Origin: an uncultured Acidobacteriota bacterium
GTDB lineage: Bacteria; Acidobacteriota; Thermoanaerobaculia; UBA5066; DATFVB01
Assembly (NCBI GenBank): GCA_963813155.1
Contig: CAWEYG010000003.1
Span: forward strand, 128,001-192,000
DNA: 64,000 nucleotides
Direction of reading: 5' to 3'
Shown here: piece after piece, positions 1 to 64,000 of the stretch
Position numbering within the stretch: position 1 is the stretch's first letter
How the letters are laid out: each line of letters begins with the position of its first letter
Made by a program: the position numbers and the translations under genes
The notes under the pieces: generated by a model
What the model was told of the DNA's origin: nothing
What the model saw: only the letters and a program-made list of their open reading frames with translations
The model's database searches: none

Positions 1-1393
1 GCAGCGCGTGGCCGGCTACTCGCTCGCCGAGGCCGACCTCCTTCGAAAGGCGATCGGCAAGAAGAAAAAAGAGGTCATGCAGGCCGAAGCGGAGAAGTTT
101 CTGCGGCGCGCGGTCGAGGCCAAGACCGCCCGCAAGAAGGCCGAGGAAATCTGGTCGCTGATCGAGCCGTTCGCGCGCTACGGGTTCAACAAATCGCACG
201 CCGTCGCCTACGCCCTCCTCGCCTATCAGACCGCGTACTTGAAGGCCCACTATCCCGTCCATTTCATGGCAGCCTGCCTCACGGCGTCGATCGGTTCGAC
301 CGACGAGATCGTCCGCGTCATGGGGGAATGCTCGATTGCGGGCGTGCCGGTGCTTCCGCCCGACATCAACGAGTCGCAGCGGACGTTCGCTCCCGCCGGG
401 GCCGCGATCCGGTTCGGCCTGGCCGCCGTGCGGGGCGTGGGGGAAATGGCCGCGCAGACGATCCTGGACGAGCGATCGCGAGGCCCGTATGCCTCGTTCA
501 CGGATTTCGTCTTCCGCGTCGATGCGAAGCTCGTCAACCGCCGCGCGGTCGAAGCTCTCATCCACGCGGGAGCGTTCGATTCCCTCGGGAAGAGCCGGTC
601 CTCGCTGCGCGAGGCGTACGAGGAAATCTCGTCCCGTTCCGCCCGGAGCCGGCAGGACCGGGAAAACGGGCAGACGGATCTCTTCGGCGGAACCGCGGCG
701 CCGGGGCCGCCGGCGGACGATTTTCCGGACGCGGCCCCCGACACGCTCGACGAGAAGCTCCGGCACGAAAAGGAGTCGCTCGGGTTCTACGTCACCGGGC
801 ATCCCCTCGCGAAGTATTCCGAGGAGATCGAGCGTTTCGCGGAAGTCAAGGTCGAGGGCCTTCGCGATTGCATCGAACGGGTCGTCAAGATCGCCGGGGT
901 GATCACCGCGCTCAAGAAACAGAAGATCAAGAAGGGCGTCAACACCGGCAAGTTCATGGCGAAGTTCCAGCTCGAAGACACAACGGGAACCGCGCCGGTC
1001 GCCGTCTTTTCTTCGCTCTTCGACAAGGCCTCCCCGATGCTCGAAGACGACAGGCCCATTCTGCTGACCGCTCTCGTCCGGGAGGGTGGCGGAAGCGTGG
1101 AGCTCAATGCTCAGGAAATCGTGCCCCTCGCGGGGCTAAAGGACCGCCGCGCCCGAGGAATCGAGATCTGCCTCGACCTCACGCTGGCCGACGAAGACGT
1201 TCTCGCGAAAGTGCATGACCGGCTCCGGCAGCACCCCGGTCCCGTCCCGGTCTCGATCCGGCTCGTCCGGCCGGGCGAGTTCGAGGCAACGCTGCGCGCG
1301 AACGGAACCCTGTCGGTCAAGCCGTCGCCGACGCTCACGGAGGAGATTCGCCTGCTCGCGGGGGAACGCTCCGTCGAGTACGTCTATGAGTGA
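1..1393 (+). CDS. dnaE: DNA polymerase III alpha subunit, C-terminal part (truncated at window edge)
   Basis: FARYGFNKSHAVAY, PPDINES, IRFGLAAVRGVG and EKESLGFYVTGHPL motifs; OB-fold C-terminus. Confidence 0.97.
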   Translation, partial: QRVAGYSLAEADLLRKAIGKKKKEVMQAEAEKFLRRAVEAKTARKKAEEIWSLIEPFARYGFNKSHAVAYALLAYQTAYLKAHYPVHFMAACLTASIGSTDEIVRVMGECSIAGVPVLPPDINESQRTFAPAGAAIRFGLAAVRGVGEMAAQTILDERSRGPYASFTDFVFRVDAKLVNRRAVEALIHAGAFDSLGKSRSSLREAYEEISSRSARSRQDRENGQTDLFGGTAAPGPPADDFPDAAPDTLDEKLRHEKESLGFYVTGHPLAKYSEEIERFAEVKVEGLRDCIERVVKIAGVITALKKQKIKKGVNTGKFMAKFQLEDTTGTAPVAVFSSLFDKASPMLEDDRPILLTALVREGGGSVELNAQEIVPLAGLKDRRARGIEICLDLTLADEDVLAKVHDRLRQHPGPVPVSIRLVRPGEFEATLRANGTLSVKPSPTLTEEIRLLAGERSVEYVYE

Positions 1394-2621
1394 GCCCCGC
1401 CCCCGAACCCCGGGCGGCGTCCGTGAATCGATCGGCCGCGAGGCGGACCGTGCCGGCGTCGTCGCCTACCTCGTGGGAGGCGCCGTTCGCGATGCCTTGC
1501 GGCGGCGGAGGGTTCGAGACATCGACGTCGCGGTCGAAGGCGACGCGGTGGCCTTTGCGCGAGCATGGGCCCGCGCCTCCGGCGGGCGGTTCGCGGCCTC
1601 CTCGGCGTTCGGAACCGCGACCGTCGAGCTCGGCCCCGCCGCGGCAGCGCTGCGCGTGGACTTCGCGACGAGCCGCGCGGAGTCGTATTCCTCGCCGGCG
1701 GCGCTTCCCCGCGTCCGACCTGCATCCATCGCCGAGGATCTCGGGAGGCGCGATTTCACGATCAACGCGATGGCCATCGCCTTGAACGGTCCGGCGAAGG
1801 GCCGGCTCCTCGATCCGTTCGGTGGACGGGCCGATCTGGCCCGCGGCATCGTCCGGATGCTTCACTCCGCTTCGGCGCGAGACGACCCGACCCGGGCCTA
1901 TCGGGCGGCTCGCTTCGCCCTGCGGTTCGGGTTCCGGATCGCGCCCGAGACGCGGCGCTGGGTCGCCGAAGCGATCGACTCGGGCGCGTTCGAGAGCCTC
2001 AGCGGCGACCGTCTCCGGCGGGAGATCCTCCTCCTGTTCGCGGAGCACTCCCCGTCGATCGCGGTTCGGGCGATCGTGGCCCTCCGCCTCGAGCGGACGA
2101 TCTCCCCGCGTCTCGGCGCGGGCGCCGCGCCGATCCGGAGACTCCAGCGAGTGGAGGCCTTCGCGGGGCGGGCCGGGCGGCCGCGGGGATGGCCGGCGCT
2201 GCTGGCGTGGTCGCTCGACCTTCCCGAAGCGGATCGCCGTGCCGCCGCGCTGCGCCTCGGCCTCGCGGGGGAGCCGCTGCGCGAGTTTTGCGACGCCGGG
2301 CGGCGCACGCGCGAAGCCCGCGAGGCGGCCCGGGGAAAACGGCTCTCGGCCCTCGCCGCCGTCAGCCGCGACTGGCCGATCGACACCGTCCTCGCCGCGG
2401 CCTCGGCGCTCGCGCCGGCCGCTGCGTCGCGCCTGCTGCGCGCGCGTTCGCTCGCTTCCCGGCTGCGCCTGCGGATCAGCGGCGAAGACCTCCGGCGGTC
2501 CGGGGTGCTGCCGGGCCCGGCAATCGGCCGGGCGCTCGAAGAGACGTGGCGCGCGAGAATCGACCGCCGGATTCTGCCGGCCCAGGAGCTGCCTTTCGCG
2601 CTCGCGGAGGTTCGAAAGTGA
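1386..2621 (+). CDS. cca: CCA-adding enzyme / tRNA nucleotidyltransferase
   Basis: YLVGGAVRD, DIDV, DLGRRDFTINAMA and DDPTRAYRAARF motifs; ATG at 1386 overlaps dnaE end. Confidence 0.9.
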   Translation: MSEPRPRTPGGVRESIGREADRAGVVAYLVGGAVRDALRRRRVRDIDVAVEGDAVAFARAWARASGGRFAASSAFGTATVELGPAAAALRVDFATSRAESYSSPAALPRVRPASIAEDLGRRDFTINAMAIALNGPAKGRLLDPFGGRADLARGIVRMLHSASARDDPTRAYRAARFALRFGFRIAPETRRWVAEAIDSGAFESLSGDRLRREILLLFAEHSPSIAVRAIVALRLERTISPRLGAGAAPIRRLQRVEAFAGRAGRPRGWPALLAWSLDLPEADRRAAALRLGLAGEPLREFCDAGRRTREAREAARGKRLSALAAVSRDWPIDTVLAAASALAPAAASRLLRARSLASRLRLRISGEDLRRSGVLPGPAIGRALEETWRARIDRRILPAQELPFALAEVRK

Positions 2622-3286
2622 ACATCCTCGTCCGCGTGGCGGCGTTTCTCGCGGGCGTCGCGGCGAGCGCGGCCCCGCCGGCTCCGCTGGCCTCGCCTGC
2701 GCCGGCGGCGGACGAGGCCCCGGCGTCGACGTACCTCTTCGAATGGATGACCCGAACGGGAGCCGCGAGCCGGCGGCTGACGCTCTTCGGTGACGGCATC
2801 CTCGTGCGGAAATCGGTTTCCCAGGACGGAAAGACCGATCTCAAGAAACGGAAGCTCTCCCCGGAGGAGTACTCCTTCTACTCCGACTACTTCGGGAGTC
2901 CCGAGTCCCGCGAAGGAGCCGGCAACTTCGAGACGGGTCTGACGGGCGACCAGGCGGCGAGCTCCGAGATTTCGTTCGCTCCGCCCGGAGGGCCCCGGTG
3001 GTCGCTGACGTTCGACTCGTTTTCCGCGCTGTCGGCCCCGGCGTCGCGAGTGAAATCCGCGCTCGAAGGCCTTCTCGACTCGTTCGGCAAGGTGTTGCCC
3101 AGCGAAAGCGATTTCCCGATCGAGAAACTCGTTCCGGGGACCCTCCTTCGTCGCCGCGACGGCCAGGAGTTTCGGGTCGTGCACGTGGACGAACAAGCGA
3201 AGATCGTCGAGGCGCGCGCCGTCGGCCAGCCGTATTCTCAGTTCTTCCAGTGGTCGAAGCTTCGGTATTCCTTTTACCCGCCATGA
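2618..3286 (+). CDS. Hypothetical exported protein
   Basis: GTG start overlapping upstream stop (GTGA); signal-peptide-like N-terminus. Confidence 0.7.
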   Translation: MNILVRVAAFLAGVAASAAPPAPLASPAPAADEAPASTYLFEWMTRTGAASRRLTLFGDGILVRKSVSQDGKTDLKKRKLSPEEYSFYSDYFGSPESREGAGNFETGLTGDQAASSEISFAPPGGPRWSLTFDSFSALSAPASRVKSALEGLLDSFGKVLPSESDFPIEKLVPGTLLRRRDGQEFRVVHVDEQAKIVEARAVGQPYSQFFQWSKLRYSFYPP

Positions 3287-3822
3287 CGTCCGGTCTTCGC
3301 GTGGTCGGAGGGACGTTGCGAGGGCGGCGCCTCGCGGCCCTTCCCGGGTCGCGGCCCACGTCCGAAAAGGCGCGCGAGGCCCTGTTCGACATTCTCGGGC
3401 CCTGGATCGCGGGAAGGTCGATTCTCGAGCTGTATGCGGGATCGGGCGCGATCGCCATCGAAGCTCTCTCGCGGGGGGCGGCGTCGGCGGTTGCGGTGGA
3501 CCGCGACGCGTCGGCGCTCGAAGAAAACCGCCGCCGGCTCGAAATCGCCCTCGACGTCGTCGAGGCTCCGGCCCACCGGGCGGTCGACACTCTTCGACGG
3601 TCCCGCCGCGCGTTCGACCTCGTCTTTCTGGATCCGCCTTACGCCGCGGCGGCCGACGTCCTGAGCCCCGACGATCTCGGGCGGCTCGTGCTCCCCGCGG
3701 GCCGCCTCGTCTGGCAGACCGACTCCGGCGCGACGGTCGAGGCGATCGGGGCGGAACTCTCCTCGGAGCGCGTCGCCCGATACGGCCGCAACGTCTTTTC
3801 CTTTTTTCGGAAGACGGCGTGA
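3283..3822 (+). CDS. rsmD: 16S rRNA m2G966 methyltransferase RsmD
   Basis: LRVVGGTLRGRRL, RPTSEKAREALF, LELYAGSG, DLVFLDPPY. Confidence 0.92.
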   Translation: MTSGLRVVGGTLRGRRLAALPGSRPTSEKAREALFDILGPWIAGRSILELYAGSGAIAIEALSRGAASAVAVDRDASALEENRRRLEIALDVVEAPAHRAVDTLRRSRRAFDLVFLDPPYAAAADVLSPDDLGRLVLPAGRLVWQTDSGATVEAIGAELSSERVARYGRNVFSFFRKTA

Positions 3823-4842
3823 GCCGGCCGAGAATTCTCTTCTGGGTCCACGACCCGGAAGCGCCCTCATTCCGGCACCGGCTCGCGGCAAACATTCCCG
3901 CCCTCGAGGCGGAAGGCTTCGCGTGCGAGGTCGAGACGTTCCCCCGGCGGCGCTACGGCATCCGGATTCTCGAGCGGTGGGGCCGCCTTTCCGGTTTCGA
4001 TCTTCTCGTGGTCGCGAAGTTCAAGCTCGAGGTGGGCGAGCGCCCGATCGTCCGGCGGCTCGCCAAGCGAATCGCCTACGATTTCGACGACGCGATCTAC
4101 TATTCGAAACCGGACCGCCCCGGCGATCCCCCCGACCGATCCGCGAGACGCGTCCGCAAGTTTCGCGCGATGTGCGCGATCGCGGATCTCGTGACGGCCG
4201 GCAACGAGACGCTGGCGGCGGCGGCTCGCCCGTACACGCGGAGAGTCGAGATCCTGCCGACCCCGATCGACCTCGCGCCCTACTCCGGTCCGACCCTCGA
4301 ACGGAGCGGGACTCGCCTCGTCTGGATCGGGCTGCCGGGGAATCTGCCCTACCTGGAGATCCTTCGCGAGCCGCTCGCGAGACTGAGCAGCGAATTTCCG
4401 GCGCTCTCCCTGAAAGTCCTCAGCGAGCGACCGCCGGTGGCCCTGCCGATCCCGGTCGAATTCGTCCGCTGGTCGCCGGACACGGAGGCGTGCGAGCTTG
4501 CTTCGTGCGGATATCGGAGTCATGCCGTTGTCGGACGACGACTGGACCCGCGGAAAGGGAGGCTTCAAGCTGCTCCAGTACATGGCGGCGCGGCTTCCGA
4601 CCGTCGCGTCTCCGGTCGGCGTCAATCGGGAGATCGTGGCGGAGGGCGAAACCGGCTTTCTCGCGGCGGACTCCGCCGGGTGGGAGAGGTCTCTCCGGAC
4701 TCTGCTCCAGCATCCCGTCCGCGCGCGGGCAATGGGCGAGGCGGGGCGGCGTCGCGTCGAGGAGAGATACGAACGGTCGATCGCTTCGAGGCGTCTCGTC
4801 GAGCTGTATCGGCTCGCGATTGCAATTCCCGGCGGGTCTTGA
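3819..4842 (+). CDS. Glycosyltransferase family 4 (frameshift near 4505)
   Basis: YDFDDAIY and VWIG in the first frame; DIGVMPL..TRGKGGFKLLQYMAARLPTVASPVGVN in a second frame. Confidence 0.85.
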
Positions 4843-4887
4843 TACCTTTTTTCGCCTTTACCGGTTTTCAGGGCGAAAGGAGCCACG

Positions 4888-6069
4888 ATGCCGCGGGACG
4901 GGAAGCACTTTTTCACTTCGGAGTCGGTGACGGAGGGTCACCCCGACAAAATCGCCGACCAGATCTCCGACTCGATTCTCGACGCGATCCTGAGCCAGGA
5001 TCCGATGGGCCGCGTCGCGTGCGAGACGCTCGTCACCACGGGAATGGCGTTCGTCGCGGGCGAGATCACGACGGACTGTTACGTGCACTTTCCCGACGTC
5101 GTTCGGCAGACGATCAAGGACGTCGGCTACACGCGCGCGAAGTACGGGTTCGACTACCAGACCTGCGCCGTGATCTCGTCGATCGACCGCCAGTCTCCCG
5201 ACATCGCGCAGGGCGTCGACACGGGCGGCGCCGGCGACCAGGGCCTGATGTTCGGCTACGCGTGCAACGAGACGAAAGAGCTCATGCCCACGCCGATCAC
5301 GCTCGCGCACGCGCTGACGATGCGGCTGGCGGAAGCGCGCAAGAAGGAAGAGCTCGATTTCCTGCGGCCCGACGGCAAGTCCCAGGTCACCGTGCAATAC
5401 GACGGCGACAAGCCGGTGCGTTGCGAGGCGATCGTCGTTTCGACTCAGCACGCCGAGGCCATCAAGCATGCCGAGCTGAAGGAACAGATCATCGAGGCGG
5501 TGATTCGCCCGACGATTCCCGCCGCCATGATCGACGCCCAGACGAAATTCCACATCAATCCGACGGGGCGCTTCGTCGTCGGCGGCCCGCAGGGCGACTG
5601 CGGCTTGACCGGGCGAAAGATCATCGTCGACACGTACGGCGGCGTCGGTTCGCACGGCGGCGGCGCGTTCTCGGGCAAAGACCCCACGAAGGTCGATCGT
5701 TCGGCCTCCTACATGGCGAGGTACATCGCAAAGAACATCGTCGCTTCCGGGATTTCGAAACGCTGCGAGGTCCAGCTGGCCTACGCGATCGGCGTCGCGG
5801 ACCCCGTGTCCATCCTGATCGACACGAAGGGGAGCGGGCAGATCGGGGAGGATCGGATCGAGAAGATCGTCCGAGAGATTTTCCCGCTCACGCCGAAGGG
5901 AATCATCGAAGCGCTCAACCTGCGCCGGCCGATCTACAAGAAGACCGCCGCGTACGGCCACTTCGGCCGCGCTCTGCCGGAGTTCCACTGGGAAAGAACG
6001 GACCGCGCCGAAGCGATCGCGAAGGCGGCGGGCGTTTCGGCTCCGGCGAAGGCGGCTGTGACGGCGTAG
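4888..6069 (+). CDS. metK: S-adenosylmethionine synthetase
   Basis: [35 protein letters not shown]. Confidence 0.99.
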
Positions 6070-6135
6070 TTTTTCTCCCGCGTGGATCTTGACCTCCCGA
6101 AGGCGAGGGCCTAGCTTGTCGAGGGAGGTGCGGAC

Positions 6136-6243
6136 ATGCTCGACGTCATCCTGAAAAGCTTCGAGAATCCCTGGGTCGTGGGAAACGAGCCCTACGTCTC
6201 GCTCCATTTTTCCGGAGCGGAGAAATATGCCCGGAAGGAATGA
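6136..6243 (+). pseudogene. 35-codon remnant of a cupin-domain gene with an internal deletion
   Basis: GGAGG RBS then MLDVILKSFENP|WVVGNEPYVSLHFSGAEKYARKE*, resembling the joined N- and C-termini of ~120-aa cupin proteins. Confidence 0.6.
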
Positions 6244-7147
6244 TGGGCCGAATTGGTGTGTCCCTGGCTGCGTGGCTGATATTGGGTTTCCCGATCGCCA
6301 GTCGCGCACAGAGTCTGGCCCTCACCTTTGACGACGGGCTCGATCCGCGGGAGCAGCCGCAGTCAGCCTCCTGGAATAAGGCCATTCTGTCCGCCCTGGC
6401 GAAAGAGAAAATCCAATCCCTTCTCTTCGCCGCCGGAAAGAGAGTCGACAGTGAGGAAGGTCTGGCGCTCGTAAAAGACTGGGGAATGTCCGGACACGCG
6501 GTCGCCAACCATACGTACTCACACCTCAATTTCAACTCCGCGCAGACGACGCTCGAGGGCTTCGTCACAGATGTCGAAAGAGATGAAGCGTTGCTGAAGG
6601 ACCTACCCGGTTGGACCCGGCGTCTGCGCTTTCCCTACCTCAAGGAAGGGGATACCGCCGCCAAACGCGACGACTTCCGGCGCTGGCTGGTCCATCACAG
6701 GTACAGGAGCGGCGCGGTAAGCATCGATACGAGCGACTGGTACTACAACAACCGCTATCTCTCCTGGAAGGCCGCGCACCCGGGCGACGACCCCTCTCGA
6801 TTCCGTTCCGCCTATCTCGCTCATCTGTGGGGTCGGGCATTTACTACGACGGCTTATCGAAGAGACTCTTTCATCGGAGCATCAAACACATTTTGCTGCT
6901 CCACACCAACGCCATCAACGCGGCATTTTTGCCCGACGTCGTCTCGATGTTCAGATCGAAGGGATGGGCGTTCGTCAGTCCCGATGCGGCGTACCACGAC
7001 CCGGTTTATGGGATGAAACCGACCGTGCTGCCGGCCGGTGAAAGCATCCTCTGGTCGTTGGCCAAACAGAACCAATTTGAAGATCTCCGTTATCCTGCGG
7101 AAGACGATGTCTATGAAAAACCTCTTCTCGACGCGCTCGAGTTCTAG
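6240..7147 (+). CDS. Polysaccharide deacetylase (frameshift near 6838)
   Basis: ALTFDDG, NHTYSH, RFPYL; second frame ILLLHTNAINA. Confidence 0.88.
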
Positions 7148-7169
7148 CGTCTCCCAAAACTCCAGATCG

Positions 7170-7535
7170 ATGGAGCGCGTTCTTTTTTCGCTCGGCGCGT
7201 TCTCCGCGTTCCTGGCCGTCGCCGCCGGGGCGTTCGGCGCTCACGCTCTGAGGGCCCGCCTGTCGCCGGAAATGCTCTCCGTGTTCGAAACGGGGGCTCG
7301 ATACCAGATGTACCAGGCGCTCGCGCTCCTGGCCGCCGGATGGGCCTCGGCCCATTGGCCGGGGCGCCGCGCCGTGGCCGCGGGCTGGCTCTTCGTCGCG
7401 GGAACGGTTCTCTTTTCGGGGAGCCTCTACGCGCTCGCTCTCACGGGAATTCGCTCGTTCGGAGCCGTCACGCCCGTGGGAGGGCTCTGCTTTCTCGTCG
7501 GGTGGGTTTGCCTCGGATCCGCCGCCTGGGGTTAG
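7170..7535 (+). CDS. DUF423 family membrane protein
   Basis: GAFGAH, FETGARYQMY, LFSGSLY, GAVTPVGG. Confidence 0.9.
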   Translation: MERVLFSLGAFSAFLAVAAGAFGAHALRARLSPEMLSVFETGARYQMYQALALLAAGWASAHWPGRRAVAAGWLFVAGTVLFSGSLYALALTGIRSFGAVTPVGGLCFLVGWVCLGSAAWG

Positions 7536-7565
7536 ACTGGGACCCTGGCTGGGAGGAGGTTCAAG

Positions 7566-8134
7566 ATGACAAAGAAAACGGCCTCGAAGAAGAAAACCGC
7601 TTCGGCGAAAAAGAAGAAGGCCGGCGCGAAGAGGAAAGTCCGCGCCGAAAAGGAAATCCGCCGCGACGAAGAAGTCGGCCCCGAAAAGGAAGTCAGCTCC
7701 CCGTCCGGCGAAAAAGCGCGCGGGAAAGAAGACCGCGACGGCCCGGAAGAAGCCGGCCGCGAAGAAGAGCCGTCCGGCGACGAAGAGCAGAGCGAGAAAG
7801 GCGGCCGCCCCGAGGAAGAATCCGGCTCCGCGTTCGCGGCCGTACCTGGAAGAAGACCACGAAACCACGAGCGCCGATTTCGACCTGATGGAGCCTCCGA
7901 CGGAACGCGGGCTCGGGCTGGAATCGGGGGGACAGTCCGGCGACACGGAGGGTCTCTCGCGGAGCGAGATCGCCGCTTCGGAAAGCGTGGAAGAGCTGCT
8001 CGAAGAAGGGACAGGCCTTCGAGGCGGGCATCATCAGCGGCGTCGAGAATGCGCCCGACGCCGACGAAGGCGGAGTCCGAACGCGCCAGGTTCCCGAGGA
8101 CGACGTGCCGGAGGAGTACATCGACCGCGACTAG
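7566..8134 (+). CDS. Lys/Ala-rich histone H1-like N-terminus plus acidic C-terminal domain (frameshifts near 7650-7700 and 8010)
   Basis: GGAGG RBS; MTKKTASKKKTASAKKKK..KKPAAKK..; then SGGQSGDTEGLS..ESVEELLEEG/QAFEAGIISGVENAPDAD..VPEDDVPEEY. Confidence 0.7.
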
Positions 8135-8166
8135 CGCGCCGCTCCTTCGGATAAGATTCGGCCCGG

Positions 8167-9777
8167 ATGGAAATCCTCGAAAGCCACCTCGACACCGGCT
8201 CGGAGGAGTTCCGCGCCCGTTCGGAAGCGATGCGCAAGCTCGTCGCCGGGTTGAAGGAGGGCGCCGCGAAGGCTCGCGACGGGGGCGGAGAGAAGGCTCG
8301 CGAGCACCACGTGAAACAGGGGAAGATGCCGGTCCGGGATCGCATCGAGAAACTGCTCGATCCCGGCTCTCCGTTCCTGGAGCTTTCGCCGATGGCCGCC
8401 CACGGAATGTACGACGGCGCCGCCCCGTGCGCGGGCCTCGTGACCGGGATCGGGGAGGTGTCCGGCCGCGAGGTGATGATCGTCGCCAATGACGCGACCG
8501 TGAAGGGCGGAACGTATTTCCCGATGACGGTGAAGAAACATCTCCGGGCGCAGGAGATCGCGCAGCAGAACCGCCTGCCGTGCGTCTACCTCGTCGATTC
8601 GGGCGGCGCGTTCCTTCCGCTCCAGGCGGACGTGTTTCCCGACCGCGATCACTTCGGAAGGATTTTCTTCAACCAGGCGCGCATGTCGGCCCTGAAGATT
8701 CCGCAGATCTCCGCCGTTCTCGGTTCGTGCACGGCCGGCGGCGCGTACGTTCCGGCCATGTCCGACGAAGCCGTGATCGTTCGCAACCAGGGCACGATCT
8801 TCCTCGGAGGGCCGCCGCTCGTCAAAGCCGCGACCGGGGAAGAGGTCACCGCCGAGGAGCTCGGCGGCGCCGACGTGCACACGCGGGTGTCCGGCGTCGC
8901 GGACCATCTCGCGGAGGACGACGCCCACGCGCTCGAGATCGTCCGTTCGATCGTCGCGAACCTCCACACGAGCAAGGTCCTTCCGGCGGACACGGTCTCC
9001 CCGGAGCCGCCGCTCCATCCCGCGGAGGAGATCTACGGCGTGATCCCGCGCGACGTCCGGAAGCCCTACGACGTCCGCGAGCTGATCTGCCGCCTCGTCG
9101 ACGGCTCGCGTTTCCACGAGTTCAAGGCCCGATACGGCCCGACGCTCGTGACGGGGTTCGCGCGGCTCTCCGGTTTCCTCGTCGGCATCGTCGCGAACAA
9201 CGGGATCCTCTTCTCGGAATCCGCCCTCAAGGCGACGCACTTCATCGAGCTCTGCTGCAGCCGCCGCGTGCCGCTCGTCTTCCTCCAGAACATCACGGGG
9301 TTCATGGTGGGCAAGGAATACGAACGCGGCGGGATCGCGAAAGACGGCGCGAAAATGGTTCACGCCGTCGCGAACGCCCGAGTGCCGAAGTTCACGGTCG
9401 TCGTCGGCGGCTCGTTCGGCGCGGGAAACTACGCAATGTGCGGCCGAGCCTATGAGCCGCGATTTCTCTGGATGTGGCCGAACGCGCGAATCTCCGTGAT
9501 GGGAGGGGAGCAGGCGGCGAAGGTCCTGTCGACCGTCAAGCAGGAACAGCGAAAGCGGCAGGGCGAGCCGGCGCTCACCGGGCCGGAGCTCGCCGAGTTC
9601 GAAAGGCCGACGCGCGAGAAGTACGAAACGGAAGGCAGCCCGTACTTCTCCACGGCGCGCCTCTGGGACGACGGAATTCTCGACCCCGCGGACACGCGCG
9701 AGGCGCTGTCGCTCGGGATCTCGGCCGCTTACAACGCGGGGATTCCGGATACCGAGTTCGGCATCTTCCGGATGTAG
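8167..9777 (+). CDS. mccB: Methylcrotonyl-CoA carboxylase beta (carboxyltransferase) subunit
   Basis: [45 protein letters not shown]. Confidence 0.96.
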
Positions 9778-9786
9778 GAGAGACGC

Positions 9787-10584
9787 GTGGCGGAAGAGAC
9801 GTATTCGACACTTCGCGTGGAGCGGGACGGGCCGATCCGCCGGGTCGTGCTGAACCGGCCGCAGGTTCGCAACGCGTTCGACGAGGAGATGATCCGGGAG
9901 CTGACGGCGGCGTTCGCCGGGCTCTCGTCGGACGCCGGCGCGCGGGCCGTCGTGCTGGCGGGCGAGGGAAAGATCTTCTGCGCCGGCGCGGACGTCAACT
10001 GGATGCGCCGGGCCGGTTCGTACTCCCGCGAGGAGAACCTGGAAGACGCCCGGCGAATGGCGAAGATGCTCCGGACGATCGACACGTGCTCGAAGCCGGT
10101 CGTCGGGCAGATCCGGGGAGCCGCGATCGGCGGCGGCGTCGGTCTTGCCGCCGTCTGCGACATCGTCGTCGCGTCCGACAACACGGTGTTCTCGCTTGCC
10201 GAAGTGAAGCTCGGCATTCTTCCGGCCGCGATCTCGCCGTACGTCCTTCGGGCGATCGGGCCAAGGCAGGCGCGCGACGTTTTCCTGACGGGTGATCGCT
10301 TCGGCGCCGACGAGGCGCGGCGGATCGGCCTCGTGCATCGCGTCGTCCCGGACGCGGATCTCGAGAAGGCCGTTTCCGAGAAGATTTCGTCGCTCCTGAC
10401 CTCCGGACCCGAAGCGGTCGCCGCCGCGAAACGCCTCATCGGAACGGTGACCGGCAAGGACATCGACGAGGCGTTCTCGGAAACGGCGCAGGCGATCGCG
10501 GAGCGCCGGGCCTCCGACGAGGGTCGCGAGGGGCTCTCGGCGTTTCTCGAGAAGCGAAAGCCTTCGTGGAGCGGCGGCTCGTGA
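9787..10584 (+). CDS. liuC: Enoyl-CoA hydratase, probable methylglutaconyl-CoA hydratase
   Basis: LNRPQVRNAF, FCAGAD, GGGVGL, EVKLGI, AFLEKRKPSW; directly after mccB. Confidence 0.85.
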   Translation: MAEETYSTLRVERDGPIRRVVLNRPQVRNAFDEEMIRELTAAFAGLSSDAGARAVVLAGEGKIFCAGADVNWMRRAGSYSREENLEDARRMAKMLRTIDTCSKPVVGQIRGAAIGGGVGLAAVCDIVVASDNTVFSLAEVKLGILPAAISPYVLRAIGPRQARDVFLTGDRFGADEARRIGLVHRVVPDADLEKAVSEKISSLLTSGPEAVAAAKRLIGTVTGKDIDEAFSETAQAIAERRASDEGREGLSAFLEKRKPSWSGGS

Positions 10585-13351
10585 TCCGGACCGGCACGGA
10601 CCGCCGCGGTGCTCGCGGCTATGCTCGCGGCCCTGGCCGGGACGCCTCGGCGCGGAGCCGATCCATCTGGCCTATACGAAACGTGTCCTCGACAACGGGT
10701 TGACGGTCATCCTCCACGAGGACCACCGCCTCCCCCTCGCGGCCGTCAACATCCTGTATCGCGTGGGCTCGTCGAGGGAGAGGCCCGGGCGCAGCGGGTT
10801 CGCCCACCTGTTCGAGCACCTCATGTTCACCGGCTCCAGCCACGTCGCGAACGGCGTGTTCGACCGTCTGCTCGAGGCCGCGGGCGGAGAGAACAACGCG
10901 AACACGGAAACGGAGGACACGGACTATTACGAGCTGCTGCCGTCGAACGCCCTCGAGCTGCCGCTCTACCTCGACGCGGACCGGATGGCGACGCTCGGCG
11001 AGTCGATCACGCAGGAGAAGTTCGAGACCCAGCGGTCGGTCGTCGAGAACGAGAGGCGCGAAGAGATCGACAACCGGCCGTACGGCACGACGCGAAGAGA
11101 CGCTCCTCGCGAACCTGTTTCCTCCGGGGCATCCGTACCATCTTCCCGTCGTCGGGACGATGAAGGACCTCGACGCCGCGACTCTCAAGGACGTGCGGGA
11201 GTTCTTCGCGGAGTTCTACACGCCGAACGACGCGATCCTGTCGATTGCGGGGGACTTCGACTCGGCCCGGGTCGGAGCGCTCGTCGACAGGTACTTCGGA
11301 TCGATCCCGAGAGGCCCCGACTCCGCCCCCTTGCGGCCGGCCGCCGTGCGGGTCCCGCGGGAAATTCGCCTTCGGGTCGAGGACCGCGTGGAGCTTCCCC
11401 GGCTCACGCTCGCATGGGTGACCCCCGCCGAGCTCCAGCCCGGGGACGCCGCGCTCGACGCGCTTTCCCTCGTGCTCAGCGGAGACAAGACGTCCCGGTT
11501 GTACAGGAAGCTCGTCTACGACCTGCAGATCGCGCAGGACGTGTCCGCCCAGCAGCAGTCCCGCTCTCTCGCGTCGATCTTCACGATCTCCGTCACCGCG
11601 CGCGCGGGTCATTCCCTCGCGGAGATCGAGCCGGTCGTCGAGCGCGAGCTCGAGCGCCTGCGGTCCGAGCCGCCGTCGGCCGAGGAGCTGCAGCGCGCCC
11701 GCGCCGGCATCGAGGCGAGCTTCCTTCACCGGCTCCTGAGAGGTCGGCGGAATCGCGAGCCAGCTCGCGGTCTACGAGGCGACGCGGGCGAGCCGGATTT
11801 CTTTCAGAAGGACCTCGACCGTTACGAGTCGCTGAAGCCGGAGGACGTGCGCGACGCCGCGCGCCTGCTCGGTGACGATCACCGCGTCGTGCTGTCCGTC
11901 GTTCCCCGCGGCAAACTCGACCTCGCTTCGTGGGAAATGCCGCGGGAGCGCGGGAAAGCGGCGGCGGTTCCGGCCGTCGACTGGGCGTCAGTCCCGACCA
12001 CCGGCTCGCCGAAGGACGTGCGGCTTCCTCCGGTTCGCCGGACGAAGCTCAAGAACGGGCTCTCGGTCTGGGTCCTCGAGCAGCACGGGCTTCCCGTCGT
12101 CCGAGCCGACCTCATCGTCCCTTCGGGATCCGCCGACGACCCGGGGCGGAAGCCGGCCTCGCGCGCATGACCGCGGCGATGCTTTCGCGCGGGACCGATT
12201 CGCGCGACGCGCTGGAGATCTCGGGACAGGCGAGCCTCCTCGGCGCCGAGCTGGGCGCCGGCGCGGGGTGGGATTCGTCGTTTGTTTCGCTCGACGTCCC
12301 GGCGGCGGGATGGGGCAAGGGGCTCGACTTGCTGGCCGACGTCGCGCTCCACCCCAGCTTCCGGGAGACCGAGCTGCAACGCGCGAAAAAAGAGATCGAC
12401 GGCGCGATTCAGCAGGCGCTCTCGGAGCCCGACGCGGTGGCGGGAGCGGTCTTCGAGCGGGCGCTCTACGGCCGGACCCATCCGTACGGGCGTCCGGGCG
12501 AAGGCGTTCTCCGTTCGATCGGGAGGATCGGGACGCGCGACCTGCGGTCGTTCTACCGGCGAGCGTTCGACCCCCGCCGCTCCGTCCTGATCGTCTCCGG
12601 CGACGTGCGGGCCGACGCGGCGATCGAGGAGATCGAGAAGCGATTCGGAACGTGGAACGGGGAAGGCTCCGCCGCGGCGCCGCTTCCGAAACCGCCGGGA
12701 CCCGCTCGCCGCCTCGTTCTCGTCGACAAGCCGGGCGCGGCCCAGTCCGTCGTGCAGGTCGGAAAGGTCGGCGTCGCGCGCTCCACGCCCGACTATTTCG
12801 CGATCGAAGTGATGAACACCGTACTCGGCGGTCCGTTCACGTCGCGGCTGAACCAGAACCTGCGCGAGGCGCACGGCTACGCGTACGGCGCGTTCTCCGG
12901 CTTCGAGATGCGGCGGGGCGCCGGCCCGTTCGTCGCGGAAGCGGCGGTGCAGACCGATTCCACCGCGCCGGCTCTCCGGGAGATGCTCTCGGAGCTGACA
13001 CGGATCGCGTCGGAAGAGGTCTCCGCCACGGAGCTTCAAAAGGCGAAGAACTACCTCGCGCTGTCGTTTCCGCAGACGCTCGAGACCCCCGGCGATCTCG
13101 CTCGCCGCCTCGCGGCGGGCTTCGTGTACGGCCTGCCGGACGACTACGACGATCGTTTCGTCGCGAGCGTCGAGGCGGTGACCGCGGAGGACGTGTTCCG
13201 GGTCGCGAAGGAAACGCTCGGCGGCGATTTTACGATCGTCGTCGTCGGCGACGTCGCGAAGATCCGCCCGGAAATCGAGAAGCTCAAGCTGGGGACGATC
13301 GAGCTCGCGAAGTACGACCCCGCGACGGGAAACGTCGTCCCGGGGAAGTGA
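10581..13351 (+). CDS. M16 family zinc protease, multi-domain (several frameshifts)
   Basis: HLFEHLMF (HxxEH) motif, NGLTVILHEDH, second LKNGLSV repeat, SRLNQNLREAHGYAYG; spread over ORFs 10700, 11160 and 11930; start approximate. Confidence 0.88.
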
Positions 13352-13450
13352 CCGAAGGTCATTCCCGCGAACGCGGAAATCGCTCGGGGGTGGGCGCAGG
13401 GAGTCCTAAATCGAGCATTCGCGCATTCAAACAATTTCCCCCTTTGTCGC

Positions 13451-13472
13451 GCCGAAGCTTTAGCGAAGGCGG
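13451..13472. repeat. Short REP-like palindrome at the left edge of accessory region 1
   Basis: GCCGAAGCTTTAGCGAAGGCGG; nearby GTCATTCCCGCGAACGCGGAAATC (~13358-13381) is also REP-like. Confidence 0.35.
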
Positions 13473-13689
13473 ATGTCCCCTTTTCGCGGGTCGCGCGATG
13501 TGCAGGGGAGAGGGGTATGATTTTCGAACAAATGCCCATCGATGTCGCCCGCCTAACGCGGATCGTCTTAGGCCGACGATTCGGTTGCCAGGTTGTTGGC
13601 TCTTGGAGAGTGGGAGGCCGTTTTGTTCCGCCTATCGCGACAGACCCGCTTCCGCCTAATCACATGCTGGGCGTTTCAGCGAGCATTTC

Positions 13690-14061
13690 GTGAACGACGC
13701 CGTTCTCGAAATGTCCTTGGTACTCGTTGTGTCGGTCGCTGCCTACTTAGGTTGGGTCGCCTGTCGGTCAGAGCGTCCCGTCTGGACTGCTCGCAGTGTC
13801 GTCCTATCGTTGCTGACCGTAATCAATGTCCTGTGCGCGGCAGTGTCATTCCTGGGAATCTATGCTCTGGCGAACTTTGCAGCTGGCCTCAAAGCGTCGT
13901 GGTCAGATTGTCTCGTCGGTGGTAGCGTTCTGGCCGTCGTAGCTACCGTACTCGCCCTTCGAAGGCCGCGGCGTGACCTAATCGTGGCCCTAAACGGGGC
14001 GTTGATCGGGCTCTTCGGTCTAGCGTGGCTGATTCTGATCGCAACGTCGGTCCGCAGATGA
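13690..14061 (+). CDS. Cassette-like small membrane protein
   Basis: Four hydrophobic segments, lower GC, followed by an attC-like site. Confidence 0.7.
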   Translation: MNDAVLEMSLVLVVSVAAYLGWVACRSERPVWTARSVVLSLLTVINVLCAAVSFLGIYALANFAAGLKASWSDCLVGGSVLAVVATVLALRRPRRDLIVALNGALIGLFGLAWLILIATSVRR

Positions 14062-14080
14062 GCGAGCAGAGGGTCGAAAC

Positions 14081-14156
14081 GCCCAACATGTCGCGGCAGC
14101 GGACTTCAGCCCGCCGCGTTGCGCCGGGCTTCGCCGCTGAGCTCAAGGCGTTACCT
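14081..14156 (+). repeat. attC-like site
   Basis: GCCCAAC..GCAGCGGAC..hairpin..GCCGCTGAGC..GTTACCT. Confidence 0.8.
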
Positions 14157-14172
14157 GTGCGAGGAGCGTGAG

Positions 14173-14646
14173 TTGTTGCGGCAGAGTTGGAAGCTTCGTT
14201 GGTGGCCCCTACTCTGGTCGATCGCGATGGCCTTCTGTACGACGGTTCTCGGGGTAGGCCTCTGGATGGCAGCGTTGGGGCCCGTTGGCCGTGTTCACGG
14301 CGCGCTCATGTTCGTCACCCTACCATTCGTCACCCTTGGGTTTGCGGTAGGTGAGCTGCCGTCCAGGTCGGCCCTCGGGTCCGGAATCCTTCTAATCGGC
14401 GGGTTCGTTTTCTGGGCCGGCACTTCGTATGCCATTCTTCACTTGGCCAGCGGCCCGGTTAAGAGTGAAAGTGCGCACAGCCAACATCGGTATCTGGACT
14501 CCTCCTGCAAGAGGGCGAAGCGCGGGCTCGGGAAGAGGGTTCGACGGGTTGTGAAGAGCGCAGTTGGTGAGTCGAGGATGTCAGGTCGAGACAGCGATCG
14601 TATCTACGGCCTCTTTGTGGAGTCGCGTTGGCGCTCCGGGCCATGA
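14173..14646 (+). CDS. Cassette-like membrane protein (3' end now reads into the IS)
   Basis: GAGGAG RBS plus TTG just after attC; three hydrophobic segments ending before 14480. Confidence 0.55.
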   Translation: MLRQSWKLRWWPLLWSIAMAFCTTVLGVGLWMAALGPVGRVHGALMFVTLPFVTLGFAVGELPSRSALGSGILLIGGFVFWAGTSYAILHLASGPVKSESAHSQHRYLDSSCKRAKRGLGKRVRRVVKSAVGESRMSGRDSDRIYGLFVESRWRSGP

Positions 14647-14760
14647 TGGGAGCCGCACACGGGGAGCCAATCATTGACAGCGGCTTCTGAGAGCCACCGA
14701 TGTTGTCGGCTTGTCCCCGTGTCGGTCCGACCGAAACCATCATCGAGATCTGATGCGCGT
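14590..14760 (-). ncRNA. Predicted bridge/seek RNA of the IS1111 element (boundaries approximate)
   Basis: Two stem/internal-loop/hairpin modules whose loops match the target flanks and the IS ends. Confidence 0.75.
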
Positions 14761-14785
14761 TCACAGGAAGGTCGTGGTCCTTTCC

Positions 14786-15820
14786 TTAATTGCAGGGGCT
14801 CAGGCTTCGGGGTTCGTAGACAGTGTTTCGTGACCAGACGGCCCAGGCGACGCGAGCGAGCTTGTTGGCAAGGGCGGTGGCGGTGCGGTTGTGACCGCGG
14901 CGTTTCTCGACTTCGAGGGCCCAGGACTGGATGCGATCGGGGTTTTTGGAGCGTTTGGCGGCGAGAAGGACGGATCGCGCTCCGTGGATGAGAAGAGTTC
15001 GCAGGTAGGAGTCGCCGCGTTTGGTAATGGCGCCCAGATGGCGATTGTTACCGCTGGAGAACTCTTTGGGGACCAGGCCGAGGAAGCAAGAGAGCCGCCG
15101 GCTCGAGCGGAAGCGGGAGGCCGAGCCGACAAAACCGAGCAAGGCGGTGGAAGTCAGGAGCCCGATGCCGGGGATCGATTGAAGGCTTTTCGCTGCGTCA
15201 ATGTCCTTCGAGATCACCGCGAGCCGGCGATCCCCCATCCGAATGTTTTCCGTAAGCTTTCGGACCTCGTCGCAGAAGGCCAGAAGGATCGGATGAAGGT
15301 CTTTGGGTATGGCATCGGAGGCCAGCGCCTCGGAGACGGCGGGCAGGACGTATCGAGATCCCTGCGGGATGGTGACGCCGAGCTCGCGCAGGATGCCGCG
15401 CAGGATATTCAACCGAGCCGTGCGTGTGGTGATCCACGCGGAGCGCGAAGAGTGGAGAGCGGTCAGGACATGCTGGCCCACTGTTTTGACCGGCACGGGG
15501 AGGATCTGGTTGTTGCGCCCGGCTTCCAGCAAAGCATCGGCGTCGGCACGGTCGGTCTTGTTGCCGAGGCGATAACGGCGGACGTGGTGAGGAGGAAGAA
15601 GCACGACCTCATGGCCGAGGCCCTGGATCTCTCTTGCCCAGTGGTGTGCCGATCCGCAGGCTTCCATCAGAACCTTAGCCGAGGGTTGGTTAGAGAAGAA
15701 AGAGATCATCTGGCTTCTGGTCAGCCGGCGTCTCTGGCAGACGCGCCCCGGTTGCTTCGAGACGGCGATTTCGAAGACGGACTTCGCAAGATCAACGGCA
15801 ATGGTCGTAGAATCACTCAC
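14786..15820 (-). CDS. IS110-family recombinase/transposase
   Basis: DEDD RuvC-like residues (AVDLAK, MEAC, KTDRADA); IPGIG, GLVPKEFSSG, LIHGARS, ALANKLAR. Confidence 0.97.
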   Translation of the reverse strand: MSDSTTIAVDLAKSVFEIAVSKQPGRVCQRRRLTRSQMISFFSNQPSAKVLMEACGSAHHWAREIQGLGHEVVLLPPHHVRRYRLGNKTDRADADALLEAGRNNQILPVPVKTVGQHVLTALHSSRSAWITTRTARLNILRGILRELGVTIPQGSRYVLPAVSEALASDAIPKDLHPILLAFCDEVRKLTENIRMGDRRLAVISKDIDAAKSLQSIPGIGLLTSTALLGFVGSASRFRSSRRLSCFLGLVPKEFSSGNNRHLGAITKRGDSYLRTLLIHGARSVLLAAKRSKNPDRIQSWALEVEKRRGHNRTATALANKLARVAWAVWSRNTVYEPRSLSPCN

Positions 15821-15976
15821 GGACTTCTCCTTTCATGAAGCTGACCGATCAACCCGGAACAGCCTGGCACAACGATGCCGCACCATGCGGGGAGGAGTCC
15901 ATCTCATCATTGCAGCGGGCGGCGGGCCTGCGGATTGCCGTAGCTAAAGCCGGGTCGTCGAGCACCTGAGCAAGAG

Positions 15977-16714
15977 ATGTCAGTTCGTCAGTGGCTCTCT
16001 CGAATACCCCGAAGCGCACGGATTGGCGCGGGCGTGACATGTGCAATTGTTCTTCTGCCGCTTGGGGCATTTCTCATGTACGCGGGGTTGGCTATTGGCA
16101 ATGATTTGGCAGACAGGGGGCGATCAACGGGAATTCTCGGAATGCAGGAGCTCTGGCCGTTCCTCGGCCTCACACTCTATGCCCTCGTGATCGTCGCGAC
16201 GCCGGTGTCTGTCGGCGGCCTGATCGGCTGGGGGATCGATCGAGCGTTCAAGGCCGCGCGAGGCAGGGAGACGCGTAAGCAGAAACGTGGCCGGTGTCCG
16301 GTGTGCGCCCACGAATTTGACTATTACCTCGTGCATGACGGCTTCAGCGACACGGCACACGCATACTGCGATCGCTGTGGCGCGACGGCCCTTCTGGATA
16401 TGTGGTTCCCACGCATTCCACCCGCCGCGGATCTAAGGGTTCACCAAGCCATCTCAAAGGCGGTCGAGCCATGGCTGTCGCCGTGCCAGTGCGGAGGCAC
16501 CTTTCGCGCTGACGCCTCTCCTCGGTGTCCAACGTGTGGCGCACCGTTGGGGGCCGAAGAATGCAGAGGTTTTATCGAGCGCAATGCCGAAGGAACAAAG
16601 AAGGGGTGGCGGTGGCAGGGCAAATGGGTGGCAACCTACGCGATCGTCGTGGCGAACCGTGTCGTCTATGACAATTGGATTACCGAGAGCGTGGCACATG
16701 GCTCGAAGGCATAA
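15977..16714 (+). CDS. Cassette-like hypothetical protein: TM N-terminus plus Cys-rich (several CxxC) C-terminus
   Basis: TAA stop lies inside the R'' box of the next attC. Confidence 0.7.
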   Translation: MSVRQWLSRIPRSARIGAGVTCAIVLLPLGAFLMYAGLAIGNDLADRGRSTGILGMQELWPFLGLTLYALVIVATPVSVGGLIGWGIDRAFKAARGRETRKQKRGRCPVCAHEFDYYLVHDGFSDTAHAYCDRCGATALLDMWFPRIPPAADLRVHQAISKAVEPWLSPCQCGGTFRADASPRCPTCGAPLGAEECRGFIERNAEGTKKGWRWQGKWVATYAIVVANRVVYDNWITESVAHGSKA

Positions 16715-16769
16715 CACCGGCGTGCAGCGGGTTTCGCTACGCTCGCCGCTGATGCGCAAGTCGTTAGGC
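16709..16769 (+). repeat. attC-like site (61 bp, near-canonical)
   Basis: GCATAAC..GCAGCGG..GCCGCTGA..GTTAGGC. Confidence 0.88.
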
Positions 16770-16809
16770 AGTCAACGCAGGTCCAAACAGCTGAAAAGGA
16801 GTGCGCCCC

Positions 16810-17187
16810 ATGAAGCATAACGATCTCTTGAGTTTGACGTCGATACTCTCCGTGCTTCTGCTTGCCCTGCATATTTCGCAGGACATCGTCTTCGGGTTCG
16901 ACCGCGCAGGGCTCAATCATCTTGTCGGCGTTGCGATCTTGGTCGTCGTTGTCTGCGGCGCCGTGCTGCTCCGAGAACGGCGATTGGGCAAGGTGATCAT
17001 GCTGCTTGGCGGCGTGATGGCCGTCGGGATGCTGCCTCTGCACATGCGGAATGGATTGCGCCCGGAGTTTCTCGAGAAGAGCGGCGCCCTGCTGTTCATC
17101 TGGACGCTCTATGTCCTCGGAGTCATCGGCGCGTTCTCGATTATCCTGGCGATCCAGGCGTTGTTCGCTCGGCGGATCGCTTCGTGA
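16810..17187 (+). CDS. Cassette-like 4-TM membrane protein
   Basis: AAAGGAG RBS; hydrophobic ORF between two attC-like sites. Confidence 0.8.
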   Translation: MKHNDLLSLTSILSVLLLALHISQDIVFGFDRAGLNHLVGVAILVVVVCGAVLLRERRLGKVIMLLGGVMAVGMLPLHMRNGLRPEFLEKSGALLFIWTLYVLGVIGAFSIILAIQALFARRIAS

Positions 17188-17250
17188 AGAACCGCTTGCA
17201 GCGGACGTCGCGCCTGCGGCCTTGCCGCCCCTGAAGCCGGGCCGTTAGCC
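17184..17250 (+). repeat. attC-like site (degenerate R'')
   Basis: CTTGCAGCGGACGTCGCGCCTGCGGCCTTGCCG..CTGAAGCCGGGCCGTTAGCC. Confidence 0.78.
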
Positions 17251-17256
17251 CTCTTG

Positions 17257-17862
17257 ATGCATCGTCATCCAGCGTTTCGTTCTCGCCCTGCGCTCGCCCA
17301 GTTCGCCAAGAGTGGTTCATGGGAGACCGCTTTTTCCTTTGATCATCTGTGCGTCCCGACGCAGGCCGCATTGCTGGCGTTTCTCGATTCCACGGACGAA
17401 GTCGCCTTCGAGGTCTTCTTCGGTGATGCCTTCTTTGGCGTGCGCCTCGAAGGCCATGCAAGCCTCGTCGCTCAATTGTCGAGCGCCTGTGTCGAGGCAT
17501 TTTCCAGTTCACTCGATGGCACGACGTTCTTCGAGAGCCTTCAAGACGCTGGTGGCTGGAAAGGCCTTGGTCATACGATTTCATTCACAGAAATTGGCGC
17601 CGTAAACGCCTGGCGCTCCGTGGGCTCATTCCGCATGCCGCCGCCTGACCAGGCGCTACTCCATCTGCAGGAGCTATGGCCGCTCATATCCAGTACGCCA
17701 CTCGCCCACGACATCGACCACAAGAAAGCTCTCGAGTTCGCATATGAGCATCCCGTCAAGCATTGGTTTGCGCTGCCAGTCAGCCGATCCATTGCACCGC
17801 TCACCATTTCACACGCGATGCTCCGGCAGGCTCTTGAATCCGTCCTTCACCGAGAGGGCTAA
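17257..17862 (+). CDS. Cassette-like hypothetical protein
   Basis: Starts 7 bp after attC R'; stop lies in a half attC (GGCTAATCCTTCCTTCAAGCGGAC, 17857-17880). Confidence 0.7.
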   Translation: MHRHPAFRSRPALAQFAKSGSWETAFSFDHLCVPTQAALLAFLDSTDEVAFEVFFGDAFFGVRLEGHASLVAQLSSACVEAFSSSLDGTTFFESLQDAGGWKGLGHTISFTEIGAVNAWRSVGSFRMPPPDQALLHLQELWPLISSTPLAHDIDHKKALEFAYEHPVKHWFALPVSRSIAPLTISHAMLRQALESVLHREG

Positions 17863-17912
17863 TCCTTCCTTCAAGCGGACGTGCGCGCCGAGGCTATCGC
17901 CCCCGGCGGACG

Positions 17913-18131
17913 TCAGGCGGCCGGTGTCGGCGTGTTCTCGGGGGCCGGGGCGGGCGGGGGAGGCGCGGGCGGAGCGGCCGGCGGACGCTTCGCCGCGTCG
18001 TCCTCGAATTCGGTCTTGCAGAAACAGCACTTGACCTTCGCGCCCGGGAGCGACTCGGGCCGCCAGTACGGGAACTTCTTCTTGCAAGACGGGCAGCGGA
18101 ACGTTTCGCGTTTGCCTTCGATTCCGTTCAT
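17913..18131 (-). CDS. Small zinc-ribbon protein with Pro-rich tail
   Basis: CPSC..CCFC; backbone-like codon usage. Confidence 0.7.
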   Translation of the reverse strand: MNGIEGKRETFRCPSCKKKFPYWRPESLPGAKVKCCFCKTEFEDDAAKRPPAAPPAPPPPAPAPENTPTPAA

Positions 18132-18163
18132 CGAGGCTGATCGTAGCACTACAATTGGCCGCG

Positions 18164-19632
18164 ATGAAGCGCCTCCTGATCGCGAATCGAGGAGAGATCG
18201 CCGTGCGGATCGCGCGGACGGCGCGGGAGCGCGGCGTCGAGACCGTCGCGGTGTATTCGACGGCCGACCGCGAAGCGCCGCACGCGCTCGCGTGCGATTT
18301 CGCCGTCGAGATCGGTCCGCCTCGAGCCTCGGAGTCGTACCTGTCTTTCGAGAAGATCCTGGATGCCGCGCGCCGCACGAAGGCCGACGCGATTCACCCG
18401 GGCTACGGCTTTCTGTCGGAGAACGCGGACTTCGCGGAGGCGGTCGGGTCGGCCGGGCTCACGTGGGTCGGCCCCGACCCGGCGTCGATGCGGGTCATGG
18501 GCGACAAGATCTCCGCCCGGGAGGCCATGCTTCGCGCGGGAGTGCCGGTCGTTCCCGGTTACCAGAGCCCGAACGCGACGGATTCGGATCTGGCGGCGGC
18601 GGCCGGAAGAGTCGGCTTTCCGCTCTTCGTGAAGGCGAGCGCCGGAGGCGGAGGAAAAGGGATGCGCCGGGTCGCGAGCCGCGAGGAGCTCCCGGCCGCG
18701 ATCGAAGCGGCGCGCCGGGAAGCCGTCGCGGCGTTCGGGCGGGGAGACGTGTATCTCGAGAAGGAGATCGAAGGGCCCCGCCACGTGGAATTCCAGATTT
18801 TCGGCGACCGGCGCGGCACCGTCGTCGCGCTCGCGGAGCGCGAGTGCTCGATCCAGAGACGGCACCAGAAGATCGTCGAGGAAGCGCCCTGCGCCGCTCT
18901 CGACGCCGGCCTCGAAAGAGAATGGCCGAAGCGGCCGCCGCCGCAGGCCGATCCGTGTCGTATGTAGGGGCGGGGACGGTCGAGTTTCTGCTCGACCGGA
19001 AGAAAGAGTTCTCGTTCCTCGAGATGAACACGCGCCTGCAGGTCGAGCATCCGATCACGGAGGAGACGCTCGGCATCGATCTCGTCGCCGCGCAGCTTTC
19101 GGTCGCCGACGGAGAACCGCTTCCGCCGGCATGGGAGGGCGTCGTTCCCCGAGGCCATTCCCTCGAATGCCGGGTCTCCGCCGAGGACCCCGAGACGTTC
19201 CTGCCCCGGACGGGCGACGTGCTCGCGTACGAGGAGCCGTCCGGGCCCGGAGTCCGCGTCGACTCGGGAATCGCGGAGGGGTCGGCCGTGGGCATCCACT
19301 ACGACCCGCTCCTGGCGAAGGTGATCGTTCGCGCCGAGACCCGGGGCCGCGCGATCGCGCGGATGCAGCGGGCGCTTCGAAGTTACGTGATCCTCGGCGT
19401 CGAAACGAATCTCCCGCTTCTCCGGCGCATCCTCGAGTCGGAAGAGTTTGCGTCGGGGGCGATCGACACGGCGTTCCTCTCCCGGCTGCCCCCGGCCGCG
19501 CCGCGCCCGGCCCCGCCCCCGGCGGCCGCCGCGGCGGCAAAGATCGCCGAGCAAGCGAATCCGGGAAAGTTCCGAAAGCCGGCATCCCGCCCCGATCCGT
19601 GGGCGCGCGGATCCGGCTGGAGGCTCCGATGA
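18164..19632 (+). CDS. mccA: Biotin carboxylase, methylcrotonyl-CoA carboxylase alpha-like (frameshift near 18915)
   Basis: LIANRGEIA, HPGYGFLSEN, GGGGKGMR, RECSIQRRHQK; second frame FLEMNTRLQVEHP, YDPLLAK. Confidence 0.92.
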
Positions 19633-20033
19633 AGGAGTCGCCCGAAGGCGAGGCGATTCTCGTCGCGGGAAAGGTCCGCGCCCTCGACTTCGGAGGGCGA
19701 AGAGTGGCCGTGCGCGCGGTCGCGTCTCGCGGCGGCGTGCTCGTCTGGTGCGAAGGGGAGACGTATGCGTTCGGCGCGGCATCCGCGACGAGCGCGAGAC
19801 CCCGAGCGGCATCCGAGGAATCGGGCCTGAGGGCTCCGATGCCGGGCAAGATCCTCCGGGCGCTCGTCCGCGAGGGGGACGAGGTGGCGCGCGGCGCGAC
19901 GCTTCTCGTTCTCGAGGCGATGAAGATGGAGCACGAGATCAAGGCTCCGCGGGACGGCCGGGTCGCGCGGTTGCCGTTTCGCGAGGGCGACCAGGTAGAG
20001 TCGGGCGCGAAACTCGTCGAATTCGCGCCATAA
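19629..20033 (+). CDS. Biotin carboxyl carrier protein
   Basis: APMPGKI, EAMKME. Confidence 0.92.
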   Translation: MKESPEGEAILVAGKVRALDFGGRRVAVRAVASRGGVLVWCEGETYAFGAASATSARPRAASEESGLRAPMPGKILRALVREGDEVARGATLLVLEAMKMEHEIKAPRDGRVARLPFREGDQVESGAKLVEFAP

Positions 20034-21016
20034 TGCACGCGGTGGAACGACACGACGAGTCGATCCGGCGCCCGGACTATCCGTCCCGGGTTTCGGTGTA
20101 CGAGGTCGGCCCGCGCGACGGCCTGCAGAACGAGAAAGAGACGGTCCCGACCGCGGCAAAGATCCAGTTCATCGAGAAGCTCGCCGACTCGGGGCTTTCG
20201 GCGATCGAGTTGACCTCGTTCGTCAAGCCGTCGGCGATCCCGCAGCTCGCCGACGCGGCGGAGGTCGTGAAGGGAGTTCGCCGTCGAAGCGGCGTCCGGC
20301 TTCCGGTGCTCGTGCCCAACCTCAAGGGATTCGAGGCGGCCCGCGCGGTAGGCGTGCGCGAGGTCGCCGTCTTCACGGCCGCGTCCGAAACTTTCAACCG
20401 CAAGAACATCAACTGCGGGATCGAGGAGTCGATCGAGCGCTTTCGCCCGATCGCCGCCGCCGCCGCGCAGGACAAGATTCGCATCCGCGGCTATATCTCG
20501 ACCGCGTTCGGCTGTCCGTACGAGGGGAAGATCGAGCCCGAATCGGTGCGGGAAGTCGTGCACATGCTGCTCGACCTCGGCATCGAGGAGATCTCGATTG
20601 GCGACACGATCGGCGTCGCGACGCCGAACCAGGTCTACGACGTGATCGAGACCCTCTACGCGTCGGGCGTGTCGCGCGACGTCGTTGCGCTCCATTTCCA
20701 CGACACCCGGGGGACCGCGCTCGCGAACGTCTGCGCCGGGCTGGACTGCGGCGTGACGATGTTCGATTCGTCGGCCGGAGGGCTCGGAGGCTGCCCCTAC
20801 GCTCCGGGGGCGTCGGGGAATCTCGCGACGGAAGACCTGCTCTATCTTCTTGAGGGATTGGGGATTCGAACGGACGTTTCGCTTCCGGCCGTGGTCGAGG
20901 CGAGCCTCTTCCTGGCGCGCCAGATCGGGCGAAAGCTGCCCTCGCGATACCTCGCGGCGGCGGGACTCGGAATCGGGGGGGAAGTTTCGGTTGACACCGG
21001 CGGGGGGGCGCGGTAA
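20033..21016 (+). CDS. hmgL: Hydroxymethylglutaryl-CoA lyase
   Basis: EVGPRDGLQNE, HFHDTRG, GLGGCPYAPGASGNLATED. Confidence 0.96.
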   Translation: MHAVERHDESIRRPDYPSRVSVYEVGPRDGLQNEKETVPTAAKIQFIEKLADSGLSAIELTSFVKPSAIPQLADAAEVVKGVRRRSGVRLPVLVPNLKGFEAARAVGVREVAVFTAASETFNRKNINCGIEESIERFRPIAAAAAQDKIRIRGYISTAFGCPYEGKIEPESVREVVHMLLDLGIEEISIGDTIGVATPNQVYDVIETLYASGVSRDVVALHFHDTRGTALANVCAGLDCGVTMFDSSAGGLGGCPYAPGASGNLATEDLLYLLEGLGIRTDVSLPAVVEASLFLARQIGRKLPSRYLAAAGLGIGGEVSVDTGGGAR

Positions 21017-21076
21017 ATTTTTTAATGACAATGGTTTCCGAGGCGAGAGAAAGCGCATGAAGGCGCGAAGGTAAAG

Positions 21077-22303
21077 ATGCCCAAATCGATTCTTCTGGCC
21101 GACGACTCGCTGACGATCCAAAAAGTCATCGAGTTGACCTTTTCGGACACGGATTACGAGCTCACCACGGTCGGCAACGGCCTGGAGGCGATCGCCGCGA
21201 TCAACCGGAGCCGCCCCGACCTCGTGATGGCGGACGTGGTCATGCCGGGAAAGAACGGCTACGAGGTCTGCGAGACGATCAAGACGAATCCTTCGCTCGC
21301 CGACATTCCGGTCATCCTCCTGTCGGGAACCTTCGAGCCGTTCGACAGCGATCGCGCCGAGCGCGCGCGGGCGAACGCGATCGTGACGAAACCGTTCGAC
21401 TCGAAGAACCTCCTGGCGCAAGTGGAATCGCTGCTCGGTTCGCGCGGTTCGCCGACGACGGTCGCGGTTCCCGTTTCCGCGGGCTCGCAGCAATCCACCG
21501 CGGAGATCCCCGCGGCGCCCGCGCCGCCGCCGTCCTCGGCCGAGACGGTCCAGATCCCCTCGACCCTGACGCCCGCGGACGGCGCCTCGTTCCGCGCCTC
21601 CTGGATCGCCGCGAAGCCCGTCGCCGAGATCGCCGAGATGACGTTCGACGGTTCCGCGGACTTTCCCGCGCCGTCCCTTCCGGACGAAAAGAAGGCGGCT
21701 CCGCCGGACGAGTCCCCGAAGCGGAAGATCGAGCCGGTGGAATTCGACATGGACGACTCTTCGCCGTTCGGCAAATCGGTCCCGAGCACGCCGTTCGCGC
21801 AGGAGCGCCCGCTCCAGGAAGTCTTCTCTCCGTTTCCGGAGCGGGACAACGTGTTCGAATTTCCGGTCTCCGAGCCCGCCGCGGGCGAGGCGGCCGCCGC
21901 TCCCGCGGGGAAGGGGCCGGGCCCCGACGACGTCACGCAGGAGATCCCTCCGCTCGCCGGTCTCTCCGAGGATGATTTTCCTCCTGAACCGATCTTTCTC
22001 CAGCCGTCGGCCGCCGAGCCGGAGCCCGCCGGGGAATCGACCGCGGCGCGGACGAACCGCGAGGAGATCGAGAATCTCGCCCAGAACGCCTCGATCTCGG
22101 ATCTTGCGAGTCTCGTGAGCCGCGTTTCGCCGCCGGCTGCGATGTCCGACGAGGACGTCGAACGGGTCGCGCGAAAGGTCGTCGAAATCCTCTCCGACAA
22201 GGCGGTGAGGGAAATCGCGTGGGAAGTCGTGCCGGACATGGCGGAAATGGTCGTGCGCAAGCGCTTGCGCGAGCTGGAAGCCGAATCCGGCGAACCCGAC
22301 TGA
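21077..22303 (+). CDS. RomR-like response regulator (REC domain, Pro/acidic linker, conserved C-terminal helix)
   Basis: ILLADDS..DVVMP receiver domain; C-terminal REIAWEVVPDMAEMVVRKRLRELE. Confidence 0.85.
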   Translation: MPKSILLADDSLTIQKVIELTFSDTDYELTTVGNGLEAIAAINRSRPDLVMADVVMPGKNGYEVCETIKTNPSLADIPVILLSGTFEPFDSDRAERARANAIVTKPFDSKNLLAQVESLLGSRGSPTTVAVPVSAGSQQSTAEIPAAPAPPPSSAETVQIPSTLTPADGASFRASWIAAKPVAEIAEMTFDGSADFPAPSLPDEKKAAPPDESPKRKIEPVEFDMDDSSPFGKSVPSTPFAQERPLQEVFSPFPERDNVFEFPVSEPAAGEAAAAPAGKGPGPDDVTQEIPPLAGLSEDDFPPEPIFLQPSAAEPEPAGESTAARTNREEIENLAQNASISDLASLVSRVSPPAAMSDEDVERVARKVVEILSDKAVREIAWEVVPDMAEMVVRKRLRELEAESGEPD

Positions 22304-22306
22304 CAA

Positions 22307-24928
22307 GTGCCCCCCTCCGCCGATCCCCTCTCGAAGACGTTCGAGCCGTCCTCCTTCGAAGAGAAACAATCCCGCCGGTGGGAGGAGGCCCGAGCCTTCG
22401 AGCCGTCCGGGAAGCCGGGCGATCCGCGCTTTTCGATCGCGATCGCCCCTCCCAACGTCACGGGAAAAATCCATATCGGACACGCTCTCGAGAACTCGCT
22501 GGCAGACGTCGTCGTGCGCTGGAAGAGGATGCAGGGGTTCCGGACGGTGTGGGTGCCCGGGATGGACCACGCCGGCATCGCGACCCAGATGGTCGTCGAG
22601 CGCGCTCTCGCGAAAGACGGCGTCGACCGCCGGGCGATCGGGCGGGAGGCCTTCGTCGAGAAGGTCTGGGAATGGAAGCGCGATTCGAAGGCCTCGATCC
22701 AGAACCAGCTGAACCGCCTCGGGTGTTCCCTCGACTGGAGCCGCGAGCGGTTCACGCTCGACGAGGGGCTGTCCCGGGCCGTTCGAAAGGTGTTCGTCGA
22801 CCTCTATCGGGACGGATTGCTCTATCGCGGGCGTTACGTCGTCAACTGGTGCCCGCGCTGCGGCACGGCGGTTTCCGATCTCGAAGTCGTCCATGTCGAA
22901 ACGAGGGGAAAGCTCTACTTCATCAAATACGACGTCGAGGGTGACTCCGTCGGCGCGATCGTCGCGACGACGCGCCCCGAGACGATGCTCGGCGACACGG
23001 CCCTCGCGATCGCGCCCGAAGATCCGCGAACGCGCCGGCTCGTCGGAAGGACCGCGATTCTCCCGATTCTGGGCCGCCGTCTGCCGGTCGTGGAGGACGA
23101 CTTCGTCGACCGGGAATTCGGTTCCGGCATCGTGAAAATCACTCCCGCGCACGACCCGAACGATTTCGCGTGCGCGACCCGACACGGCCTTCCGTCGGTG
23201 ACGGTCATCGGCCCGGACGGAAAGATGACGGCGGAGGCGGGCCCGTACGCCGGCCTCGACCGCTTCGAAGCGAGAGCGAAGGTCGTCGAGCAGCTCACCA
23301 CGGAAAAGCGGATCGTGGACGTCCAGGAGCACGTGCATTCCGTCGGACACTGCCAGAGGTGCGATACCGTGATCGAGCCGTACCTCTCGAACCAGTGGTT
23401 CGTCCGGGTCCAGCCCCTCGCGGAGCCCGCGATCCGCGCGGTCGAGGACGGCTCGATCCGGTTCGTCCCGGAGAATTGGACGAAGACGTATTTCGAGTGG
23501 ATGCGCAACATCCACGACTGGTGCATCTCCCGGCAGCTGTGGTGGGGCCACCGGATCCCGGCCTACTATTGCGACAGGGGCCACGTGATCGTCTCGGAAA
23601 CGGCGCCCGCCGCGTGCGGCGAGTGCGGCTCGGCGACCCTGACGCAGGACCCCGACGTGCTCGACACCTGGTTCTCCTCGCAGCTCTGGCCGTTCTCGGT
23701 CTTCGGCTGGCCGGAAGACACGAGCGATTTTCGCGAGTTCTATCCCACCGACTTGATCATCTCGGGATTCGACATCCTTTTTTTCTGGGACGCGCGAATG
23801 ATCATGGCGGGACTCCGCTTCACCGGGAAGCCGCCCTTTTCGTTCCTGCACCTCCACGGGCTCGTGCGCGACGAAAAGGGCGAGAAGATGTCGAAGACCC
23901 GCGGCAACGTCATTGACCCCCTCGACGTCATCGCGGAGTTCGGGGCGGACGCCGTGCGCTTCACCCTGCTTTCTCTCGCCTCCCCGGGACGGGACCTGCC
24001 GCTGGCGAAGAGCCGGATGTCGGGGTCCCGGGCCTTCCTCACGAAGCTCTGGAACGCGACGCGGTTCGTTCTGTCGCAGACCGAGGGCTCCGCCGGCGGC
24101 GGGCTCCCGGATGGACCGCTCTCGATCCTCGATCGGGGTCTCCTGGCGCGGCTCCATCAAACCGTCGAGGCGGTGGGCCGACAGCTCGAGGAGTTCCGGT
24201 TCGACCTCGCGGCGTCGAGCCTCTACGAGTTCGTGTGGAGGGATTTCTGCGACCGCCACCTGGAAATGGTCAAACCCCTCCTTTCGGGGAAGACGGGCAC
24301 CGACGCCGATCGCGAGGCCTCCCGCGGCGTCCTCGTTTCGTGCCTGCGGACGGTCGTGGCGCTGCTGCACCCGTTCGTTCCCTTCCTGACGGAGGAGATC
24401 TGGGAGCGGATCGGGGACGGCTCCCTGCTCGCCGTTTCGAAGTTCCCGGCGCCCGATCCGCGATTCGCCGACGCCGGCTCCGCGGAGACGGTGCAGCTCC
24501 TGGCCGAGCTCCTGACCCGGGTTCGCACTTTCCGCTCCGAGCGGAGCGCGACCCCGACGGAGCCGGTGGAGCTTCGGATCGTGCCGGGGTCTCCGCGCGA
24601 GGACGATCTCCGCGCGCTCGCGCCCGTCCTCACGGTGCTCGGCCGGCTGTCGGCGCTCGAGTTCGCGACGACCCAGAAGGACGATTTTCGCGACGTCGTG
24701 GCCGGCGCCTCGGTCGGCCTGAAGTTCGCCCGGAAGGAGGGCCCCGCCGACGTCGCGGGCATTCGCCGCGAGCTCGAGAAGCTCGACTCGGAAATCGAGG
24801 CGCTCTCGGACAGGCTTCAGAACCCCGACTACCTGGCGAAAGCGCCGGAAGCCGTCGTGCAGAAATCACGGCAGAGGCTCTTCGAGATGGAAAAACGGCG
24901 CGCCGCGCTCGGGGGAGGCCAGGGGTGA
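22307..24928 (+). CDS. valS: Valine--tRNA ligase
   Basis: PPNVTG..HIGH, DHAGIATQ, DWCISRQLWWGH, KMSKT, coiled-coil tail. Confidence 0.98.
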   Translation: MPPSADPLSKTFEPSSFEEKQSRRWEEARAFEPSGKPGDPRFSIAIAPPNVTGKIHIGHALENSLADVVVRWKRMQGFRTVWVPGMDHAGIATQMVVERALAKDGVDRRAIGREAFVEKVWEWKRDSKASIQNQLNRLGCSLDWSRERFTLDEGLSRAVRKVFVDLYRDGLLYRGRYVVNWCPRCGTAVSDLEVVHVETRGKLYFIKYDVEGDSVGAIVATTRPETMLGDTALAIAPEDPRTRRLVGRTAILPILGRRLPVVEDDFVDREFGSGIVKITPAHDPNDFACATRHGLPSVTVIGPDGKMTAEAGPYAGLDRFEARAKVVEQLTTEKRIVDVQEHVHSVGHCQRCDTVIEPYLSNQWFVRVQPLAEPAIRAVEDGSIRFVPENWTKTYFEWMRNIHDWCISRQLWWGHRIPAYYCDRGHVIVSETAPAACGECGSATLTQDPDVLDTWFSSQLWPFSVFGWPEDTSDFREFYPTDLIISGFDILFFWDARMIMAGLRFTGKPPFSFLHLHGLVRDEKGEKMSKTRGNVIDPLDVIAEFGADAVRFTLLSLASPGRDLPLAKSRMSGSRAFLTKLWNATRFVLSQTEGSAGGGLPDGPLSILDRGLLARLHQTVEAVGRQLEEFRFDLAASSLYEFVWRDFCDRHLEMVKPLLSGKTGTDADREASRGVLVSCLRTVVALLHPFVPFLTEEIWERIGDGSLLAVSKFPAPDPRFADAGSAETVQLLAELLTRVRTFRSERSATPTEPVELRIVPGSPREDDLRALAPVLTVLGRLSALEFATTQKDDFRDVVAGASVGLKFARKEGPADVAGIRRELEKLDSEIEALSDRLQNPDYLAKAPEAVVQKSRQRLFEMEKRRAALGGGQG

Positions 24929-25707
24929 TCCGCTTCTTCGACGAGCCGATCGACGTTGCCGGTTTTCGGAATCTGCGGAATTTCGTCCTCACCCCGCTTC
25001 TCCCTTCGACGAATGCGGCCGGACGCGGCTGGATCGACTACGCCGACCGCGAAGAAGTCGGCGTCGAGCCTCTTTCGATCTGCGCTCTGGAACAGACGGA
25101 GGGCCGGGGCCGGCGGGAGAGAGTGTGGCGCTCGCCCCGCGGGGGCCTGTACATGACCTTCGTCTGGAAAGTTCCTCCCGGGACGTCGCTCGCCCATGTG
25201 CCGCTCGCTGCCGCGGTCTGGGCCGCGGAAGCATGCACGAAAGCGTTCGGCCTGGCCGTCGCCCTGAAATGGCCGAATGATTTGATCTGCGGGGGAAAGA
25301 AGCTCGGCGGGATCCTGACCGAAGCGAAGACCCGGGGAGAGGACACGCACGCCGCCGTGGGATTCGGAATCAACGTGTTCGAGAACGCCGTGACCGAGGC
25401 CGAGGCTGGCGCGACGTCCGCGCAGCGCGAGTCGGCCGAACGCCCGTCGATCGCATCCGTTTTCCTGGAGCTCTGCGGGGAGTTCGACCGGTACCTCGAC
25501 AACCCGGCGAGCGCGACGGCGGTCGCGGAGTGGAGCCGCCGCACCGTTCATCGCGCCGGCGACCCGATCCGGGTTTCGCTCGATCCCGAAGGGTCCGAGC
25601 CTCCGGTGGAGGGAACCTTCGGGGGACTCACGGAAGAGGGCTTTCTCCGGCTGAAGACCGAAGCGGGCGAGCGCGTCGTCACGTCCGGAGAGGTGCGGTC
25701 GTGGTGA
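24925..25707 (+). CDS. birA: Biotin--protein ligase
   Basis: STN, QTEGRGRRERVW, KWPND, KLGGIL. Confidence 0.92.
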   Translation: MIRFFDEPIDVAGFRNLRNFVLTPLLPSTNAAGRGWIDYADREEVGVEPLSICALEQTEGRGRRERVWRSPRGGLYMTFVWKVPPGTSLAHVPLAAAVWAAEACTKAFGLAVALKWPNDLICGGKKLGGILTEAKTRGEDTHAAVGFGINVFENAVTEAEAGATSAQRESAERPSIASVFLELCGEFDRYLDNPASATAVAEWSRRTVHRAGDPIRVSLDPEGSEPPVEGTFGGLTEEGFLRLKTEAGERVVTSGEVRSW

Positions 25708-26471
25708 GCCTCCTCGTCGTCGACGTCGGAAATACGAACACCGTCCTCGGCCTCTACGAGGGGACGGAGCTCCGCGCCGACTGGCGGCTCGCGACCCGCC
25801 GCGACGCGACGGCCGACGAGATCGGCATTTTCGTGCGCGGCCTGCTCGAATCGGCGGGCGCGAAGGTTTCCCGCGCGATCGTCGCGACGGTCGTGCCCTC
25901 TCTCCATTTCCCGTGGAAGAGCGCTTTTCGGCGCTACTTCCGCGTCGAGACGCTCTTCGTCGAGCCGGGGATCAAGACGGGAATGCCGATCCTCTACGAC
26001 AACCCGCAGGAGGTGGGAGCCGACCGGATCGTCAATGCGGTCGCGGCGTTCGAGAAGTACGGCGGCCCCTGCGTCGTCGTCGATTTCGGGACCGCGACGA
26101 CGTTCGACGTCGTGAACGCGGCGGGAGAGTACGCGGGCGGCGTGATCGTGCCGGGCGTGATGATTTCCGCCGAGGCCCTCTTCTCCCGCGCGGCGCGGCT
26201 CTCGCGAGTCGAGATCCGCAGGCCCGATCGCGTCGTCGGGACGACGACGGCGGGATCGATCCAGTCGGGGCTCTTCTTCGGCTACCTCTCGCTCGTCGAC
26301 GGGCTGATCGACCGCATCGCGGCGGAGCTGGGGACGGCGCCGGCCGTCGTCGCCACCGGAGGGCTCGCGGACCTGCTCGGCCGGGCCTCCGAAAAAATCC
26401 AGCACGTCGACCCCCATCTGACACTGGAAGGCCTTCGGCTTCTCGATGAACGAAACCGATCCCGCCGCTGA
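25704..26471 (+). CDS. coaX: Type III pantothenate kinase
   Basis: DVGNTN, GADRIVN, VVDFGTATT, VATGG. Confidence 0.96.
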   Translation: MSLLVVDVGNTNTVLGLYEGTELRADWRLATRRDATADEIGIFVRGLLESAGAKVSRAIVATVVPSLHFPWKSAFRRYFRVETLFVEPGIKTGMPILYDNPQEVGADRIVNAVAAFEKYGGPCVVVDFGTATTFDVVNAAGEYAGGVIVPGVMISAEALFSRAARLSRVEIRRPDRVVGTTTAGSIQSGLFFGYLSLVDGLIDRIAAELGTAPAVVATGGLADLLGRASEKIQHVDPHLTLEGLRLLDERNRSRR

Positions 26472-27123
26472 CGCGGCCGCCCGCGACTATTTCACGGCGA
26501 TCGAAACCGAGTTCATCCGGCGCCGCGGCAGTCCTTTTCTCCTCTCTCCGAAGGACTTCGAGCTGATCCGGCGCTGGCGCGAGCTCGGCATCCCGGCGGA
26601 CGACGTTTGCCGGGGTATCGCCGACGCGTTCGACCGCCGGGCCGAGAGGGGAGCCCTTTCCCGCATCAACAGCGTCTCGTATTGCGAGGGCGCGGTCCTC
26701 GAGGCCTGGGAGACAAACGCCTCCGCGCGGGTCGGCAAGGTCCGCGCCGGATCGGAGGAAGGCGACACCGAGTCGGTTCTCGATCGGCTCTCCGACGCTC
26801 TGACGCGATCCGCCGCCGGGAATCCCGCCGCGTCGGATGCCATCGGGAACGCCGTGAAGGCCGTTCGAAAGCTCCAGGGCGCGGGCCGGTCGGCGGAGCA
26901 GATCGAAGCTTCTCTGGCCAGGCTCGAAAAGAAGCTTCTGAAAGAGGCCGCCGGTTCGTTGCCGGACGGGGTCATGGCCGAGATCGAGGCCGAGGCGGAC
27001 CGCCGGCTCTCGGGCGACCGGGAAGCGATGGAAGCGCGCGCGTTCCAGCGCACCCGCGACGTTCTCGTCCGGCGAAGGCTGCGGCAGGTGCTGGGAATCC
27101 CGCGGCTGTCGCTTCTGGGATGA
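26446..27123 (+). CDS. Hypothetical protein
   Basis: Coupled in the operon; YFTAIETEFIRRRG..LLSP.D helical protein. Confidence 0.8.
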   Translation: MNETDPAADAAARDYFTAIETEFIRRRGSPFLLSPKDFELIRRWRELGIPADDVCRGIADAFDRRAERGALSRINSVSYCEGAVLEAWETNASARVGKVRAGSEEGDTESVLDRLSDALTRSAAGNPAASDAIGNAVKAVRKLQGAGRSAEQIEASLARLEKKLLKEAAGSLPDGVMAEIEAEADRRLSGDREAMEARAFQRTRDVLVRRRLRQVLGIPRLSLLG

Positions 27124-28310
27124 GCCGAGTCGTTCGGCTCGAGATCGAGCGCCTCGCCCCGACGGGAGAGGGCGTTGCCCGTCTTTCGGGAAAAGTGGTC
27201 TTCGTCGAAGGCGCTCTTCCCGGCGAGCGGATCGACGCCGAGATCTTTGCCGAGCGATCGCGTTTTGCGCGGGCCCGCACCCTGTCCGTCGAGCTTGCTT
27301 CGCCCGACCGGCGCGCGGCCGACGCGCACTCGGAGCGGTGCGGGGGAACCGACTGGGCGCACTTCGACCCGGCCGCCGCGCGGGCCGCGAAGCGCGAGTT
27401 GTTTCTCGAGACGATGTCGCGGATCGGGGGAGTCTCCGCCGCGGCCTTCGGCGCGCTGCCGATCTCGGAGTCGCCGCTGGAGTACCGGCTTCGAAACCAG
27501 TTTCACGTTCAGGGCCGACGGGCGGGATTCTTCGAGCGCCATTCCCACGCGATCGTGCCGATCGACGGGTGCGAGATCGTTTCCGCGCCGGCGCGGGAGC
27601 TCCTCGCGGAGCTCGCGCGGAGCAACGGCGCCGCGGACGATGTCGTCGAGACGATCGACAGCGTCGAAACCGTCGAAACCGGAGCGGGACACGAGATCGC
27701 GCTCTGGAATCGGACGCGGGAGGAGCCCGTGGGCACGAACCGGGCCGTCGAGATTCGTTCGGCGTCGGCGTCGGCGTCGTTCTCGGTCTCCCCTCGCTCC
27801 TTCTTCCAGGTCAACCGGTTTCGGTTTCCGCACCTGTTCGAGGAGGTCCGGGACCGGGCCCGCGCGCTCGGCGGGGCGACGGCCCTGGACGCGTATTCGG
27901 GCGTCGGCTTTTTCACGCGCGCCCTGGCCGACGCCGGTTTTCGCGTGACCGCCGTCGAGGGCTCCGCCGAGTCCGTCGCCTTCGCCCGCGAGAACCTCCT
28001 CCGGCACACCGACCCGGCAGCGGCCGAGATCGTCGCGTCGAGCGTGGAGTCGTTTCTCGAACGGTCGCCGGCTTCGTTCGATCTCGTTCTCGCCGATCCG
28101 CCCCGGGCGGGCCTGTCGGATCACGCCGCCGAGATCGCCCGGCGCGCGCGATCTGCGATCTTCTACGTTTCCTGCGATCCCGCCTCGCTCGCGCGCGACC
28201 TGCGAATCATTCTGGCGCTCGGCTTCGAAGTGGAATCGGCGCATCTCGAGGATTTCTTTCCCCTGACTCATCGGGTGGAGGCGTTCGTCTCCCTTCGGAG
28301 GCGGCCGTGA
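27120..28310 (+). CDS. TRAM-domain RNA m5U methyltransferase (RlmD/TrmA family)
   Basis: VFVEGALPGE, FFQVN, DAYSGVG, DPPRAG, YVSCDPASLARD. Confidence 0.92.
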   Translation: MSRVVRLEIERLAPTGEGVARLSGKVVFVEGALPGERIDAEIFAERSRFARARTLSVELASPDRRAADAHSERCGGTDWAHFDPAAARAAKRELFLETMSRIGGVSAAAFGALPISESPLEYRLRNQFHVQGRRAGFFERHSHAIVPIDGCEIVSAPARELLAELARSNGAADDVVETIDSVETVETGAGHEIALWNRTREEPVGTNRAVEIRSASASASFSVSPRSFFQVNRFRFPHLFEEVRDRARALGGATALDAYSGVGFFTRALADAGFRVTAVEGSAESVAFARENLLRHTDPAAAEIVASSVESFLERSPASFDLVLADPPRAGLSDHAAEIARRARSAIFYVSCDPASLARDLRIILALGFEVESAHLEDFFPLTHRVEAFVSLRRRP

Positions 28311-30637
28311 TCCGTCCCGTCGCTCGCGCCGGCGCCGCTCCGGCGTTCGTCGCCGCGATCGCCTGCGCGTTCGGAATCTGGGCGGGCGCGTGGAGCACTT
28401 TTGGTGGCGCGCTCGCCGCGCTCCTTGCCGTCTTCTGCGCGGGAATGGTTCTGGCGGCGCCGAGCGAGCGGAGTCGAATCTTCCTTCCGCTGGCCTTCGC
28501 CGCGGCCGGCTTCTCGGCCGGCCGTCTGCGGATCGCGGCTCCGGCCGAGGCGGCCTCCCGGGCTCTGCAGGGGATCGACCGGTCCCGGCCCGCGGAATGG
28601 AGCGGCCGGATCGAAGGGTTCTGGACCGAGGCGGAACACGGGCGATTCACGACGGTTCGCCTCGACCGGTGCCGGCAGGGGACTGTCGAGTTTCCGTTTC
28701 GCGCCCCGGCGAGGATCTGGGTGTCGGGCGAAGCGCCGCCGCCGGCGCTACGCGGAGACCGGTTCCGCGCGACGGCCGTGATCGCGCTTCCCGATCTGCC
28801 GGCATCGCGCCGGGATCTCGCCCAGCCGTTCACGGAATACTCGCTCTCGGTCAAGAGCGCGATGCTGATGGAGCGGAAGGGGCGCACGGCGCTCTCCTGG
28901 ATCTCTCTTCCCGACGAACGGCTCGCGCGCCTCCTTTTCCGATCCGGCCTGCCGGCGGAAACCGTCCAGCAGCCGGTCGCCGCCCTCCTTCTCGGGCGGC
29001 CGGCCGCGCTCGACCGGGGGCTCGCGGGAGACTTCCGGCGCGGCGGCTTGCTGCACGTTCTCGCGATCTCGGGGCTTCACGTCGCTCTCGTGGCCGGTTT
29101 CGTCTTTTTCCTCCTCGGAGCGACGCGCCTGCCGCGGCGATTCCGCGACATCGCGGCCGGCGTGGCGGTCCTCGGATTCGCGCTCGCGGTCGGCGGACGG
29201 ATGCCCGTGCTCCGCGCCGCGCTGACGATCGCGGTGTTCCTGGCTTCGAGACTGCTCGAAAAGCCGGTCTCGCCGCTGCAGGCGATCGGTCTCTCCGCGA
29301 TCGCCGTTCTCGCGATCGACCCTTCGGAATTGTGGCGGGCGGGGTTCTTCATCACCTACGGCGCCGCGATCGGAATCGCGCGGCTCGGCCCTCTCCTCGC
29401 TCGCGCGCTGCGGGCGCTTCCGGCGGGTATCCGGCTGCCCCTCGCGATCGGGCTGGCCGCTCAGGCCGCGGTCGCGCCGATCCTCCTGTGGCGATTCAAC
29501 CTCGTCACGGCGCTCTCCTGGCTCGCCGCTCCAATCGCCATTCCGCTTGCGGCCGCCTTCCTCGTGTTCGGAAGCCTGTTGCTGGCGCTGCTCGCTCTGC
29601 ACCTCTCCCCGTCGGCGCCGGCCGCGGCACTGGTCGCGTGCGAGTGGCTGCTGCGCAGGCTCGCGTCCGCGACGTCGAAGGGGACCTTTCTCGCGGCGAC
29701 TCCCTCGCTCGCGGCGATCGCGGCGCTCGTCGGTCTTCTTTTTCTCGCGACCCGGCGCAGCCCCGCCGCGCGAACGGCCGGAATCGCCGGCTACCTGGCG
29801 CTCTTCGCGTTTCTCGCCTGGAGGACGCCCGCCGAACCGGGTCGCTGCGATTTCTCGGTCGAGGGCCTCGACGTCGGGCAGGGGGACGCGTTCCTCCTTC
29901 GGTCCGGCCGCTCGGCCTTTCTGATCGACGGCGGCGGCCGGTTCGAAGCGACCGACGAGGATTTCGGGAGGGCGAGGCTCCTTCCGAAGCTCCTCGATCG
30001 CGGAGTCGTGCGGCTCGACGGCGCGCTGCTCTCGCACCCGCACCCGGATCACGCCCTGGGGCTGTTCTCGGTCGTCCGCGAAATTCCCGTCGGCACTCTG
30101 TACGTCGGCGAAGGCCCGGACGAAGGAGATCTCGAGCGCCGTCTCGAGGCGGCGGCGTTGGAGCGCGCGGTTCCCGTTCGGACGCTTCGCACCGGTGACG
30201 TCGTCCCGTGGGGCGGGGGCCGGCTCCGCGTGCTTCGCTCCGGGGGCCGGCCTTTCAAGCTCGACCCGGTGAACAACGAGTCGGTCGTGGCGGTCTTCGA
30301 GAAGGGGACCCGCCGGGTGCTCTTCACGGGTGACGCGGGCGCGCCCGTGGAGGAAGAGTTGCTTCGCGGGCCCGGGCTGCTTCCGCGCGTCGATCTCCTC
30401 AAGGTCGGTCACCACGGGAGCCGGACCTCGTCGACGCCCGCGTTTCTCGAGGCCCTGTCGCCGCGAGCGGCGATCCTCTCCTGCGGGAGAAACAATCGAT
30501 TCGGACACCCCGCGCCGGCGACGATCGCGAGCTTCTCGCGCCTGAAGATCCCGGTCTTTCGGACGGACCTCCGGTCGGACGTCGGATTCGCGGTCACCCG
30601 CGAACACCTTCTTCTCTTCGAAAGGGGCATCCCGTGA
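28307..30637 (+). CDS. comEC: DNA uptake protein ComEC/Rec2
   Basis: HVLAISGLH, DVGQGD, SHPHPDH, LFTGD, KVGHHGS. Confidence 0.94.
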   Translation: MIRPVARAGAAPAFVAAIACAFGIWAGAWSTFGGALAALLAVFCAGMVLAAPSERSRIFLPLAFAAAGFSAGRLRIAAPAEAASRALQGIDRSRPAEWSGRIEGFWTEAEHGRFTTVRLDRCRQGTVEFPFRAPARIWVSGEAPPPALRGDRFRATAVIALPDLPASRRDLAQPFTEYSLSVKSAMLMERKGRTALSWISLPDERLARLLFRSGLPAETVQQPVAALLLGRPAALDRGLAGDFRRGGLLHVLAISGLHVALVAGFVFFLLGATRLPRRFRDIAAGVAVLGFALAVGGRMPVLRAALTIAVFLASRLLEKPVSPLQAIGLSAIAVLAIDPSELWRAGFFITYGAAIGIARLGPLLARALRALPAGIRLPLAIGLAAQAAVAPILLWRFNLVTALSWLAAPIAIPLAAAFLVFGSLLLALLALHLSPSAPAAALVACEWLLRRLASATSKGTFLAATPSLAAIAALVGLLFLATRRSPAARTAGIAGYLALFAFLAWRTPAEPGRCDFSVEGLDVGQGDAFLLRSGRSAFLIDGGGRFEATDEDFGRARLLPKLLDRGVVRLDGALLSHPHPDHALGLFSVVREIPVGTLYVGEGPDEGDLERRLEAAALERAVPVRTLRTGDVVPWGGGRLRVLRSGGRPFKLDPVNNESVVAVFEKGTRRVLFTGDAGAPVEEELLRGPGLLPRVDLLKVGHHGSRTSSTPAFLEALSPRAAILSCGRNNRFGHPAPATIASFSRLKIPVFRTDLRSDVGFAVTREHLLLFERGIP

Positions 30638-31545
30638 GCCTCCCGCCGCTCGTGCTCGTGCTCGGGCCCACGGCGTCGGGTAAGACGGCGGCGGCGTTCG
30701 AGATCGCGCTCGCCGCCGCGGGCGAGGTCGTGTCCGGAGACGCGTTCGCCGTTTACCGCGGCCTCGACGTGGGAACCGCGAAGCCCTCCCTCGCGATGCG
30801 CCGCGCCGTGCCCCATCATCTGATCGACGTCCGGGAAGCCGGGGAGCCCTATTCGGCGGGGCGCTGGGCGGCCGATGCCCGCGAAGCGGTCGAGCGAATC
30901 GAGGCGCGCGGCCGCGTTCCCGTGATCGCCGGCGGCTCCCACTTCTATCTCCGGGCCCTTCTCGAGGAGCTTCCGGGGGGCGCCGTCGCGTACCCGGAGC
31001 TGCGGTCGTACCTGGCCTCCCGATCGGGGCCCGACGAGAATCGAATCCGAAAGCGGGCCCTCGATTTTCTCGACCCGGAGTATTCGCGGGGAGTTCCGCC
31101 CGGAGACACGTCGCGCCTGAGCCGGGGCCTCGAGATCGTCTACGCAACGGGGCGGCGGGTGAGCGAACGGCCGCGCCCCACGCCGGAGTGGGCGCGGCGG
31201 CGCCGGATCCTCAAGATCGCGCTTCAAATCTCGCGCGAAGACATCTATACTCGAATCGACAGGAGAACCATGGAGATGTGGCGCGCGGGTTGGCCCCGGG
31301 AAGTCGAGGGTCTGCTGGAACAGAACGTGCCGACGACGGCGAATGGCTTCCGCGCGATCGGCTACAGGGAAATTGCCCGGTTCCTCGCGGGCGCCGCCTC
31401 GGAAGAAGAGACGCTCGCGGAAATCACGCGGAAGACACGGCTTCTCGTCAAACGGCAGAAGACCTGGCTCGCTTCCGAGCCCGACGTCGTGTTCGTGCCC
31501 CCGGAGAATGCCGTGGAAAGGGCGTTGCGATGGATTCGCCAGTGA
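30634..31545 (+). CDS. miaA: tRNA dimethylallyltransferase
   Basis: GPTASGKT, YRGLDVGTAKP, PHHLID, AIGYRE, KRQKTW. Confidence 0.96.
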   Translation: MSLPPLVLVLGPTASGKTAAAFEIALAAAGEVVSGDAFAVYRGLDVGTAKPSLAMRRAVPHHLIDVREAGEPYSAGRWAADAREAVERIEARGRVPVIAGGSHFYLRALLEELPGGAVAYPELRSYLASRSGPDENRIRKRALDFLDPEYSRGVPPGDTSRLSRGLEIVYATGRRVSERPRPTPEWARRRRILKIALQISREDIYTRIDRRTMEMWRAGWPREVEGLLEQNVPTTANGFRAIGYREIARFLAGAASEEETLAEITRKTRLLVKRQKTWLASEPDVVFVPPENAVERALRWIRQ

Positions 31546-31781
31546 ACAAGGCTCCGATCAACGTCCAGGATTCGTTTTTCTACTCTCTTCGTCACGACGA
31601 CTCGCTGGTGGAGGTCGTGCTGTTGAGCGGTGGAACCCGGCTCGGAAGGCTCAAGCGGTTCGACAAGTTCTCCCTCGTTCTCGAGGTCTCCGGCCACGAG
31701 GAGATGATCTACAAGCACGCGATCGCGTGCATTCGAGCCGAAGCCCACCGGCCCCCGCCGCCCGCGCCCCCGGTTCCGTGA
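31530..31781 (+). CDS. hfq: RNA chaperone Hfq
   Basis: NVQDSF, FDKFSLVL, MIYKHAI; directly after miaA. Confidence 0.9.
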   Translation: MDSPVNKAPINVQDSFFYSLRHDDSLVEVVLLSGGTRLGRLKRFDKFSLVLEVSGHEEMIYKHAIACIRAEAHRPPPPAPPVP

Positions 31782-33046
31782 GACTCCGCGCCCTCGGCGC
31801 GATCGTGGTGCTGGGCGTTGCTGGCGCTTCGTGCCGCTCTCCGGCCCCGGCGGGGTCGCTTCCGGCGTACCTGCTCGACCCGCGGACGGGCCTCGACGGC
31901 CCGTTTTCCGAGTCCGTGAATGAGGGCTGGAACCTTCTGCGCCGGGGCCGCCCGGCCGAAGCGCTGCGCGCGTTCCAGGCAGACCCGAAGTCGCCCGCAG
32001 CGGCCGTCGGGAGCATCGAGTCCCTCCTCGAGGCGGGCCGGATCGACGAAGCGCGCTCCGCCTGCGGGCAGACGCTCCAGGGCGGCCTCGAGACCGCGCC
32101 GGTTCTCGCCGCCTGCGGGGAAGCGGCCTCCCGGCAGGGTTCCTGGTCGGAGGCGTTCGACCTCTTCGAAGCCGCCGGCCTGCGCGCGCCGGGCTCGGGC
32201 GGTCTGAGCGAGCTCAAACGGGCCGCCGCGCCGAAAGCCGTCGCCGAGCTCGTTCGAGACGGCGAAGAGGCGCTCGGGGACAACGAGGTCGCGGAGGCCG
32301 AAAACGCGGCGGAGCGAGCTCTCGCGATCGCGCCGGGAAGCCGTCCAGCGCTCCGGCTCTCCGGAGCGTCGGCCGTCGCGCGCGACGACCCGGAAAAGGC
32401 GTTCGGCCGGTACTGGGCCGCGTGGAAGCTCGATCGCGCGGATGCGGATTCGGGCGAGAAGGCGGGAGACTTGGCGCTGAAGGTCGGGCGCTACGACGCG
32501 GGTTACGAGATTTTCGGCGAGCTCTCCCGGCACGATTCCCGCTTTCTCTCCCGCGCGGAGGAATGCCAGGAGGAGTTTGTGATTTCGAACTGGCCGTCTC
32601 CGGACCGGCAGAGCGCCCACGCCGCCCGACTGACCCGGGCCCAGGCGGCGGCGCTGCTCTGGAGGCTCCTTCCCGAGATCCGCGCGGTCCCCGTGCCGTC
32701 TTCCGCGCCGGTCGCCTCCGACATTCTCTCGCGCGCCGACCAGAAGGTCCTCGCGCACTGCCTCGGAATCGGCCTGCTCACCGTCGACGGGTCGACGCAC
32801 CGGGCTCGTCCGGACGTGTTCCTGTCCCGCGCGGAGGCCGTGCGCTTCCTGCTTCGTGCGGCGGCCGTCACGGGGCTCGGCCGGGCGGCGTCGTGCGTCG
32901 ACGACAGGGCGTCCGGGGAGAGCCTCCTCGCCGCGGCCGCCGAGTGCGGCATTCTGCCGGCGGGGAAGGCCTCGGCCGTCTCCGGTCGCGAGTTTCGGCG
33001 CGGGATCGCCGCGATCCTCTCGGCCGGAGGGAGGGCGCGAAAATGA
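31778..33046 (+). CDS. TPR-like lipoprotein with SLH-like C-terminus
   Basis: Lipobox AGASC; helical repeats; LTRAQAA and RPDVFLSRAEAV motifs. Confidence 0.7.
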   Translation: MRLRALGAIVVLGVAGASCRSPAPAGSLPAYLLDPRTGLDGPFSESVNEGWNLLRRGRPAEALRAFQADPKSPAAAVGSIESLLEAGRIDEARSACGQTLQGGLETAPVLAACGEAASRQGSWSEAFDLFEAAGLRAPGSGGLSELKRAAAPKAVAELVRDGEEALGDNEVAEAENAAERALAIAPGSRPALRLSGASAVARDDPEKAFGRYWAAWKLDRADADSGEKAGDLALKVGRYDAGYEIFGELSRHDSRFLSRAEECQEEFVISNWPSPDRQSAHAARLTRAQAAALLWRLLPEIRAVPVPSSAPVASDILSRADQKVLAHCLGIGLLTVDGSTHRARPDVFLSRAEAVRFLLRAAAVTGLGRAASCVDDRASGESLLAAAAECGILPAGKASAVSGREFRRGIAAILSAGGRARK

Positions 33047-33624
33047 GGGCGGAACGAATGCGCGGCCCGTGGACGATTCCCAATCTCATCACGCTCCTTC
33101 GCCTGGCCGTTCTTCCCGTGTTTCTCTACGCGATCGCGACGGCTCATCCGGTCGCCGCGCTCTCGCTTTTCGTTGTCGCGGGAGTCTCCGACGGCCTGGA
33201 CGGATACCTCGCCCGCGCCCTCAACATGAAGTCCGCTCTGGGCGCCGTCCTCGATCCGCTCGCCGACAAGCTGCTGATGATGTCCTCCTACGTCATGCTC
33301 AGCATTCCCTCGTACCCGGCCCGGCTCCACATCCCCCTGGGCGTCACGCTCCTCGTCCTCTCCCGGGACATCCTCATGCTGCTCGTCGCCCTGCTCGTCA
33401 TTCTCACGACGGGGCTCAAGGACTTTCCCGCGACGTTCGTGGGAAAGACGAACACCGTCGTTCAGATCCTCGCGGTCCTCGCGGTGCTGTGCGCCGACGT
33501 CTGGCCGCTGCCGGGCCCGTTCGTGTGGGTCCCGTTCGGAGCGGTCGCGGCGTCGACGGTCGTTTCGGGCTTCCACTACGCGGTTCTCGTCTCCCGGCGC
33601 GTTGCGGAGAAGGAGAAGGCGTGA
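33043..33624 (+). CDS. CDP-alcohol phosphatidyltransferase
   Basis: TIPNLITLLR, SDGLDGYLAR..GAVLDPLADK. Confidence 0.93.
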   Translation: MRAERMRGPWTIPNLITLLRLAVLPVFLYAIATAHPVAALSLFVVAGVSDGLDGYLARALNMKSALGAVLDPLADKLLMMSSYVMLSIPSYPARLHIPLGVTLLVLSRDILMLLVALLVILTTGLKDFPATFVGKTNTVVQILAVLAVLCADVWPLPGPFVWVPFGAVAASTVVSGFHYAVLVSRRVAEKEKA

Positions 33625-33640
33625 TCTCGCTGCGGCTCCT

Positions 33641-33895
33641 ATGATTTCGCTCCGCCTCTACAGCCGGCGCGAGTGCCGTCTCTGCGAGGAGATGCAGGCG
33701 ACGGTGAACCGGGCCTCGGAGGGATTTTCAGTCCGCCTCGAGATCGTCGACGTCGACCTGGATTCCGAGCTGATCGGCCATTACGGCGAGGAAGTTCCCG
33801 TTTTGTTCGTCAACGGCGAGAAGTTCGCAAAGTATAGGATTGGGGAGACCCGACTGCGCTGGAAGTTGATGCGCGAGGCGTCGAAAGCGCGATGA
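33641..33895 (+). CDS. Glutaredoxin-like protein (DUF836)
   Basis: LYSRRECRLC..YGEEVPVL. Confidence 0.85.
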   Translation: MISLRLYSRRECRLCEEMQATVNRASEGFSVRLEIVDVDLDSELIGHYGEEVPVLFVNGEKFAKYRIGETRLRWKLMREASKAR

Positions 33896-33917
33896 GCCGG
33901 CCGGGCCGGGAGGCACG

Positions 33918-34223
33918 ATGAGCGAGTGGAAACGGATCCGGAAGGAAACGCGCCGGAAGGTGCGGGGCGGGCTGACGCAGGCGCGCCGATACGCGAAGCG
34001 TCTCGACGAGGAGACGGAGCCTCAGCGCCGGCGTCTGGGAGCGGAAGCGCGCCGGCGCGCCCCGGGATTCGCGGCGTTCGCCATCGCGACGGCGATCGAA
34101 ATGATGCGCCAGCGCCGCGGTCCGGAGAGGCGTCCGCGGTCGCTCGTACGATTTGGCCAGACGGTCGTCCTGCTGGGAATCGCGGCGTTTCTGGCCGCGG
34201 TCTTCCTGAAGCCGAAGCGCTGA
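33918..34223 (+). CDS. Small basic membrane-anchored hypothetical protein
   Basis: GGAGG RBS; C-terminal TM helix. Confidence 0.65.
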   Translation: MSEWKRIRKETRRKVRGGLTQARRYAKRLDEETEPQRRRLGAEARRRAPGFAAFAIATAIEMMRQRRGPERRPRSLVRFGQTVVLLGIAAFLAAVFLKPKR

Positions 34224-34383
34224 GTTCCTCAGGCCGGGCGCAGGGCTCGGAACCTCCCGCCTAAAACTTTGCCCGAGAAGCGGTTCGCCGAGGGATCGAA
34301 TGCCGATCCGCTTGCTGGCACACCGTTTGCTTTTGGCGGTGGTTGTCCTGCTACCACAGCTTGGAAGCAGAAGGAGGATTTCG

Positions 34384-37300
34384 ATGCGCTGGCGTGAGAC
34401 CCGGTTCTTCGGGACTACTCTGGAAGTCGCGGCTCTACTCCTCGCGGTTCCCCTCTCGACTCGAGCGGCAACCCCCTCCTCCGGAACTCTCTCGGACGTC
34501 TCGGGTCCCCTGAACTACACGGCGGGGCCTTTCATGGCGGCCAACCCGACTCCGATTCCCGAAGTCGACAGCGGCCCCGAATGCAACAACCCGACGCAGC
34601 CCTGCGACGATTTCGCGCTGACCGTCGCGATGCCGGCCGGCTACGCGGCAGCTCATCCGAACGCCGCTATCCGGGTCGCGATGAGCTGGACCGACAGCGG
34701 CAGCGGGAAGTCGGACTACGACCTCTATATCTACAAAGGCACCGTCATCGGCACGAGCGGGAATCAGCCCTCCGATTTCGGATCGGTCAGCAGCGCGAAC
34801 CCGGAGATTGCCTACGTGAACCCGGTCGCCGACGGCTCCGCCTCCTACACGGTGAAGATCCTTCCCGCCACGCCGACGGGTGAAACCGTCCACGTGAAGA
34901 TCGATCTCCTGCCCGGTTCTGGCGGCAGGGGCGCGTTCGGAGGGCCGGACCCCGCGACACCGGGCGTTCCGCGCTACCAGAACTTCCTCGCGCCCGCGGG
35001 TTCCACGGCGGAGAGCTCGCAGGGCGAATTCAATATCGGGTTCAATCCCCGCACCGGACGCATTCTCACGATGAATATCGGGCCGATCTGGCGGCTGACT
35101 CCTCCCGAAAGACTGACGCCGAGCCTCCCGGCCTGCTGCGAGGCGCTCTGGGAGGATCGGTCGACGTTGACGACGAATACCGGCCTGGATCCGATTCTCT
35201 GGACCGATCAGAAGAGCGGGCGCACGTTCGCGTCCAATTCCACGGCCGGCGCCGATGCCGTCTATGCCTACAGCGACAACGACGGCGACCAGTGGACGGA
35301 GATCGGGGCCGGCCCTCCCGACGGCGGGGCGGACCACGAGACGATCGGAACCGGACCGTTTCCCGCAAGCCTGTCGCTTCTCACGACTCCCCTGAACCAG
35401 GGGCAGTTCGCGCTGTACTGCTCCCAGGACATCGTCGGTCCCGCCATGTGCCAGCGGAGCCTCGACCTCGGGGTCACCTGGGGTCCGGGCGTGCCGGCCT
35501 ACACGGGAAGCGGCACCTTCGGTTGCGGCGGCCTCCACGGGCACGTGCACATCGCGCCGAACGGCACCGCCTGGCTGCCGGTCAGTCAGTGCACCGGGCG
35601 GCAGGGGGGCGCGACGAGCACGGACGGCGGAATCACCTGGAATGAATTCGCCGTCACGGGGAGCGTCTCCCAGGCCCAGGGCGCCGATCCCTCGATCGCG
35701 CTCGACAGCGACAGCACCGCCTACTACTGCTACGTCAATCGAGAGCCGGTAGCGGCCGGCAATCCGCCCGAAGGCCACGTCCACGTGAAAGTGAGCCAGG
35801 ACGGAGGCCTGACCTGGATCAACGATTTCGATCTCGGCGCGTCGCAGGGCATCAAAAACGCGGCCGAGACTGAGGCGGTCGGCGGAAGCTCGGGCCGCGC
35901 CGCGTGCGGTTTCCTCGGGACGAACGTGAACGGCGACTACCAGGCCGACGGTTTCCCGGGAGTCTGGTACGCGTTCATCGCGACGACTTACGACGGCGGA
36001 AAGAGCTGGGTGACGGTCAACGCCACGCCGAACGATCCCGTGCAGAGCATGACCGGCGTCTGGCAGCAGGGCGGCGCCCACCCCGACCGCAACCTGCTCG
36101 ACTTCAACGAAATCACGGTCGACGACAAAGGCCGCGTTCTCTACGGCTACAGCGACGGCTGCGTGACCCCGGGATGCATCGCCGGCACGGCGGCCAACGA
36201 CGGCACGGCGTTCATGCGCGTCGCCCGGCAATCGGGCGGCAAGGGGCTCTTCGCGAGCCTCGACGCGGCCGAACCGGTTGCGCCGAGGCCGCCCTGTCTC
36301 TCCGGAACGCGGGATTCTTCCGCCGCGCACCTGTCCTGGAAGGCTCCCGACAACGGCGGCTCCGAAATCGTGAACTACCAGATCTTTCGCGGCACGTCCC
36401 CGGGCGGCGAGGTGCTGCTCGCGCAGACCGGAAACGTCAAGACTGCGTACAACGACGCGACGGCCGATCCCGGCGTGACGCGCTATTTCTATGTCGTCAA
36501 GGCGATCAACGCGCTCGGCTCCGGCTTTTCGAGCAACGAGGCGAGTCTCGCGGTCGTGAACCCGCCGCCCGCGGAGAACGTGTGCGCGTTACCCGGCCTG
36601 ACCGAGCTCACGGACGCTTCCGGCGACACGAGCGCCGCCGAAGGCATCGTGAGCACTCCGGCGCCTCCGGGGTCCGACCTGCTCTCGTTCCAGCTCTCGC
36701 AGCCCTATTCCACCGACGGCGTCGTGCGCCTCGCTTTCACGCTCAACACGGATCCGGGGGAGTCTCCGCAGCTTCCCGGCTCCGCGTGGTACGTCGCGAT
36801 GAAGATTCCCGACCCGGCTCCGGCGACGACGTTCCACTACCGCGCCGTCCACATGGCATGGTCCGGCCCGACGCCCGTCTTCGAGTCGTACACACCGAGC
36901 GCGGGCAACAACGGCGCCGTCGACGGACGTTTCGTGACTCCCGGCACGGCCGTGCCTGCCGAGGCGAGCAGTGCCTACGCTTCGCCGTTCGACACGGTCG
37001 TCATCGTCGTCAAGGCGAGCGACCTCGGCCTGGTCCCCGGAAACACGATCGCGGGATTCGTGTCGGGCGTCTCGCAGAGTACCGATGTGACGAATCTCGG
37101 CACCGGCGCCTCGTCCCTCTATGACCAGATGCCGGACAGCCTCGCGTTCACCGGTTCCTACACGGTCCGGAGCAACCAGCTGTGCAGTCCGGAAGGCCCT
37201 CCCATCGCCGTTCTCCAGGCCACTCCCAACACCGGCTGCTCGCCCCTGACCGTTTCGTTCGACGGATCGCAATCCTACGATCCGGACGGCGACACGATCG

Positions 37301-37731
37301 CGTCCTACAAGTTCAACTTCGGAGACGGCACGGCGACGGTCAGCCAGTCGTCCCCGACGGCGGCCCACACGTATCCTTCGGCCGGCACTTTCTCGGCGTC
37401 ACTTTCCGTGAGCTGTTCCCGGGATGCCGAGAGCGTGAAGTCCGCGCAGGCTATCGTCTCGGTCGCCGCGGCGCCCGCGGCGCCGGTGATCTCGGCCCCG
37501 GCGTCGGCGAAGCCGAATCAAACCGGGTTGAAGGCGTCGGTCGCGAGCCACGCCGGGAGCCAGTACTCGTGGAGCGCTTCCAACGGCTCGATCACGGCCG
37601 GTCAGGGGACGAGCCAGGTCGCGTTCACGGCGGGAAGCAAGGGAACCGTCGGCCTTTCGGCGACCGAGATCTCGGCCGGAGGGTGCGTCTCGCCCGCGGG
37701 GCAGGCGTCGATCCCGATCGGCAAGAAGTAA
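34384..37731 (+). CDS. Large secreted protein: Asp-box (sialidase-like) propeller, FN3 and PKD domains
   Basis: SxDxGxTW repeats, LSWKAPDNGGS, SYDPDG..FNFGDG; AGGAGG RBS. Confidence 0.85.
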   Translation: MRWRETRFFGTTLEVAALLLAVPLSTRAATPSSGTLSDVSGPLNYTAGPFMAANPTPIPEVDSGPECNNPTQPCDDFALTVAMPAGYAAAHPNAAIRVAMSWTDSGSGKSDYDLYIYKGTVIGTSGNQPSDFGSVSSANPEIAYVNPVADGSASYTVKILPATPTGETVHVKIDLLPGSGGRGAFGGPDPATPGVPRYQNFLAPAGSTAESSQGEFNIGFNPRTGRILTMNIGPIWRLTPPERLTPSLPACCEALWEDRSTLTTNTGLDPILWTDQKSGRTFASNSTAGADAVYAYSDNDGDQWTEIGAGPPDGGADHETIGTGPFPASLSLLTTPLNQGQFALYCSQDIVGPAMCQRSLDLGVTWGPGVPAYTGSGTFGCGGLHGHVHIAPNGTAWLPVSQCTGRQGGATSTDGGITWNEFAVTGSVSQAQGADPSIALDSDSTAYYCYVNREPVAAGNPPEGHVHVKVSQDGGLTWINDFDLGASQGIKNAAETEAVGGSSGRAACGFLGTNVNGDYQADGFPGVWYAFIATTYDGGKSWVTVNATPNDPVQSMTGVWQQGGAHPDRNLLDFNEITVDDKGRVLYGYSDGCVTPGCIAGTAANDGTAFMRVARQSGGKGLFASLDAAEPVAPRPPCLSGTRDSSAAHLSWKAPDNGGSEIVNYQIFRGTSPGGEVLLAQTGNVKTAYNDATADPGVTRYFYVVKAINALGSGFSSNEASLAVVNPPPAENVCALPGLTELTDASGDTSAAEGIVSTPAPPGSDLLSFQLSQPYSTDGVVRLAFTLNTDPGESPQLPGSAWYVAMKIPDPAPATTFHYRAVHMAWSGPTPVFESYTPSAGNNGAVDGRFVTPGTAVPAEASSAYASPFDTVVIVVKASDLGLVPGNTIAGFVSGVSQSTDVTNLGTGASSLYDQMPDSLAFTGSYTVRSNQLCSPEGPPIAVLQATPNTGCSPLTVSFDGSQSYDPDGDTIASYKFNFGDGTATVSQSSPTAAHTYPSAGTFSASLSVSCSRDAESVKSAQAIVSVAAAPAAPVISAPASAKPNQTGLKASVASHAGSQYSWSASNGSITAGQGTSQVAFTAGSKGTVGLSATEISAGGCVSPAGQASIPIGKK

Positions 37732-37758
37732 GCTCGGCGTCCGCGTCCGTTTTTTCTC

Positions 37759-37793
37759 AGAGCTCCCCGCGCTTCGGCGCGGGGGGCTCTTTG
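37759..37793 (+). terminator. Probable intrinsic terminator hairpin
   Basis: AGAGCTCCCCGCGC-TTCG-GCGCGGGGGGCTCT followed by TT. Confidence 0.6.
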
Positions 37794-37811
37794 TCGTGAG
37801 ACAATTCCCCC

Positions 37812-40245
37812 ATGGCCTGGACTGCCGCGAAGATTTCGCTATTCGCCCTGGCGGCGTCGAGCGCCGCGGGCGCGACGACGTGGCCGCAATTCGATTTCGA
37901 CTCCCAGCACAGCGGAAACAACACACAGGAGTCGATGATCGACCGCACGAGCGTCACCAATCTCACGCAGCAATATCAGGTCGCGCTTCCGAGCATTGCG
38001 GACGGCGCGCCAGCTTACCTGCCCGGCGTCTCGACCTCCCAGGGAACGCTCGACCTTCTGTTTCTGACGACGAAGGCGGGTCACCTGCTCGCCATCGACG
38101 CGGCGACCGGAACGATCATCTGGTCGCACCAGTACGCCGCGGGAAGCTGCAAGATCAACAACGGCTCCAACGCCTGTTACACGACGTCGTCCCCGGCGGT
38201 GGACCCGACCGGCGCGTTCGTCTACGGCTACGGTCTCGACGGGAAGGTCCATCAATATCGCGTCGGGGACGGAGTCGAGACGACGACCGGAGGGTGGCCG
38301 CAGGTCACGACGCTCAAAGGGTTCGACGAGAAGGGATCTTCGGCCCTCTCGATCGCCGTCGCGAAGGACGGGCATGCCCGTCTCTACGTCACGAACGGCG
38401 GCTATCCCGGCGACGGGGGCGACTACCAGGGGCACGTGACCGCGATCGATCTCGCGAGCGGGGCGCAAAACGTCTTCAACGCGAACTGCAGCAATCAGGC
38501 CGTGCACTTCGTCACGACTCCGGGGACGCCCGATTGCGCCGCGGTGCAAACGGCGGTCTGGGCGCGGCCGGGCGTCATCTACGAGCCGTCGCTGGACCGG
38601 CTTTTCTTCGCGACGGGAAACGGCAACTTCGACGCCCCGAGCGTCTCGCCGCCGAACCACGACTGGGGAGACTCGGTGCTCTCGATTCGGGCGGACGGGA
38701 CGGGCTCGTCGGGCAATCCGCTCGACAGCTACACGCCGACGAATTTCCAGCAGCTCGACGACCAGGACCTCGACCTCGGCAGCGCCGCCCCGGCGATTCT
38801 CCCGTCGTCGTACTCGGGCGGAGTGCTCGCGGTCCAGAGCGGGAAGGACTCGAAGCTTCGCCTGCTGAACCTCTCGAACCTGAGCGGGCAGGGCGGGATC
38901 GCCCACGTGGGCGGCGAGCTTCAGACTCGTCTCCGTCCCGCAGGGGGGCGAGGTCCTCACGCACCCGGCCGTCTGGGTCAACCCCGCGGACCAATCGACT
39001 TGGTTCTTCGTCGCGAACGGGAACGGAATCTCCGGATTCAAGCTCACGATCAACGGGGCGGGAACTCCGTCGATTGCCTCTCAATGGTCGAATTCGGGAG
39101 GCGGAACGTCCCCCGTTGTCGCAAACGGGGTTCTCTTCTACGCCGGAAGCGGAATGCTCCGCGCGCTCAACCCCGAAACCGGAGGCCTCTTCTGGAGCAG
39201 CGCGCAGATCGGCGGAATCCACTGGGAGAGCCCGATCGTGGTCGACGGTGCGGTCTACGTCACCGACGAATCTCTGCACCTGACGGCGTTCGCGCTGCCC
39301 GCGGGGCCCGGTCCGGCGCCGAACGTCGACTCTTTCACCGCGACGCCTGCGGTGCTGGGGAGCGCGGGCTCCTCGACGCTCGCGTGGGCGACGTCGCGCT
39401 CGACCTCGGTGACGATTTCCGGGGTCGCCGGATCTTTTTCTCCGAGCGGAAGCCACGGCGTGTCGGTCTCTTCGACGACGAGCTACACCCTGACCGCGAC
39501 GGGGCCCGGGGGCAGCGCTTCGGCGGTCGCGACCGTCAACGTCCTGCCTCCCGGCGGCGCGGGGCTCGCGCAACCCGCCATCAGCTCTCCGACTCCCGGC
39601 CAGGTCGTCGGAACGACGAACGTGAATTTCTCCTGGGGGGCCGTCGCGGGCGCGGACGGGTACGGATTTCGAATTTTCAACGCTTCCAACGGGCAGATCG
39701 AGCTCACCGGTTCCACGAGCGGCGCGGCGTCGACTTCGACGGCGGCCGGTCTGGCCGGGGGAGCCCACACGTTCGCCGTGCGCGCCTGCGCCGGAGGGTT
39801 CGCGGACGCCAACTGCGGCCCCTACGGAACCGTCAACTTCAGCGTTCACGTGAGCGCTCCGACGTCTTCTCAGGTGAGATTCTTCACCCTGACGCCGTGC
39901 CGGATCGCCGACACCCGAAACGCGGCCGGGCCGTTCGGCGGTCCTGCGCTCGCGGCGGAAACGGGACGGGTCTTCACGCTCGCCGGGCGGTGCGGAATCC
40001 CTTCCGGGACGAAGGCCGTATCGCTGAATTTCACCGTCGTCACGCCGTCGACCGACGGGTCGCTGCAGATCAACCCGACGGGTGCGCAGCCGGGATCCGC
40101 GACCGCGATGTCGTTTCCGGCGGGGCGGGTACTGGCGAACAACGCGATCGTGTTTCTCGGGACCGACGGCGCGGTCGTCGTCACGGACGGTCAGATCACC
40201 GGCAGCGTGAATCTCGTCATCGACACGAACGGCTACTTCAAGTAG
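37812..40245 (+). CDS. Secreted PQQ-like beta-propeller protein with Ig-like and C-terminal TPCR..DTR domain (frameshift near 38930)
   Basis: AIDAATGTIIW, DLDLGS; second frame WESPIVVDG, FFTLTPCRIADTR..IDTNGYFK. Confidence 0.8.
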
Positions 40246-40249
40246 ATCC

Positions 40250-41906
40250 TTGAATTCGAGGTCGATCGACCGGCTTCTCGCCGGTCTCGAAGAGGCGCGC
40301 GGCCGCCGGGGAGACCAGGCGGGCGTCGAATCGATTCTCTCCGCTCTGGCGCGCGCGACGATTCCCGACGCGCGCCGGCTGATCCGCCTTCACGAAGCGC
40401 TTCTCTACTTCCGCGCCTTTCCGAGCCGGAATGCAGTCGCGAAGCGGGCGGAAAAGCTGCTGGCCGGGTTCTCGGCCCGCGTCGAAGCGCTCCGAAACGC
40501 CGGAGGCGACATGTCTCCGTTCGACGATCCGGCAACCTCCGGAATCGCCGGGACTTCGGTTGCGATGTCGTTCTCTTTCGAGATGCTGCGCTGGCTCGAC
40601 CGCCGCTGCGGCAGGAACGTCCGGATTGCGTGGGACGGGTCCGACAACGGCGATCGCCTCGGCGAGACGCTTCCGCGATTCGTGCCGCTTCTCGAAGAGG
40701 AATCCCTGGCCGACGCCAATGTTCCGTACGTCTCCTGGCTCGACGCGGCCCGCGGCCGGTCGAGCCCGATCGGCTGGCTGTTGCGAAAGTTCGAGGGTTT
40801 TCGAGCCTCCCGAACGGCCGCCGCGGAGCTCTTCGATTCGCTCGACCTGCCGGTCGAATGGGATCTGGGGCGGCTGCCGCTCTCCCGCACGATGCTGCGT
40901 CTTCCGTCGCCGCCCCTGTTCTGTCACGGCGGCCGTCTCGTGCCGAGCCGGGACGTGCGGATCGAATCCGCGCTGGCGGGGCCGCCGCTGCGGGTCGCGC
41001 GCCTGTCGCCGGCGGGGGCGGAGCGCGCCCTCGACGGGGCCCGGGCGGCGCTCGCGACGCGGTACCGCGAGCTGCACGGCTTCACGCACGCGGACCCGCG
41101 CACGGCGATCCGCGCGCAGGGGAGCCGGGGAATCGCGATCTACATCTTCGGCCTTCGCCCGGAGCGGCGCCTGCCGATCCGCGCCGGGTTCGCGCACCTC
41201 GTGACGCGCAACGGCGTTCCAATCGGCTACGGGGACGGCCTCGCGCTGTTCGAGCGCGCGGACCTCTCTTTCAACATCTTTCCGGAGTACCGCGACGGGG
41301 AATCGGCGTTCGTCTTCGCGACGCTGCTGAAGACGTACAACCAGTTCCTCGGCGCCACGACGTTTTCGATCGAGCCGTACCAGATCGGCGCCGAGAACGA
41401 GGAAGCGATCGCGTCGGGCGCGTTCTGGTTCTACAGGAGGCTCGGGTTTCGCCCGGCCTCGAAGGAGCTGGAGCGGCTCGCGCAGCGCGAAGAGACGCGC
41501 ATCGCGGCGGACAAGTCCCATCGCACGTCTGCGGCGGTGCTGCGCCGCCTGGCCGGCTCGAACATGCTGCTCGAGACCGGGCGGTTCGGAAAAGGCGACT
41601 GGGATCGCTTCCACATCCGCAACCTCGGGCTCGCGGTCAACCGGAAGGCGGCATCCGGAACACGGACGCGGCCCTCGGACTCGGGTCTGGCGCTCGTGCT
41701 GGGAGTTGATCCCCGATCGGGGCCGCTGGAACCGTGCCGAGAAGAAAGCTCTCGCGGAGATCCTCCGGGCGAAATCGGCTCAAGTCGGAACGCCGCTATG
41801 TCCGGCTGCTGCAGAAACACGAGCGACTGCGCAAGACGATTCTGAAGCTCGGGTCGAAGCGACGGTGATCCACCGTTCGGCGCGGGCGGAACGCACCCTC
41901 TGGTAA
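40250..41906 (+). CDS. Hypothetical protein (probable frameshift near 41705)
   Basis: Long ORF with backbone codon usage; NGVPIGYG and SGAFWFYRRLGF motifs. Confidence 0.7.
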
Positions 41907-41921
41907 ACTTTGACCAGCAAA

Positions 41922-43265
41922 ATGGTAGAGGGGAGTGGGAGCGTGGCGCCCGGACGCAGCGACGTTCGCATCAGCATGCTGCTGGGGCTCGTCTGCCTGC
42001 TCGTCTACAACGCGAACCTGAGGTCGATCGGCGCCGGCGACACGCTTCCGCGCCCGATACCTGCCGTTCGGCATCTGGCACTACGGCAGCGTGCTCCTCG
42101 ATCCGATCCGCGACGCGACGGCCGAGGGCCAGGCCACTCCCTACTGGATCCAGACGGGTCGGAACGGGCATTCGCTGTCGTTGTACCCGGTCGTGCTTCC
42201 GGTGCTCGTCGCGCCGCTTTATCTTCCGGCGGTCGTCTACCTGAACGCTCGGCGGATGGACTCCGGAACATCTGCGGCTGCGTGGCGGCCGTGATGGAGA
42301 AGTTGACGGCCTCCCTGATCGCCGCCGCGGCTTCGAGTCTGCTCTACCTGCTCCTTCGCCGCCGGGCCCGGCCGGCGGACGCGCTGCTGCTCACGCTGGC
42401 CTTCGCCTTCGGCACGAATACCTGGATGATCGGCAGCCAGGCTCTCTGGCAGCATGGACTTGCGGAGCTCCTCCTCGTCGGCCTCCTGCTCCTGCTCACC
42501 GCGCCTTGCAGCACCCGCGCGCGCGCTGGCGGCGGGCGTGCTGTGCGGCCTCATCGCGGCCAACCGACCTCCCGATGCCATCCTGGCGGGGGCGCTCGGG
42601 CTCTTCGGTCTCTTCTGGGCGGGGCGCCGGGCGCCCTGGCTGGCGGCGGGGGCCGCCGTCCCCCTCGGCCTGGTGCTGACCTACAACCTCGCTGCGGCGG
42701 GGCACCTCGCCGGCGGCTACGGGATACCCCGGACGGCGGGGTTCTTCCACCACGGACTGTTGACCGGCGTCGCGGGCCTGCTGTTCAGCCCGACGCGCGG
42801 GCTATTCGTCTTTTCGCCGTTTCTCCTCCTCTGTGCCCGCCGGCTCTCCGGCTCCGCGATCGCGACGGCGAGCGGGATCGAACGCTGACTCTCGTCATCG
42901 GTGTCGCCGCGGTCACCCAGATCCTGTTTTACGCGAAGACCGACTGGCGGGCCGGCTATTCCTGGGGGCCGCGCTGGCTCACCGACGTCCTTCCCCTGTT
43001 GGTCTGGCTGCTCCCGCCGGCGCTCGCGGCCCTCCGTCGGCGGGCCGTGCCGCTCTTCGTGCTGGCGAGTCTGCGCCTCGATCGCGATTCAGGCGATCGG
43101 CGCGTTCTGGTACACGGGCGCGAGCGACGGGCGATTTTCGCGGTCCGTTCCGGCCCCGGAGAGATGCGGGCGGCCTGGGATCCCCGGAACACTCCGTTCA
43201 TCGCCGAGCTGCGACACGAGCGGGCCTCCCCGCAGCCGGAATTCGCGAACTGGACGAGCATCTGA
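41922..43265 (+). CDS. Multi-TM membrane protein, GT-C/ArnT-like (several frameshifts)
   Basis: SQALWQHG, GLLFSPTRGLFVFSP and W.AGYSWGPRWL motifs across frames. Confidence 0.6.
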   Translation: MVEGSGSVAPGRSDVRISMLLGLVCLLVYNANLRSIGAGDTLPRPIPAVRHLALRQRAPRSDPRRDGRGPGHSLLDPDGSERAFAVVVPGRASGARRAALSSGGRLPERSADGLRNICGCVAAVMEKLTASLIAAAASSLLYLLLRRRARPADALLLTLAFAFGTNTWMIGSQALWQHGLAELLLVGLLLLLTAPCSTRARAGGGRAVRPHRGQPTSRCHPGGGARALRSLLGGAPGALAGGGGRRPPRPGADLQPRCGGAPRRRLRDTPDGGVLPPRTVDRRRGPAVQPDARAIRLFAVSPPLCPPALRLRDRDGERDRTLTLVIGVAAVTQILFYAKTDWRAGYSWGPRWLTDVLPLLVWLLPPALAALRRRAVPLFVLASLRLDRDSGDRRVLVHGRERRAIFAVRSGPGEMRAAWDPRNTPFIAELRHERASPQPEFANWTSI

Positions 43266-43269
43266 AGGG

Positions 43270-44283
43270 CGGACATCTGGCCATCGCCCGCGGGAGAAGA
43301 ACGACCTCGCGGCCGCGGCCCGGAACGCGGCAGCGCTCCTCACCTCCCACCAGCAGGCGGCGGGCTTCTGGCTCACGTCCTACACGGCGACACCGCGATT
43401 CGAGAACCCACGCCCGGAGAACAACACGTTCCTCACCTCGATGATGGTGGATCTGCTCGACGCCGGTCGCCGCGGGGGCGGGCGTCGAGCGAGAGCCTCG
43501 CGCGCGCGCGCGCTTATCTCCGCGACCAGATCGAGGCGAGCGGGCTCGTGCGCTACCACGGCCGGCCCGACGGGCCGACCATTCCCGCGCTCGGTTGCGC
43601 GATCACGCCGGATGCGGACGACACCGCTCTCGTCTGGAGGATCGCGGGACGCGACCGCGGAACGCTCCTGCCGCAGGCGCTCGCGGTCCTCACGCAATAC
43701 CGCACCCGCGAGGGTCTCTACCGCACCTGGCTGGCGCCGCGCGAGCGCTATGAATGCATCGACCCCGGAAAGGACCCCAACCCGGCCGACGCCGGCATTC
43801 AGATGCACGTGTTCCTGCTCCTCGCGCAGGCGGATCCGCCGGCGGCCCGCTGCCCTCTGCGGCGCTCTGCAGGGCGCGATCGGCGAGGACCGGTCTGGGT
43901 CTACTACGAGAAGGCGCCTCTCGTGCCGCTGCTGCGGCAAGCCGATCTCCGCCGGGCGGATGCCCGCTCCGCGTCCCCGAGGAGCGCGTGCGCGTCGCGG
44001 CGGCGGATCAGGAGGTCTGGCTCTCCGCGGTTCGGCTGCTCGATCGGCTGCGGAGCGGGGAGAATTCCGCTTCGTTATCGTCGGAGACGCTCTCCGTGCT
44101 CCGGGTTCTTTCGGCCGACGGGTTTTCCCTCGTCCGCCGCACTCCGCCCCTGCTGTACCACAACGATTTCACCGCGCGAACGTCCGCGCTTCTACTGGTC
44201 GGAAGACTTCGGGTACGCGCTCTGGCTGAGGCTGTACCTGGAGAGCACAGGTCGGGTTCATGGCGGGTTGGCGCATTCGTAAC
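43270..44283 (+). CDS. Class II terpene cyclase-like domain (several frameshifts; may be fused to the upstream membrane protein)
   Basis: LLTSHQQAAGFW (QW-like repeat) and PDADDTA (DxDDTA) motif. Confidence 0.55.
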
Positions 44284-45153
44284 GCGGCTTCCGGAGCCCT
44301 TCGGCGCTATCTCTCCTGCATCCGCTACCGCGAGATCCTCCTGCTGCAGGGCTCGCCCCTGCTCGGCGCCGCCTTTTCCCTGCCGAACGCGAGCGCAGGC
44401 CGGCTCCTGTCGCTCTCCATCTTCGTGTGCGCCAGCGTCCTTCTCGTCGCCCACATCTTCGTTTTCAACGACTGGGCCGGGATGGAGGGAGATCTCAACG
44501 ATGCCAACCGGGCCGCGGGGGTCTTCGCGGCGAAGGGAATTCGCCGCGAGGCGATCGGCACGCTGTGGCTCGCGCTTCTGGCGCTGAGCGTCGCGCTGTT
44601 CGGCTTCCTCGGGGTCCGCCCGCTGGCGATCGCCCTCGCGATCGCCGCCTGCAGCTTCGTCTATTCGCTGCCCGGCTCCCCGGCAAAGGGCATTCCGATC
44701 CTCGGATCGGCGATTCATCTTGGCGGGGGAATGCTCCATTTCCTCCTCGGCTATTCGCTGTTCCGCGCGATCGACGGACGGGGAATCGCGCTGGCTTCTC
44801 TTTTCGGCCTCGCCTTCGCGGCCGGACACCTCAACCAGGAAGTGCGGGACATCGAGGCCGACAGCCGGAACCGGATAAAAACGAACGCCGTGGCGTTCGG
44901 CGAGAGAACCACGTTCCTCGCCGGCCTCGCGCTCTTCACTCTCGCCTACGCGCAACTGGCCATCCTCGCGGCCGCCGGAGTGATCCCGGGCTGGCTCGGC
45001 TTGCTCGCCCTCCTCTATCCCTTGCACCTCTACTGGTCCTGGAAGACGCTCTCGGCGGGACTGAGTTTCGAAAGCATCCGCAGTTTTCAGACGCGCTACC
45101 GCGCGCTCTTCGCCGTCATCGGCGCGAGCATGGGGGCGGCGATGCTGGCCTGA
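44260..45153 (+). CDS. UbiA family prenyltransferase
   Basis: FNDWAGMEGDLND, YSLP..K, QEVRDIEAD..IKT; multi-TM. Confidence 0.88.
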   Translation: MAGWRIRNAASGALRRYLSCIRYREILLLQGSPLLGAAFSLPNASAGRLLSLSIFVCASVLLVAHIFVFNDWAGMEGDLNDANRAAGVFAAKGIRREAIGTLWLALLALSVALFGFLGVRPLAIALAIAACSFVYSLPGSPAKGIPILGSAIHLGGGMLHFLLGYSLFRAIDGRGIALASLFGLAFAAGHLNQEVRDIEADSRNRIKTNAVAFGERTTFLAGLALFTLAYAQLAILAAAGVIPGWLGLLALLYPLHLYWSWKTLSAGLSFESIRSFQTRYRALFAVIGASMGAAMLA

Positions 45154-45187
45154 CGATTTCGCGCACGTGGAGTCTGTGGATCGTGCG

Positions 45188-45282
45188 GGCCATCACCGAT
45201 CCCGATCCGGCCGCCGCCAAGCGCGCGTTCGACGCGATGATGGAGATGACGAAGATCGACATCGCGGCAATCGAGGCAGCGC
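45188..45282 (+). repeat. 95-bp direct repeat, copy 1 (3' end of a VOC/PhnB-like gene)
   Basis: Encodes AITDPDPAAAKRAFDAMMEMTKIDIAAIEAA; one mismatch versus 49630-49724. Confidence 0.9.
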
Positions 45283-45385
45283 CGGCGGGTCGGGCCTCTT
45301 CCCGTTTCGGCGGTCCCCAATCGGAAAGACGGAGGGCAACGGCTTCGCTCGGGGAACGTACATGGTTTGAGAGGTCCAGAACATT

Positions 45386-45861
45386 GTGAAACAGCCAGCA
45401 GTTACGAATTTGGCACGTCGGCGCACGACCCGGGTTCTCTTGCTCGGCGCAGTCTCGCTCGTGCTCCTCTTGGTCGGTTGTCACGATTCAAATAATCGTC
45501 ACCGGCCAAGAAGTCGTCATGGGCCTCGCAGTCAAGGGGACGTATCGGCGGACCTCGCCGTACCTGTGGAGGATCTGGCCCGGTGGTCGTTTCGGTTGTT
45601 CAAACAGGGTCGGAAGTTTCAGCGGTCATACCGGGATTTGGTCATATCGAGTGTACCGCGGCGCCGGCGGGCACGCTTCCGCGGGTTACCGGCGCCACTC
45701 TGACAGTGGAGAACGTCTGCGGGCATCTCACCGAGACCTACAGCTACTTGCCCACGGATGATGGCCGGGTGCTGACGTGGTTTTTGCGGCCGAGCGCGGC
45801 GAGTCGTGCGGTTGCGGATCCGGAACGCTGGCAATTAGCCTCTAAGCTGACGCCCAAATGA
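45386..45861 (+). CDS. Putative lipoprotein (frameshifted)
   Basis: Lipobox LLLVGC; continues in the ORF 45583-45861 frame. Confidence 0.45.
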
Positions 45862-46355
45862 TCCCAGCGTCGCGGAAGGGTCCATCATTCGCCGCAGTAC
45901 TAGCCTTGCTGCTGAGTTGCTGCGTAGCCTTCGCCGGTGATGCCCAGATCAAATCCCCATCGGAGTGGCGGTCGGAACCGTCCTCGTACCGGGGAGTCGA
46001 GTGGTGCGCCACGGAACAGTCGGTCCGCAAGACCTTGCCGACAGAAGAATGCAATGCCATGTCGCAGGCCGAACCCGAACATCGGTTTTGCACCGTGGAA
46101 ATGCTGTTTCCAAAATCAATGGCGCGGGTGGCAGAGGTATATGAGTTCAAGAGCGATCATCTGGCGTCCGTCTCGGTCGAGTTCCGAAAGAAGTCATTTG
46201 CGAGCGCGGTGTCGCTCCTCGAGAAACAGTTCGGGCCGCCCAGCAGCGTCGCACCATCGGGCGACTTCCTCTGGCGTGGGGAGAAGGTCAGGCTGACCGC
46301 TCGACGTGATCGGCCGTCGCCGCTTGCGTGGTTCGAGGTTCTAAAGTGCCCTTAG
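45858..46355 (+). CDS. Exported hypothetical protein
   Basis: Signal peptide; LEKQFGPP motif; followed by a degenerate attC. Confidence 0.7.
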   Translation: MIPASRKGPSFAAVLALLLSCCVAFAGDAQIKSPSEWRSEPSSYRGVEWCATEQSVRKTLPTEECNAMSQAEPEHRFCTVEMLFPKSMARVAEVYEFKSDHLASVSVEFRKKSFASAVSLLEKQFGPPSSVAPSGDFLWRGEKVRLTARRDRPSPLAWFEVLKCP

Positions 46356-46368
46356 CTTCAGCGGGCCC

Positions 46369-46427
46369 GGCGAGCATGTCGTTGCAGCGGACCGCGGTTC
46401 TCGCCGCTGTAGCTGGGTCGGATGGGA
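46369..46427 (+). repeat. Degenerate attC-like site
   Basis: CATGTCGTTGCAGCGGAC..TCGCCGCTGTAGCTGGGTCG. Confidence 0.6.
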
Positions 46428-46433
46428 TTCAAG

Positions 46434-47636
46434 CTATGGGGTGCGATGAATTGGCGCAACAGTGACTGGCAGGGCCGGCGTGATCCGTGGAACAGAGCGC
46501 CCGACCATGAGCTCTAAGATACCTGGCCCGCCGACTGCGTAAAGGCGGGTTCCGTCAGTTGAAAGGACGAGTTGAAGAATATGCGTTCGGGGTAGATTCC
46601 GCTCGATCGTCATCCAAGTCAGGCCGCCGTCAGTACTCTCGTAGGCGTCTCCGGCGCCGATTTCGCAATATCCGAAGCTTCCGGCAAAGACGTGCGAGGG
46701 GTTTCGAGGATCCACCGCCAGTGTAAGGCCGAAGGTGTCCCCCGGCGGCGTGCTCATCGGCTCCCAGGTTTCACCGGCATCTACGCTCCGAAAGAAAAGA
46801 GGCGGCACGTCGTCACTCTGCGCGCTCTCGAGGTTCAGGGCCGAGGCGGAAGACGGACAACCGATCGAGGTACCAAAAATCGCGTACACGACCGCGGAAC
46901 CACTTCCCATACCGGCCAGCCCCGGAGACCAGTCGGTCAGCTGCGGGAAGCCCGTGTTGACCTCATACCAGGACGCCCCGCCGTCAGTCGTTTTTTCCAT
47001 TCCAAGATAGGAGTCGCACAGATGAATGACGGACGAGGAGTCGGGATCGACGAGAAAGCCTGAAAAGTTGAGAGTCAACGGCTGATGAGTGTTCGTCGAT
47101 TTCGGGCCGATCGAAACCCAGTTTGCGCCGAGATCGGTACTCTTGAGTAGGGCATCATTCGTGAGCAGGAACAGGCCCCTTGGGTTGGAAGGGTCGGGTT
47201 GGAGATCGATAACGTAGGAGTTCGGGGCCGCGGGAAAGGGAATTGGATACCATGACTGCCCCAGATCGTTCGTCGCATCGATCTCGGCCTGATTCTTAGC
47301 ATAAGACGAACCGCTCGCGAAAAATGTTCCGCCGGCATATGCGCGAACGATCGTGTTAGCTGGTGAGGGAGTTCCTCTTGGGAGCCAGGTCGATCCTCGA
47401 TCGTTGCTTACATAGAGGCGATCGCAATACGCATACAACTGTGACGCCTCCGCCGGATCGACAAAAATCGTCCAACAGCCTACCGCCCCCAACCCCACGC
47501 TCGCGCTTTCCCATTCCCCGCCCGAAGCCGGTGCCGGCCGTGCGGAAATCAATGACATTGCTCCGACGAAGAGTGCCAAAAGCACCTTAATCCGCCTGGA
47601 TCGCGGCCCGCCGCGGCGGCTGGGTTGGTCTGTCAT
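46434..47636 (-). CDS. Secreted BNR/Asp-box repeat protein
   Basis: SNDRGSTW, STDLGANW, TTDGGASW, SVDAGETW, STDGGLTW. Confidence 0.85.
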   Translation of the reverse strand: MTDQPSRRGGPRSRRIKVLLALFVGAMSLISARPAPASGGEWESASVGLGAVGCWTIFVDPAEASQLYAYCDRLYVSNDRGSTWLPRGTPSPANTIVRAYAGGTFFASGSSYAKNQAEIDATNDLGQSWYPIPFPAAPNSYVIDLQPDPSNPRGLFLLTNDALLKSTDLGANWVSIGPKSTNTHQPLTLNFSGFLVDPDSSSVIHLCDSYLGMEKTTDGGASWYEVNTGFPQLTDWSPGLAGMGSGSAVVYAIFGTSIGCPSSASALNLESAQSDDVPPLFFRSVDAGETWEPMSTPPGDTFGLTLAVDPRNPSHVFAGSFGYCEIGAGDAYESTDGGLTWMTIERNLPRTHILQLVLSTDGTRLYAVGGPGILELMVGRSVPRITPALPVTVAPIHRTP

Positions 47637-47901
47637 GATCTTGCGGAAGAAGAGAACATAGGAATACTCCCAAGGAATCACCCCACCACTGTACGTCCGA
47701 GCGCCAAGCCGCGCACTTCATTTTCCGATCTTTCACGATTTTTGGCTCTTCGGCGGGCCGGCCACAACGTGGCCGTTTCGAACGCTTCTCGGCCATTCCT
47801 CCGATGGCGACGATTTCGATGTCCTCGCTTTCCTCCGGGCGAACCAGTCTCTGGAGCGAGGCGTCGACCTGGGAGTCCGGTCTTTCTGGCGAGCGCCTCC
47901 C

Positions 47902-48750
47902 CTAAGGGTTAAACCCCGAGTACGTGCTGACGGACCCCGAGCTATTCACGCAGTACAGCTGACCCCACAGAGCCGCGCCCCCTGCATCCTGGGTGACGTC
48001 CAGGACACCGTTTGACAGCGACACGCCACCGAGCTGGCCGCCGATATCGGGGATGAAGAGATTCGCACACCCCTTGGAGAGAGATGGCGCATTTAGGGGG
48101 AGAAGGCAATCACTGCTGCGGTTAGAGACATTCGTGGAACCGAGTACTTGACCCGATGAATCACGCAGTGTCACCGTGGCCGTGAGGCTGATTGTACTGA
48201 AGTCGGTATCGATGCTCGTCAGGACGAGGTTGCAATGCGCCTCGTCGTTCTTCGAGATTCCGGGGAACGTGAGGTGTGTCGGCTGGGGACGTGAGAGTAT
48301 CGTCGGCACGCTCAGTACTGGGAATTCTGTCTGTGCGTTCGTTCCGCGATTCACAGCGTGAACGTGGGCGACCGGAAGCTGCGTCGGTGAGCCCGGACAC
48401 GCCGCGCATGACGCGATGAATAGGGTGAAGACGTGGCCCGGGCCAAGGGCGGCGATCGGAGGCGTACCGTCGGGGTTGATACCGTCGCTTGGTATCGTGA
48501 GCGTTTGGCTACCATGCGGAGGAAGTGTCGCGCTCGTCGTATTGCAGCCGAAGTCGCAGCCACCGATCGCGTTGAATGCGAATTCCGAGATCACCACGGT
48601 GATCGGCAGGTCGAAGGGGTTCGCAAGCTCGATTTGGCTGTCCCACAGCCCGAGTGATCCAACCCCAGCGGCGACCAGCGCGTTTTGGGCGCGTACCTGA
48701 GACACCACCAGGAAACCTACGAGCAGCAAAGCTAGTACCCTGATTTTCAT
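47902..48750 (-). CDS. Secreted hypothetical protein (paralog of the 49847-50902 C-terminal domain)
   Basis: GGAGG RBS, signal peptide, shared motifs with the paralog. Confidence 0.8.
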   Translation of the reverse strand: MKIRVLALLLVGFLVVSQVRAQNALVAAGVGSLGLWDSQIELANPFDLPITVVISEFAFNAIGGCDFGCNTTSATLPPHGSQTLTIPSDGINPDGTPPIAALGPGHVFTLFIASCAACPGSPTQLPVAHVHAVNRGTNAQTEFPVLSVPTILSRPQPTHLTFPGISKNDEAHCNLVLTSIDTDFSTISLTATVTLRDSSGQVLGSTNVSNRSSDCLLPLNAPSLSKGCANLFIPDIGGQLGGVSLSNGVLDVTQDAGGAALWGQLYCVNSSGSVSTYSGFNP

Positions 48751-48922
48751 AACCACCTCCACGTAATCGTACCGCGGGTTGTTGCGCTTCCATGGGTTGC
48801 CAGAGAGGGGGCAAGGTCAGCTGTTGTCACGGGGTTGAGGCGTCTCAGACCCCACTTCCGTTCGCCTCCGGAGCTAACGCTGGTGGTTCCAGATTCCACC
48901 TCGTCCCGGTTGGGAAAACGGG

Positions 48923-49106
48923 GGGCATGGACAACTTGGGTCGAGACGAGACGGTCACCCGGAGCCGCCGGGGAGAGGGAGCTCTGGGGCAATCGGAACG
49001 ATTTCTTGGCTTGGTGTGGCTGTGGCTGTTTTTCCCGTCCACCGGAGGAAATTCGTGGCGCGGGCGAGCACGGGAGGCAAACACGAAAATAACGGCGGGG
49101 GATCGT
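48923..49106 (-). repeat. Conserved non-coding element, copy 1
   Basis: Inverted homolog of 53970-54164. Confidence 0.88.
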
Positions 49107-49155
49107 GATTGCCGGCCTTCACTCAAGAACCCCTTTGCCCGCTTGCGAGAAAGTT

Positions 49156-49178
49156 TGGAGCGGGCAATCGGGGTCGAA
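49156..49178 (-). repeat. 3' fragment of tRNA-Gly (att-like)
   Basis: Reverse complement TTCGACCCCGATTGCCCGCTCCA matches tRNA 53899-53921 at 22/23. Confidence 0.85.
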
Positions 49179-49237
49179 GCGGTGGTAAACTAACCCCAGT
49201 TTTCGTGTCGAAACGTTCGGGGAGAGGGGGGGCCGAG

Positions 49238-49612
49238 ATGTCGCTTTCAACCCGCCTGTTCTGTCTGACGCTGGCAATTTCGTTGATCTCCTGCGGTGGC
49301 GGTGATTCTCGCTCGTCGCCAACCGAAAGTGTTGTCGTGCCGAACGCGAGTTTCTCTTACGTGGCCTGGAACGCGGTCGGGAGCACGGTTCAGTTTCGGA
49401 ACGCATCGACCGGCAACCCGACGCAATGGTCATGGAATTTCGGAGATCCAACCTCGGGAGCGCGCAACACGTCAACCCTTCCGAACCCTACCCACGTTTA
49501 CTCCACGGCAGCCATCTACGTGGTTACTCTGACCGTATCGAATGCGCGAGGATCATCCGCGCCGGCAACCGGAACCGTGAATGTGGGAGTTGGGAGCCCC
49601 TGGGATTATTAG
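49238..49612 (+). CDS. PKD-domain lipoprotein
   Basis: LISCGGG lipobox; WSWNFGD, NPTHVY, VTLTVSN. Confidence 0.85.
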   Translation: MSLSTRLFCLTLAISLISCGGGDSRSSPTESVVVPNASFSYVAWNAVGSTVQFRNASTGNPTQWSWNFGDPTSGARNTSTLPNPTHVYSTAAIYVVTLTVSNARGSSAPATGTVNVGVGSPWDY

Positions 49613-49629
49613 AACCACCAGTTGACCCA

Positions 49630-49735
49630 GGCCATCACCGATCCCGATCCGGCAGCCGCCAAGCGCGCGTTCGACGCGATGATGGAGATGACGAAGATCG
49701 ACATCGCGGCAATCGAGGCAGCGCGCCACGGCTGA
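49630..49735 (+). repeat. 95-bp direct repeat, copy 2 (49630-49724), running on to the VOC-like gene stop
   Basis: ..KIDIAAIEAARHG*. Confidence 0.9.
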
Positions 49736-49846
49736 GGAGCCTGTCCCTAATTCGGGGGTCCCGCGATGAGAAGTGGGGAGACGTGCGGCCTCGCCGCAGA
49801 AGTCGGGTCGGGGTGGAAAGGTATTGCTTCGTTGAAGGAGTGTTCA

Positions 49847-50902
49847 ATGTCCTATCGGGCGAGATCGATTTTCTATGTCATCGTGAGTGTGGCCGTGGTT
49901 TTGCCGCATTTGGGCGCCGACGAGGGGCCACCATTCATCGCCGGAACCTTTCATGTCGCGTCGGGACTGATTTCCGAGGCCGATCCGGCAAACGGGCCCA
50001 GGGCGTTCGCGGGCAGCCCGATCGCGTTCGAAGCAGATACGACGCCCGACATTGCGAAATTCGAGTGGGACATGGGCGATGGCACTCACCTGACGGGGTG
50101 GACGGTTACTCACGCGTTCTCCAGCCCGGGAACGGAGACAATTTCGCTCAAAGTCACTGAGTTGAGTGCGCCTTACACCATGTCTTCGTCGGCAAGAAAT
50201 ATCCGGATCGTGCCGAATTTCACGCAGGGGGATTCCTTCGTCACGATCGGAGGCAACCTTGGAAACTGGGGGATCGAGGCGTTGGTTTCCAATCCGTTGG
50301 ACGAAGCGGTCGCGTATGGTTACGTCCATTGGCCACAAGCATGTCCCGGAGAGTGTTTTCCGGGACGCTTTCAAATACCCCCTTACGGAACAACCTACGT
50401 AAATCTAGGCGGGGAGGACTTTCTCTCGACCGGATACATCACGATCCCGGAGGGAGCGCCGGCTCCATCGATCCGTGCGCGGGCGGTCAACGCCACGGAC
50501 TCGAACAAAACGAACGACATTCCCGTCGCTCGCCTCTCGAATTTGGTCATTTCAGACCCGTCCTCGTTATCGTTCCCGGGGGTAAAAAAGACCTCCACAG
50601 CTCAGAGCAACCTGTTTCTAACCGCCCTTTCACTCCCGGATCTGTCCTGGGGCTCTTCGGCTTCCGGCATGATCGAGATCCGCGACTCGACTGGAACTCT
50701 TCTCGCAAGTACGCCTTTCAGCGTTGACGCTGGCGGCGAGGTCCTTGTCGTGGAAGACGTCGTAGGCACGCTCGGAATCGAGTCGCTCGATCAGGGTCAG
50801 GTTCGTGTCGTCAGAACGTCTCCGGATGGTTATGTGTGGGGTCTGCTCGCGACCACGAACATCGACGGGTCTACATCAATCAGCGTGGGAACGAATCCCT
50901 GA
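49847..50902 (+). CDS. Secreted PKD-domain protein
   Basis: AAGGAG RBS; FEWDMGDG..VTHAFSSPG; preceded by a degenerate attC right half (49783-49812). Confidence 0.8.
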   Translation: MSYRARSIFYVIVSVAVVLPHLGADEGPPFIAGTFHVASGLISEADPANGPRAFAGSPIAFEADTTPDIAKFEWDMGDGTHLTGWTVTHAFSSPGTETISLKVTELSAPYTMSSSARNIRIVPNFTQGDSFVTIGGNLGNWGIEALVSNPLDEAVAYGYVHWPQACPGECFPGRFQIPPYGTTYVNLGGEDFLSTGYITIPEGAPAPSIRARAVNATDSNKTNDIPVARLSNLVISDPSSLSFPGVKKTSTAQSNLFLTALSLPDLSWGSSASGMIEIRDSTGTLLASTPFSVDAGGEVLVVEDVVGTLGIESLDQGQVRVVRTSPDGYVWGLLATTNIDGSTSISVGTNP

Positions 50903-50979
50903 AGGGGATGATTCAGAGTGTTCAATTCGCGGGAGTGAGAATCACGTCGCCGCTGAATCTGGGCCTCTTCGATGGGCCT

Positions 50980-51492
50980 TCAGTCCGGTAGCGGCGGTCG
51001 TGGGACATCACCCCAGCGGGTTCCGCAGGCTTTGCACTGCCACTTCGGCAACTTGCCAGCATACTTCGCGAGGGCGATGAGTCCGGCGAGAAGAATCGGG
51101 AATCCCCAGGCTGCGGAGACGATCTCCCGCGTGATCAACGCGAGCATCGCGCCGATGAACGGGACCGCAATAAAGACGACATAAGGCGGCAGGGGGCGTG
51201 GATCGCCGGTACGGCACAGAGGGCACGTGAGCTCGGGGTCCGGTTCTTCTAGCTCGTCCGTGCTGACGTCGTCGAGTGTCGTCGGCGGACCAAGAATTTG
51301 GTTGGCCTGATCGGCCTGGCTCTGGGGAACCCGAAGCTCGACGACCGCGCTTCCGAATGAATACGCCCCGGATTCGCTCGAGAGCGACGCGTCGACACCT
51401 CCCGCAGCCAGCTTCTCTTGGTCCTGCTTGGCCAAATCGGGTGTGGCATAGCTTCGCACGATCGCGAACTCGCCGGTTTCGGCGTCGCTCAT
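50980..51492 (-). CDS. DUF2007-like protein with zinc-ribbon motifs and TM helices
   Basis: LAAGGVDA..VELRVP, CPLC, two TM segments, CKACG. Confidence 0.75.
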   Translation of the reverse strand: MSDAETGEFAIVRSYATPDLAKQDQEKLAAGGVDASLSSESGAYSFGSAVVELRVPQSQADQANQILGPPTTLDDVSTDELEEPDPELTCPLCRTGDPRPLPPYVVFIAVPFIGAMLALITREIVSAAWGFPILLAGLIALAKYAGKLPKWQCKACGTRWGDVPRPPLPD

Positions 51493-51634
51493 TGGCGCGT
51501 GACGGTATCACGACCCGCCTTGAGATCAGGACCGAGAATAGGCTAACCCTTCGCCGTGAAAGGGCGGTGCCCGCCACAGTCTCACCCTCTTGGTTGAAGC
51601 GGCGTATGCTTCGTGAAAAGCGAGGAAGTCGAAG

Positions 51635-52129
51635 ATGCGAAGACAGCTCGTGATGGTTGCCGCCTTGTCGGCCATTCTCGCCGGGTTCGCGAATGCGCAG
51701 ACCGTGTCGGCCATATCCCCCGAAATGCATATCTTCAGCTCGCCGATGATTCTTGAGGTAGCCCCTTTAATGTTTCAAGGCGACGTTTTCCAGGTCGACC
51801 TCAAGAACTATTCGTGCCGAGGCGTAACGATTGAGAACTTTTTCATATTCAGAAATTGGGGCAGTTCGAACCGGAAGACCGCGACGACTCCCGAAAACCG
51901 CGCTCTCGATCTTCGAGCGGCTCTCTTCAACAGCAGCGCCAAGGATAAGCAGTCAGTCCTGAGAGTAGACCTGATCGCTGGAGAGAGTGTGGTATCGAGT
52001 GGAGCATTGGCCATGAATACGAGTCCTGACGAAAAGAGAGTCGATCATCGCCCCTTTCCAAACCCACCAAACCCAGAAGAACTCGCGAAAGCAAAAATCC
52101 GAATCACGATGACTTGCCCGGACCGTTAG
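51635..52129 (+). CDS. Exported hypothetical protein
   Basis: Signal peptide ending ANA-Q; low GC. Confidence 0.7.
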   Translation: MRRQLVMVAALSAILAGFANAQTVSAISPEMHIFSSPMILEVAPLMFQGDVFQVDLKNYSCRGVTIENFFIFRNWGSSNRKTATTPENRALDLRAALFNSSAKDKQSVLRVDLIAGESVVSSGALAMNTSPDEKRVDHRPFPNPPNPEELAKAKIRITMTCPDR

Positions 52130-52162
52130 CGTGATACCCGGCGCGAGAAAACACGACAGCCT

Positions 52163-52263
52163 CCCTAACGCCCAAATCGTCACGGTCGAGGTTGTCGCGG
52201 AGCCGGACCAACCCCCCATGTGAGCTGAACCCGAAGCCCGGATGGGTAACGCGCGAGTTAGGT
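52163..52263 (-). repeat. Possible long attC-like site (101 bp)
   Basis: Minus strand ACCTAAC (contains the upstream ORF stop) ... GTTAGGG. Confidence 0.5.
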
Positions 52264-52785
52264 CTCCTCTTGCAGCGCCTTCAAGGTTTCGTCGGCTTCC
52301 AGGATTGCGGCGCGCGCAGTTTCGGCGATTACGCCTTCCCTGCCTCCGCCGTATGAACCCGATGAAAGGGAAGTCGCCAAGCTGCCAAGACCCGTGACCG
52401 ACTGATAGAACTTCATGAAGGGGGTAGTCGCGTCGGGAACAAGGCTGAGAGGTCGGCTGTCAATCCGGAAGTCTGCCAATTTTGCCGTGAGCCTCAGCTG
52501 GTCCATGTCGCTCGGGTTTACTCGGAGGTTTTCGCATCGAGACCTGGCAACCAGAACCTCGGTTCTCAGAATTGCACGAGCGGCCCGAACCTCGGCGCTT
52601 CGTTGTTCGCGTTCCGGCTGACGGTCGCGCTCACGCTCGGCCTCGTTTTGCTGCCTGACAGCTCTGAGGGTATAGCGACCACCTACTACAGCGCCGACGA
52701 CTGCACCGACGAGGGCGCTCACGAATCCGATCGCGGCAGAGAGTAACTCGGGCACATTCGATCCGCTGATCTCAACGCTGGACAC
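52258..52785 (-). CDS. Hypothetical protein with N-terminal TM helix
   Basis: ALVGAVVGAVVGG then a coiled region; stop inside R''-like box. Confidence 0.7.
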   Translation of the reverse strand: MSSVEISGSNVPELLSAAIGFVSALVGAVVGAVVGGRYTLRAVRQQNEAERERDRQPEREQRSAEVRAARAILRTEVLVARSRCENLRVNPSDMDQLRLTAKLADFRIDSRPLSLVPDATTPFMKFYQSVTGLGSLATSLSSGSYGGGREGVIAETARAAILEADETLKALQEET

Positions 52786-52819
52786 TCAAGGATCCTATCT
52801 CTGACGGAACCGAGTTTCG

Positions 52820-52993
52820 CTACCTATCCATTGTCAGGCAGACCAGAACGGCCGCCACGAAAACGGCTACCCACCAACCCCACAAGTGAGCGGCGATTCC
52901 GCAAGCAATCAAACCGACGCAGACCCGGACGACCTCGATGGCACACCCGGTAGAGTCGAATCCCTCGCGGTCCATGCGATTCGGCGCCCTCAT
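52820..52993 (-). CDS. 57-aa membrane microprotein
   Basis: MRAPNRMDREG..LWGWWVAVFVAAVLVCLTMDR; ATGA overlap with upstream ORF. Confidence 0.55.
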   Translation of the reverse strand: MRAPNRMDREGFDSTGCAIEVVRVCVGLIACGIAAHLWGWWVAVFVAAVLVCLTMDR

Positions 52994-53133
52994 TCCTCTT
53001 CGGGAAGCTTACCTCTGTCGCAATCAGAGCAAAACGCCGGACCTTCGCCGGGCTTGAGTGGCTGGTGACACAGGTCACAATTCCGCGGCGTCGCCGGGTT
53101 CGTCATCGGAGCGTTCGGGTCGCGATCGTTCAT
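52990..53133 (-). CDS. 47-aa zinc-finger microprotein
   Basis: GGGAG RBS; CDLC..FCSDC. Confidence 0.55.
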   Translation of the reverse strand: MNDRDPNAPMTNPATPRNCDLCHQPLKPGEGPAFCSDCDRGKLPEEE

Positions 53134-53240
53134 CCGCATTTCTCCCTTCGCAGAAAAGAATAATCCTACCTGACCGCCTCTCGCGCACGTTCCGTCTTCT
53201 CGCGGAAGCGAGAGTAAAGAGTACCCGTTTCATTGGCCCG

Positions 53241-53756
53241 TCAGGGTTTCAGCTTGTACTCGGCGGCCATCGGGCCGGCGCCGGCCTGGTACTTTCGGGC
53301 GCGGGCGAGTTCGGCGATCTGGCGGATGTGGCCGAGGTCGTGGAGCGCCCATTCATTCAACATCTGCGCGAGGGTGATCTCGCCGTACTCCTGGTGCAGG
53401 GCGAGGCGATCTCCCGCGCCGGCGGGGAGGTTGCGGAGAAACGCGATGTTGTCCTCGCGCTGCTCCTCGAACTGATCGAAGGCATCTTCGGGGTCGGCGT
53501 CGCGATAGAGGTCGAGATACATCTGAGCGTCGTCGGGCTCGAACTCGGGACGCGTCTCCGCCAGGAAACGGTCGAGGCGCATGCGGTAGCAGTGGCCTTC
53601 GGAGTGCGAGAGGTGGGCCAGCACCTCGGCGACCGAGAAGCGTTCGGGCGCAGGCTTCCAGCGGGCGTCCGCCTCGGTCAGTTCCGTCATCAGTCCGCGG
53701 AGAATTCCCGGGGTGGCCTCCAGCAGATCGAGACAGGGCAGCCCGCTTTCCGTCAT
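53241..53756 (-). CDS. DinB family protein
   Basis: WKPAPERFSVAEVLAHL..HDLGHIRQI. Confidence 0.9.
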   Translation of the reverse strand: MTESGLPCLDLLEATPGILRGLMTELTEADARWKPAPERFSVAEVLAHLSHSEGHCYRMRLDRFLAETRPEFEPDDAQMYLDLYRDADPEDAFDQFEEQREDNIAFLRNLPAGAGDRLALHQEYGEITLAQMLNEWALHDLGHIRQIAELARARKYQAGAGPMAAEYKLKP

Positions 53757-53846
53757 GGGCTCATCGTACTTCCGAAGGCGCGGGAATCGGGCGAGGGGCC
53801 GCCGTTGCCGACTGCCGACGACTCCGATAAAATCCGGCTTCGCTGA

Positions 53847-53921
53847 GCGGGCATAGTTCAGCGGTAGAACGTCAGCTTCCCAAGCTGAATGTCGTCGGTT
53901 CGATCCCGATTGCCCGCTCCA
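53847..53921 (+). tRNA. tRNA-Gly (CCC)
   Basis: GCGGGCA/TGCCCGC acceptor stem, TCAGC-TTCCCAA-GCTGA anticodon arm, GTTCGATCC T-arm, encoded CCA. Confidence 0.97.
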
Positions 53922-53958
53922 CTACTTCACCCAGGCGGGCACAGGAATCGTGAATAAC

Positions 53959-53990
53959 GGCGGGGGAGTACGATCCCCCGCCTTTCTTTT
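53959..53990 (+). terminator. Intrinsic terminator after the tRNA
   Basis: GGCGGGGGA-GTACGA-TCCCCCGCC-TTTCTTTT. Confidence 0.7.
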
Positions 53991-54164
53991 CGTCTTTGCC
54001 ACCCGTGCTCACCCTCGCCACGAATTTCCTCCGGTGGACGGGAAAAACAGCCACAAAAACAGCCACAGCCACACCAAGCCAAGAAATAGTTTCGATTGCC
54101 CACAGCTACCGTGCCCCAGCGGCTCTGGTGGCCGTGTCCGCCTCGAGCCAAGTTGTCCATGCCC
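53970..54164 (+). repeat. Conserved non-coding element, copy 2
   Basis: Contains AAAAACAGCCAC twice plus AGCCAC; homologous to 48923-49106. Confidence 0.88.
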
Positions 54165-54263
54165 GCCGCCCCCATCGTCCTGATCGTGAAGGTGGAAACT
54201 AGGCTTTTCCGAAGATTCGTGCGGTGAAGCAGGCGCTATTCAGCCCGATTTCGGGCGGTTCCC

Positions 54264-55934
54264 CTATCGGTGAAGGCGGAAATTCACGGTTACGGTCAAG
54301 TACACGGCGACCGGATTCCCGTTGAGCTCAGCTGGTCGGTAGGTCCACTGGGAAATCGCGTTCATCGCCGCGGCATCCAAAGCGAGTGCGGAGCTTTTGA
54401 TGATGTGCAAGTCTTTGACGCACCCCACCCTGCTGATGACCGCCTCAATGATCGTAATGCCCTCCAGATGCGCCTGCCGTGCGCCAATCGGATAATCCGG
54501 CTCGACCCGTCCGGAAATCGTCGGTGGTTTGATTCCTCCCCGTATCCTCACCGTTTCGCCCCTTGACGTGATTGGCCGCGATTCCTCGTCGCACGAAAAG
54601 AATCCGCTCTGCAACGAGGTTTCGATGGTCAACGGATCGTCGATCGTGGTCGGTTCGTTCGCTGGGGCAAGGGACAACAAATATAGGCTCTTGAATGCGT
54701 CGAAGCAGGCGACCTTGATCGGGTCACCGACGAGCATCGTGATCGTGGCCGGTCGCCCATCGGGCCGGTATCCGACCTTAGCAAGCCCTGCGACATCGCA
54801 GGAAGCCACTTTGCGGAGATCTATCCCCAGGCCATGCGGCAAGTCTTGCGCCATCCACATTTTCGGCTGGGTGAGAAACGCCGGTTCGGTGCTTGCGTGT
54901 GGCTTGGAAGGTTCTTTCATGTGCTCGAGGAGGCTTGATTGCAGCTCCGGCGGCGCATTCTTCACATTTCGCTCGTCGATCGCGGAACGCTCGCCTTCGG
55001 TCAGATACCGTCGAAGAGGGCTCAAGTCGAGGTCGCTGTCGAGGTGACAGTGTTCATTGGTGCGAAGGCAGGCGATCCAATCCTTGTTCTCGACGGCAGG
55101 CTGGCCGAGAACCCGGCGCAGTAGTTCCTGACCGAACGCCACTTCCGGGTCGGCCGAGGCATCGTGCGTGGAAGTCTCCGCGTTCTTGAGGATCGCGAGG
55201 AGCTGGCTCCCATCGGGGGGAGGTTGGTCGCAATACTCTCTCGCCAGATACCAGGCGGTCTCGCTGCGGAGGGCGGGAGCCTCGGAGCCGAGCGCGGTCC
55301 TCACCACGGGCGAAGATGCAAGCGCGGGGTCATGTCGAGCGTCGGACAGGATCGCCCTCCACGAAGTGAGATCGTTGCGACCAAGGGCCATCGAGGCGGC
55401 CCCGAGAAGGCTGTCCTGTCCTCGAGTGGCGATGCGGAAAAAGGCCGCGCGATCTCCATCCAGGAGGTGCAATTTGTCGAGCTTGTCGAAATACATCGGC
55501 AACGCCGCGAGCCCCCGCGCACGGGCAAGCGCGAGCACGAGGTCGGCGTCTATGGCGCCGCCGAATCGCGAAGCCGCCTCGAGAACGAAAGAATCCTTGT
55601 TTCCAGGCCCAACGAGGATGATCGCCCGGATCTCTTCACGGGCGGCGGTGACGGCTGTTTCTTTCGCGAGTGCGGATTCCACGTCTGGAATGAGAGCGGA
55701 AACACCGCACGTCGTAACGGCTCGCGCCGCAACGCCGCGCACGTCGGGATTGGAATCTGCAAGCGCCGCCCTCCAGCGAGCAACTACCTGGGGGTCCTTG
55801 GAGTAAGGAGCCAGGAGCGCGATCGAGGCTGGCGAAACGGGCTTCCTCAGCAGAGATGACAGCCCGTCGGCAAAGGCGACCGGGGCGAGGCTCAACGAGC
55901 AAAGGAATAGAGCTCCGAGAATGGATGGCGCCAA
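54264..55934 (-). CDS. TonB C-terminal domain protein with HEAT-like N-terminus
   Basis: VEPDYP..ARQAHLEG..AAMNAISQWTYRPA..GNPV; TTG start inside the attC R' box (the ORF track extends it to 56018). Confidence 0.85.
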   Translation of the reverse strand: MAPSILGALFLCSLSLAPVAFADGLSSLLRKPVSPASIALLAPYSKDPQVVARWRAALADSNPDVRGVAARAVTTCGVSALIPDVESALAKETAVTAAREEIRAIILVGPGNKDSFVLEAASRFGGAIDADLVLALARARGLAALPMYFDKLDKLHLLDGDRAAFFRIATRGQDSLLGAASMALGRNDLTSWRAILSDARHDPALASSPVVRTALGSEAPALRSETAWYLAREYCDQPPPDGSQLLAILKNAETSTHDASADPEVAFGQELLRRVLGQPAVENKDWIACLRTNEHCHLDSDLDLSPLRRYLTEGERSAIDERNVKNAPPELQSSLLEHMKEPSKPHASTEPAFLTQPKMWMAQDLPHGLGIDLRKVASCDVAGLAKVGYRPDGRPATITMLVGDPIKVACFDAFKSLYLLSLAPANEPTTIDDPLTIETSLQSGFFSCDEESRPITSRGETVRIRGGIKPPTISGRVEPDYPIGARQAHLEGITIIEAVISRVGCVKDLHIIKSSALALDAAAMNAISQWTYRPAELNGNPVAVYLTVTVNFRLHR

Positions 55935-55992
55935 CGACCCGGCTTCAGCGGCAAGGCCGCAGGCCGAAGTCCGCTGCAAGCCGATGATGGGT
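55929..55992 (-). repeat. attC-like site
   Basis: Minus strand ACCCATCATCGGCTTGCAGCGGACTTCGGCCTGCGGCCTTGCCGCTGAAGCCGGGTCGTTGGCG. Confidence 0.85.
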
Positions 55993-56002
55993 GCGAAGCT
56001 TG

Positions 56003-56371
56003 TCATAGGTGCTTCCACTCTTCGACGACTACTTGGAACGGGTCTTCATAAAGGACTTCCCCCGGGTTCTTTGACCGCAGAAGTCTCACGGGAACACCAT
56101 GATCTTTGAGGAGTGATGTGAGTTCCCAGAGCCTCCGGATCGGCTCTCCCGCTCCATCCTTGAGCCATGCCACCGCCTCTTTCGTCCAGCCGCTGCTCTT
56201 GAAAGGCGGGCAAGGAAGGTTTGCGTCGAGCCATTCGTATGTTTCTTCGAGACGATCGGCCTGATAACGGTCCAGCTCTCCACGGTCCCGAAGGAGGCGC
56301 GCCTCCGCGACGATGCCCGTGAGCCCCCAATGGTGCTCGTGGTCATGGCCGACTACAAACCGCACGAACAT
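56003..56371 (-). CDS. Cassette hypothetical protein
   Basis: ORF fills the space between two attC-like sites; PGEVLYEDPFQVV. Confidence 0.8.
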   Translation of the reverse strand: MFVRFVVGHDHEHHWGLTGIVAEARLLRDRGELDRYQADRLEETYEWLDANLPCPPFKSSGWTKEAVAWLKDGAGEPIRRLWELTSLLKDHGVPVRLLRSKNPGEVLYEDPFQVVVEEWKHL

Positions 56372-56377
56372 CTTTGA

Positions 56378-56437
56378 GCACCGGACGCGGCGTCAGCGGT
56401 GGCGCGAAGCGACATCCGCTGGACGCCAGTGTCGAGC
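56378..56437 (-). repeat. Degenerate attC-like site
   Basis: GGCGTCAGCGGTGGCGC..GACATCCGCTGGACGCC palindrome. Confidence 0.7.
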
Positions 56438-56440
56438 GAC

Positions 56441-56812
56441 TCAGCCCGATGGTGCTGCAAGATATATCCTCACAGTTCGGCCGTTAGCGAATGTTATGGT
56501 GAAGCCATTCTCGATCTCGCACGAGCATTCCGTAGCGTATCGCCACTCGTTCGTCCCGGTACCATTTTCTGGCGGACCGAGATTCTCAAGAACTTCCATC
56601 CTGGTGGACCCGAGGTGGAGAGCGCCCCAGTTGCCGAACCCTTCGCGCGGGTTGAAGTAGGCCCTAATAGCCTTTTTCTGCTCCCTTGGCGAAAGCTCTG
56701 GATCTACGCCGGTAGAAAGGGTGAGATCCCCAACGACGTTGTCCGTGTAGCACTTTGCGTGAAGCTTAGAGGCCCGTTGCCAGCCGATGTTAACCGTTCT
56801 CACGGTTGACAC
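56441..56812 (-). CDS. Cassette hypothetical protein (BamE/SmpA-like motif)
   Basis: LGSTRMEVLENLGPP..WRY. Confidence 0.6.
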   Translation of the reverse strand: MSTVRTVNIGWQRASKLHAKCYTDNVVGDLTLSTGVDPELSPREQKKAIRAYFNPREGFGNWGALHLGSTRMEVLENLGPPENGTGTNEWRYATECSCEIENGFTITFANGRTVRIYLAAPSG

Positions 56813-57200
56813 CTTTCGAAAGCAACGAGAAGGTTATGGCGGCAAAGACTCCAGCCAGCAGAGCTCGGCCGGCCGCCTCGCCGACCTTTCCCGGCCAAGG
56901 TGCACCGCTGTAGTGAACGTCAGTCAGAAAGAACACTCCGGTTATTACCGCCAAGCCGATGACCCATGCGAGACGAGGCGGACGGCGGATCAGGAACGCG
57001 ATGCCGCCCCCCGTGATTGAACCGGCAACAATCCACTGCAGGGCGAATAAAGTTGGAAACGCCCAGGGCTCGCGGCGCACCAGACTGCTCCCCAGAGCGA
57101 CGCTGACAACCCCGACGGCGAGACCTGATAGCCAGAATGCGACGTAAGCGATTCCAACGACCGCGGCAGCATCGGCAATATTCTGGCGATCGTCAATCAT
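56790..57200 (-). CDS. Cassette membrane protein
   Basis: Four TM segments; ATG 9 bp after attC R'. Confidence 0.75.
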   Translation of the reverse strand: MIDDRQNIADAAAVVGIAYVAFWLSGLAVGVVSVALGSSLVRREPWAFPTLFALQWIVAGSITGGGIAFLIRRPPRLAWVIGLAVITGVFFLTDVHYSGAPWPGKVGEAAGRALLAGVFAAITFSLLSKGVNRENG

Positions 57201-57208
57201 TTTGAGCC

Positions 57209-57273
57209 ACCCAACGCCCCGCCCCCAGCGGCAAGGCTGCAGGCCGAAGTCCGCTGCACGCCGATGGTCGGGT
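57209..57273 (-). repeat. attC-like site
   Basis: Minus strand ACCCGAC..GCAGCGGACTTCGGCCTGC..GTTGGGT with complementary ends. Confidence 0.85.
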
Positions 57274-57281
57274 GGCGTGGG

Positions 57282-57536
57282 TTAGCTTTCGTCATCGCGC
57301 GCCTTGAGGTCTCTGATGCCACCCTTGACATTCCACACCCATACCGCAAGGAGAATGGGGATACCGATGGCTAGGAAGAGTCCCCCTGTCACATTGGCTC
57401 CCGTGCGGAGGGCTTTCACCACGCCCGAGAGTACTAAGAGCCAGACTCCGGAAAATACGAGGAAGAAGAAAACCGAACCTATCACCCGCGCCCTCGCCAA
57501 TCGTCGCCGAGTGTGGACCGGCCAACCCTTGATCAT
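57282..57536 (-). CDS. Cassette small 2-TM protein
   Basis: Hydrophobic ORF between attC-like sites. Confidence 0.7.
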   Translation of the reverse strand: MIKGWPVHTRRRLARARVIGSVFFFLVFSGVWLLVLSGVVKALRTGANVTGGLFLAIGIPILLAVWVWNVKGGIRDLKARDDES

Positions 57537-57874
57537 GCGCTCACCGCTGCCCGACACCCGAACGACCCGGCTTCAGCGGCAAGGCCGCGGGGCGCCTGCC
57601 ATGCCGAGGCCTCAACCCCAAAGTCGGCCCGAGCCTGTTCAAGCGCATCCTCGAGCGAAGAATGCCACGAGTCGTTCATGGAGGTTCCATCTTCTCTTGA
57701 CCACTCCAAGATGAAACCGCCGTCTTCCTGAAGAATCCTCAGGTTCAGGCGGTCTACCTGAGATGGAGTGGCTGGAGGGGCCGCTGCATTAGGCGGTAGC
57801 CAACCATGAGCCTGCGCGCCGCCAGAGCGAACCACGCAGCCGAGAGCTTCCTTGATGAGAATGCTGTTACCCAC
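57533..57874 (-). CDS. Cassette hypothetical protein reading through a half attC (57557-57589)
   Basis: DSWHSSLEDALEQARADFGV; the GLAAEAGS tail is attC-encoded. Confidence 0.7.
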   Translation of the reverse strand: MGNSILIKEALGCVVRSGGAQAHGWLPPNAAAPPATPSQVDRLNLRILQEDGGFILEWSREDGTSMNDSWHSSLEDALEQARADFGVEASAWQAPRGLAAEAGSFGCRAAVSA

Positions 57875-57878
57875 GGCC

Positions 57879-57945
57879 CTCTAACGCCCCGGCTTCAGCG
57901 GCGGCCGGCCGCAGGCGCGACATCCGCTGCACGCCGATGTTAGAA
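57879..57945 (-). repeat. attC-like site (near-canonical)
   Basis: Minus strand TTCTAAC (contains the RDD stop) ... GTTAGAG. Confidence 0.9.
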
Positions 57946-58491
57946 AGCATTGGTTCCAAGCGGTTTCTCGACGACCACAACCGTACCCGCAATGAAGTCA
58001 TGCAGGGCGCGTTTCTTCCGGTTGCTGACCAAGACGATCGCTTCGGCGAGTACCCAGGCGAAGATGCTCCACCTGAAAAAATATAACGAATGTGGCTCTA
58101 ACTGCCGGAACTGCTTCGACCGTTCTCGCCAACTCAGCGCTGCAAAGGTGACGGCCGGCATTCGGGAATACGCCACGAGGCTCCGAAGGAACGACGCTAT
58201 CGATGGAAACACATCAACGCATAGGCGAATGCTCGCCTGAGTCCAGGTCGCTCGCGTTCCGTCAAGGGCAAGAACCTTGATACCCGCGACCGACTTGCCA
58301 ATCGTCTTTCCCCACCGTCCGACGAAATAGATCGGATAAGCCAACGCTGCGACCTCGAACACGATCAGCGCCGAGATGGTGGCTTCTTTCGAATGGGAGT
58401 ACGCAACGAAGAACACCACGTAGAGCGGAACGAACACAACGAAGTCGATGAGGTGGGCTGCGACCCGGCGCCAGAACCCGGCGTAGATCAT
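57940..58491 (-). CDS. RDD family protein
   Basis: YAGFWRRVAAHLID, GKTIGK, KKRALHDFIAGTVVV. Confidence 0.93.
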   Translation of the reverse strand: MIYAGFWRRVAAHLIDFVVFVPLYVVFFVAYSHSKEATISALIVFEVAALAYPIYFVGRWGKTIGKSVAGIKVLALDGTRATWTQASIRLCVDVFPSIASFLRSLVAYSRMPAVTFAALSWRERSKQFRQLEPHSLYFFRWSIFAWVLAEAIVLVSNRKKRALHDFIAGTVVVVEKPLGTNAF

Positions 58492-58514
58492 CGTCGCTCA
58501 CCCCGTTTGATGCT

Positions 58515-58576
58515 TCCGAACGACCCGGCTTCAGCGGCAAGGCCGCAGGCCGAAGTCCGCTGCAAACCGGGTCGCC
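58515..58576 (-). repeat. attC-like site
   Basis: About 45 bp identical to 55933-55979. Confidence 0.85.
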
Positions 58577-59269
58577 TCACGGCTTGGTTTTCTTCACGCA
58601 TAGGGTGTCCGCCTCAATCGGAGCGCACGGCCGAAGATCTGAATAGCAGCCCTCGGGCGCACGAAAGAAACAATCGATCACTCTCAGGTTGCTTGACGCT
58701 GGGCTTCTTTCGTTCGGATGCTGAAGCGCATAGACCTCGCCACTGGCCATGGCAACGGCAGTGAAAACCGTGTTGCCGTACCACTTCTCGTCTTCGGTCT
58801 TCTCGAATGAAGCGACCACTTTCATCTCGGCGGTCACCGCTCTCAAAGCCGCAGACGCATCGGCCGGCACAAGCGGAACGGCCTGGAGCGCGGAGTGTGC
58901 AGTTCTCACGAACTCATCGAGTCGCCTGAACTGCTGATGGTCGATCCGGTTCCTCACTCCCGTCCCGCCAGACGTGGCCGTATGGGTTGACGCGCATCCG
59001 GTGGCGAGAAAAGCCACAAAGATCGCACCGACCGTAAGAGGATGCGACATCCGCCGCACGCCGGTGTTAGCCCGCACGCCTTCCAGCTCCCTGCACTCCT
59101 GGACGATGAGGATAGCGACCGCTACCGCCAAGACCCACCAGACCGGATGAGGAAGGTCGAGGCGAGTCGCCGCCAAGAACATGGCGCAAGGTGCCGCGAT
59201 CAACAAGACAATTCTCAAGAACAGCTTTCCGGAACGCGATGTCTCGACGGGTTGCGACGATGCCATCAC
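58577..59269 (-). CDS. Apparent fusion of a 2-TM cassette ORF and a lipoprotein ORF (second start at 59050)
   Basis: Internal lipobox LATGC; half attC at 59045-59072. Confidence 0.65.
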   Translation of the reverse strand: MMASSQPVETSRSGKLFLRIVLLIAAPCAMFLAATRLDLPHPVWWVLAVAVAILIVQECRELEGVRANTGVRRMSHPLTVGAIFVAFLATGCASTHTATSGGTGVRNRIDHQQFRRLDEFVRTAHSALQAVPLVPADASAALRAVTAEMKVVASFEKTEDEKWYGNTVFTAVAMASGEVYALQHPNERSPASSNLRVIDCFFRAPEGCYSDLRPCAPIEADTLCVKKTKP

Positions 59270-59288
59270 ACCCTCCTCAACTTTTGCC

Positions 59289-59352
59289 GCCTAACGACCC
59301 GGCGTCAGCGGCGGCGAACCGCCGGAACGACGTTTGCTGCGAGATGCTAACC
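59289..59352 (-). repeat. First att-like site of the minus-strand array (perfect GTTAGGC, degenerate left arm)
   Basis: GCCTAACGACCCGGCGTCAGCGGC on the plus strand. Confidence 0.7.
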
Positions 59353-59441
59353 CGCTTACCGCCTGGCGGGAACCGTGTCGGCAGCCACAGGAAAAAGGTG
59401 CGGAGGTATCGATCTCATAGCTCGCCCCTTACAAGAACCGG

Positions 59442-59493
59442 CGTCAGCTTCCCAAGCTGAATGTCGTCGGTTCGATCCCGATTGCCCGCTCCA
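59442..59493 (+). repeat. attR-like duplication of the tRNA-Gly 3' 52 bp
   Basis: Identical to 53870-53921. Confidence 0.95.
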
Positions 59494-59510
59494 ATTTTTT
59501 CTCACCGGTG

Positions 59511-59622
59511 CCCCCTCACCCGGTCCTCGCTCGCCGCGCTCGCGAGTCCCACCCTCTCCCTCGAGGGCAGCCTTCGAATCGCTTGGTGAACGCGGGAGGG
59601 CAAGCGCAGCGCGGGAGAGGGG
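59511..59622. repeat. REP-like element of the CCCTCTCCC..GGGAGAGGG type
   Basis: CCCCTCACCC..CCCTCTCCC..GGGAGAGGGG. Confidence 0.55.
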
Positions 59623-59669
59623 GAACCTGGGTTGTCATTTCCGGCCCGGGGAACTAAACTCGGGATTCC

Positions 59670-60158
59670 ATGGCTTTGTTCGGGAACAAGGAAAAAGAAA
59701 GATCGTTGCCGCCGAGCCCTCCGCCCGCAGCCGCGCCCAGCGCGGGGCCGGCGAAGGCGGCGAGCAAGGCCTCGGGAGGATCTACCGTGATCGGAAGCCA
59801 GATCAAGCTGACGGGCGAAATTTCGGGCGATGAAGACGTCGAGATCCAGGGACGAGTCGAGGGGACCATCAGCCTCAAGAAGAACCTCGTCATCGCGACC
59901 GGGGGCTCGGTGGACGCGAAGATCCACGCGAAGAACGTCACGATCTCCGGAAAGGTCAAGGGCGATGTGACCGCCGACGAGCGGGTCGAGCTGCTCGCAT
60001 CGGGCTCGCTGGAAGGAAACGTTCGCGCGCCGAAGATCGTCATCTCGGAGGGCGCGCACTTCCGGGGCAGCGTCGACATGTCGGCCTCCCGGCCCGAAGC
60101 CGCGAAGATGAGCGAGCCGCCGAAGCCGCCCGTTCCCGGGCCGCTGCCCGGCCACTGA
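59670..60158 (+). CDS. Bactofilin (polymer-forming cytoskeletal protein)
   Basis: [40 protein letters not shown]. Confidence 0.92.
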
Positions 60159-61642
60159 TGGTATCCGCCGAAAATCAAAACTGGATCGGGGGCCGCCGGG
60201 TCGCCTCCGCTTCCGGGAAGACCTTCGAGAATCGCAACCCGGCCGACCGCGACGACCTGATCGGGGTCTACCAGAAGTCGAACGCGAAAGACGTGGATGC
60301 CGCCGTCGCTGCCGCGAAGAAGGCCTACCGCGACTGGCGCCTGACCCCCGCTCCGAAACGCGCCGAGTACCTCTACGCCGCGGGCGACGTGCTCAAGCGG
60401 CGCAAGGAAGAGATCAGCCGGATCATGACCCGCGAGATGGGCAAGGTGCTCGCGGAGACGCGGGGCGACGTGCAGGAAGCGATCGACATGGCCTTTCTCG
60501 CCGCCGGCGAGGGGCGGCGCCTGTTCGGCGTGACCGCTCCGTCCGAGCTGAAGAACAAGTGGGCGATGGCGACGCGCGAGCCCGTCGGCGTGTGCGGGTT
60601 CATCACGCCGTGGAACTTTCCGATCGCGATTCCCGCCTGGAAATCGATGGCGGCGCTCATCTGCGGCAACACCGTCGTCATCAAGCCCGCCACGGACACC
60701 CCCGCCTCCGTCCTCGAGCTCGCGAAGGTGTTCGAGGAGGCTGGCCTGCCCGAAGGGGTTTTCAACGTCGTCACGGGAACGGGATCTGAAGTCGGGGACC
60801 CGCTCGTTCACCACCCGGACGTCCGGGTCGTCTCCTTCACCGGCTCGACGTCGGTCGGAAAGGCGATCGGCGTGGAGTGCGCGAAGCAGAATAAGCGCTT
60901 CCACCTGGAGATGGGCGGCAAGAACGCGATCCTGATCCTCGACGACGCGGACGTGGACCTCGCGGTCGACGGCGCGCTGTGGGGGGCGTTCGGCACGACG
61001 GGCCAGCGCTGCACGGCGTCGTCCCGGCTTCTCGTTCACAAGGACGTCCTCAAGTCTTTCGAAGAGAAGTTCGTCGCCCGCGCGAAGGCCCTGCGCGTCG
61101 GAAACGGATTGGCGGAGGGGATTGACATGGGCCCCTGCGTGTCCGAATCGCAGCGAGAAACGGTTGCGCGCTACGTCGAGATCGGGAAGGGCGAGGGCAA
61201 GCTGCTCGCCGGCGGAAAGAAGCTGACCGACGGCGCCTGGTCGAAGGGCTGGTTCCACGAACCGACGGTCTTCGAGGCCAAGCGCGACGCGCGGATCTCC
61301 TGCGAGGAGATCTTCGGCCCGGTGACGACGATCATCCCGATCGGTTCTCTCGAGGAAGGGATCGACGTCGCGAACGGCGTGGCCTACGGCCTGTCGGGCT
61401 CGATCTACACGCAGGACGTCAACAAGGCGTTCACGGCGATTCGCGATTTCGAAACGGGGCTCTTCTACGTGAACGCCGCGACGATCGGCGCGGAAGTCCA
61501 CCTGCCGTTCGGCGGGATGAAAGACACGGGCAACGGCCACCGCGAGGCCGGCATCGCGGGGATCGACGTCTTCACGGAATGGAAATCGATCTACGTCGAC
61601 TTTTCGGGAAAACTCCAGCGAGCGCAGATCGACAACAACTAG
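60158..61642 (+). CDS. Aldehyde dehydrogenase family protein
   Basis: ITPWNFP, FTGST, LEMGGKN, GQRCTA, EEIFGP. Confidence 0.96.
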
Positions 61643-61653
61643 GAGAGCGCCCC

Positions 61654-62766
61654 ATGATCGTCGGCCTTCCGAAGGAGATCAAGAACAACGAAAACCGTGT
61701 CGGCCTCGTGCCGGCCGGAGTCGCCGCGCTCACGAAGGCGGGGCACGAGGTGCTCGTCGAGAAGGGCGCGGGAGTCGGATCGGGAATCGAGGACGAGGAA
61801 TACCTTCACGCCGGCGGCAAAATCGTCCCCTCGGCCGACGACGTTTTTTCCCGGGCGGACATGATCGTCAAGGTGAAGGAGCCGATCGAGCCCGAATACG
61901 CGCGCATGCGGCCGGGCCAGATTCTCTACACCTATCTGCATCTCGCGCCCGCGGGCAAGCTCACCGACGTTCTCCTCGAGCGGCAGGTCACCGGCGTCGC
62001 GTACGAGACGATCACGGGGCGAAACGGGAGCCTGCCTCTCCTCACTCCGATGTCGGAGGTCGCCGGGCGGATGTCGGTTCACGTCGGCGCGTACTACCTG
62101 CAGAAATCCAACGGCGGGCGCGGCGTTCTTCTCTCCGGAGTTCCGGGAGTTCCGCCGGCCGACGTCGTCATTCTCGGGGGAGGCGTCGTCGGCACGAACG
62201 CCGCGAAGATCGCGGCCGGCATGGGCGCCGACGTCACGATTCTCGAAATGTCCCCCGACCGCATGCGCGAGCTCGACGACATCTTCATGGGCCGCGTCAA
62301 GACCGTCGCTTCGAATCCCGTCACGCTCGAAGAGGGCTGCCGCCGGGCGGATCTCCTGATCGGGGCCGTGCTGATTCCGGGCGCGGCGGCTCCGAAACTG
62401 GTGACGCGCGACCTCATCGCGAAGATGAAGAAGGGCTCTGTCGCCGTCGACGTCGCGGTCGACCAGGGCGGCTGTTTCGAGACGACGCACGCGACGACGC
62501 ATTCGGATCCCGTGTACACGGTCGACGGGGTGATCCACTACTGCGTCGCGAACATGCCGGGCGCCGTCGCGCGAACCTCGACGTTCGCGCTTACGAACTC
62601 GACGCTTCGCTACGCGCTGGAGCTCGCGAGCAAAGGCTTCGCGAAGGCCGTCAAGGAAAACGCGCATCTCGCGGCGGGCGTCAACACGTACAAGGGAAAG
62701 CTCACGTACGAAGCGGTCGCGATCGCCCAGAACAAGCCGTTCGTCCCGCTCGAAAAACTTCTGTAA
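61654..62766 (+). CDS. ald: Alanine dehydrogenase
   Basis: [47 protein letters not shown]. Confidence 0.97.
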
Positions 62767-62787
62767 ATCCGGATTGCGAGCCGGTCG

Positions 62788-63759
62788 TCAGCCGGAGACC
62801 CGCGCCACGAGCGCCGTCAGGTCCTCCGGCCAGGGCGCTTCGACGGTCACGAGCTTCTGCGTCGCCGGGTGATGGAACGTGATTTTCTCGGCGTGGAGCG
62901 CCTGCCGGGGAAACGCGAGCAGAGCCTTTTTCAACTCGGCGTCCTTGATCTGGGGATAACGCGGCCTTCCATAGACCGGGTCGCCGACGACGGGGCAGCC
63001 GATCGACGCCAGATGGACCCGGATCTGGTGCGTGCGGCCGGTGATCAGCTGCAGCCGCAGGAGCGAGAGGTCGAGGGCCGGCCACTCCTTCTCGATCGCG
63101 TACATCGTGCGCGCCTCGCGGATCGACGGGGGAGCGGCAGTCTTGAACCCCTTCATCTTCTTGCGGTCTTTCGGGTCGCGCCCGATCGCGAGCGCGATCT
63201 CGCCCTTCCGCAGCTTCGGCCTTCCGGCTGCGAGAGCGACGTATTCCTTCCGAACCGACCTCTTCTTCATCTGGCGGGAGAGCGACTCGTGCGCGCGATC
63301 GGTCTTCGCGACGATCAGGACGCCGGACGTGTCGCGGTCCAGGCGATGGACGATGCCGGGCCGCTCTTCTCCGGAGATTCCCGGGAGGGCCCTCCCGCAG
63401 TGGTGGAGGATCGCGTTGACGAGCGTGCCCGACGCGTGCCCGGGAGCCGGGTGGACGACGAGGCCGGGAGGCTTGTTGAGGACGAGCAGGTCCGCGTCCT
63501 CGAGGAGGACGTCGAGCGGAATGTCCTCCCCGAGGTGCTGCGTCTTCGCCGGCTCGTCCGGAAGGCGGACCTCGATCGTCTGGCCCTCCTCCGTCGTGCG
63601 GGAGTTGCGGCGCTCGACGCCGGCGTCGATGGAAACGGCGCCCTCTTCGATCAGCTTCTGGATCCGGGAGCGCGAAAGGTCGCCGCACGCGGCGGCGAGG
63701 AATTTGTCGAGTCGTCTTCGCGCGGAGGCCGGGCCAACGGAAAATCGCCGGCTGGCCAT
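62788..63759 (-). CDS. rluD: RluA/RluD family pseudouridine synthase
   Basis: S4 domain RLDKFL; NKPPGLVVHP, RPGIVHRLDRDTSG, TGRTHQIRVH. Confidence 0.95.
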   Translation of the reverse strand: MASRRFSVGPASARRRLDKFLAAACGDLSRSRIQKLIEEGAVSIDAGVERRNSRTTEEGQTIEVRLPDEPAKTQHLGEDIPLDVLLEDADLLVLNKPPGLVVHPAPGHASGTLVNAILHHCGRALPGISGEERPGIVHRLDRDTSGVLIVAKTDRAHESLSRQMKKRSVRKEYVALAAGRPKLRKGEIALAIGRDPKDRKKMKGFKTAAPPSIREARTMYAIEKEWPALDLSLLRLQLITGRTHQIRVHLASIGCPVVGDPVYGRPRYPQIKDAELKKALLAFPRQALHAEKITFHHPATQKLVTVEAPWPEDLTALVARVSG

Positions 63760-63763
63760 TCTT

Positions 63764-64000
63764 CTACGCGGGTTGGGGGCGACGGGCGGCCCTTCGCGAG
63801 AGGACCCAGAGCATCACGGCGGAAAGGATCGCGAGGAGAGCGCCGATGAACTGGGCGGTCGAGAGGACCCCCGGGATGACGAAGCCCCGAACGAGGTCGC
63901 CGCGAAACTCCTCGATCACGCCGCGCGTGATCGCGTAGCCCAGAACGTAGATCCAGAAGACCTGGCCGTGGAATTTCTTGTGGCGATACACGTACTCGCA
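63764..64000 (-). CDS. lgt: Prolipoprotein diacylglyceryl transferase, C-terminal part (truncated at window edge)
   Basis: KKFHGQVF..Y...R..IEEFRGD..STAQ; upstream of rluD. Confidence 0.8.
   Translation of the reverse strand, partial: CEYVYRHKKFHGQVFWIYVLGYAITRGVIEEFRGDLVRGFVIPGVLSTAQFIGALLAILSAVMLWVLSRRAARRPQPA

What the first reader, a model, noticed from the sequence alone, without database searches (positions are those of the whole stretch)
14492..15909. IS1111-type RNA-guided recombinase with a directly readable guide RNA aimed at this genome's attC family
Seen: an intact DEDD/Ser transposase, 11-bp sub-terminal IRs and a ~295-bp downstream non-coding region. That region holds the stem ACACGGGGA (14657-14665)/TCCCCGTGT (14714-14722) around an internal loop and a small hairpin (14682-14695). 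On the transposase strand, one loop arm reads CAACATCGGT (14696-14705), identical to the left flank at 14482-14491. The other reads CCGCTG(T)CAATGA (14671-14683), complementary to the right junction TCATTGCAGCGG apart from one extra base. Known: IS110/IS1111 elements use bridge/seek RNAs, and an attC-targeting IS1111 subgroup exists in Proteobacteria. Inferred: this is a new natural guide/target pair in a probable Acidobacteriota host. Related motifs (AACATCGGCGTGCAGCGG at ~57924-57941, ATCATCGGCTTGCAGCGG at ~55971-55988, both minus strand) are further candidate targets.
Basis: partly seen in the sequence, partly recalled or inferred. Interest (0 to 1): 0.85.

Follow-up and report, generated by a model that had tools for sequence, protein, structure and literature searches.

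The report
RNA-guided IS inserted in attC
A small mobile element of the IS1111 type sits inside an integron recombination site (attC) of a soil Acidobacteriota genome and carries a guide RNA whose two loop arms spell that site; it is a distant new relative of attC-seeking elements that have already been studied, not a new kind of system.

Summary
Window 14492-15909 is an intact IS1111-group element. It has a 344-aa DEDD/Ser transposase on the minus strand, 11-bp sub-terminal inverted repeats and a 294-nt non-coding region downstream of the gene.

That region holds a stem / inner stem / internal loop / hairpin. The 5' loop arm equals the 10 bases left of the element. The 3' arm matches the right junction apart from one extra U.

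The flanks are the two halves of a true attC site. The genome has an integron integrase with a cassette array, and 11 exact copies of the target motif, all inside attC arrays.

All 5 known copies with this guide (1 here, 4 in a same-family Acidobacteriota genome) sit at the same attC position. Across 18 guide types both arms track their own flanks (0 of 20,000 permutations). The RNA fold is supported by compensatory changes.

The nearest named relatives are ISPa25, ISPa21 and ISKpn4 (47-48% identity). These are the known IS1111-attC group, which inserts at the same place and in the same orientation and whose seekRNA has been shown experimentally.

No RNA data were available.

The parts
14492..15909 (-). 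Whole IS1111-group insertion sequence (1418 bp). The right edge 15909|15910 is firm. The left edge is uncertain by up to 2 nt (14490-14492).
   Evidence: Homology with 4 copies in G404 ends at these junctions. A metagenome contig matches from 15910 onward and is preceded by an uninterrupted attC left half. Another contig's related copy starts matching at 14490 (table 7). Among copies of one related element, the two bases after CCAGAT vary.
14786..15820 (-). Transposase gene, 344 aa, DEDD (RuvC-like) N-terminal domain plus PF02371 C-terminal domain with Ser-Gly motif.
   Evidence: D10, E53, D90, D93, G248, P251, S255 and G257 are conserved in 58-61 of 61 aligned relatives.
15891..15901 (.). Sub-terminal inverted repeat at the transposase-proximal (left, in IS orientation) end.
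   Evidence: I6. The same word is found in 10 of 15 metagenome relatives examined.
14495..14505 (.). Sub-terminal inverted repeat at the right (non-coding-region) end.
   Evidence: I6.
14588..14745 (-). Conserved RNA region (long seekRNA / bridge-RNA-like). It comprises closing helix P0 (about 14740-14744 with 14645-14649), the target-binding stem-loop, a second stem-loop (P4/P5) and a 3' segment.
   Evidence: 151 of 156 aligned positions are identical to the G404 copy, against 81.0% for the transposase gene and 42% for the distal non-coding region. In the 7-helix model 94.6% of cells are paired against 34-46% in slid controls, and 15 of 37 pairs show compensatory change.
14657..14722 (-). Target-binding stem-loop (the short-seekRNA equivalent). 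Outer stem 14657-14665/14714-14722; inner stem 14666-14670/14706-14710; internal loop; apical hairpin 14682-14695.
   Evidence: 66 of 66 positions are identical to the G404 copy. It aligns column for column with the corresponding non-coding regions of ISKpn4, ISPa25 and ISPa21.
14696..14705 (-). 5' guide arm. The RNA reads CAACAUCGGU, identical to the plus-strand flank 14482-14491 (the R''-plus-spacer side of the attC).
   Evidence: I8. Own-flank score 10 of 10.
14671..14681 (-). 3' guide arm. The RNA reads GCUGUCAAUGA. It pairs with the plus strand at the right junction (L'' side of the attC plus the first 3 nt of the IS end), with one bulged U.
   Evidence: The same layout, including the extra U, is seen in the 53-66% identity relatives.
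14597..14605 (-). Second RNA segment AGAUACGAU. It equals the right IS terminus plus the adjoining base(s) (DNA 14490-14497 region).
   Evidence: It varies together with the terminus: AGATAC in most, AGATAT in L033, ATATG in ISKpn4, ATATAC in ISPa25/ISPa21. Its function is inferred.
14478..14491 (+). Left half of the interrupted attC (R'' box CCAAC plus spacer).
   Evidence: Compare the intact sites listed.
15910..15966 (+). Right half of the interrupted attC (L'' TTGCAGCGG, loop, degenerate L', and an R'-like GTCGAG).
14082..14154 (+). Intact attC upstream; it bounds the cassette whose 3' attC received the IS.
16712..16768 (+). Intact attC after the next cassette ORF (15977-16714).
55932..57942 (-). 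Cluster of at least 4 attC sites on the other strand (55935-55989, 56383-56434, 57212-57269, 57882-57942). Several match both guide arms and are candidate targets.

Best explanation
This is an intact IS1111-group insertion sequence that targets integron attC sites through an RNA guide it encodes.

**The RNA.** The 3' non-coding region is read as a structured RNA (inferred; no RNA data). Its core is an outer stem, a 5-bp inner stem, an internal loop and an apical hairpin.

**The two arms.** The 5' arm has the sequence of one DNA strand on the R''/spacer side of the insertion point, so it pairs with the opposite strand. The 3' arm pairs with the other strand on the L'' side. The transposase-RNA complex thus reads both strands of the attC, between the R''-plus-spacer segment and L''.

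**Recombination.** The DEDD/Ser recombinase would then join a circular IS intermediate into that point without a target duplication (mechanism by analogy with ISKpn4/ISEc11 and IS621, not shown here). Both arms run 1-3 nt into the IS termini. This fits the published finding that the flanks of the donor copy must also match the seekRNA.

**Second segment.** A further RNA segment copies the right IS terminus and may help recognise the donor end.

**Lineage.** The element belongs to a large, mostly soil and Acidobacteriota clade. That clade is sister to the gammaproteobacterial IS1111-attC group. Its guide arms have diverged to fit the attC sequence type of the host's own integron.
For: **Family features.**

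**The guide matches the flanks.** (I8, I13).

**The flanks are attC halves.**
- The motif is enriched in the window: 7 matches against 1.05 expected.
- The sites have the R''/L''/L'/R' layout and fold accordingly.
- Integron integrase matches (TIGR02249: 237.7 and 209.8 bits, in two frames) lie at C3:295169-296117 and are directly followed by an attC array.
- All 11 exact AACATCGG-Y-K-TGCAGCGG sites in the genome lie in attC arrays.

**Same site every time.** 5 of 5 copies with this guide are at the same attC position.

**Selection on the RNA.** Stem-loop 66 of 66 and RNA region 151 of 156 identical, against 81% for the gene.

**Fold.** 94.6% of cells paired against 34-46% when slid; 15 of 37 pairs with compensatory change against 2-6 when slid.

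**Guide-flank covariation** over 18 distinct guide types:
- 5' arm: mean 6.61 against a permuted mean of 4.78 (sd 0.27).
- 3' arm: mean 5.11 against 4.00 (sd 0.23).
- 0 of 20,000 permutations reached either value.

**Natural retargeting.** A multi-copy relative has arm UAGCAGCC and 10 of 10 printed copies next to xxCTGCTxG (GGGCTGCTAG in 6). L034/L035 have arm GACUGAGCC next to GACCGAGCC.

**Relatives.**
- The closest named relatives are ISPa25 (46.8%), ISPa21 (47.9%) and ISKpn4 (47.3%).
- They show the same insertion point and orientation, and an alignable non-coding region.
- They share a clade with the window element at SH-aLRT 100.

**Published experiments.** These show that ISKpn4/ISPst6 seekRNAs co-purify with the transposase and carry the attC matches, and that an 82-nt seekRNA suffices (PMC11187229; passages and sections 6 and 10 read).
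Against: - No RNA or transposition data exist for this element.
- No sigma-70-like promoter was found in 14400-16000, so the RNA's 5' end and its processing are unknown.
- The element is single-copy in this genome despite 11 matching targets.
- The right-arm match is not significant on its own. It needs a bulged U.
- In the 53-58% identity relatives the last 3 nt of the 5' arm (UUU) and 1-2 positions of the 3' arm do not match their flanks.
- The permutation test treats related elements as independent, which overstates it.
- Rfam 15 gave no match, so the RNA assignment rests on my own alignment.
- The exact crossover point is unresolved (plus or minus 2 nt), because no empty site was found.
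Confidence: 0.9

Rival explanations
1. The element is an immobile fossil here. It inserted once, and the transposase/RNA pair no longer moves in this genome.
For: - There is one copy in 3.8 Mb although 11 exact target motifs are available.
- The interrupted attC has a degenerate L' and an R'-like box reading GTC instead of GTT. This could mean an old insertion.
- The integron integrase is itself split over two frames.
Against: - The ORF is open, and all conserved catalytic positions are present.
- Both sub-terminal repeats are perfect.
- The guide stem-loop is 66 of 66 identical to copies in another genus that has 4 copies.
- The genome is a 23-contig assembly at 90.8% completeness, so repeated copies may be unassembled.
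Confidence: 0.2
2. The loop/flank identity is not a guide. It would be a captured piece of attC (or chance), and the site would be chosen by protein recognition of the folded attC or of the sub-terminal repeats.
For: - A 10-nt word shared with a 30-nt flank arises in about 1% of shuffles, and the right-hand word is not significant.
- attC sites are structured, and other elements are known to recognise them.
Against: - The matching bases sit in the two arms of a loop whose closing helices show compensatory changes.
- The arms change together with the flanks in 18 guide types, including non-attC targets.
- The homologous RNA of ISKpn4/ISEc11 has been shown to be required and reprogrammable (PMC11187229).
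Confidence: 0.03
3. The repeats are a generic REP-like palindrome family rather than integron attC sites, so the element would be a REP-targeting IS like ISPa11.
For: - The clusters inside the window have no integrase next to them (one search found none in C3:128001-192000).
- Fold z-scores of single sites are weak (z from +0.08 to -2.25).
Against: - The same repeat forms an array of at least 17 sites immediately after an integron-integrase gene.
- The sites follow cassette-sized ORFs and carry AAC...GTT outer boxes and inner L''/L' helices.
- The relatives ISKpn4 and ISPa25 sit at the equivalent point of class 1 integron cassettes.
Confidence: 0.03

Closest known systems
IS1111-attC group: ISKpn4, ISPst6, ISPa21, ISPa25 (Gammaproteobacteria; seekRNA shown by Siddiquee et al. 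2024, PMC11187229)
   Same: - Same transposase type, 47-48% identical, in one clade at SH-aLRT 100.
- Same insertion point, between the R''-plus-spacer segment and L'' of an attC. The transposase gene runs opposite to the cassettes.
- The 3' non-coding region aligns, with the same stem / inner stem (GCCGA...UUGGC) / two-arm loop / hairpin.
- The order of the two matches is the same.
   Different: - A different phylum and habitat (soil Acidobacteriota, chromosomal cassette cluster without integrase).
- The window element falls in a sister clade, not within the named group.
- Both arms are rewritten for another attC sequence type: CAACAUCGGU / GCUG(U)CAA against UAACAAUC / UUGAAC.
- The 3' arm carries a bulged U that the named elements lack.
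- Nothing has been tested experimentally.
IS621 / IS110-group bridge RNA (Durrant et al. 2024, PMC11208160)
   Same: - A DEDD/Ser recombinase.
- A structured non-coding RNA with an internal loop whose two arms read opposite strands of the target.
- A further segment matching the donor end.
   Different: - The RNA lies in the right end, after the gene, not in the left end.
- Long sub-terminal repeats.
- The donor-matching bases are not in a simple second internal loop. They lie next to a multi-helix junction, as that paper notes for many IS1111 members (passages read).
- No defined core dinucleotide could be read here.
ISPa11 / ISPpu9 (IS1111-group elements that target REP palindromes)
   Same: The same family, and the same habit of parasitising a repeated, foldable extragenic site through a downstream small RNA (PMC11187229 passages; PMC12288879 abstract in the listing).
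   Different: The target here is an integron recombination site, not a REP.
Group IIC-attC introns
   Same: Another class of mobile element that specifically inserts into attC sites (PMC3001079, abstract seen in the listing).
   Different: An unrelated mechanism (retrohoming ribozyme plus reverse transcriptase). No sequence relation was tested.

Membership tests
IS110 family, IS1111 group | N-terminal DEDD (RuvC-like) transposase domain | tested here: met
   PF01548 E 6.2e-11. NF033542 at 278.3 bits against a cut-off of 140. D10, E53, D90 and D93 conserved in 58-61 of 61 relatives.
IS110 family, IS1111 group | C-terminal PF02371 domain with a GL-P----S/T-G motif; protein of 330-350 aa | tested here: met
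   PF02371 E 1.9e-22. GLVPKEFSSG at residues 248-257. 344 aa. The criteria are those stated in PMC11187229, section 6.
IS110 family, IS1111 group | Sub-terminal inverted repeats of 7-17 bp | tested here: met
   11 bp, 100% complementary, starting 3 and 8 bp inside the ends (I6).
IS110 family, IS1111 group | The longer non-coding region lies downstream of the transposase gene | tested here: met
   294 nt downstream (14492-14785) against 89 nt upstream (15821-15909).
IS110 family, IS1111 group | Moves through a circular intermediate; no target duplication | not testable with these tools
   No direct repeat is visible at the junctions. The only sequencing runs available were contigs and showed no circle junction.
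IS1111-attC group | Inserted in attC sites at one fixed position and in one orientation | tested here: met
   5 of 5 copies with this guide. The point and orientation are the same as ISKpn4 and ISPa25 in class 1 cassettes. By my reading of the printed folds, 14 of 19 reconstructed sites of relatives look like attC.
IS1111-attC group | Transposase groups with ISKpn4 / ISPst6 / ISPa21 / ISPa25 | tested here: inconclusive
   They are the best named hits, at 47-48% identity. They share a clade of 37 rows at SH-aLRT 100, but the window element is in the sister branch of 34 rows (support 84). The tree is quick, midpoint-rooted, and built from a query-biased sample. ISKpn4 and ISPa25 are themselves only 46% identical (PMC11187229).
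seekRNA / bridge RNA | [quoted passage not shown] | tested here: met
seekRNA / bridge RNA | Guide segments change with the target across relatives | tested here: met
   18 guide types; 0 of 20,000 permutations reached the observed value for either arm. Further retargeted examples.
seekRNA / bridge RNA | Conserved secondary structure supported by covariation | tested here: met
seekRNA / bridge RNA | The RNA is made, binds the transposase, and is needed for movement | not testable with these tools
Integron attC site | Imperfect palindrome with R''/L''...L'/R' boxes at the 3' end of cassettes, in arrays next to an integron integrase | tested here: met
   The clusters inside the window lack an integrase. 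The integrase-linked array is about 150 kb away on the same contig.

The most novel reading that the evidence does not exclude
attC parasitism by RNA-guided IS1111 elements may be old and cross-phylum. One clade unites the clinical gammaproteobacterial IS1111-attC elements with a very abundant soil and Acidobacteriota lineage. In that lineage the guide arms co-diversify with the attC sequence type of each host's integron, and they occasionally jump to non-attC repeats.

The long RNA would be a true two-site bridge RNA. Its 3' segment, set beside a pseudoknot-like junction, would read the right IS terminus.

Such elements, by disabling single attC sites, could help to break cassette arrays into integrase-less clusters like the two in this window.
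Probability: 0.45. Interest if true: 0.5.

Novelty: new member of a known kind. Interest (0 to 1): 0.35.

Why it matters
**A new guide/target pair.** It adds a natural, directly readable pair to the small set known for IS1111-type RNA-guided recombinases. The guide and its 11 genomic targets lie in one genome.

**A wider range for attC-seeking elements.** It shows that the attC-seeking habit, so far described in Gammaproteobacteria, extends to a large environmental lineage:
- 17 of 400 sampled genomes of the phylum have a relative.
- 6,876 of the 8,000 candidate 90%-identity protein clusters scored had E <= 1e-60.

**For integron biology.** It points to a widespread agent that inactivates single attC sites in chromosomal arrays.

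**For recombinase engineering.** The clade offers many natural arm variants on one conserved scaffold.

It does not change the known mechanism.

Tried and rejected
- **Rfam 15** scan of 13500-17000 at E <= 1: no match. The RNA is not covered by a curated family.
- **Promoter scan** of 14400-16000: no sigma-70-like site. Nothing can be said on how the RNA is made.
- **Empty site.** The cassette left of the IS (14100-14491) was searched in 40 relatives. Only its first 53 nt (the upstream attC) matched, in 2-3 genomes. No uninterrupted allele was found, so the crossover point stays uncertain by 2 nt.
- **Core dinucleotide.** I tried to read a duplicated core (AT, T or GT) at the two junctions. 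None was consistent across the relatives, so I dropped the idea.
- **Donor-binding arm.** I first read the strand CUCCCAUCA as a donor-binding arm. Covariation shows instead that it pairs with an upstream strand (helix P0), so I rejected that reading.
- **Sequencing runs.** No RNA holder is listed. Four soil-metagenome DNA runs were laid as contigs. They gave two informative loose ends (15910, 14490) but no joint across the IS and no circle junction. Parts without cover say nothing.
- **Papers.** Tetu & Holmes 2008 (PMC2447020) is not held; what I say of it is recalled. Post & Hall 2009 was seen only as a reference entry. Supplementary figures of PMC11187229, which show the ISKpn4/ISPst6/ISPa25 seekRNA folds, could not be seen. 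They may already show features I describe, such as the inner stem or the terminus-matching segment.
- **Is it in print?** The only search bearing on an Acidobacteriota IS1111-attC element is (attC + IS110 + Acidobacteri). It returned 1 paper, a soil survey, which I did not open.
Full report
**1. What is there**

Window 14492-15909 is a compact insertion sequence.

- The only long ORF with a family match is 14786-15820 on the minus strand, 344 aa.
- It has the two Pfam domains of IS110-family transposases: PF01548 at E 6.2e-11 and PF02371 at E 1.9e-22.
- It scores 278.3 bits against NCBIfam NF033542, 'IS110 family RNA-guided transposase', whose cut-off is 140.
- In an alignment of 61 relatives, D10, E53, D90 and D93 (the DEDD tetrad) and the G248-P251-S255/S256-G257 motif are conserved in 58-61 rows.
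- Perfect 11-bp inverted repeats lie just inside the ends, at 14495-14505 and 15891-15901.
- The long non-coding region (294 nt) is downstream of the gene.

These are the features that PMC11187229 (section 6) and PMC11208160 (passages) use to separate the IS1111 group from the IS110 group.

**2.

On the transposase strand the non-coding region contains these parts:

- an outer stem, 14714-14722 with 14657-14665;
- a 5-bp inner stem (GCCGA with UUGGC);
- an internal loop;
- an apical hairpin, 14682-14695.

These are seen.

The 5' arm of the loop reads CAACAUCGGU. It is identical to the plus-strand flank 14482-14491, which ends at the junction (I8). The 3' arm reads GCUGUCAAUGA. It is complementary to the plus strand at the other junction, apart from one extra U. 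Its last three bases fall on the first three bases of the IS end rather than on flank.

Taken alone these matches are modest evidence. A 10-nt word shared with a 30-nt flank arose in 47 of 5000 shuffles, and the 7-nt exact word on the right in 3329 of 5000.

**3. The flanks are an attC site**

The two flanks are the R''-plus-spacer half and the L''-to-R' half of a repeat that recurs in the window. The 16-nt motif has 7 matches at up to 2 mismatches against 1.05 expected.

- Each intact copy sits just after a cassette-sized ORF.
- Each has an outer AAC...GTT pair of boxes and an inner GCAGCGG...CCGCTG pair.
- Each folds accordingly.

In the whole genome the integron-integrase model TIGR02249 matches C3:295169-296117. 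The match is split over two frames (237.7 and 209.8 bits, each below the 265-bit cut-off). An array of at least 17 such sites starts about 600 bp downstream. Further integrase-less clusters lie at C3:583-588 kb and in the window.

The exact word AACATCGG-Y-K-TGCAGCGG occurs 11 times in 3.8 Mb, always inside these arrays. The repeat family is therefore attC, and the guide fits many sites of this genome.

The element itself is present once.

**4. Other copies**

A MAG titled Acidobacteriota (OY970224.1) carries 4 copies whose transposase is 84-85% identical. That genome is handle G404. It is placed in the same family as the window's genome, which supports the Acidobacteriota assignment.

All 4 copies lie in different attC sites at the same position. 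With the window copy that makes 5 of 5. In two of them the flank is one base shorter.

Conservation between the window copy and a G404 copy:

| Region | Identity |
|---|---|
| Transposase gene | 81.0% |
| Guide stem-loop | 66 of 66 |
| RNA region 14589-14745 | 151 of 156 |
| Rest of the non-coding region | 42% |

This is the pattern expected of a selected RNA.

**5. Wider relatives and covariation**

The sources of relatives were as follows.

- A metagenome scan gave 52 loci.
- A sample of 400 genomes of the same phylum gave 17 genomes with relatives at E <= 1e-80, 46-58% identical.
- The protein search scored 6,876 of 8,000 candidates at E <= 1e-60. The best 120 were 60-100% identical, came almost all from metagenomes and carried only generic names.

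I extracted the two arms and both flanks for 32 element copies. I dropped 8 copies with less than 16 nt of one flank and 6 copies with a guide pair already seen. That left 18 distinct guide types:

| Arm | Mean own-flank score | Permuted mean (sd) | Permutations reaching it |
|---|---|---|---|
| 5' arm | 6.61 | 4.78 (0.27) | 0 of 20,000 |
| 3' arm | 5.11 | 4.00 (0.23) | 0 of 20,000 |

Related elements share both guide and target, so this overstates independence. Even so, the examples are clear:

- L078/L088: arm UAACAACCGU beside TAACAACCGT.
- L029: 9 of 10 positions match.
- L034/L035: retargeted to GACCGAGCC.
- A multi-copy element in three genomes: arm UAGCAGCC, with all 10 printed copies beside xxCTGCTxG (GGGCTGCTAG in 6 of them).

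There are also results against a perfect fit. In the 53-58% identity group the last three bases of the 5' arm (UUU) do not match, and the 3' arm has 1-2 mismatches.

I restored 19 sites by leaving the element out. By my reading of the printed folds, 14 look like attC sites and 5 do not.

**6. RNA fold**

I aligned 15 sequences over 182 columns: the window, G404, 10 environmental relatives, ISKpn4, ISPa25 and ISPa21.

RNAalifold recovers the outer stem, the inner stem and the hairpin, with 11 of 29 pairs compensated.

My seven-helix model adds a closing helix P0, a second stem-loop (P4/P5) and a weak helix P6 that crosses P0. Its scores:

| Measure | Model | Slid controls |
|---|---|---|
| Cells paired | 94.6% | 34-46% |
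| Pairs with changes on both sides | 15 of 37 | 2-6 |

P6 shows only one-sided changes, so it is not established.

After P4 the RNA reads AGAUACGAU, which is the sequence of the right IS terminus. This segment and the terminus vary together: AGATAC in most, AGATAT in L033, ATATG in ISKpn4, ATATAC in ISPa25/ISPa21. PMC11208160 already notes that many IS1111 bridge RNAs carry donor-matching bases in a multi-loop. I read this segment as that feature. Its function is inferred.

**7. Relation to what is known**

The best named matches in the plasmid collection are ISPa25 (46.8%), ISPa21 (47.9%) and ISKpn4 (47.3%).

- In the records I fetched, ISKpn4 and ISPa25 lie between the AAC-plus-spacer segment and the next inverted-repeat box of a class 1 cassette attC.
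- Their gene runs opposite to the cassettes, exactly as here.
- Their non-coding regions align with this one. Their arms read UAACAAUC... and UUGAAC..., which fit their own attC type.

A quick maximum-likelihood tree used 58 rows, after dropping 3 rows shorter than 320 aa. It was built with LG+G4 and midpoint-rooted, and the sample is biased to sequences sharing words with the query. It puts these three together with all the acidobacterial and soil relatives in one clade (SH-aLRT 100). The window element falls in the 34-row sister branch.

PMC11187229 reports the following:

- ISKpn4 and ISPst6 seekRNAs co-purify with their transposases and contain the attC matches.
- ISPa25, only 46% identical, has the same matches.
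- For ISEc11 an 82-nt seekRNA suffices for movement, and redirecting it to new targets required matching changes in the (long, 154-nt) seekRNA and in the donor flanks.

The arms here run 1-3 nt into the IS ends. That agrees with the RNA also reading the junctions of the donor copy.

**8. Boundaries**

A soil-metagenome contig matches the window from 15910 onward. It is preceded by an uninterrupted AACATCGGC, which fixes the right edge at 15909|15910 (table 7).

On the left, a related copy in another run starts to match at 14490. Most relatives have AC after CCAGAT. Yet copies of one multi-copy element vary at those two bases. The left edge is therefore 14490-14492.

Compared with intact sites, one base next to the element differs: T here against C in the consensus. 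I could not identify a duplicated core.

**9. Verdict**

The element works like ISKpn4, and is most probably an early-branching relative of it. It is an RNA-guided IS1111 element that seeks attC sites, here with arms written for the attC type of an Acidobacteriota integron.

That is a new member of a known kind. The extension to another phylum, the natural series of arm variants and the terminus-matching segment give it moderate interest.

Noticed in passing
own genome G000:C3:295169-303960 (outside the window; loci L019, L020): An integron whose integrase match (TIGR02249) is split over two reading frames near profile position 186-192. It lies on the same strand as the attC array of at least 17 sites that follows it. 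This is either a frameshifted gene or an assembly error, and the orientation is unusual.
   Followed up: partly
window 55932-57942 (minus strand) and window 14082-16768 (plus strand): Two clusters of attC sites with small unannotated cassette ORFs and no integrase within the window. They lie in opposite orientations.
   Followed up: partly
window 15940-15964: The right half of the interrupted attC has a degenerate inner repeat, and its last box reads GTC where the other sites read GTT. This would fit decay after the site was disabled.
   Followed up: no
loci L082, L084, L085, L096, L097, L100-L102, L104, L105 (genomes G309, G385, G393): A 55%-identical relative is present in 4-5 copies per genome. 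Its 5' arm reads UAGCAGCC, and every printed copy lies beside xxCTGCTxG (GGGCTGCTAG in 6 of 10), a target that is not an attC. The two bases next to its right end differ between copies (AC, AT, CT).
   Followed up: partly
loci L034, L035 (metagenome contigs): Another relative (53-54% identical) has both arms rewritten (GACUGAGCCU / GAUGCUGUCGA). It sits beside GACCGAGCC. The inner stem is changed in a compensated way (CCCGA with UUGGG).
   Followed up: partly
window 14677 (the extra base in the 3' arm) and the same column in L025-L049, L029, L088: The single unpaired U three to four bases from the insertion point is kept in the window clade and in the 53-66% identity relatives. It is absent from ISKpn4, ISPa25, ISPa21 and L103.
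   Followed up: no
window 14490-14495 and 14600-14605: The word GTATCT occurs both at the right terminus of the element and inside the conserved RNA region, as a direct repeat. The two copies change together in relatives.
   Followed up: partly
window 14119-14491: The cassette ORF to the left runs into the attC. The insertion replaces its last roughly 13 codons.
   Followed up: no
locus L044, about 2240-2320: A 66%-identical relative on a metagenome contig has no recognisable guide stem-loop or right end. A tRNA-like sequence follows it. It is possibly a truncated copy.
   Followed up: no

Follow-up and report, generated by a model that had tools for sequence, protein, structure and literature searches.

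The 64-kb window (the whole stretch of DNA that was analysed) carries a tRNA-Gly(CCC) gene whose last 52 nt recur as an exact direct repeat (52/52 nt) at the far side of a 5.6-kb islet (Table 1). A sequence-only reading of this DNA had claimed a perfect 52-bp tRNA duplication bounding 5.6 kb. This is borne out, and with it the view of the locus as a tRNA island, since the tRNA 3' end is duplicated and arm-like repeats lie on both flanks. The attL and attR cores are thus both kept. The arm-like repeat is the 8-mer CAGCCACA, all six matches of which in the window lie in island ends (0.46 expected; none of 100 shuffles reaches six). These repeats are likely to be arm-type sites, bound by an island integrase; that CAGCCACA marks both islet ends in the manner of integrase arm sites is newly noticed here. 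The perfect core and the intact arm repeats at both ends suggest recent integration or selection rather than a long decay of the ends.

Table 1. Features of the islet and of related sequences elsewhere in the window
Feature	Position	Strand	Remarks
Probable inverted block (tRNA + islet)	53824..59628		ends split divergent tRNA/bactofilin promoter region of L001
tRNA-Gly(CCC)	53847..53921	+	integration target; last 52 nt (53870-53921) form attL core
Left island arm	53922..54168	+	terminator-like hairpin 53959-53982; three CAGCCACA repeats (54048, 54060, 54066); 79% identical to inverted sister end
HEAT-repeat/TonB C-terminal protein	54264..55934	-	556 aa counted from TTG within R' of s1; downstream attC absent
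attC s1	55929..55995	-	bottom strand is +; R' intact, R'' altered
Intact 122-aa hypothetical protein	56003..56371	-	193 relatives, many equal in length, spread across taxa
attC s2	56377..56440	-	best stem, 24.1 bits (independent model); both R boxes altered
ORF apparently without start, behind half site s3	56441..56812	-	read from sequence
Half attC s3, R''-L'' only	56774..56796	-	R'' contains stop codon of upstream ORF
136-aa hydrophobic ORF	56790..57200	-	no family at thresholds used
attC s4	57209..57275	-	L' and R'' altered
91-aa hydrophobic ORF	57282..57557	-	
113-aa ORF	57533..57874	-	seems to have lost its natural end; search gave no homologue
Half attC s5, L'-R' only	57557..57592	-	upstream ORF runs through s5
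attC s6	57879..57945	-	sole islet site with both R boxes; RDD stop codon within R''
RDD-family membrane protein	57940..58491	-	PF06271, E 5e-21
attC s7	58515..58581	-	R' intact, R'' lost
230-aa frame	58577..59269	-	read as two genes run together in one frame through s8: short membrane protein (59266 onward), lipoprotein-like gene (59050 onward)
Half attC s8, R''-L'' only	59044..59070	-	
Half attC s9, L'-R' only	59289..59375	-	directly joined to right island arm
Right island arm	59376..59441	+	one CAGCCACA repeat (59382)
attR core	59442..59493	+	exact copy of last 52 nt of tRNA-Gly(CCC)
Inverted sister left end	48919..49181	-	short piece of tRNA-Gly 3' end; two CAGCCACA repeats in the arm; not followed by an integrase
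Second array, same attC family	13500..17880	+	no tRNA in region, no integrase; IS110-family element inside an attC
IS110-family (IS1111-attC type) element	14786-15820		inside sister attC site at 14.5-15.9 kb

The eight co-oriented minus-strand ORFs of the sequence-only reading are confirmed, but they are now counted as nine gene units, because the 230-aa frame is read as two genes that would be joined across half site s8. Nor is the islet 'almost entirely' an attC array, as had been said: the array takes up 3,364 of 5,520 bp (61%), and the HEAT/TonB gene, which has no attC, occupies 1,671 bp (30%). Downstream of this gene (54095-54260) the family model detects no attC, and a segment at 54095-54160 that looked attC-like by eye was dropped, as the family models give it no score. 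In close homologues of the HEAT/TonB protein the start lies some residues further upstream and a basic n-region is present. The 122-aa protein has 11 homologues on plasmids; of the three that were examined none has a nearby attC above background, so that a cassette status for this protein elsewhere is unsupported; an atlas query with a homologue returned unnamed clusters only. A search with the ORF at 57590-57874 gave no homologue, and its truncation is thus a reading of the sequence. Gene starts and ends appear to be cut at the half sites. PADLOC matched none of 14 proteins.

The palindromic sites, previously given as six or more plus two half sites, are corrected to five full-length and four half sites. 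Their identity as attC was examined with an independent covariance model built from 14 class 1 attC sites (catB11, arr-3 and IMP-6 omitted as misaligned or long, the oxa-1 and dfrA27 sites added). The five best matches of this model in the 64 kb are all members of the family, on the predicted bottom strand. The full-length islet sites score 24.1, 15.5, 7.6, 5.0 and 4.4 bits, and two of the five exceed the 13.1-bit maximum of 66 kb of control DNA, which gives the islet the two or more attC sites that define an integrase-less cassette array (CALIN). The L-box stem has its extrahelical base on the bottom strand, 9 nt before the GTT position (C, but G in s2), and the central stem is better paired than the R helix (89% versus 61% over eight window sites). 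Between R' and L' the spacer has 1 nt more than in the class 1 sites that were compared. Covariation is not significant (54 of 500 shuffles), and blastn of the attC against plasmids gave 14 short matches, none reaching 80% coverage.

Although recognisable, most of these sites are unlikely to be functional. A functional attC needs both R'' AAC and R' GTT, base-paired with each other in the bottom strand. AAC and GTT stand at the box positions in one of five full-length sites (s6) and in none of the four half sites. Bottom-strand folding is weak (z of -2.0, -2.4, -0.4, -0.5 and -3.7 for s1, s2, s4, s6 and s7, against -5.2, -6.2 and -5.9 for three class 1 control sites), and the bottom strand is lower in energy than the top in only two of the five. 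The assembly carries indel errors, so single-base damage to R boxes could in part be error. Since no adjacent pair of sites keeps the R boxes in both, canonical attC x attC excision would not be expected, and most of the cassettes are probably no longer substrates for IntI.

Members of this attC family are also present at 13.5-17.9 kb and near 46.4 kb, in both places without island ends. One site of the array at 13.5-17.9 kb is interrupted by an IS110-family element whose best matches are ISPa25, ISPa21 and ISKpn4 (46.8-47.9% identity). It lies within 1 nt of the insertion point of attC-inserted IS elements in three other loci (L005, L007 and L013); ISPa21 in L006 was dropped as a further case, not being in an integron array. 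The closest relatives of the element thus belong to the IS1111-attC group, which in the available text of PMC11187229 includes ISKpn4, ISPa25 and ISPst6 and shares the insertion point to within 1 nt, although the present element lies outside the islet and has less than 50% identity to those named. Together with the class 1 model matches, this insertion into a sister site upholds the earlier attC and CALIN interpretation.

No recombinase gene of any type had been noticed in the islet, and none was found: integrase, recombinase and transposase families of Pfam have no match among the 88 six-frame translations between stops (45 aa or longer) of 53800-59560, and NCBIfam finds no integration or transfer genes with nine islet queries. 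With IntI1, another tyrosine recombinase and a serine recombinase as tblastn queries, the window, which reaches 4.5 kb to the right of the islet, gives a best E of only 0.25, and IntI1 has no match better than 2.1; with the negative Pfam result, intI is absent from the 64 kb. The layout of a complete integron is lacking, as there is no intI and the first cassette adjoins a half attC fused to the island arm. No attI was recognised by eye in the islet and no minus-strand promoter by consensus scan. The left junction of the islet has no demonstrable integrase remnant. A short left-end peptide there, which we took to resemble the tail of a tyrosine integrase, was dropped, having no PHROG or phage match, and in a weak test no longer protein matched the adjacent 48-aa frame that overlaps the arm repeats. 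No integrase-bearing parent island was found: the single GTDB scan gave three loci, none with the islet arm, and the left arm has one short match in phages and five in plasmids, at chance level and with coverage never above 13%.

How cassettes came to lie between island ends could be explained by a late, piecemeal arrival, in which an IntI from elsewhere used secondary (attG-type) sites in an islet that already lacked its integrase and whose original cargo was the TonB/HEAT gene. Cassette insertion by IntI at GWT sites may create small CALINs, according to the accessible part of 10.1101/2022.09.11.507474, and at the last site, s1, the GTT is intact and the TonB-like gene comes directly after it, without the basic n-region of most close homologues and without an attC of its own; the members of the attC family that lack island ends would also be accommodated. 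However, the first cassette is preceded by a half attC instead of the 5' part that the TonB gene lacks, so that further deletions would have to be assumed, the TTG could be the true start of this gene, and no intI lies within 64 kb. This course of events is unlikely.

All three related loci from the GTDB scan, none from the same species, have a single tRNA copy and nothing matching the islet interior (the contig of L003 stops about 500 bp past the tRNA); the comparison with relatives that had been called for thus gives three alleles without the islet. The corresponding stretch measures about 14.5 kb in the window and about 2 kb in L001. The block of tRNA and islet looks inverted relative to both informative relatives, L001 and L003. 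One gene end of 95 bp is found both at 45188 and at 49630, and many frameshift-type gaps appear when L001 is aligned. These features could mean that the contig, being prone to error, was rearranged locally or misassembled, with the duplication a by-product and no scar of integration. Yet what is duplicated is a tRNA 3' portion, repeated in the same direction, with a repeat on either side that is exclusive to these ends. The enclosed DNA is unique, and its G+C is lower (0.605 versus 0.66-0.68). Such an origin is highly improbable.

The inverted sister end at 48919-49181 shares with the islet left end a 31-bp identical block and likewise has no integrase behind it. The attC remnant near 46.4 kb has the same orientation relative to this end as the islet sites have to theirs. 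Such resemblances, with the perfect core and the arm-like repeats at both islet ends, would suit a dedicated and still mobile carrier, non-autonomous and made of att cores, arms and cargo, that an island integrase moves and IntI reloads, both in trans. In its broadest form, islet and sister end would be two members of a minimal 'hitcher' family in Acidobacteriota, in which tRNA-Gly att cores and CAGCCACA arms ferry cassette arrays between genomes. But the array is mostly non-recombinable, neither attI nor promoter was recognised, the sister copy has neither a right end nor a full core, and arrays of the same attC family exist without any tRNA end. Searches of GTDB, phages and plasmids brought up no second complete member, and no helper or excised circle was seen. 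A carrier of this kind is distinctly unlikely, and the existence of the family a slim prospect.

The two options left by the sequence-only reading were a satellite-like carrier and a reduced relic. The former has the support just described, but the latter fits better, because four of nine sites are halves, four of five full sites are minus an R box and folding is weak, because genes appear cut at the half sites, and because a second decayed array has no tRNA. The islet is best seen as a CIME-like remnant that lies in a tRNA hot spot and carries a CALIN in decay (probability about 0.6). A tyrosine-integrase island would have entered the 3' end of tRNA-Gly(CCC), leaving the core at both ends and putative arm sites on both flanks. 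Later deletions may have taken out its integrase and the greater part of its body. The left arm now borders on the TonB-like gene, and the right arm meets an attC halfway along; the cargo that remained would be the decaying array. A cognate integrase in trans, for example from a related island inserted in tandem, could still excise the islet. Islet and sister end would belong to a single hot spot of tandem accretion, and the block would have been inverted later.

The islet thus combines two types of relic that are already known, and it is probably no new active element. CIMEs, as described in the accessible part of PMC5704250, derive from ICEs or IMEs, keep attL and attR but have lost integration and transfer genes, and are mobilised after accretion with a functional element. 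Like them, the islet has its att ends at a gene 3' end and remains of a related element alongside at the same tRNA, but its cargo is a cassette array, its host is related to Acidobacteriota, its parent may have been an ICE, IME, prophage or satellite, and its mobilisation is only predicted. Like CALINs, which average about five sites, it has several co-oriented attC, cassette-sized ORFs of unknown function and no intI nearby; unlike them, it is enclosed by tRNA-island att ends and most of its sites lack an R box or a whole half. ICEclc-type islands (PMC5812530, in part) similarly restore and duplicate a tRNA-Gly 3' end, but with an 18-bp duplication and with integrase and conjugation genes, in contrast to 52 bp and 5.6 kb here. 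The division of short repeats between two flanks matches the arm-site layout in the available text on ICEMlSymR7A (PMC11963761). Like the hitcher elements of PMC11389934, which include MITEs and CALINs, the islet would need helpers for excision and cassette shuffling, but no helper or transfer route is seen, and that account, in its accessible portion, has no CALIN within an integrase-less tRNA island.

Two arrays and an attC-targeting IS within 64 kb record integron activity in this lineage, for which a literature search found no dedicated study. As a relic, the islet neatly illustrates one way in which CALINs come to lie away from any intI, inside an island whose ends are kept. If its ends still excise and an integrase-less family is widespread, it would supply a missing route for the horizontal spread of integrase-less cassette arrays, and a hitcher family, if real, would give CALINs a site-specific vehicle.

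The islet is bounded by 52 nt of the 3' end of tRNA-Gly(CCC), recognised by ARAGORN and Rfam, and by a mismatch-free second copy, as the sequence-only reading had it (Table). The 5,520 bp between the repeats have a G+C of 0.605, against 0.66-0.68 in core regions, and are filled by the eight minus-strand ORFs that had been claimed. Across 88 six-frame frames of the islet, the sole Pfam matches above or near cut-off are one RDD protein and one HEAT/TonB_C protein, with no recombinase among the matches, and tblastn of the whole 64 kb with IntI1, a second tyrosine recombinase and a serine recombinase gave a best E of 0.25, so that both searches agree with the reported lack of such a gene. The description of the islet as almost entirely an attC array goes too far, since the array (3,364 bp) is only 61% of the interior and the 556-aa TonB/HEAT ORF (1,671 bp) has no attC after it. 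The TonB/HEAT protein belongs to a large family with members of about 550 aa; its frame opens at a TTG within R' of site s1, and most of its closest homologues have a basic n-region a few residues further upstream. Probably its gene is not a cassette and has been truncated at the junction. A 122-aa islet ORF is intact and widespread (193 relatives); no attC lies beside the three plasmid homologues checked out of 11.

Features of the islet and related parts of the window
Feature	Position	Strand	Remarks
tRNA-Gly(CCC)	53847-53921		
52-nt tRNA repeat	59442-59493		
Full-length attC sites s1, s4, s7	55929, 57209, 58515	-	R' kept, R'' gone
Full-length attC site s2	56377	-	R' and R'' both lost
Full-length attC site s6	57879	-	only one with both AAC and GTT
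Half sites	56774, 57557, 59044, 59289	-	
REP-like palindromic stretch, 135 bp	59494-59628		attR to inferred inversion breakpoint; weak L001 and L002 matches
tRNA and bactofilin promoter regions	53805-53833; 59632-59660		split
Sister end	48919-49181		inverted
95-bp direct repeat	45188-45282; 49630-49724		encloses 4.4 kb
Degenerate attC remnants	46343-46427; 49744-49816	+ (top)	adjoin low-G+C accessory genes; second weak (about 15 bits, within background)
Second array	13500-17880	opposite to islet array	same attC family; no tRNA, no integrase
Second-array sites	14081, 16709		both R boxes kept

The islet repeats are, as a family, attC sites, and the earlier identification is upheld by two independent tests. 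A model of 14 sites from class 1 integron regions of named plasmids, extracted via box rules and by eye, ranks family members first in the window: its five best matches (56380, 14081, 16709, 57879 and 46379) all belong to the family and all lie on the expected bottom strand, judged from ORF direction, the top score in 66 kb of control DNA being 13.1 bits. In addition, a relative of attC-targeting insertion sequences has split one site of the second array. It encodes an IS110-family transposase of the IS1111-attC type (open frame, 344 aa), its best relatives on plasmids being ISPa25, ISPa21 and ISKpn4; attC sites are described as targets of ISKpn4 and ISPa25 (PMC11187229). Its insertion point, at the boundary of L'' and the unpaired spacer, is within 1 nt of that of the IS in three other loci (L005, L007, L013); in a fourth, L006, ISPa21 lies outside any array. 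Throughout the window the family mostly has 10 nt, not 9, from AAC to the inner stem (bottom strand), and the usual extrahelical base is C, not G.

The islet sites have decayed. There are five full-length sites and four halves, rather than the six or more sites and two halves first counted. Class 1 model scores are 24.1 bits for s2, 15.5 for s6 and 7.6, 5.0 and 4.4 for the other three, and folding z-scores range from -0.4 to -3.7, compared with -5.2 to -6.2 in three class 1 sites. Over eight window sites, pairing is 89% in the central stem and 61% in the R helix, and covariation is not significant. At the half sites, as the sequence reads, one ORF has no start, another runs through its site, and an in-frame fusion joins two more; no homologue came up in a search with one of these. 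All four half sites apparently break in the variable loop near the L''-side stem, leaving one arm whole, a common position that could reflect hairpin-driven deletion or just the limit of visible similarity. Single-base R-box changes are somewhat doubtful because the assembly carries indel errors; read errors are an improbable source of the larger deletions.

A single scan of GTDB for a 50-nt tRNA pattern found three related loci (L001-L003), two of them in Acidobacteriota MAGs and the other in a Thermoanaerobaculia MAG. As expected of islet-free alleles, all three have a single tRNA and leave the islet interior unmatched; a sequence-profile search of them for the attC family gave a best E of 0.11. 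L001 matches both window flanks at 84-89% identity; between them it has about 2 kb, compared with about 14.5 kb in the window. Its alignments with 37753-45164 and 59629-64000 contain many non-triplet gaps on both sides, which would fit indel errors of long reads in either assembly or in both. Downstream of the tRNA, L002 has a 2.5-kb tandem duplication (3850-6324 and 6996-9469, 99% identical). In L003 an ORF (9487-9991) opens beyond the tRNA, close to the end of the contig; we take it to resemble a PHP/TrlF-type ATPase, and it possibly belongs to an unrelated island that occupies this tRNA.

The tRNA is directed away from the bactofilin gene in L001 and L003 (L002 is uninformative) and towards it in the window. 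Homology to L001 ends at 53824 and 59629, within a shared promoter region: the two divergent promoter regions overlap in L001 (9900-9980) and are split in the window, where the tRNA has another -35-like hexamer with 17-nt spacing. If 53824-59628 were flipped, the tRNA, the two fragments, the two left arms and the attC remnants would all share one orientation, like a tandem island array. That the tRNA duplication is a by-product of rearrangement or assembly is very improbable.

The 8-mer CAGCCACA occurs six times in 64 kb (three copies flank the islet on the left, one on the right, and two lie in the sister end), against 0.46 expected from shuffles, of which 0/100 reached six. Integrase arm sites are described as short repeats split over attL and attR (PMC11963761), and the layout suggests that these copies are putative arm sites. 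The sister end is an inverted paralogue of the left end (79% over 276 columns) with its own tRNA-Gly 3' fragment; no integrase was found behind it. The 95-bp repeat that encloses it is the 3' end of a gene, presumably VOC/PhnB-like, which L001 has, frameshifted, at about 11436-11922 and the remainder of which is absent from the window. The pair may mark a second insertion target.

The cores, arm-like repeats, lack of recombinase, attC identity, site damage and islet-free alleles are direct observations. They point, with a probability of about 0.6, to a CIME-like remnant (PMC5704250) of a tyrosine-integrase island, carrying a decaying CALIN (PMC4889954). Such an island would have integrated at tRNA-Gly, and deletions would have taken away the integrase and island body, leaving this remnant. 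Counting against such a relic, no parent island was found in L001-L003 or in phage and plasmid searches, left-end peptide and frame searches found no integrase remnant in the islet, and the ends are preserved better than the array. Later insertion of cassettes at secondary sites, a process described elsewhere (10.1101/2022.09.11.507474), is an unlikely alternative origin for the array. The sequence-only reading had left the choice between a reduced relic of a larger element, which is favoured here, and a satellite-like cassette carrier dependent on two helpers, which is decidedly doubtful; a family of arm-only tRNA-Gly hitchers ferrying cassette arrays is equally so.

CALINs are reported to be common, often at several loci per genome, about half of Xanthomonas genomes carrying CALINs at places other than the integron locus (PMC12444791), and have been ranked with helper-dependent elements (PMC11389934); CIMEs and tRNA-Gly islands are also established (PMC5704250; PMC5812530). 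No integrase-less tRNA island with a CALIN inside it was met in the literature surveyed, mainly abstracts with few subscription papers and so weak evidence of absence. The islet is a real feature that newly combines two known types of relic. It is most likely not an active element. Excision would still be possible if a cognate integrase came in trans, and few substrates would be left for IntI.
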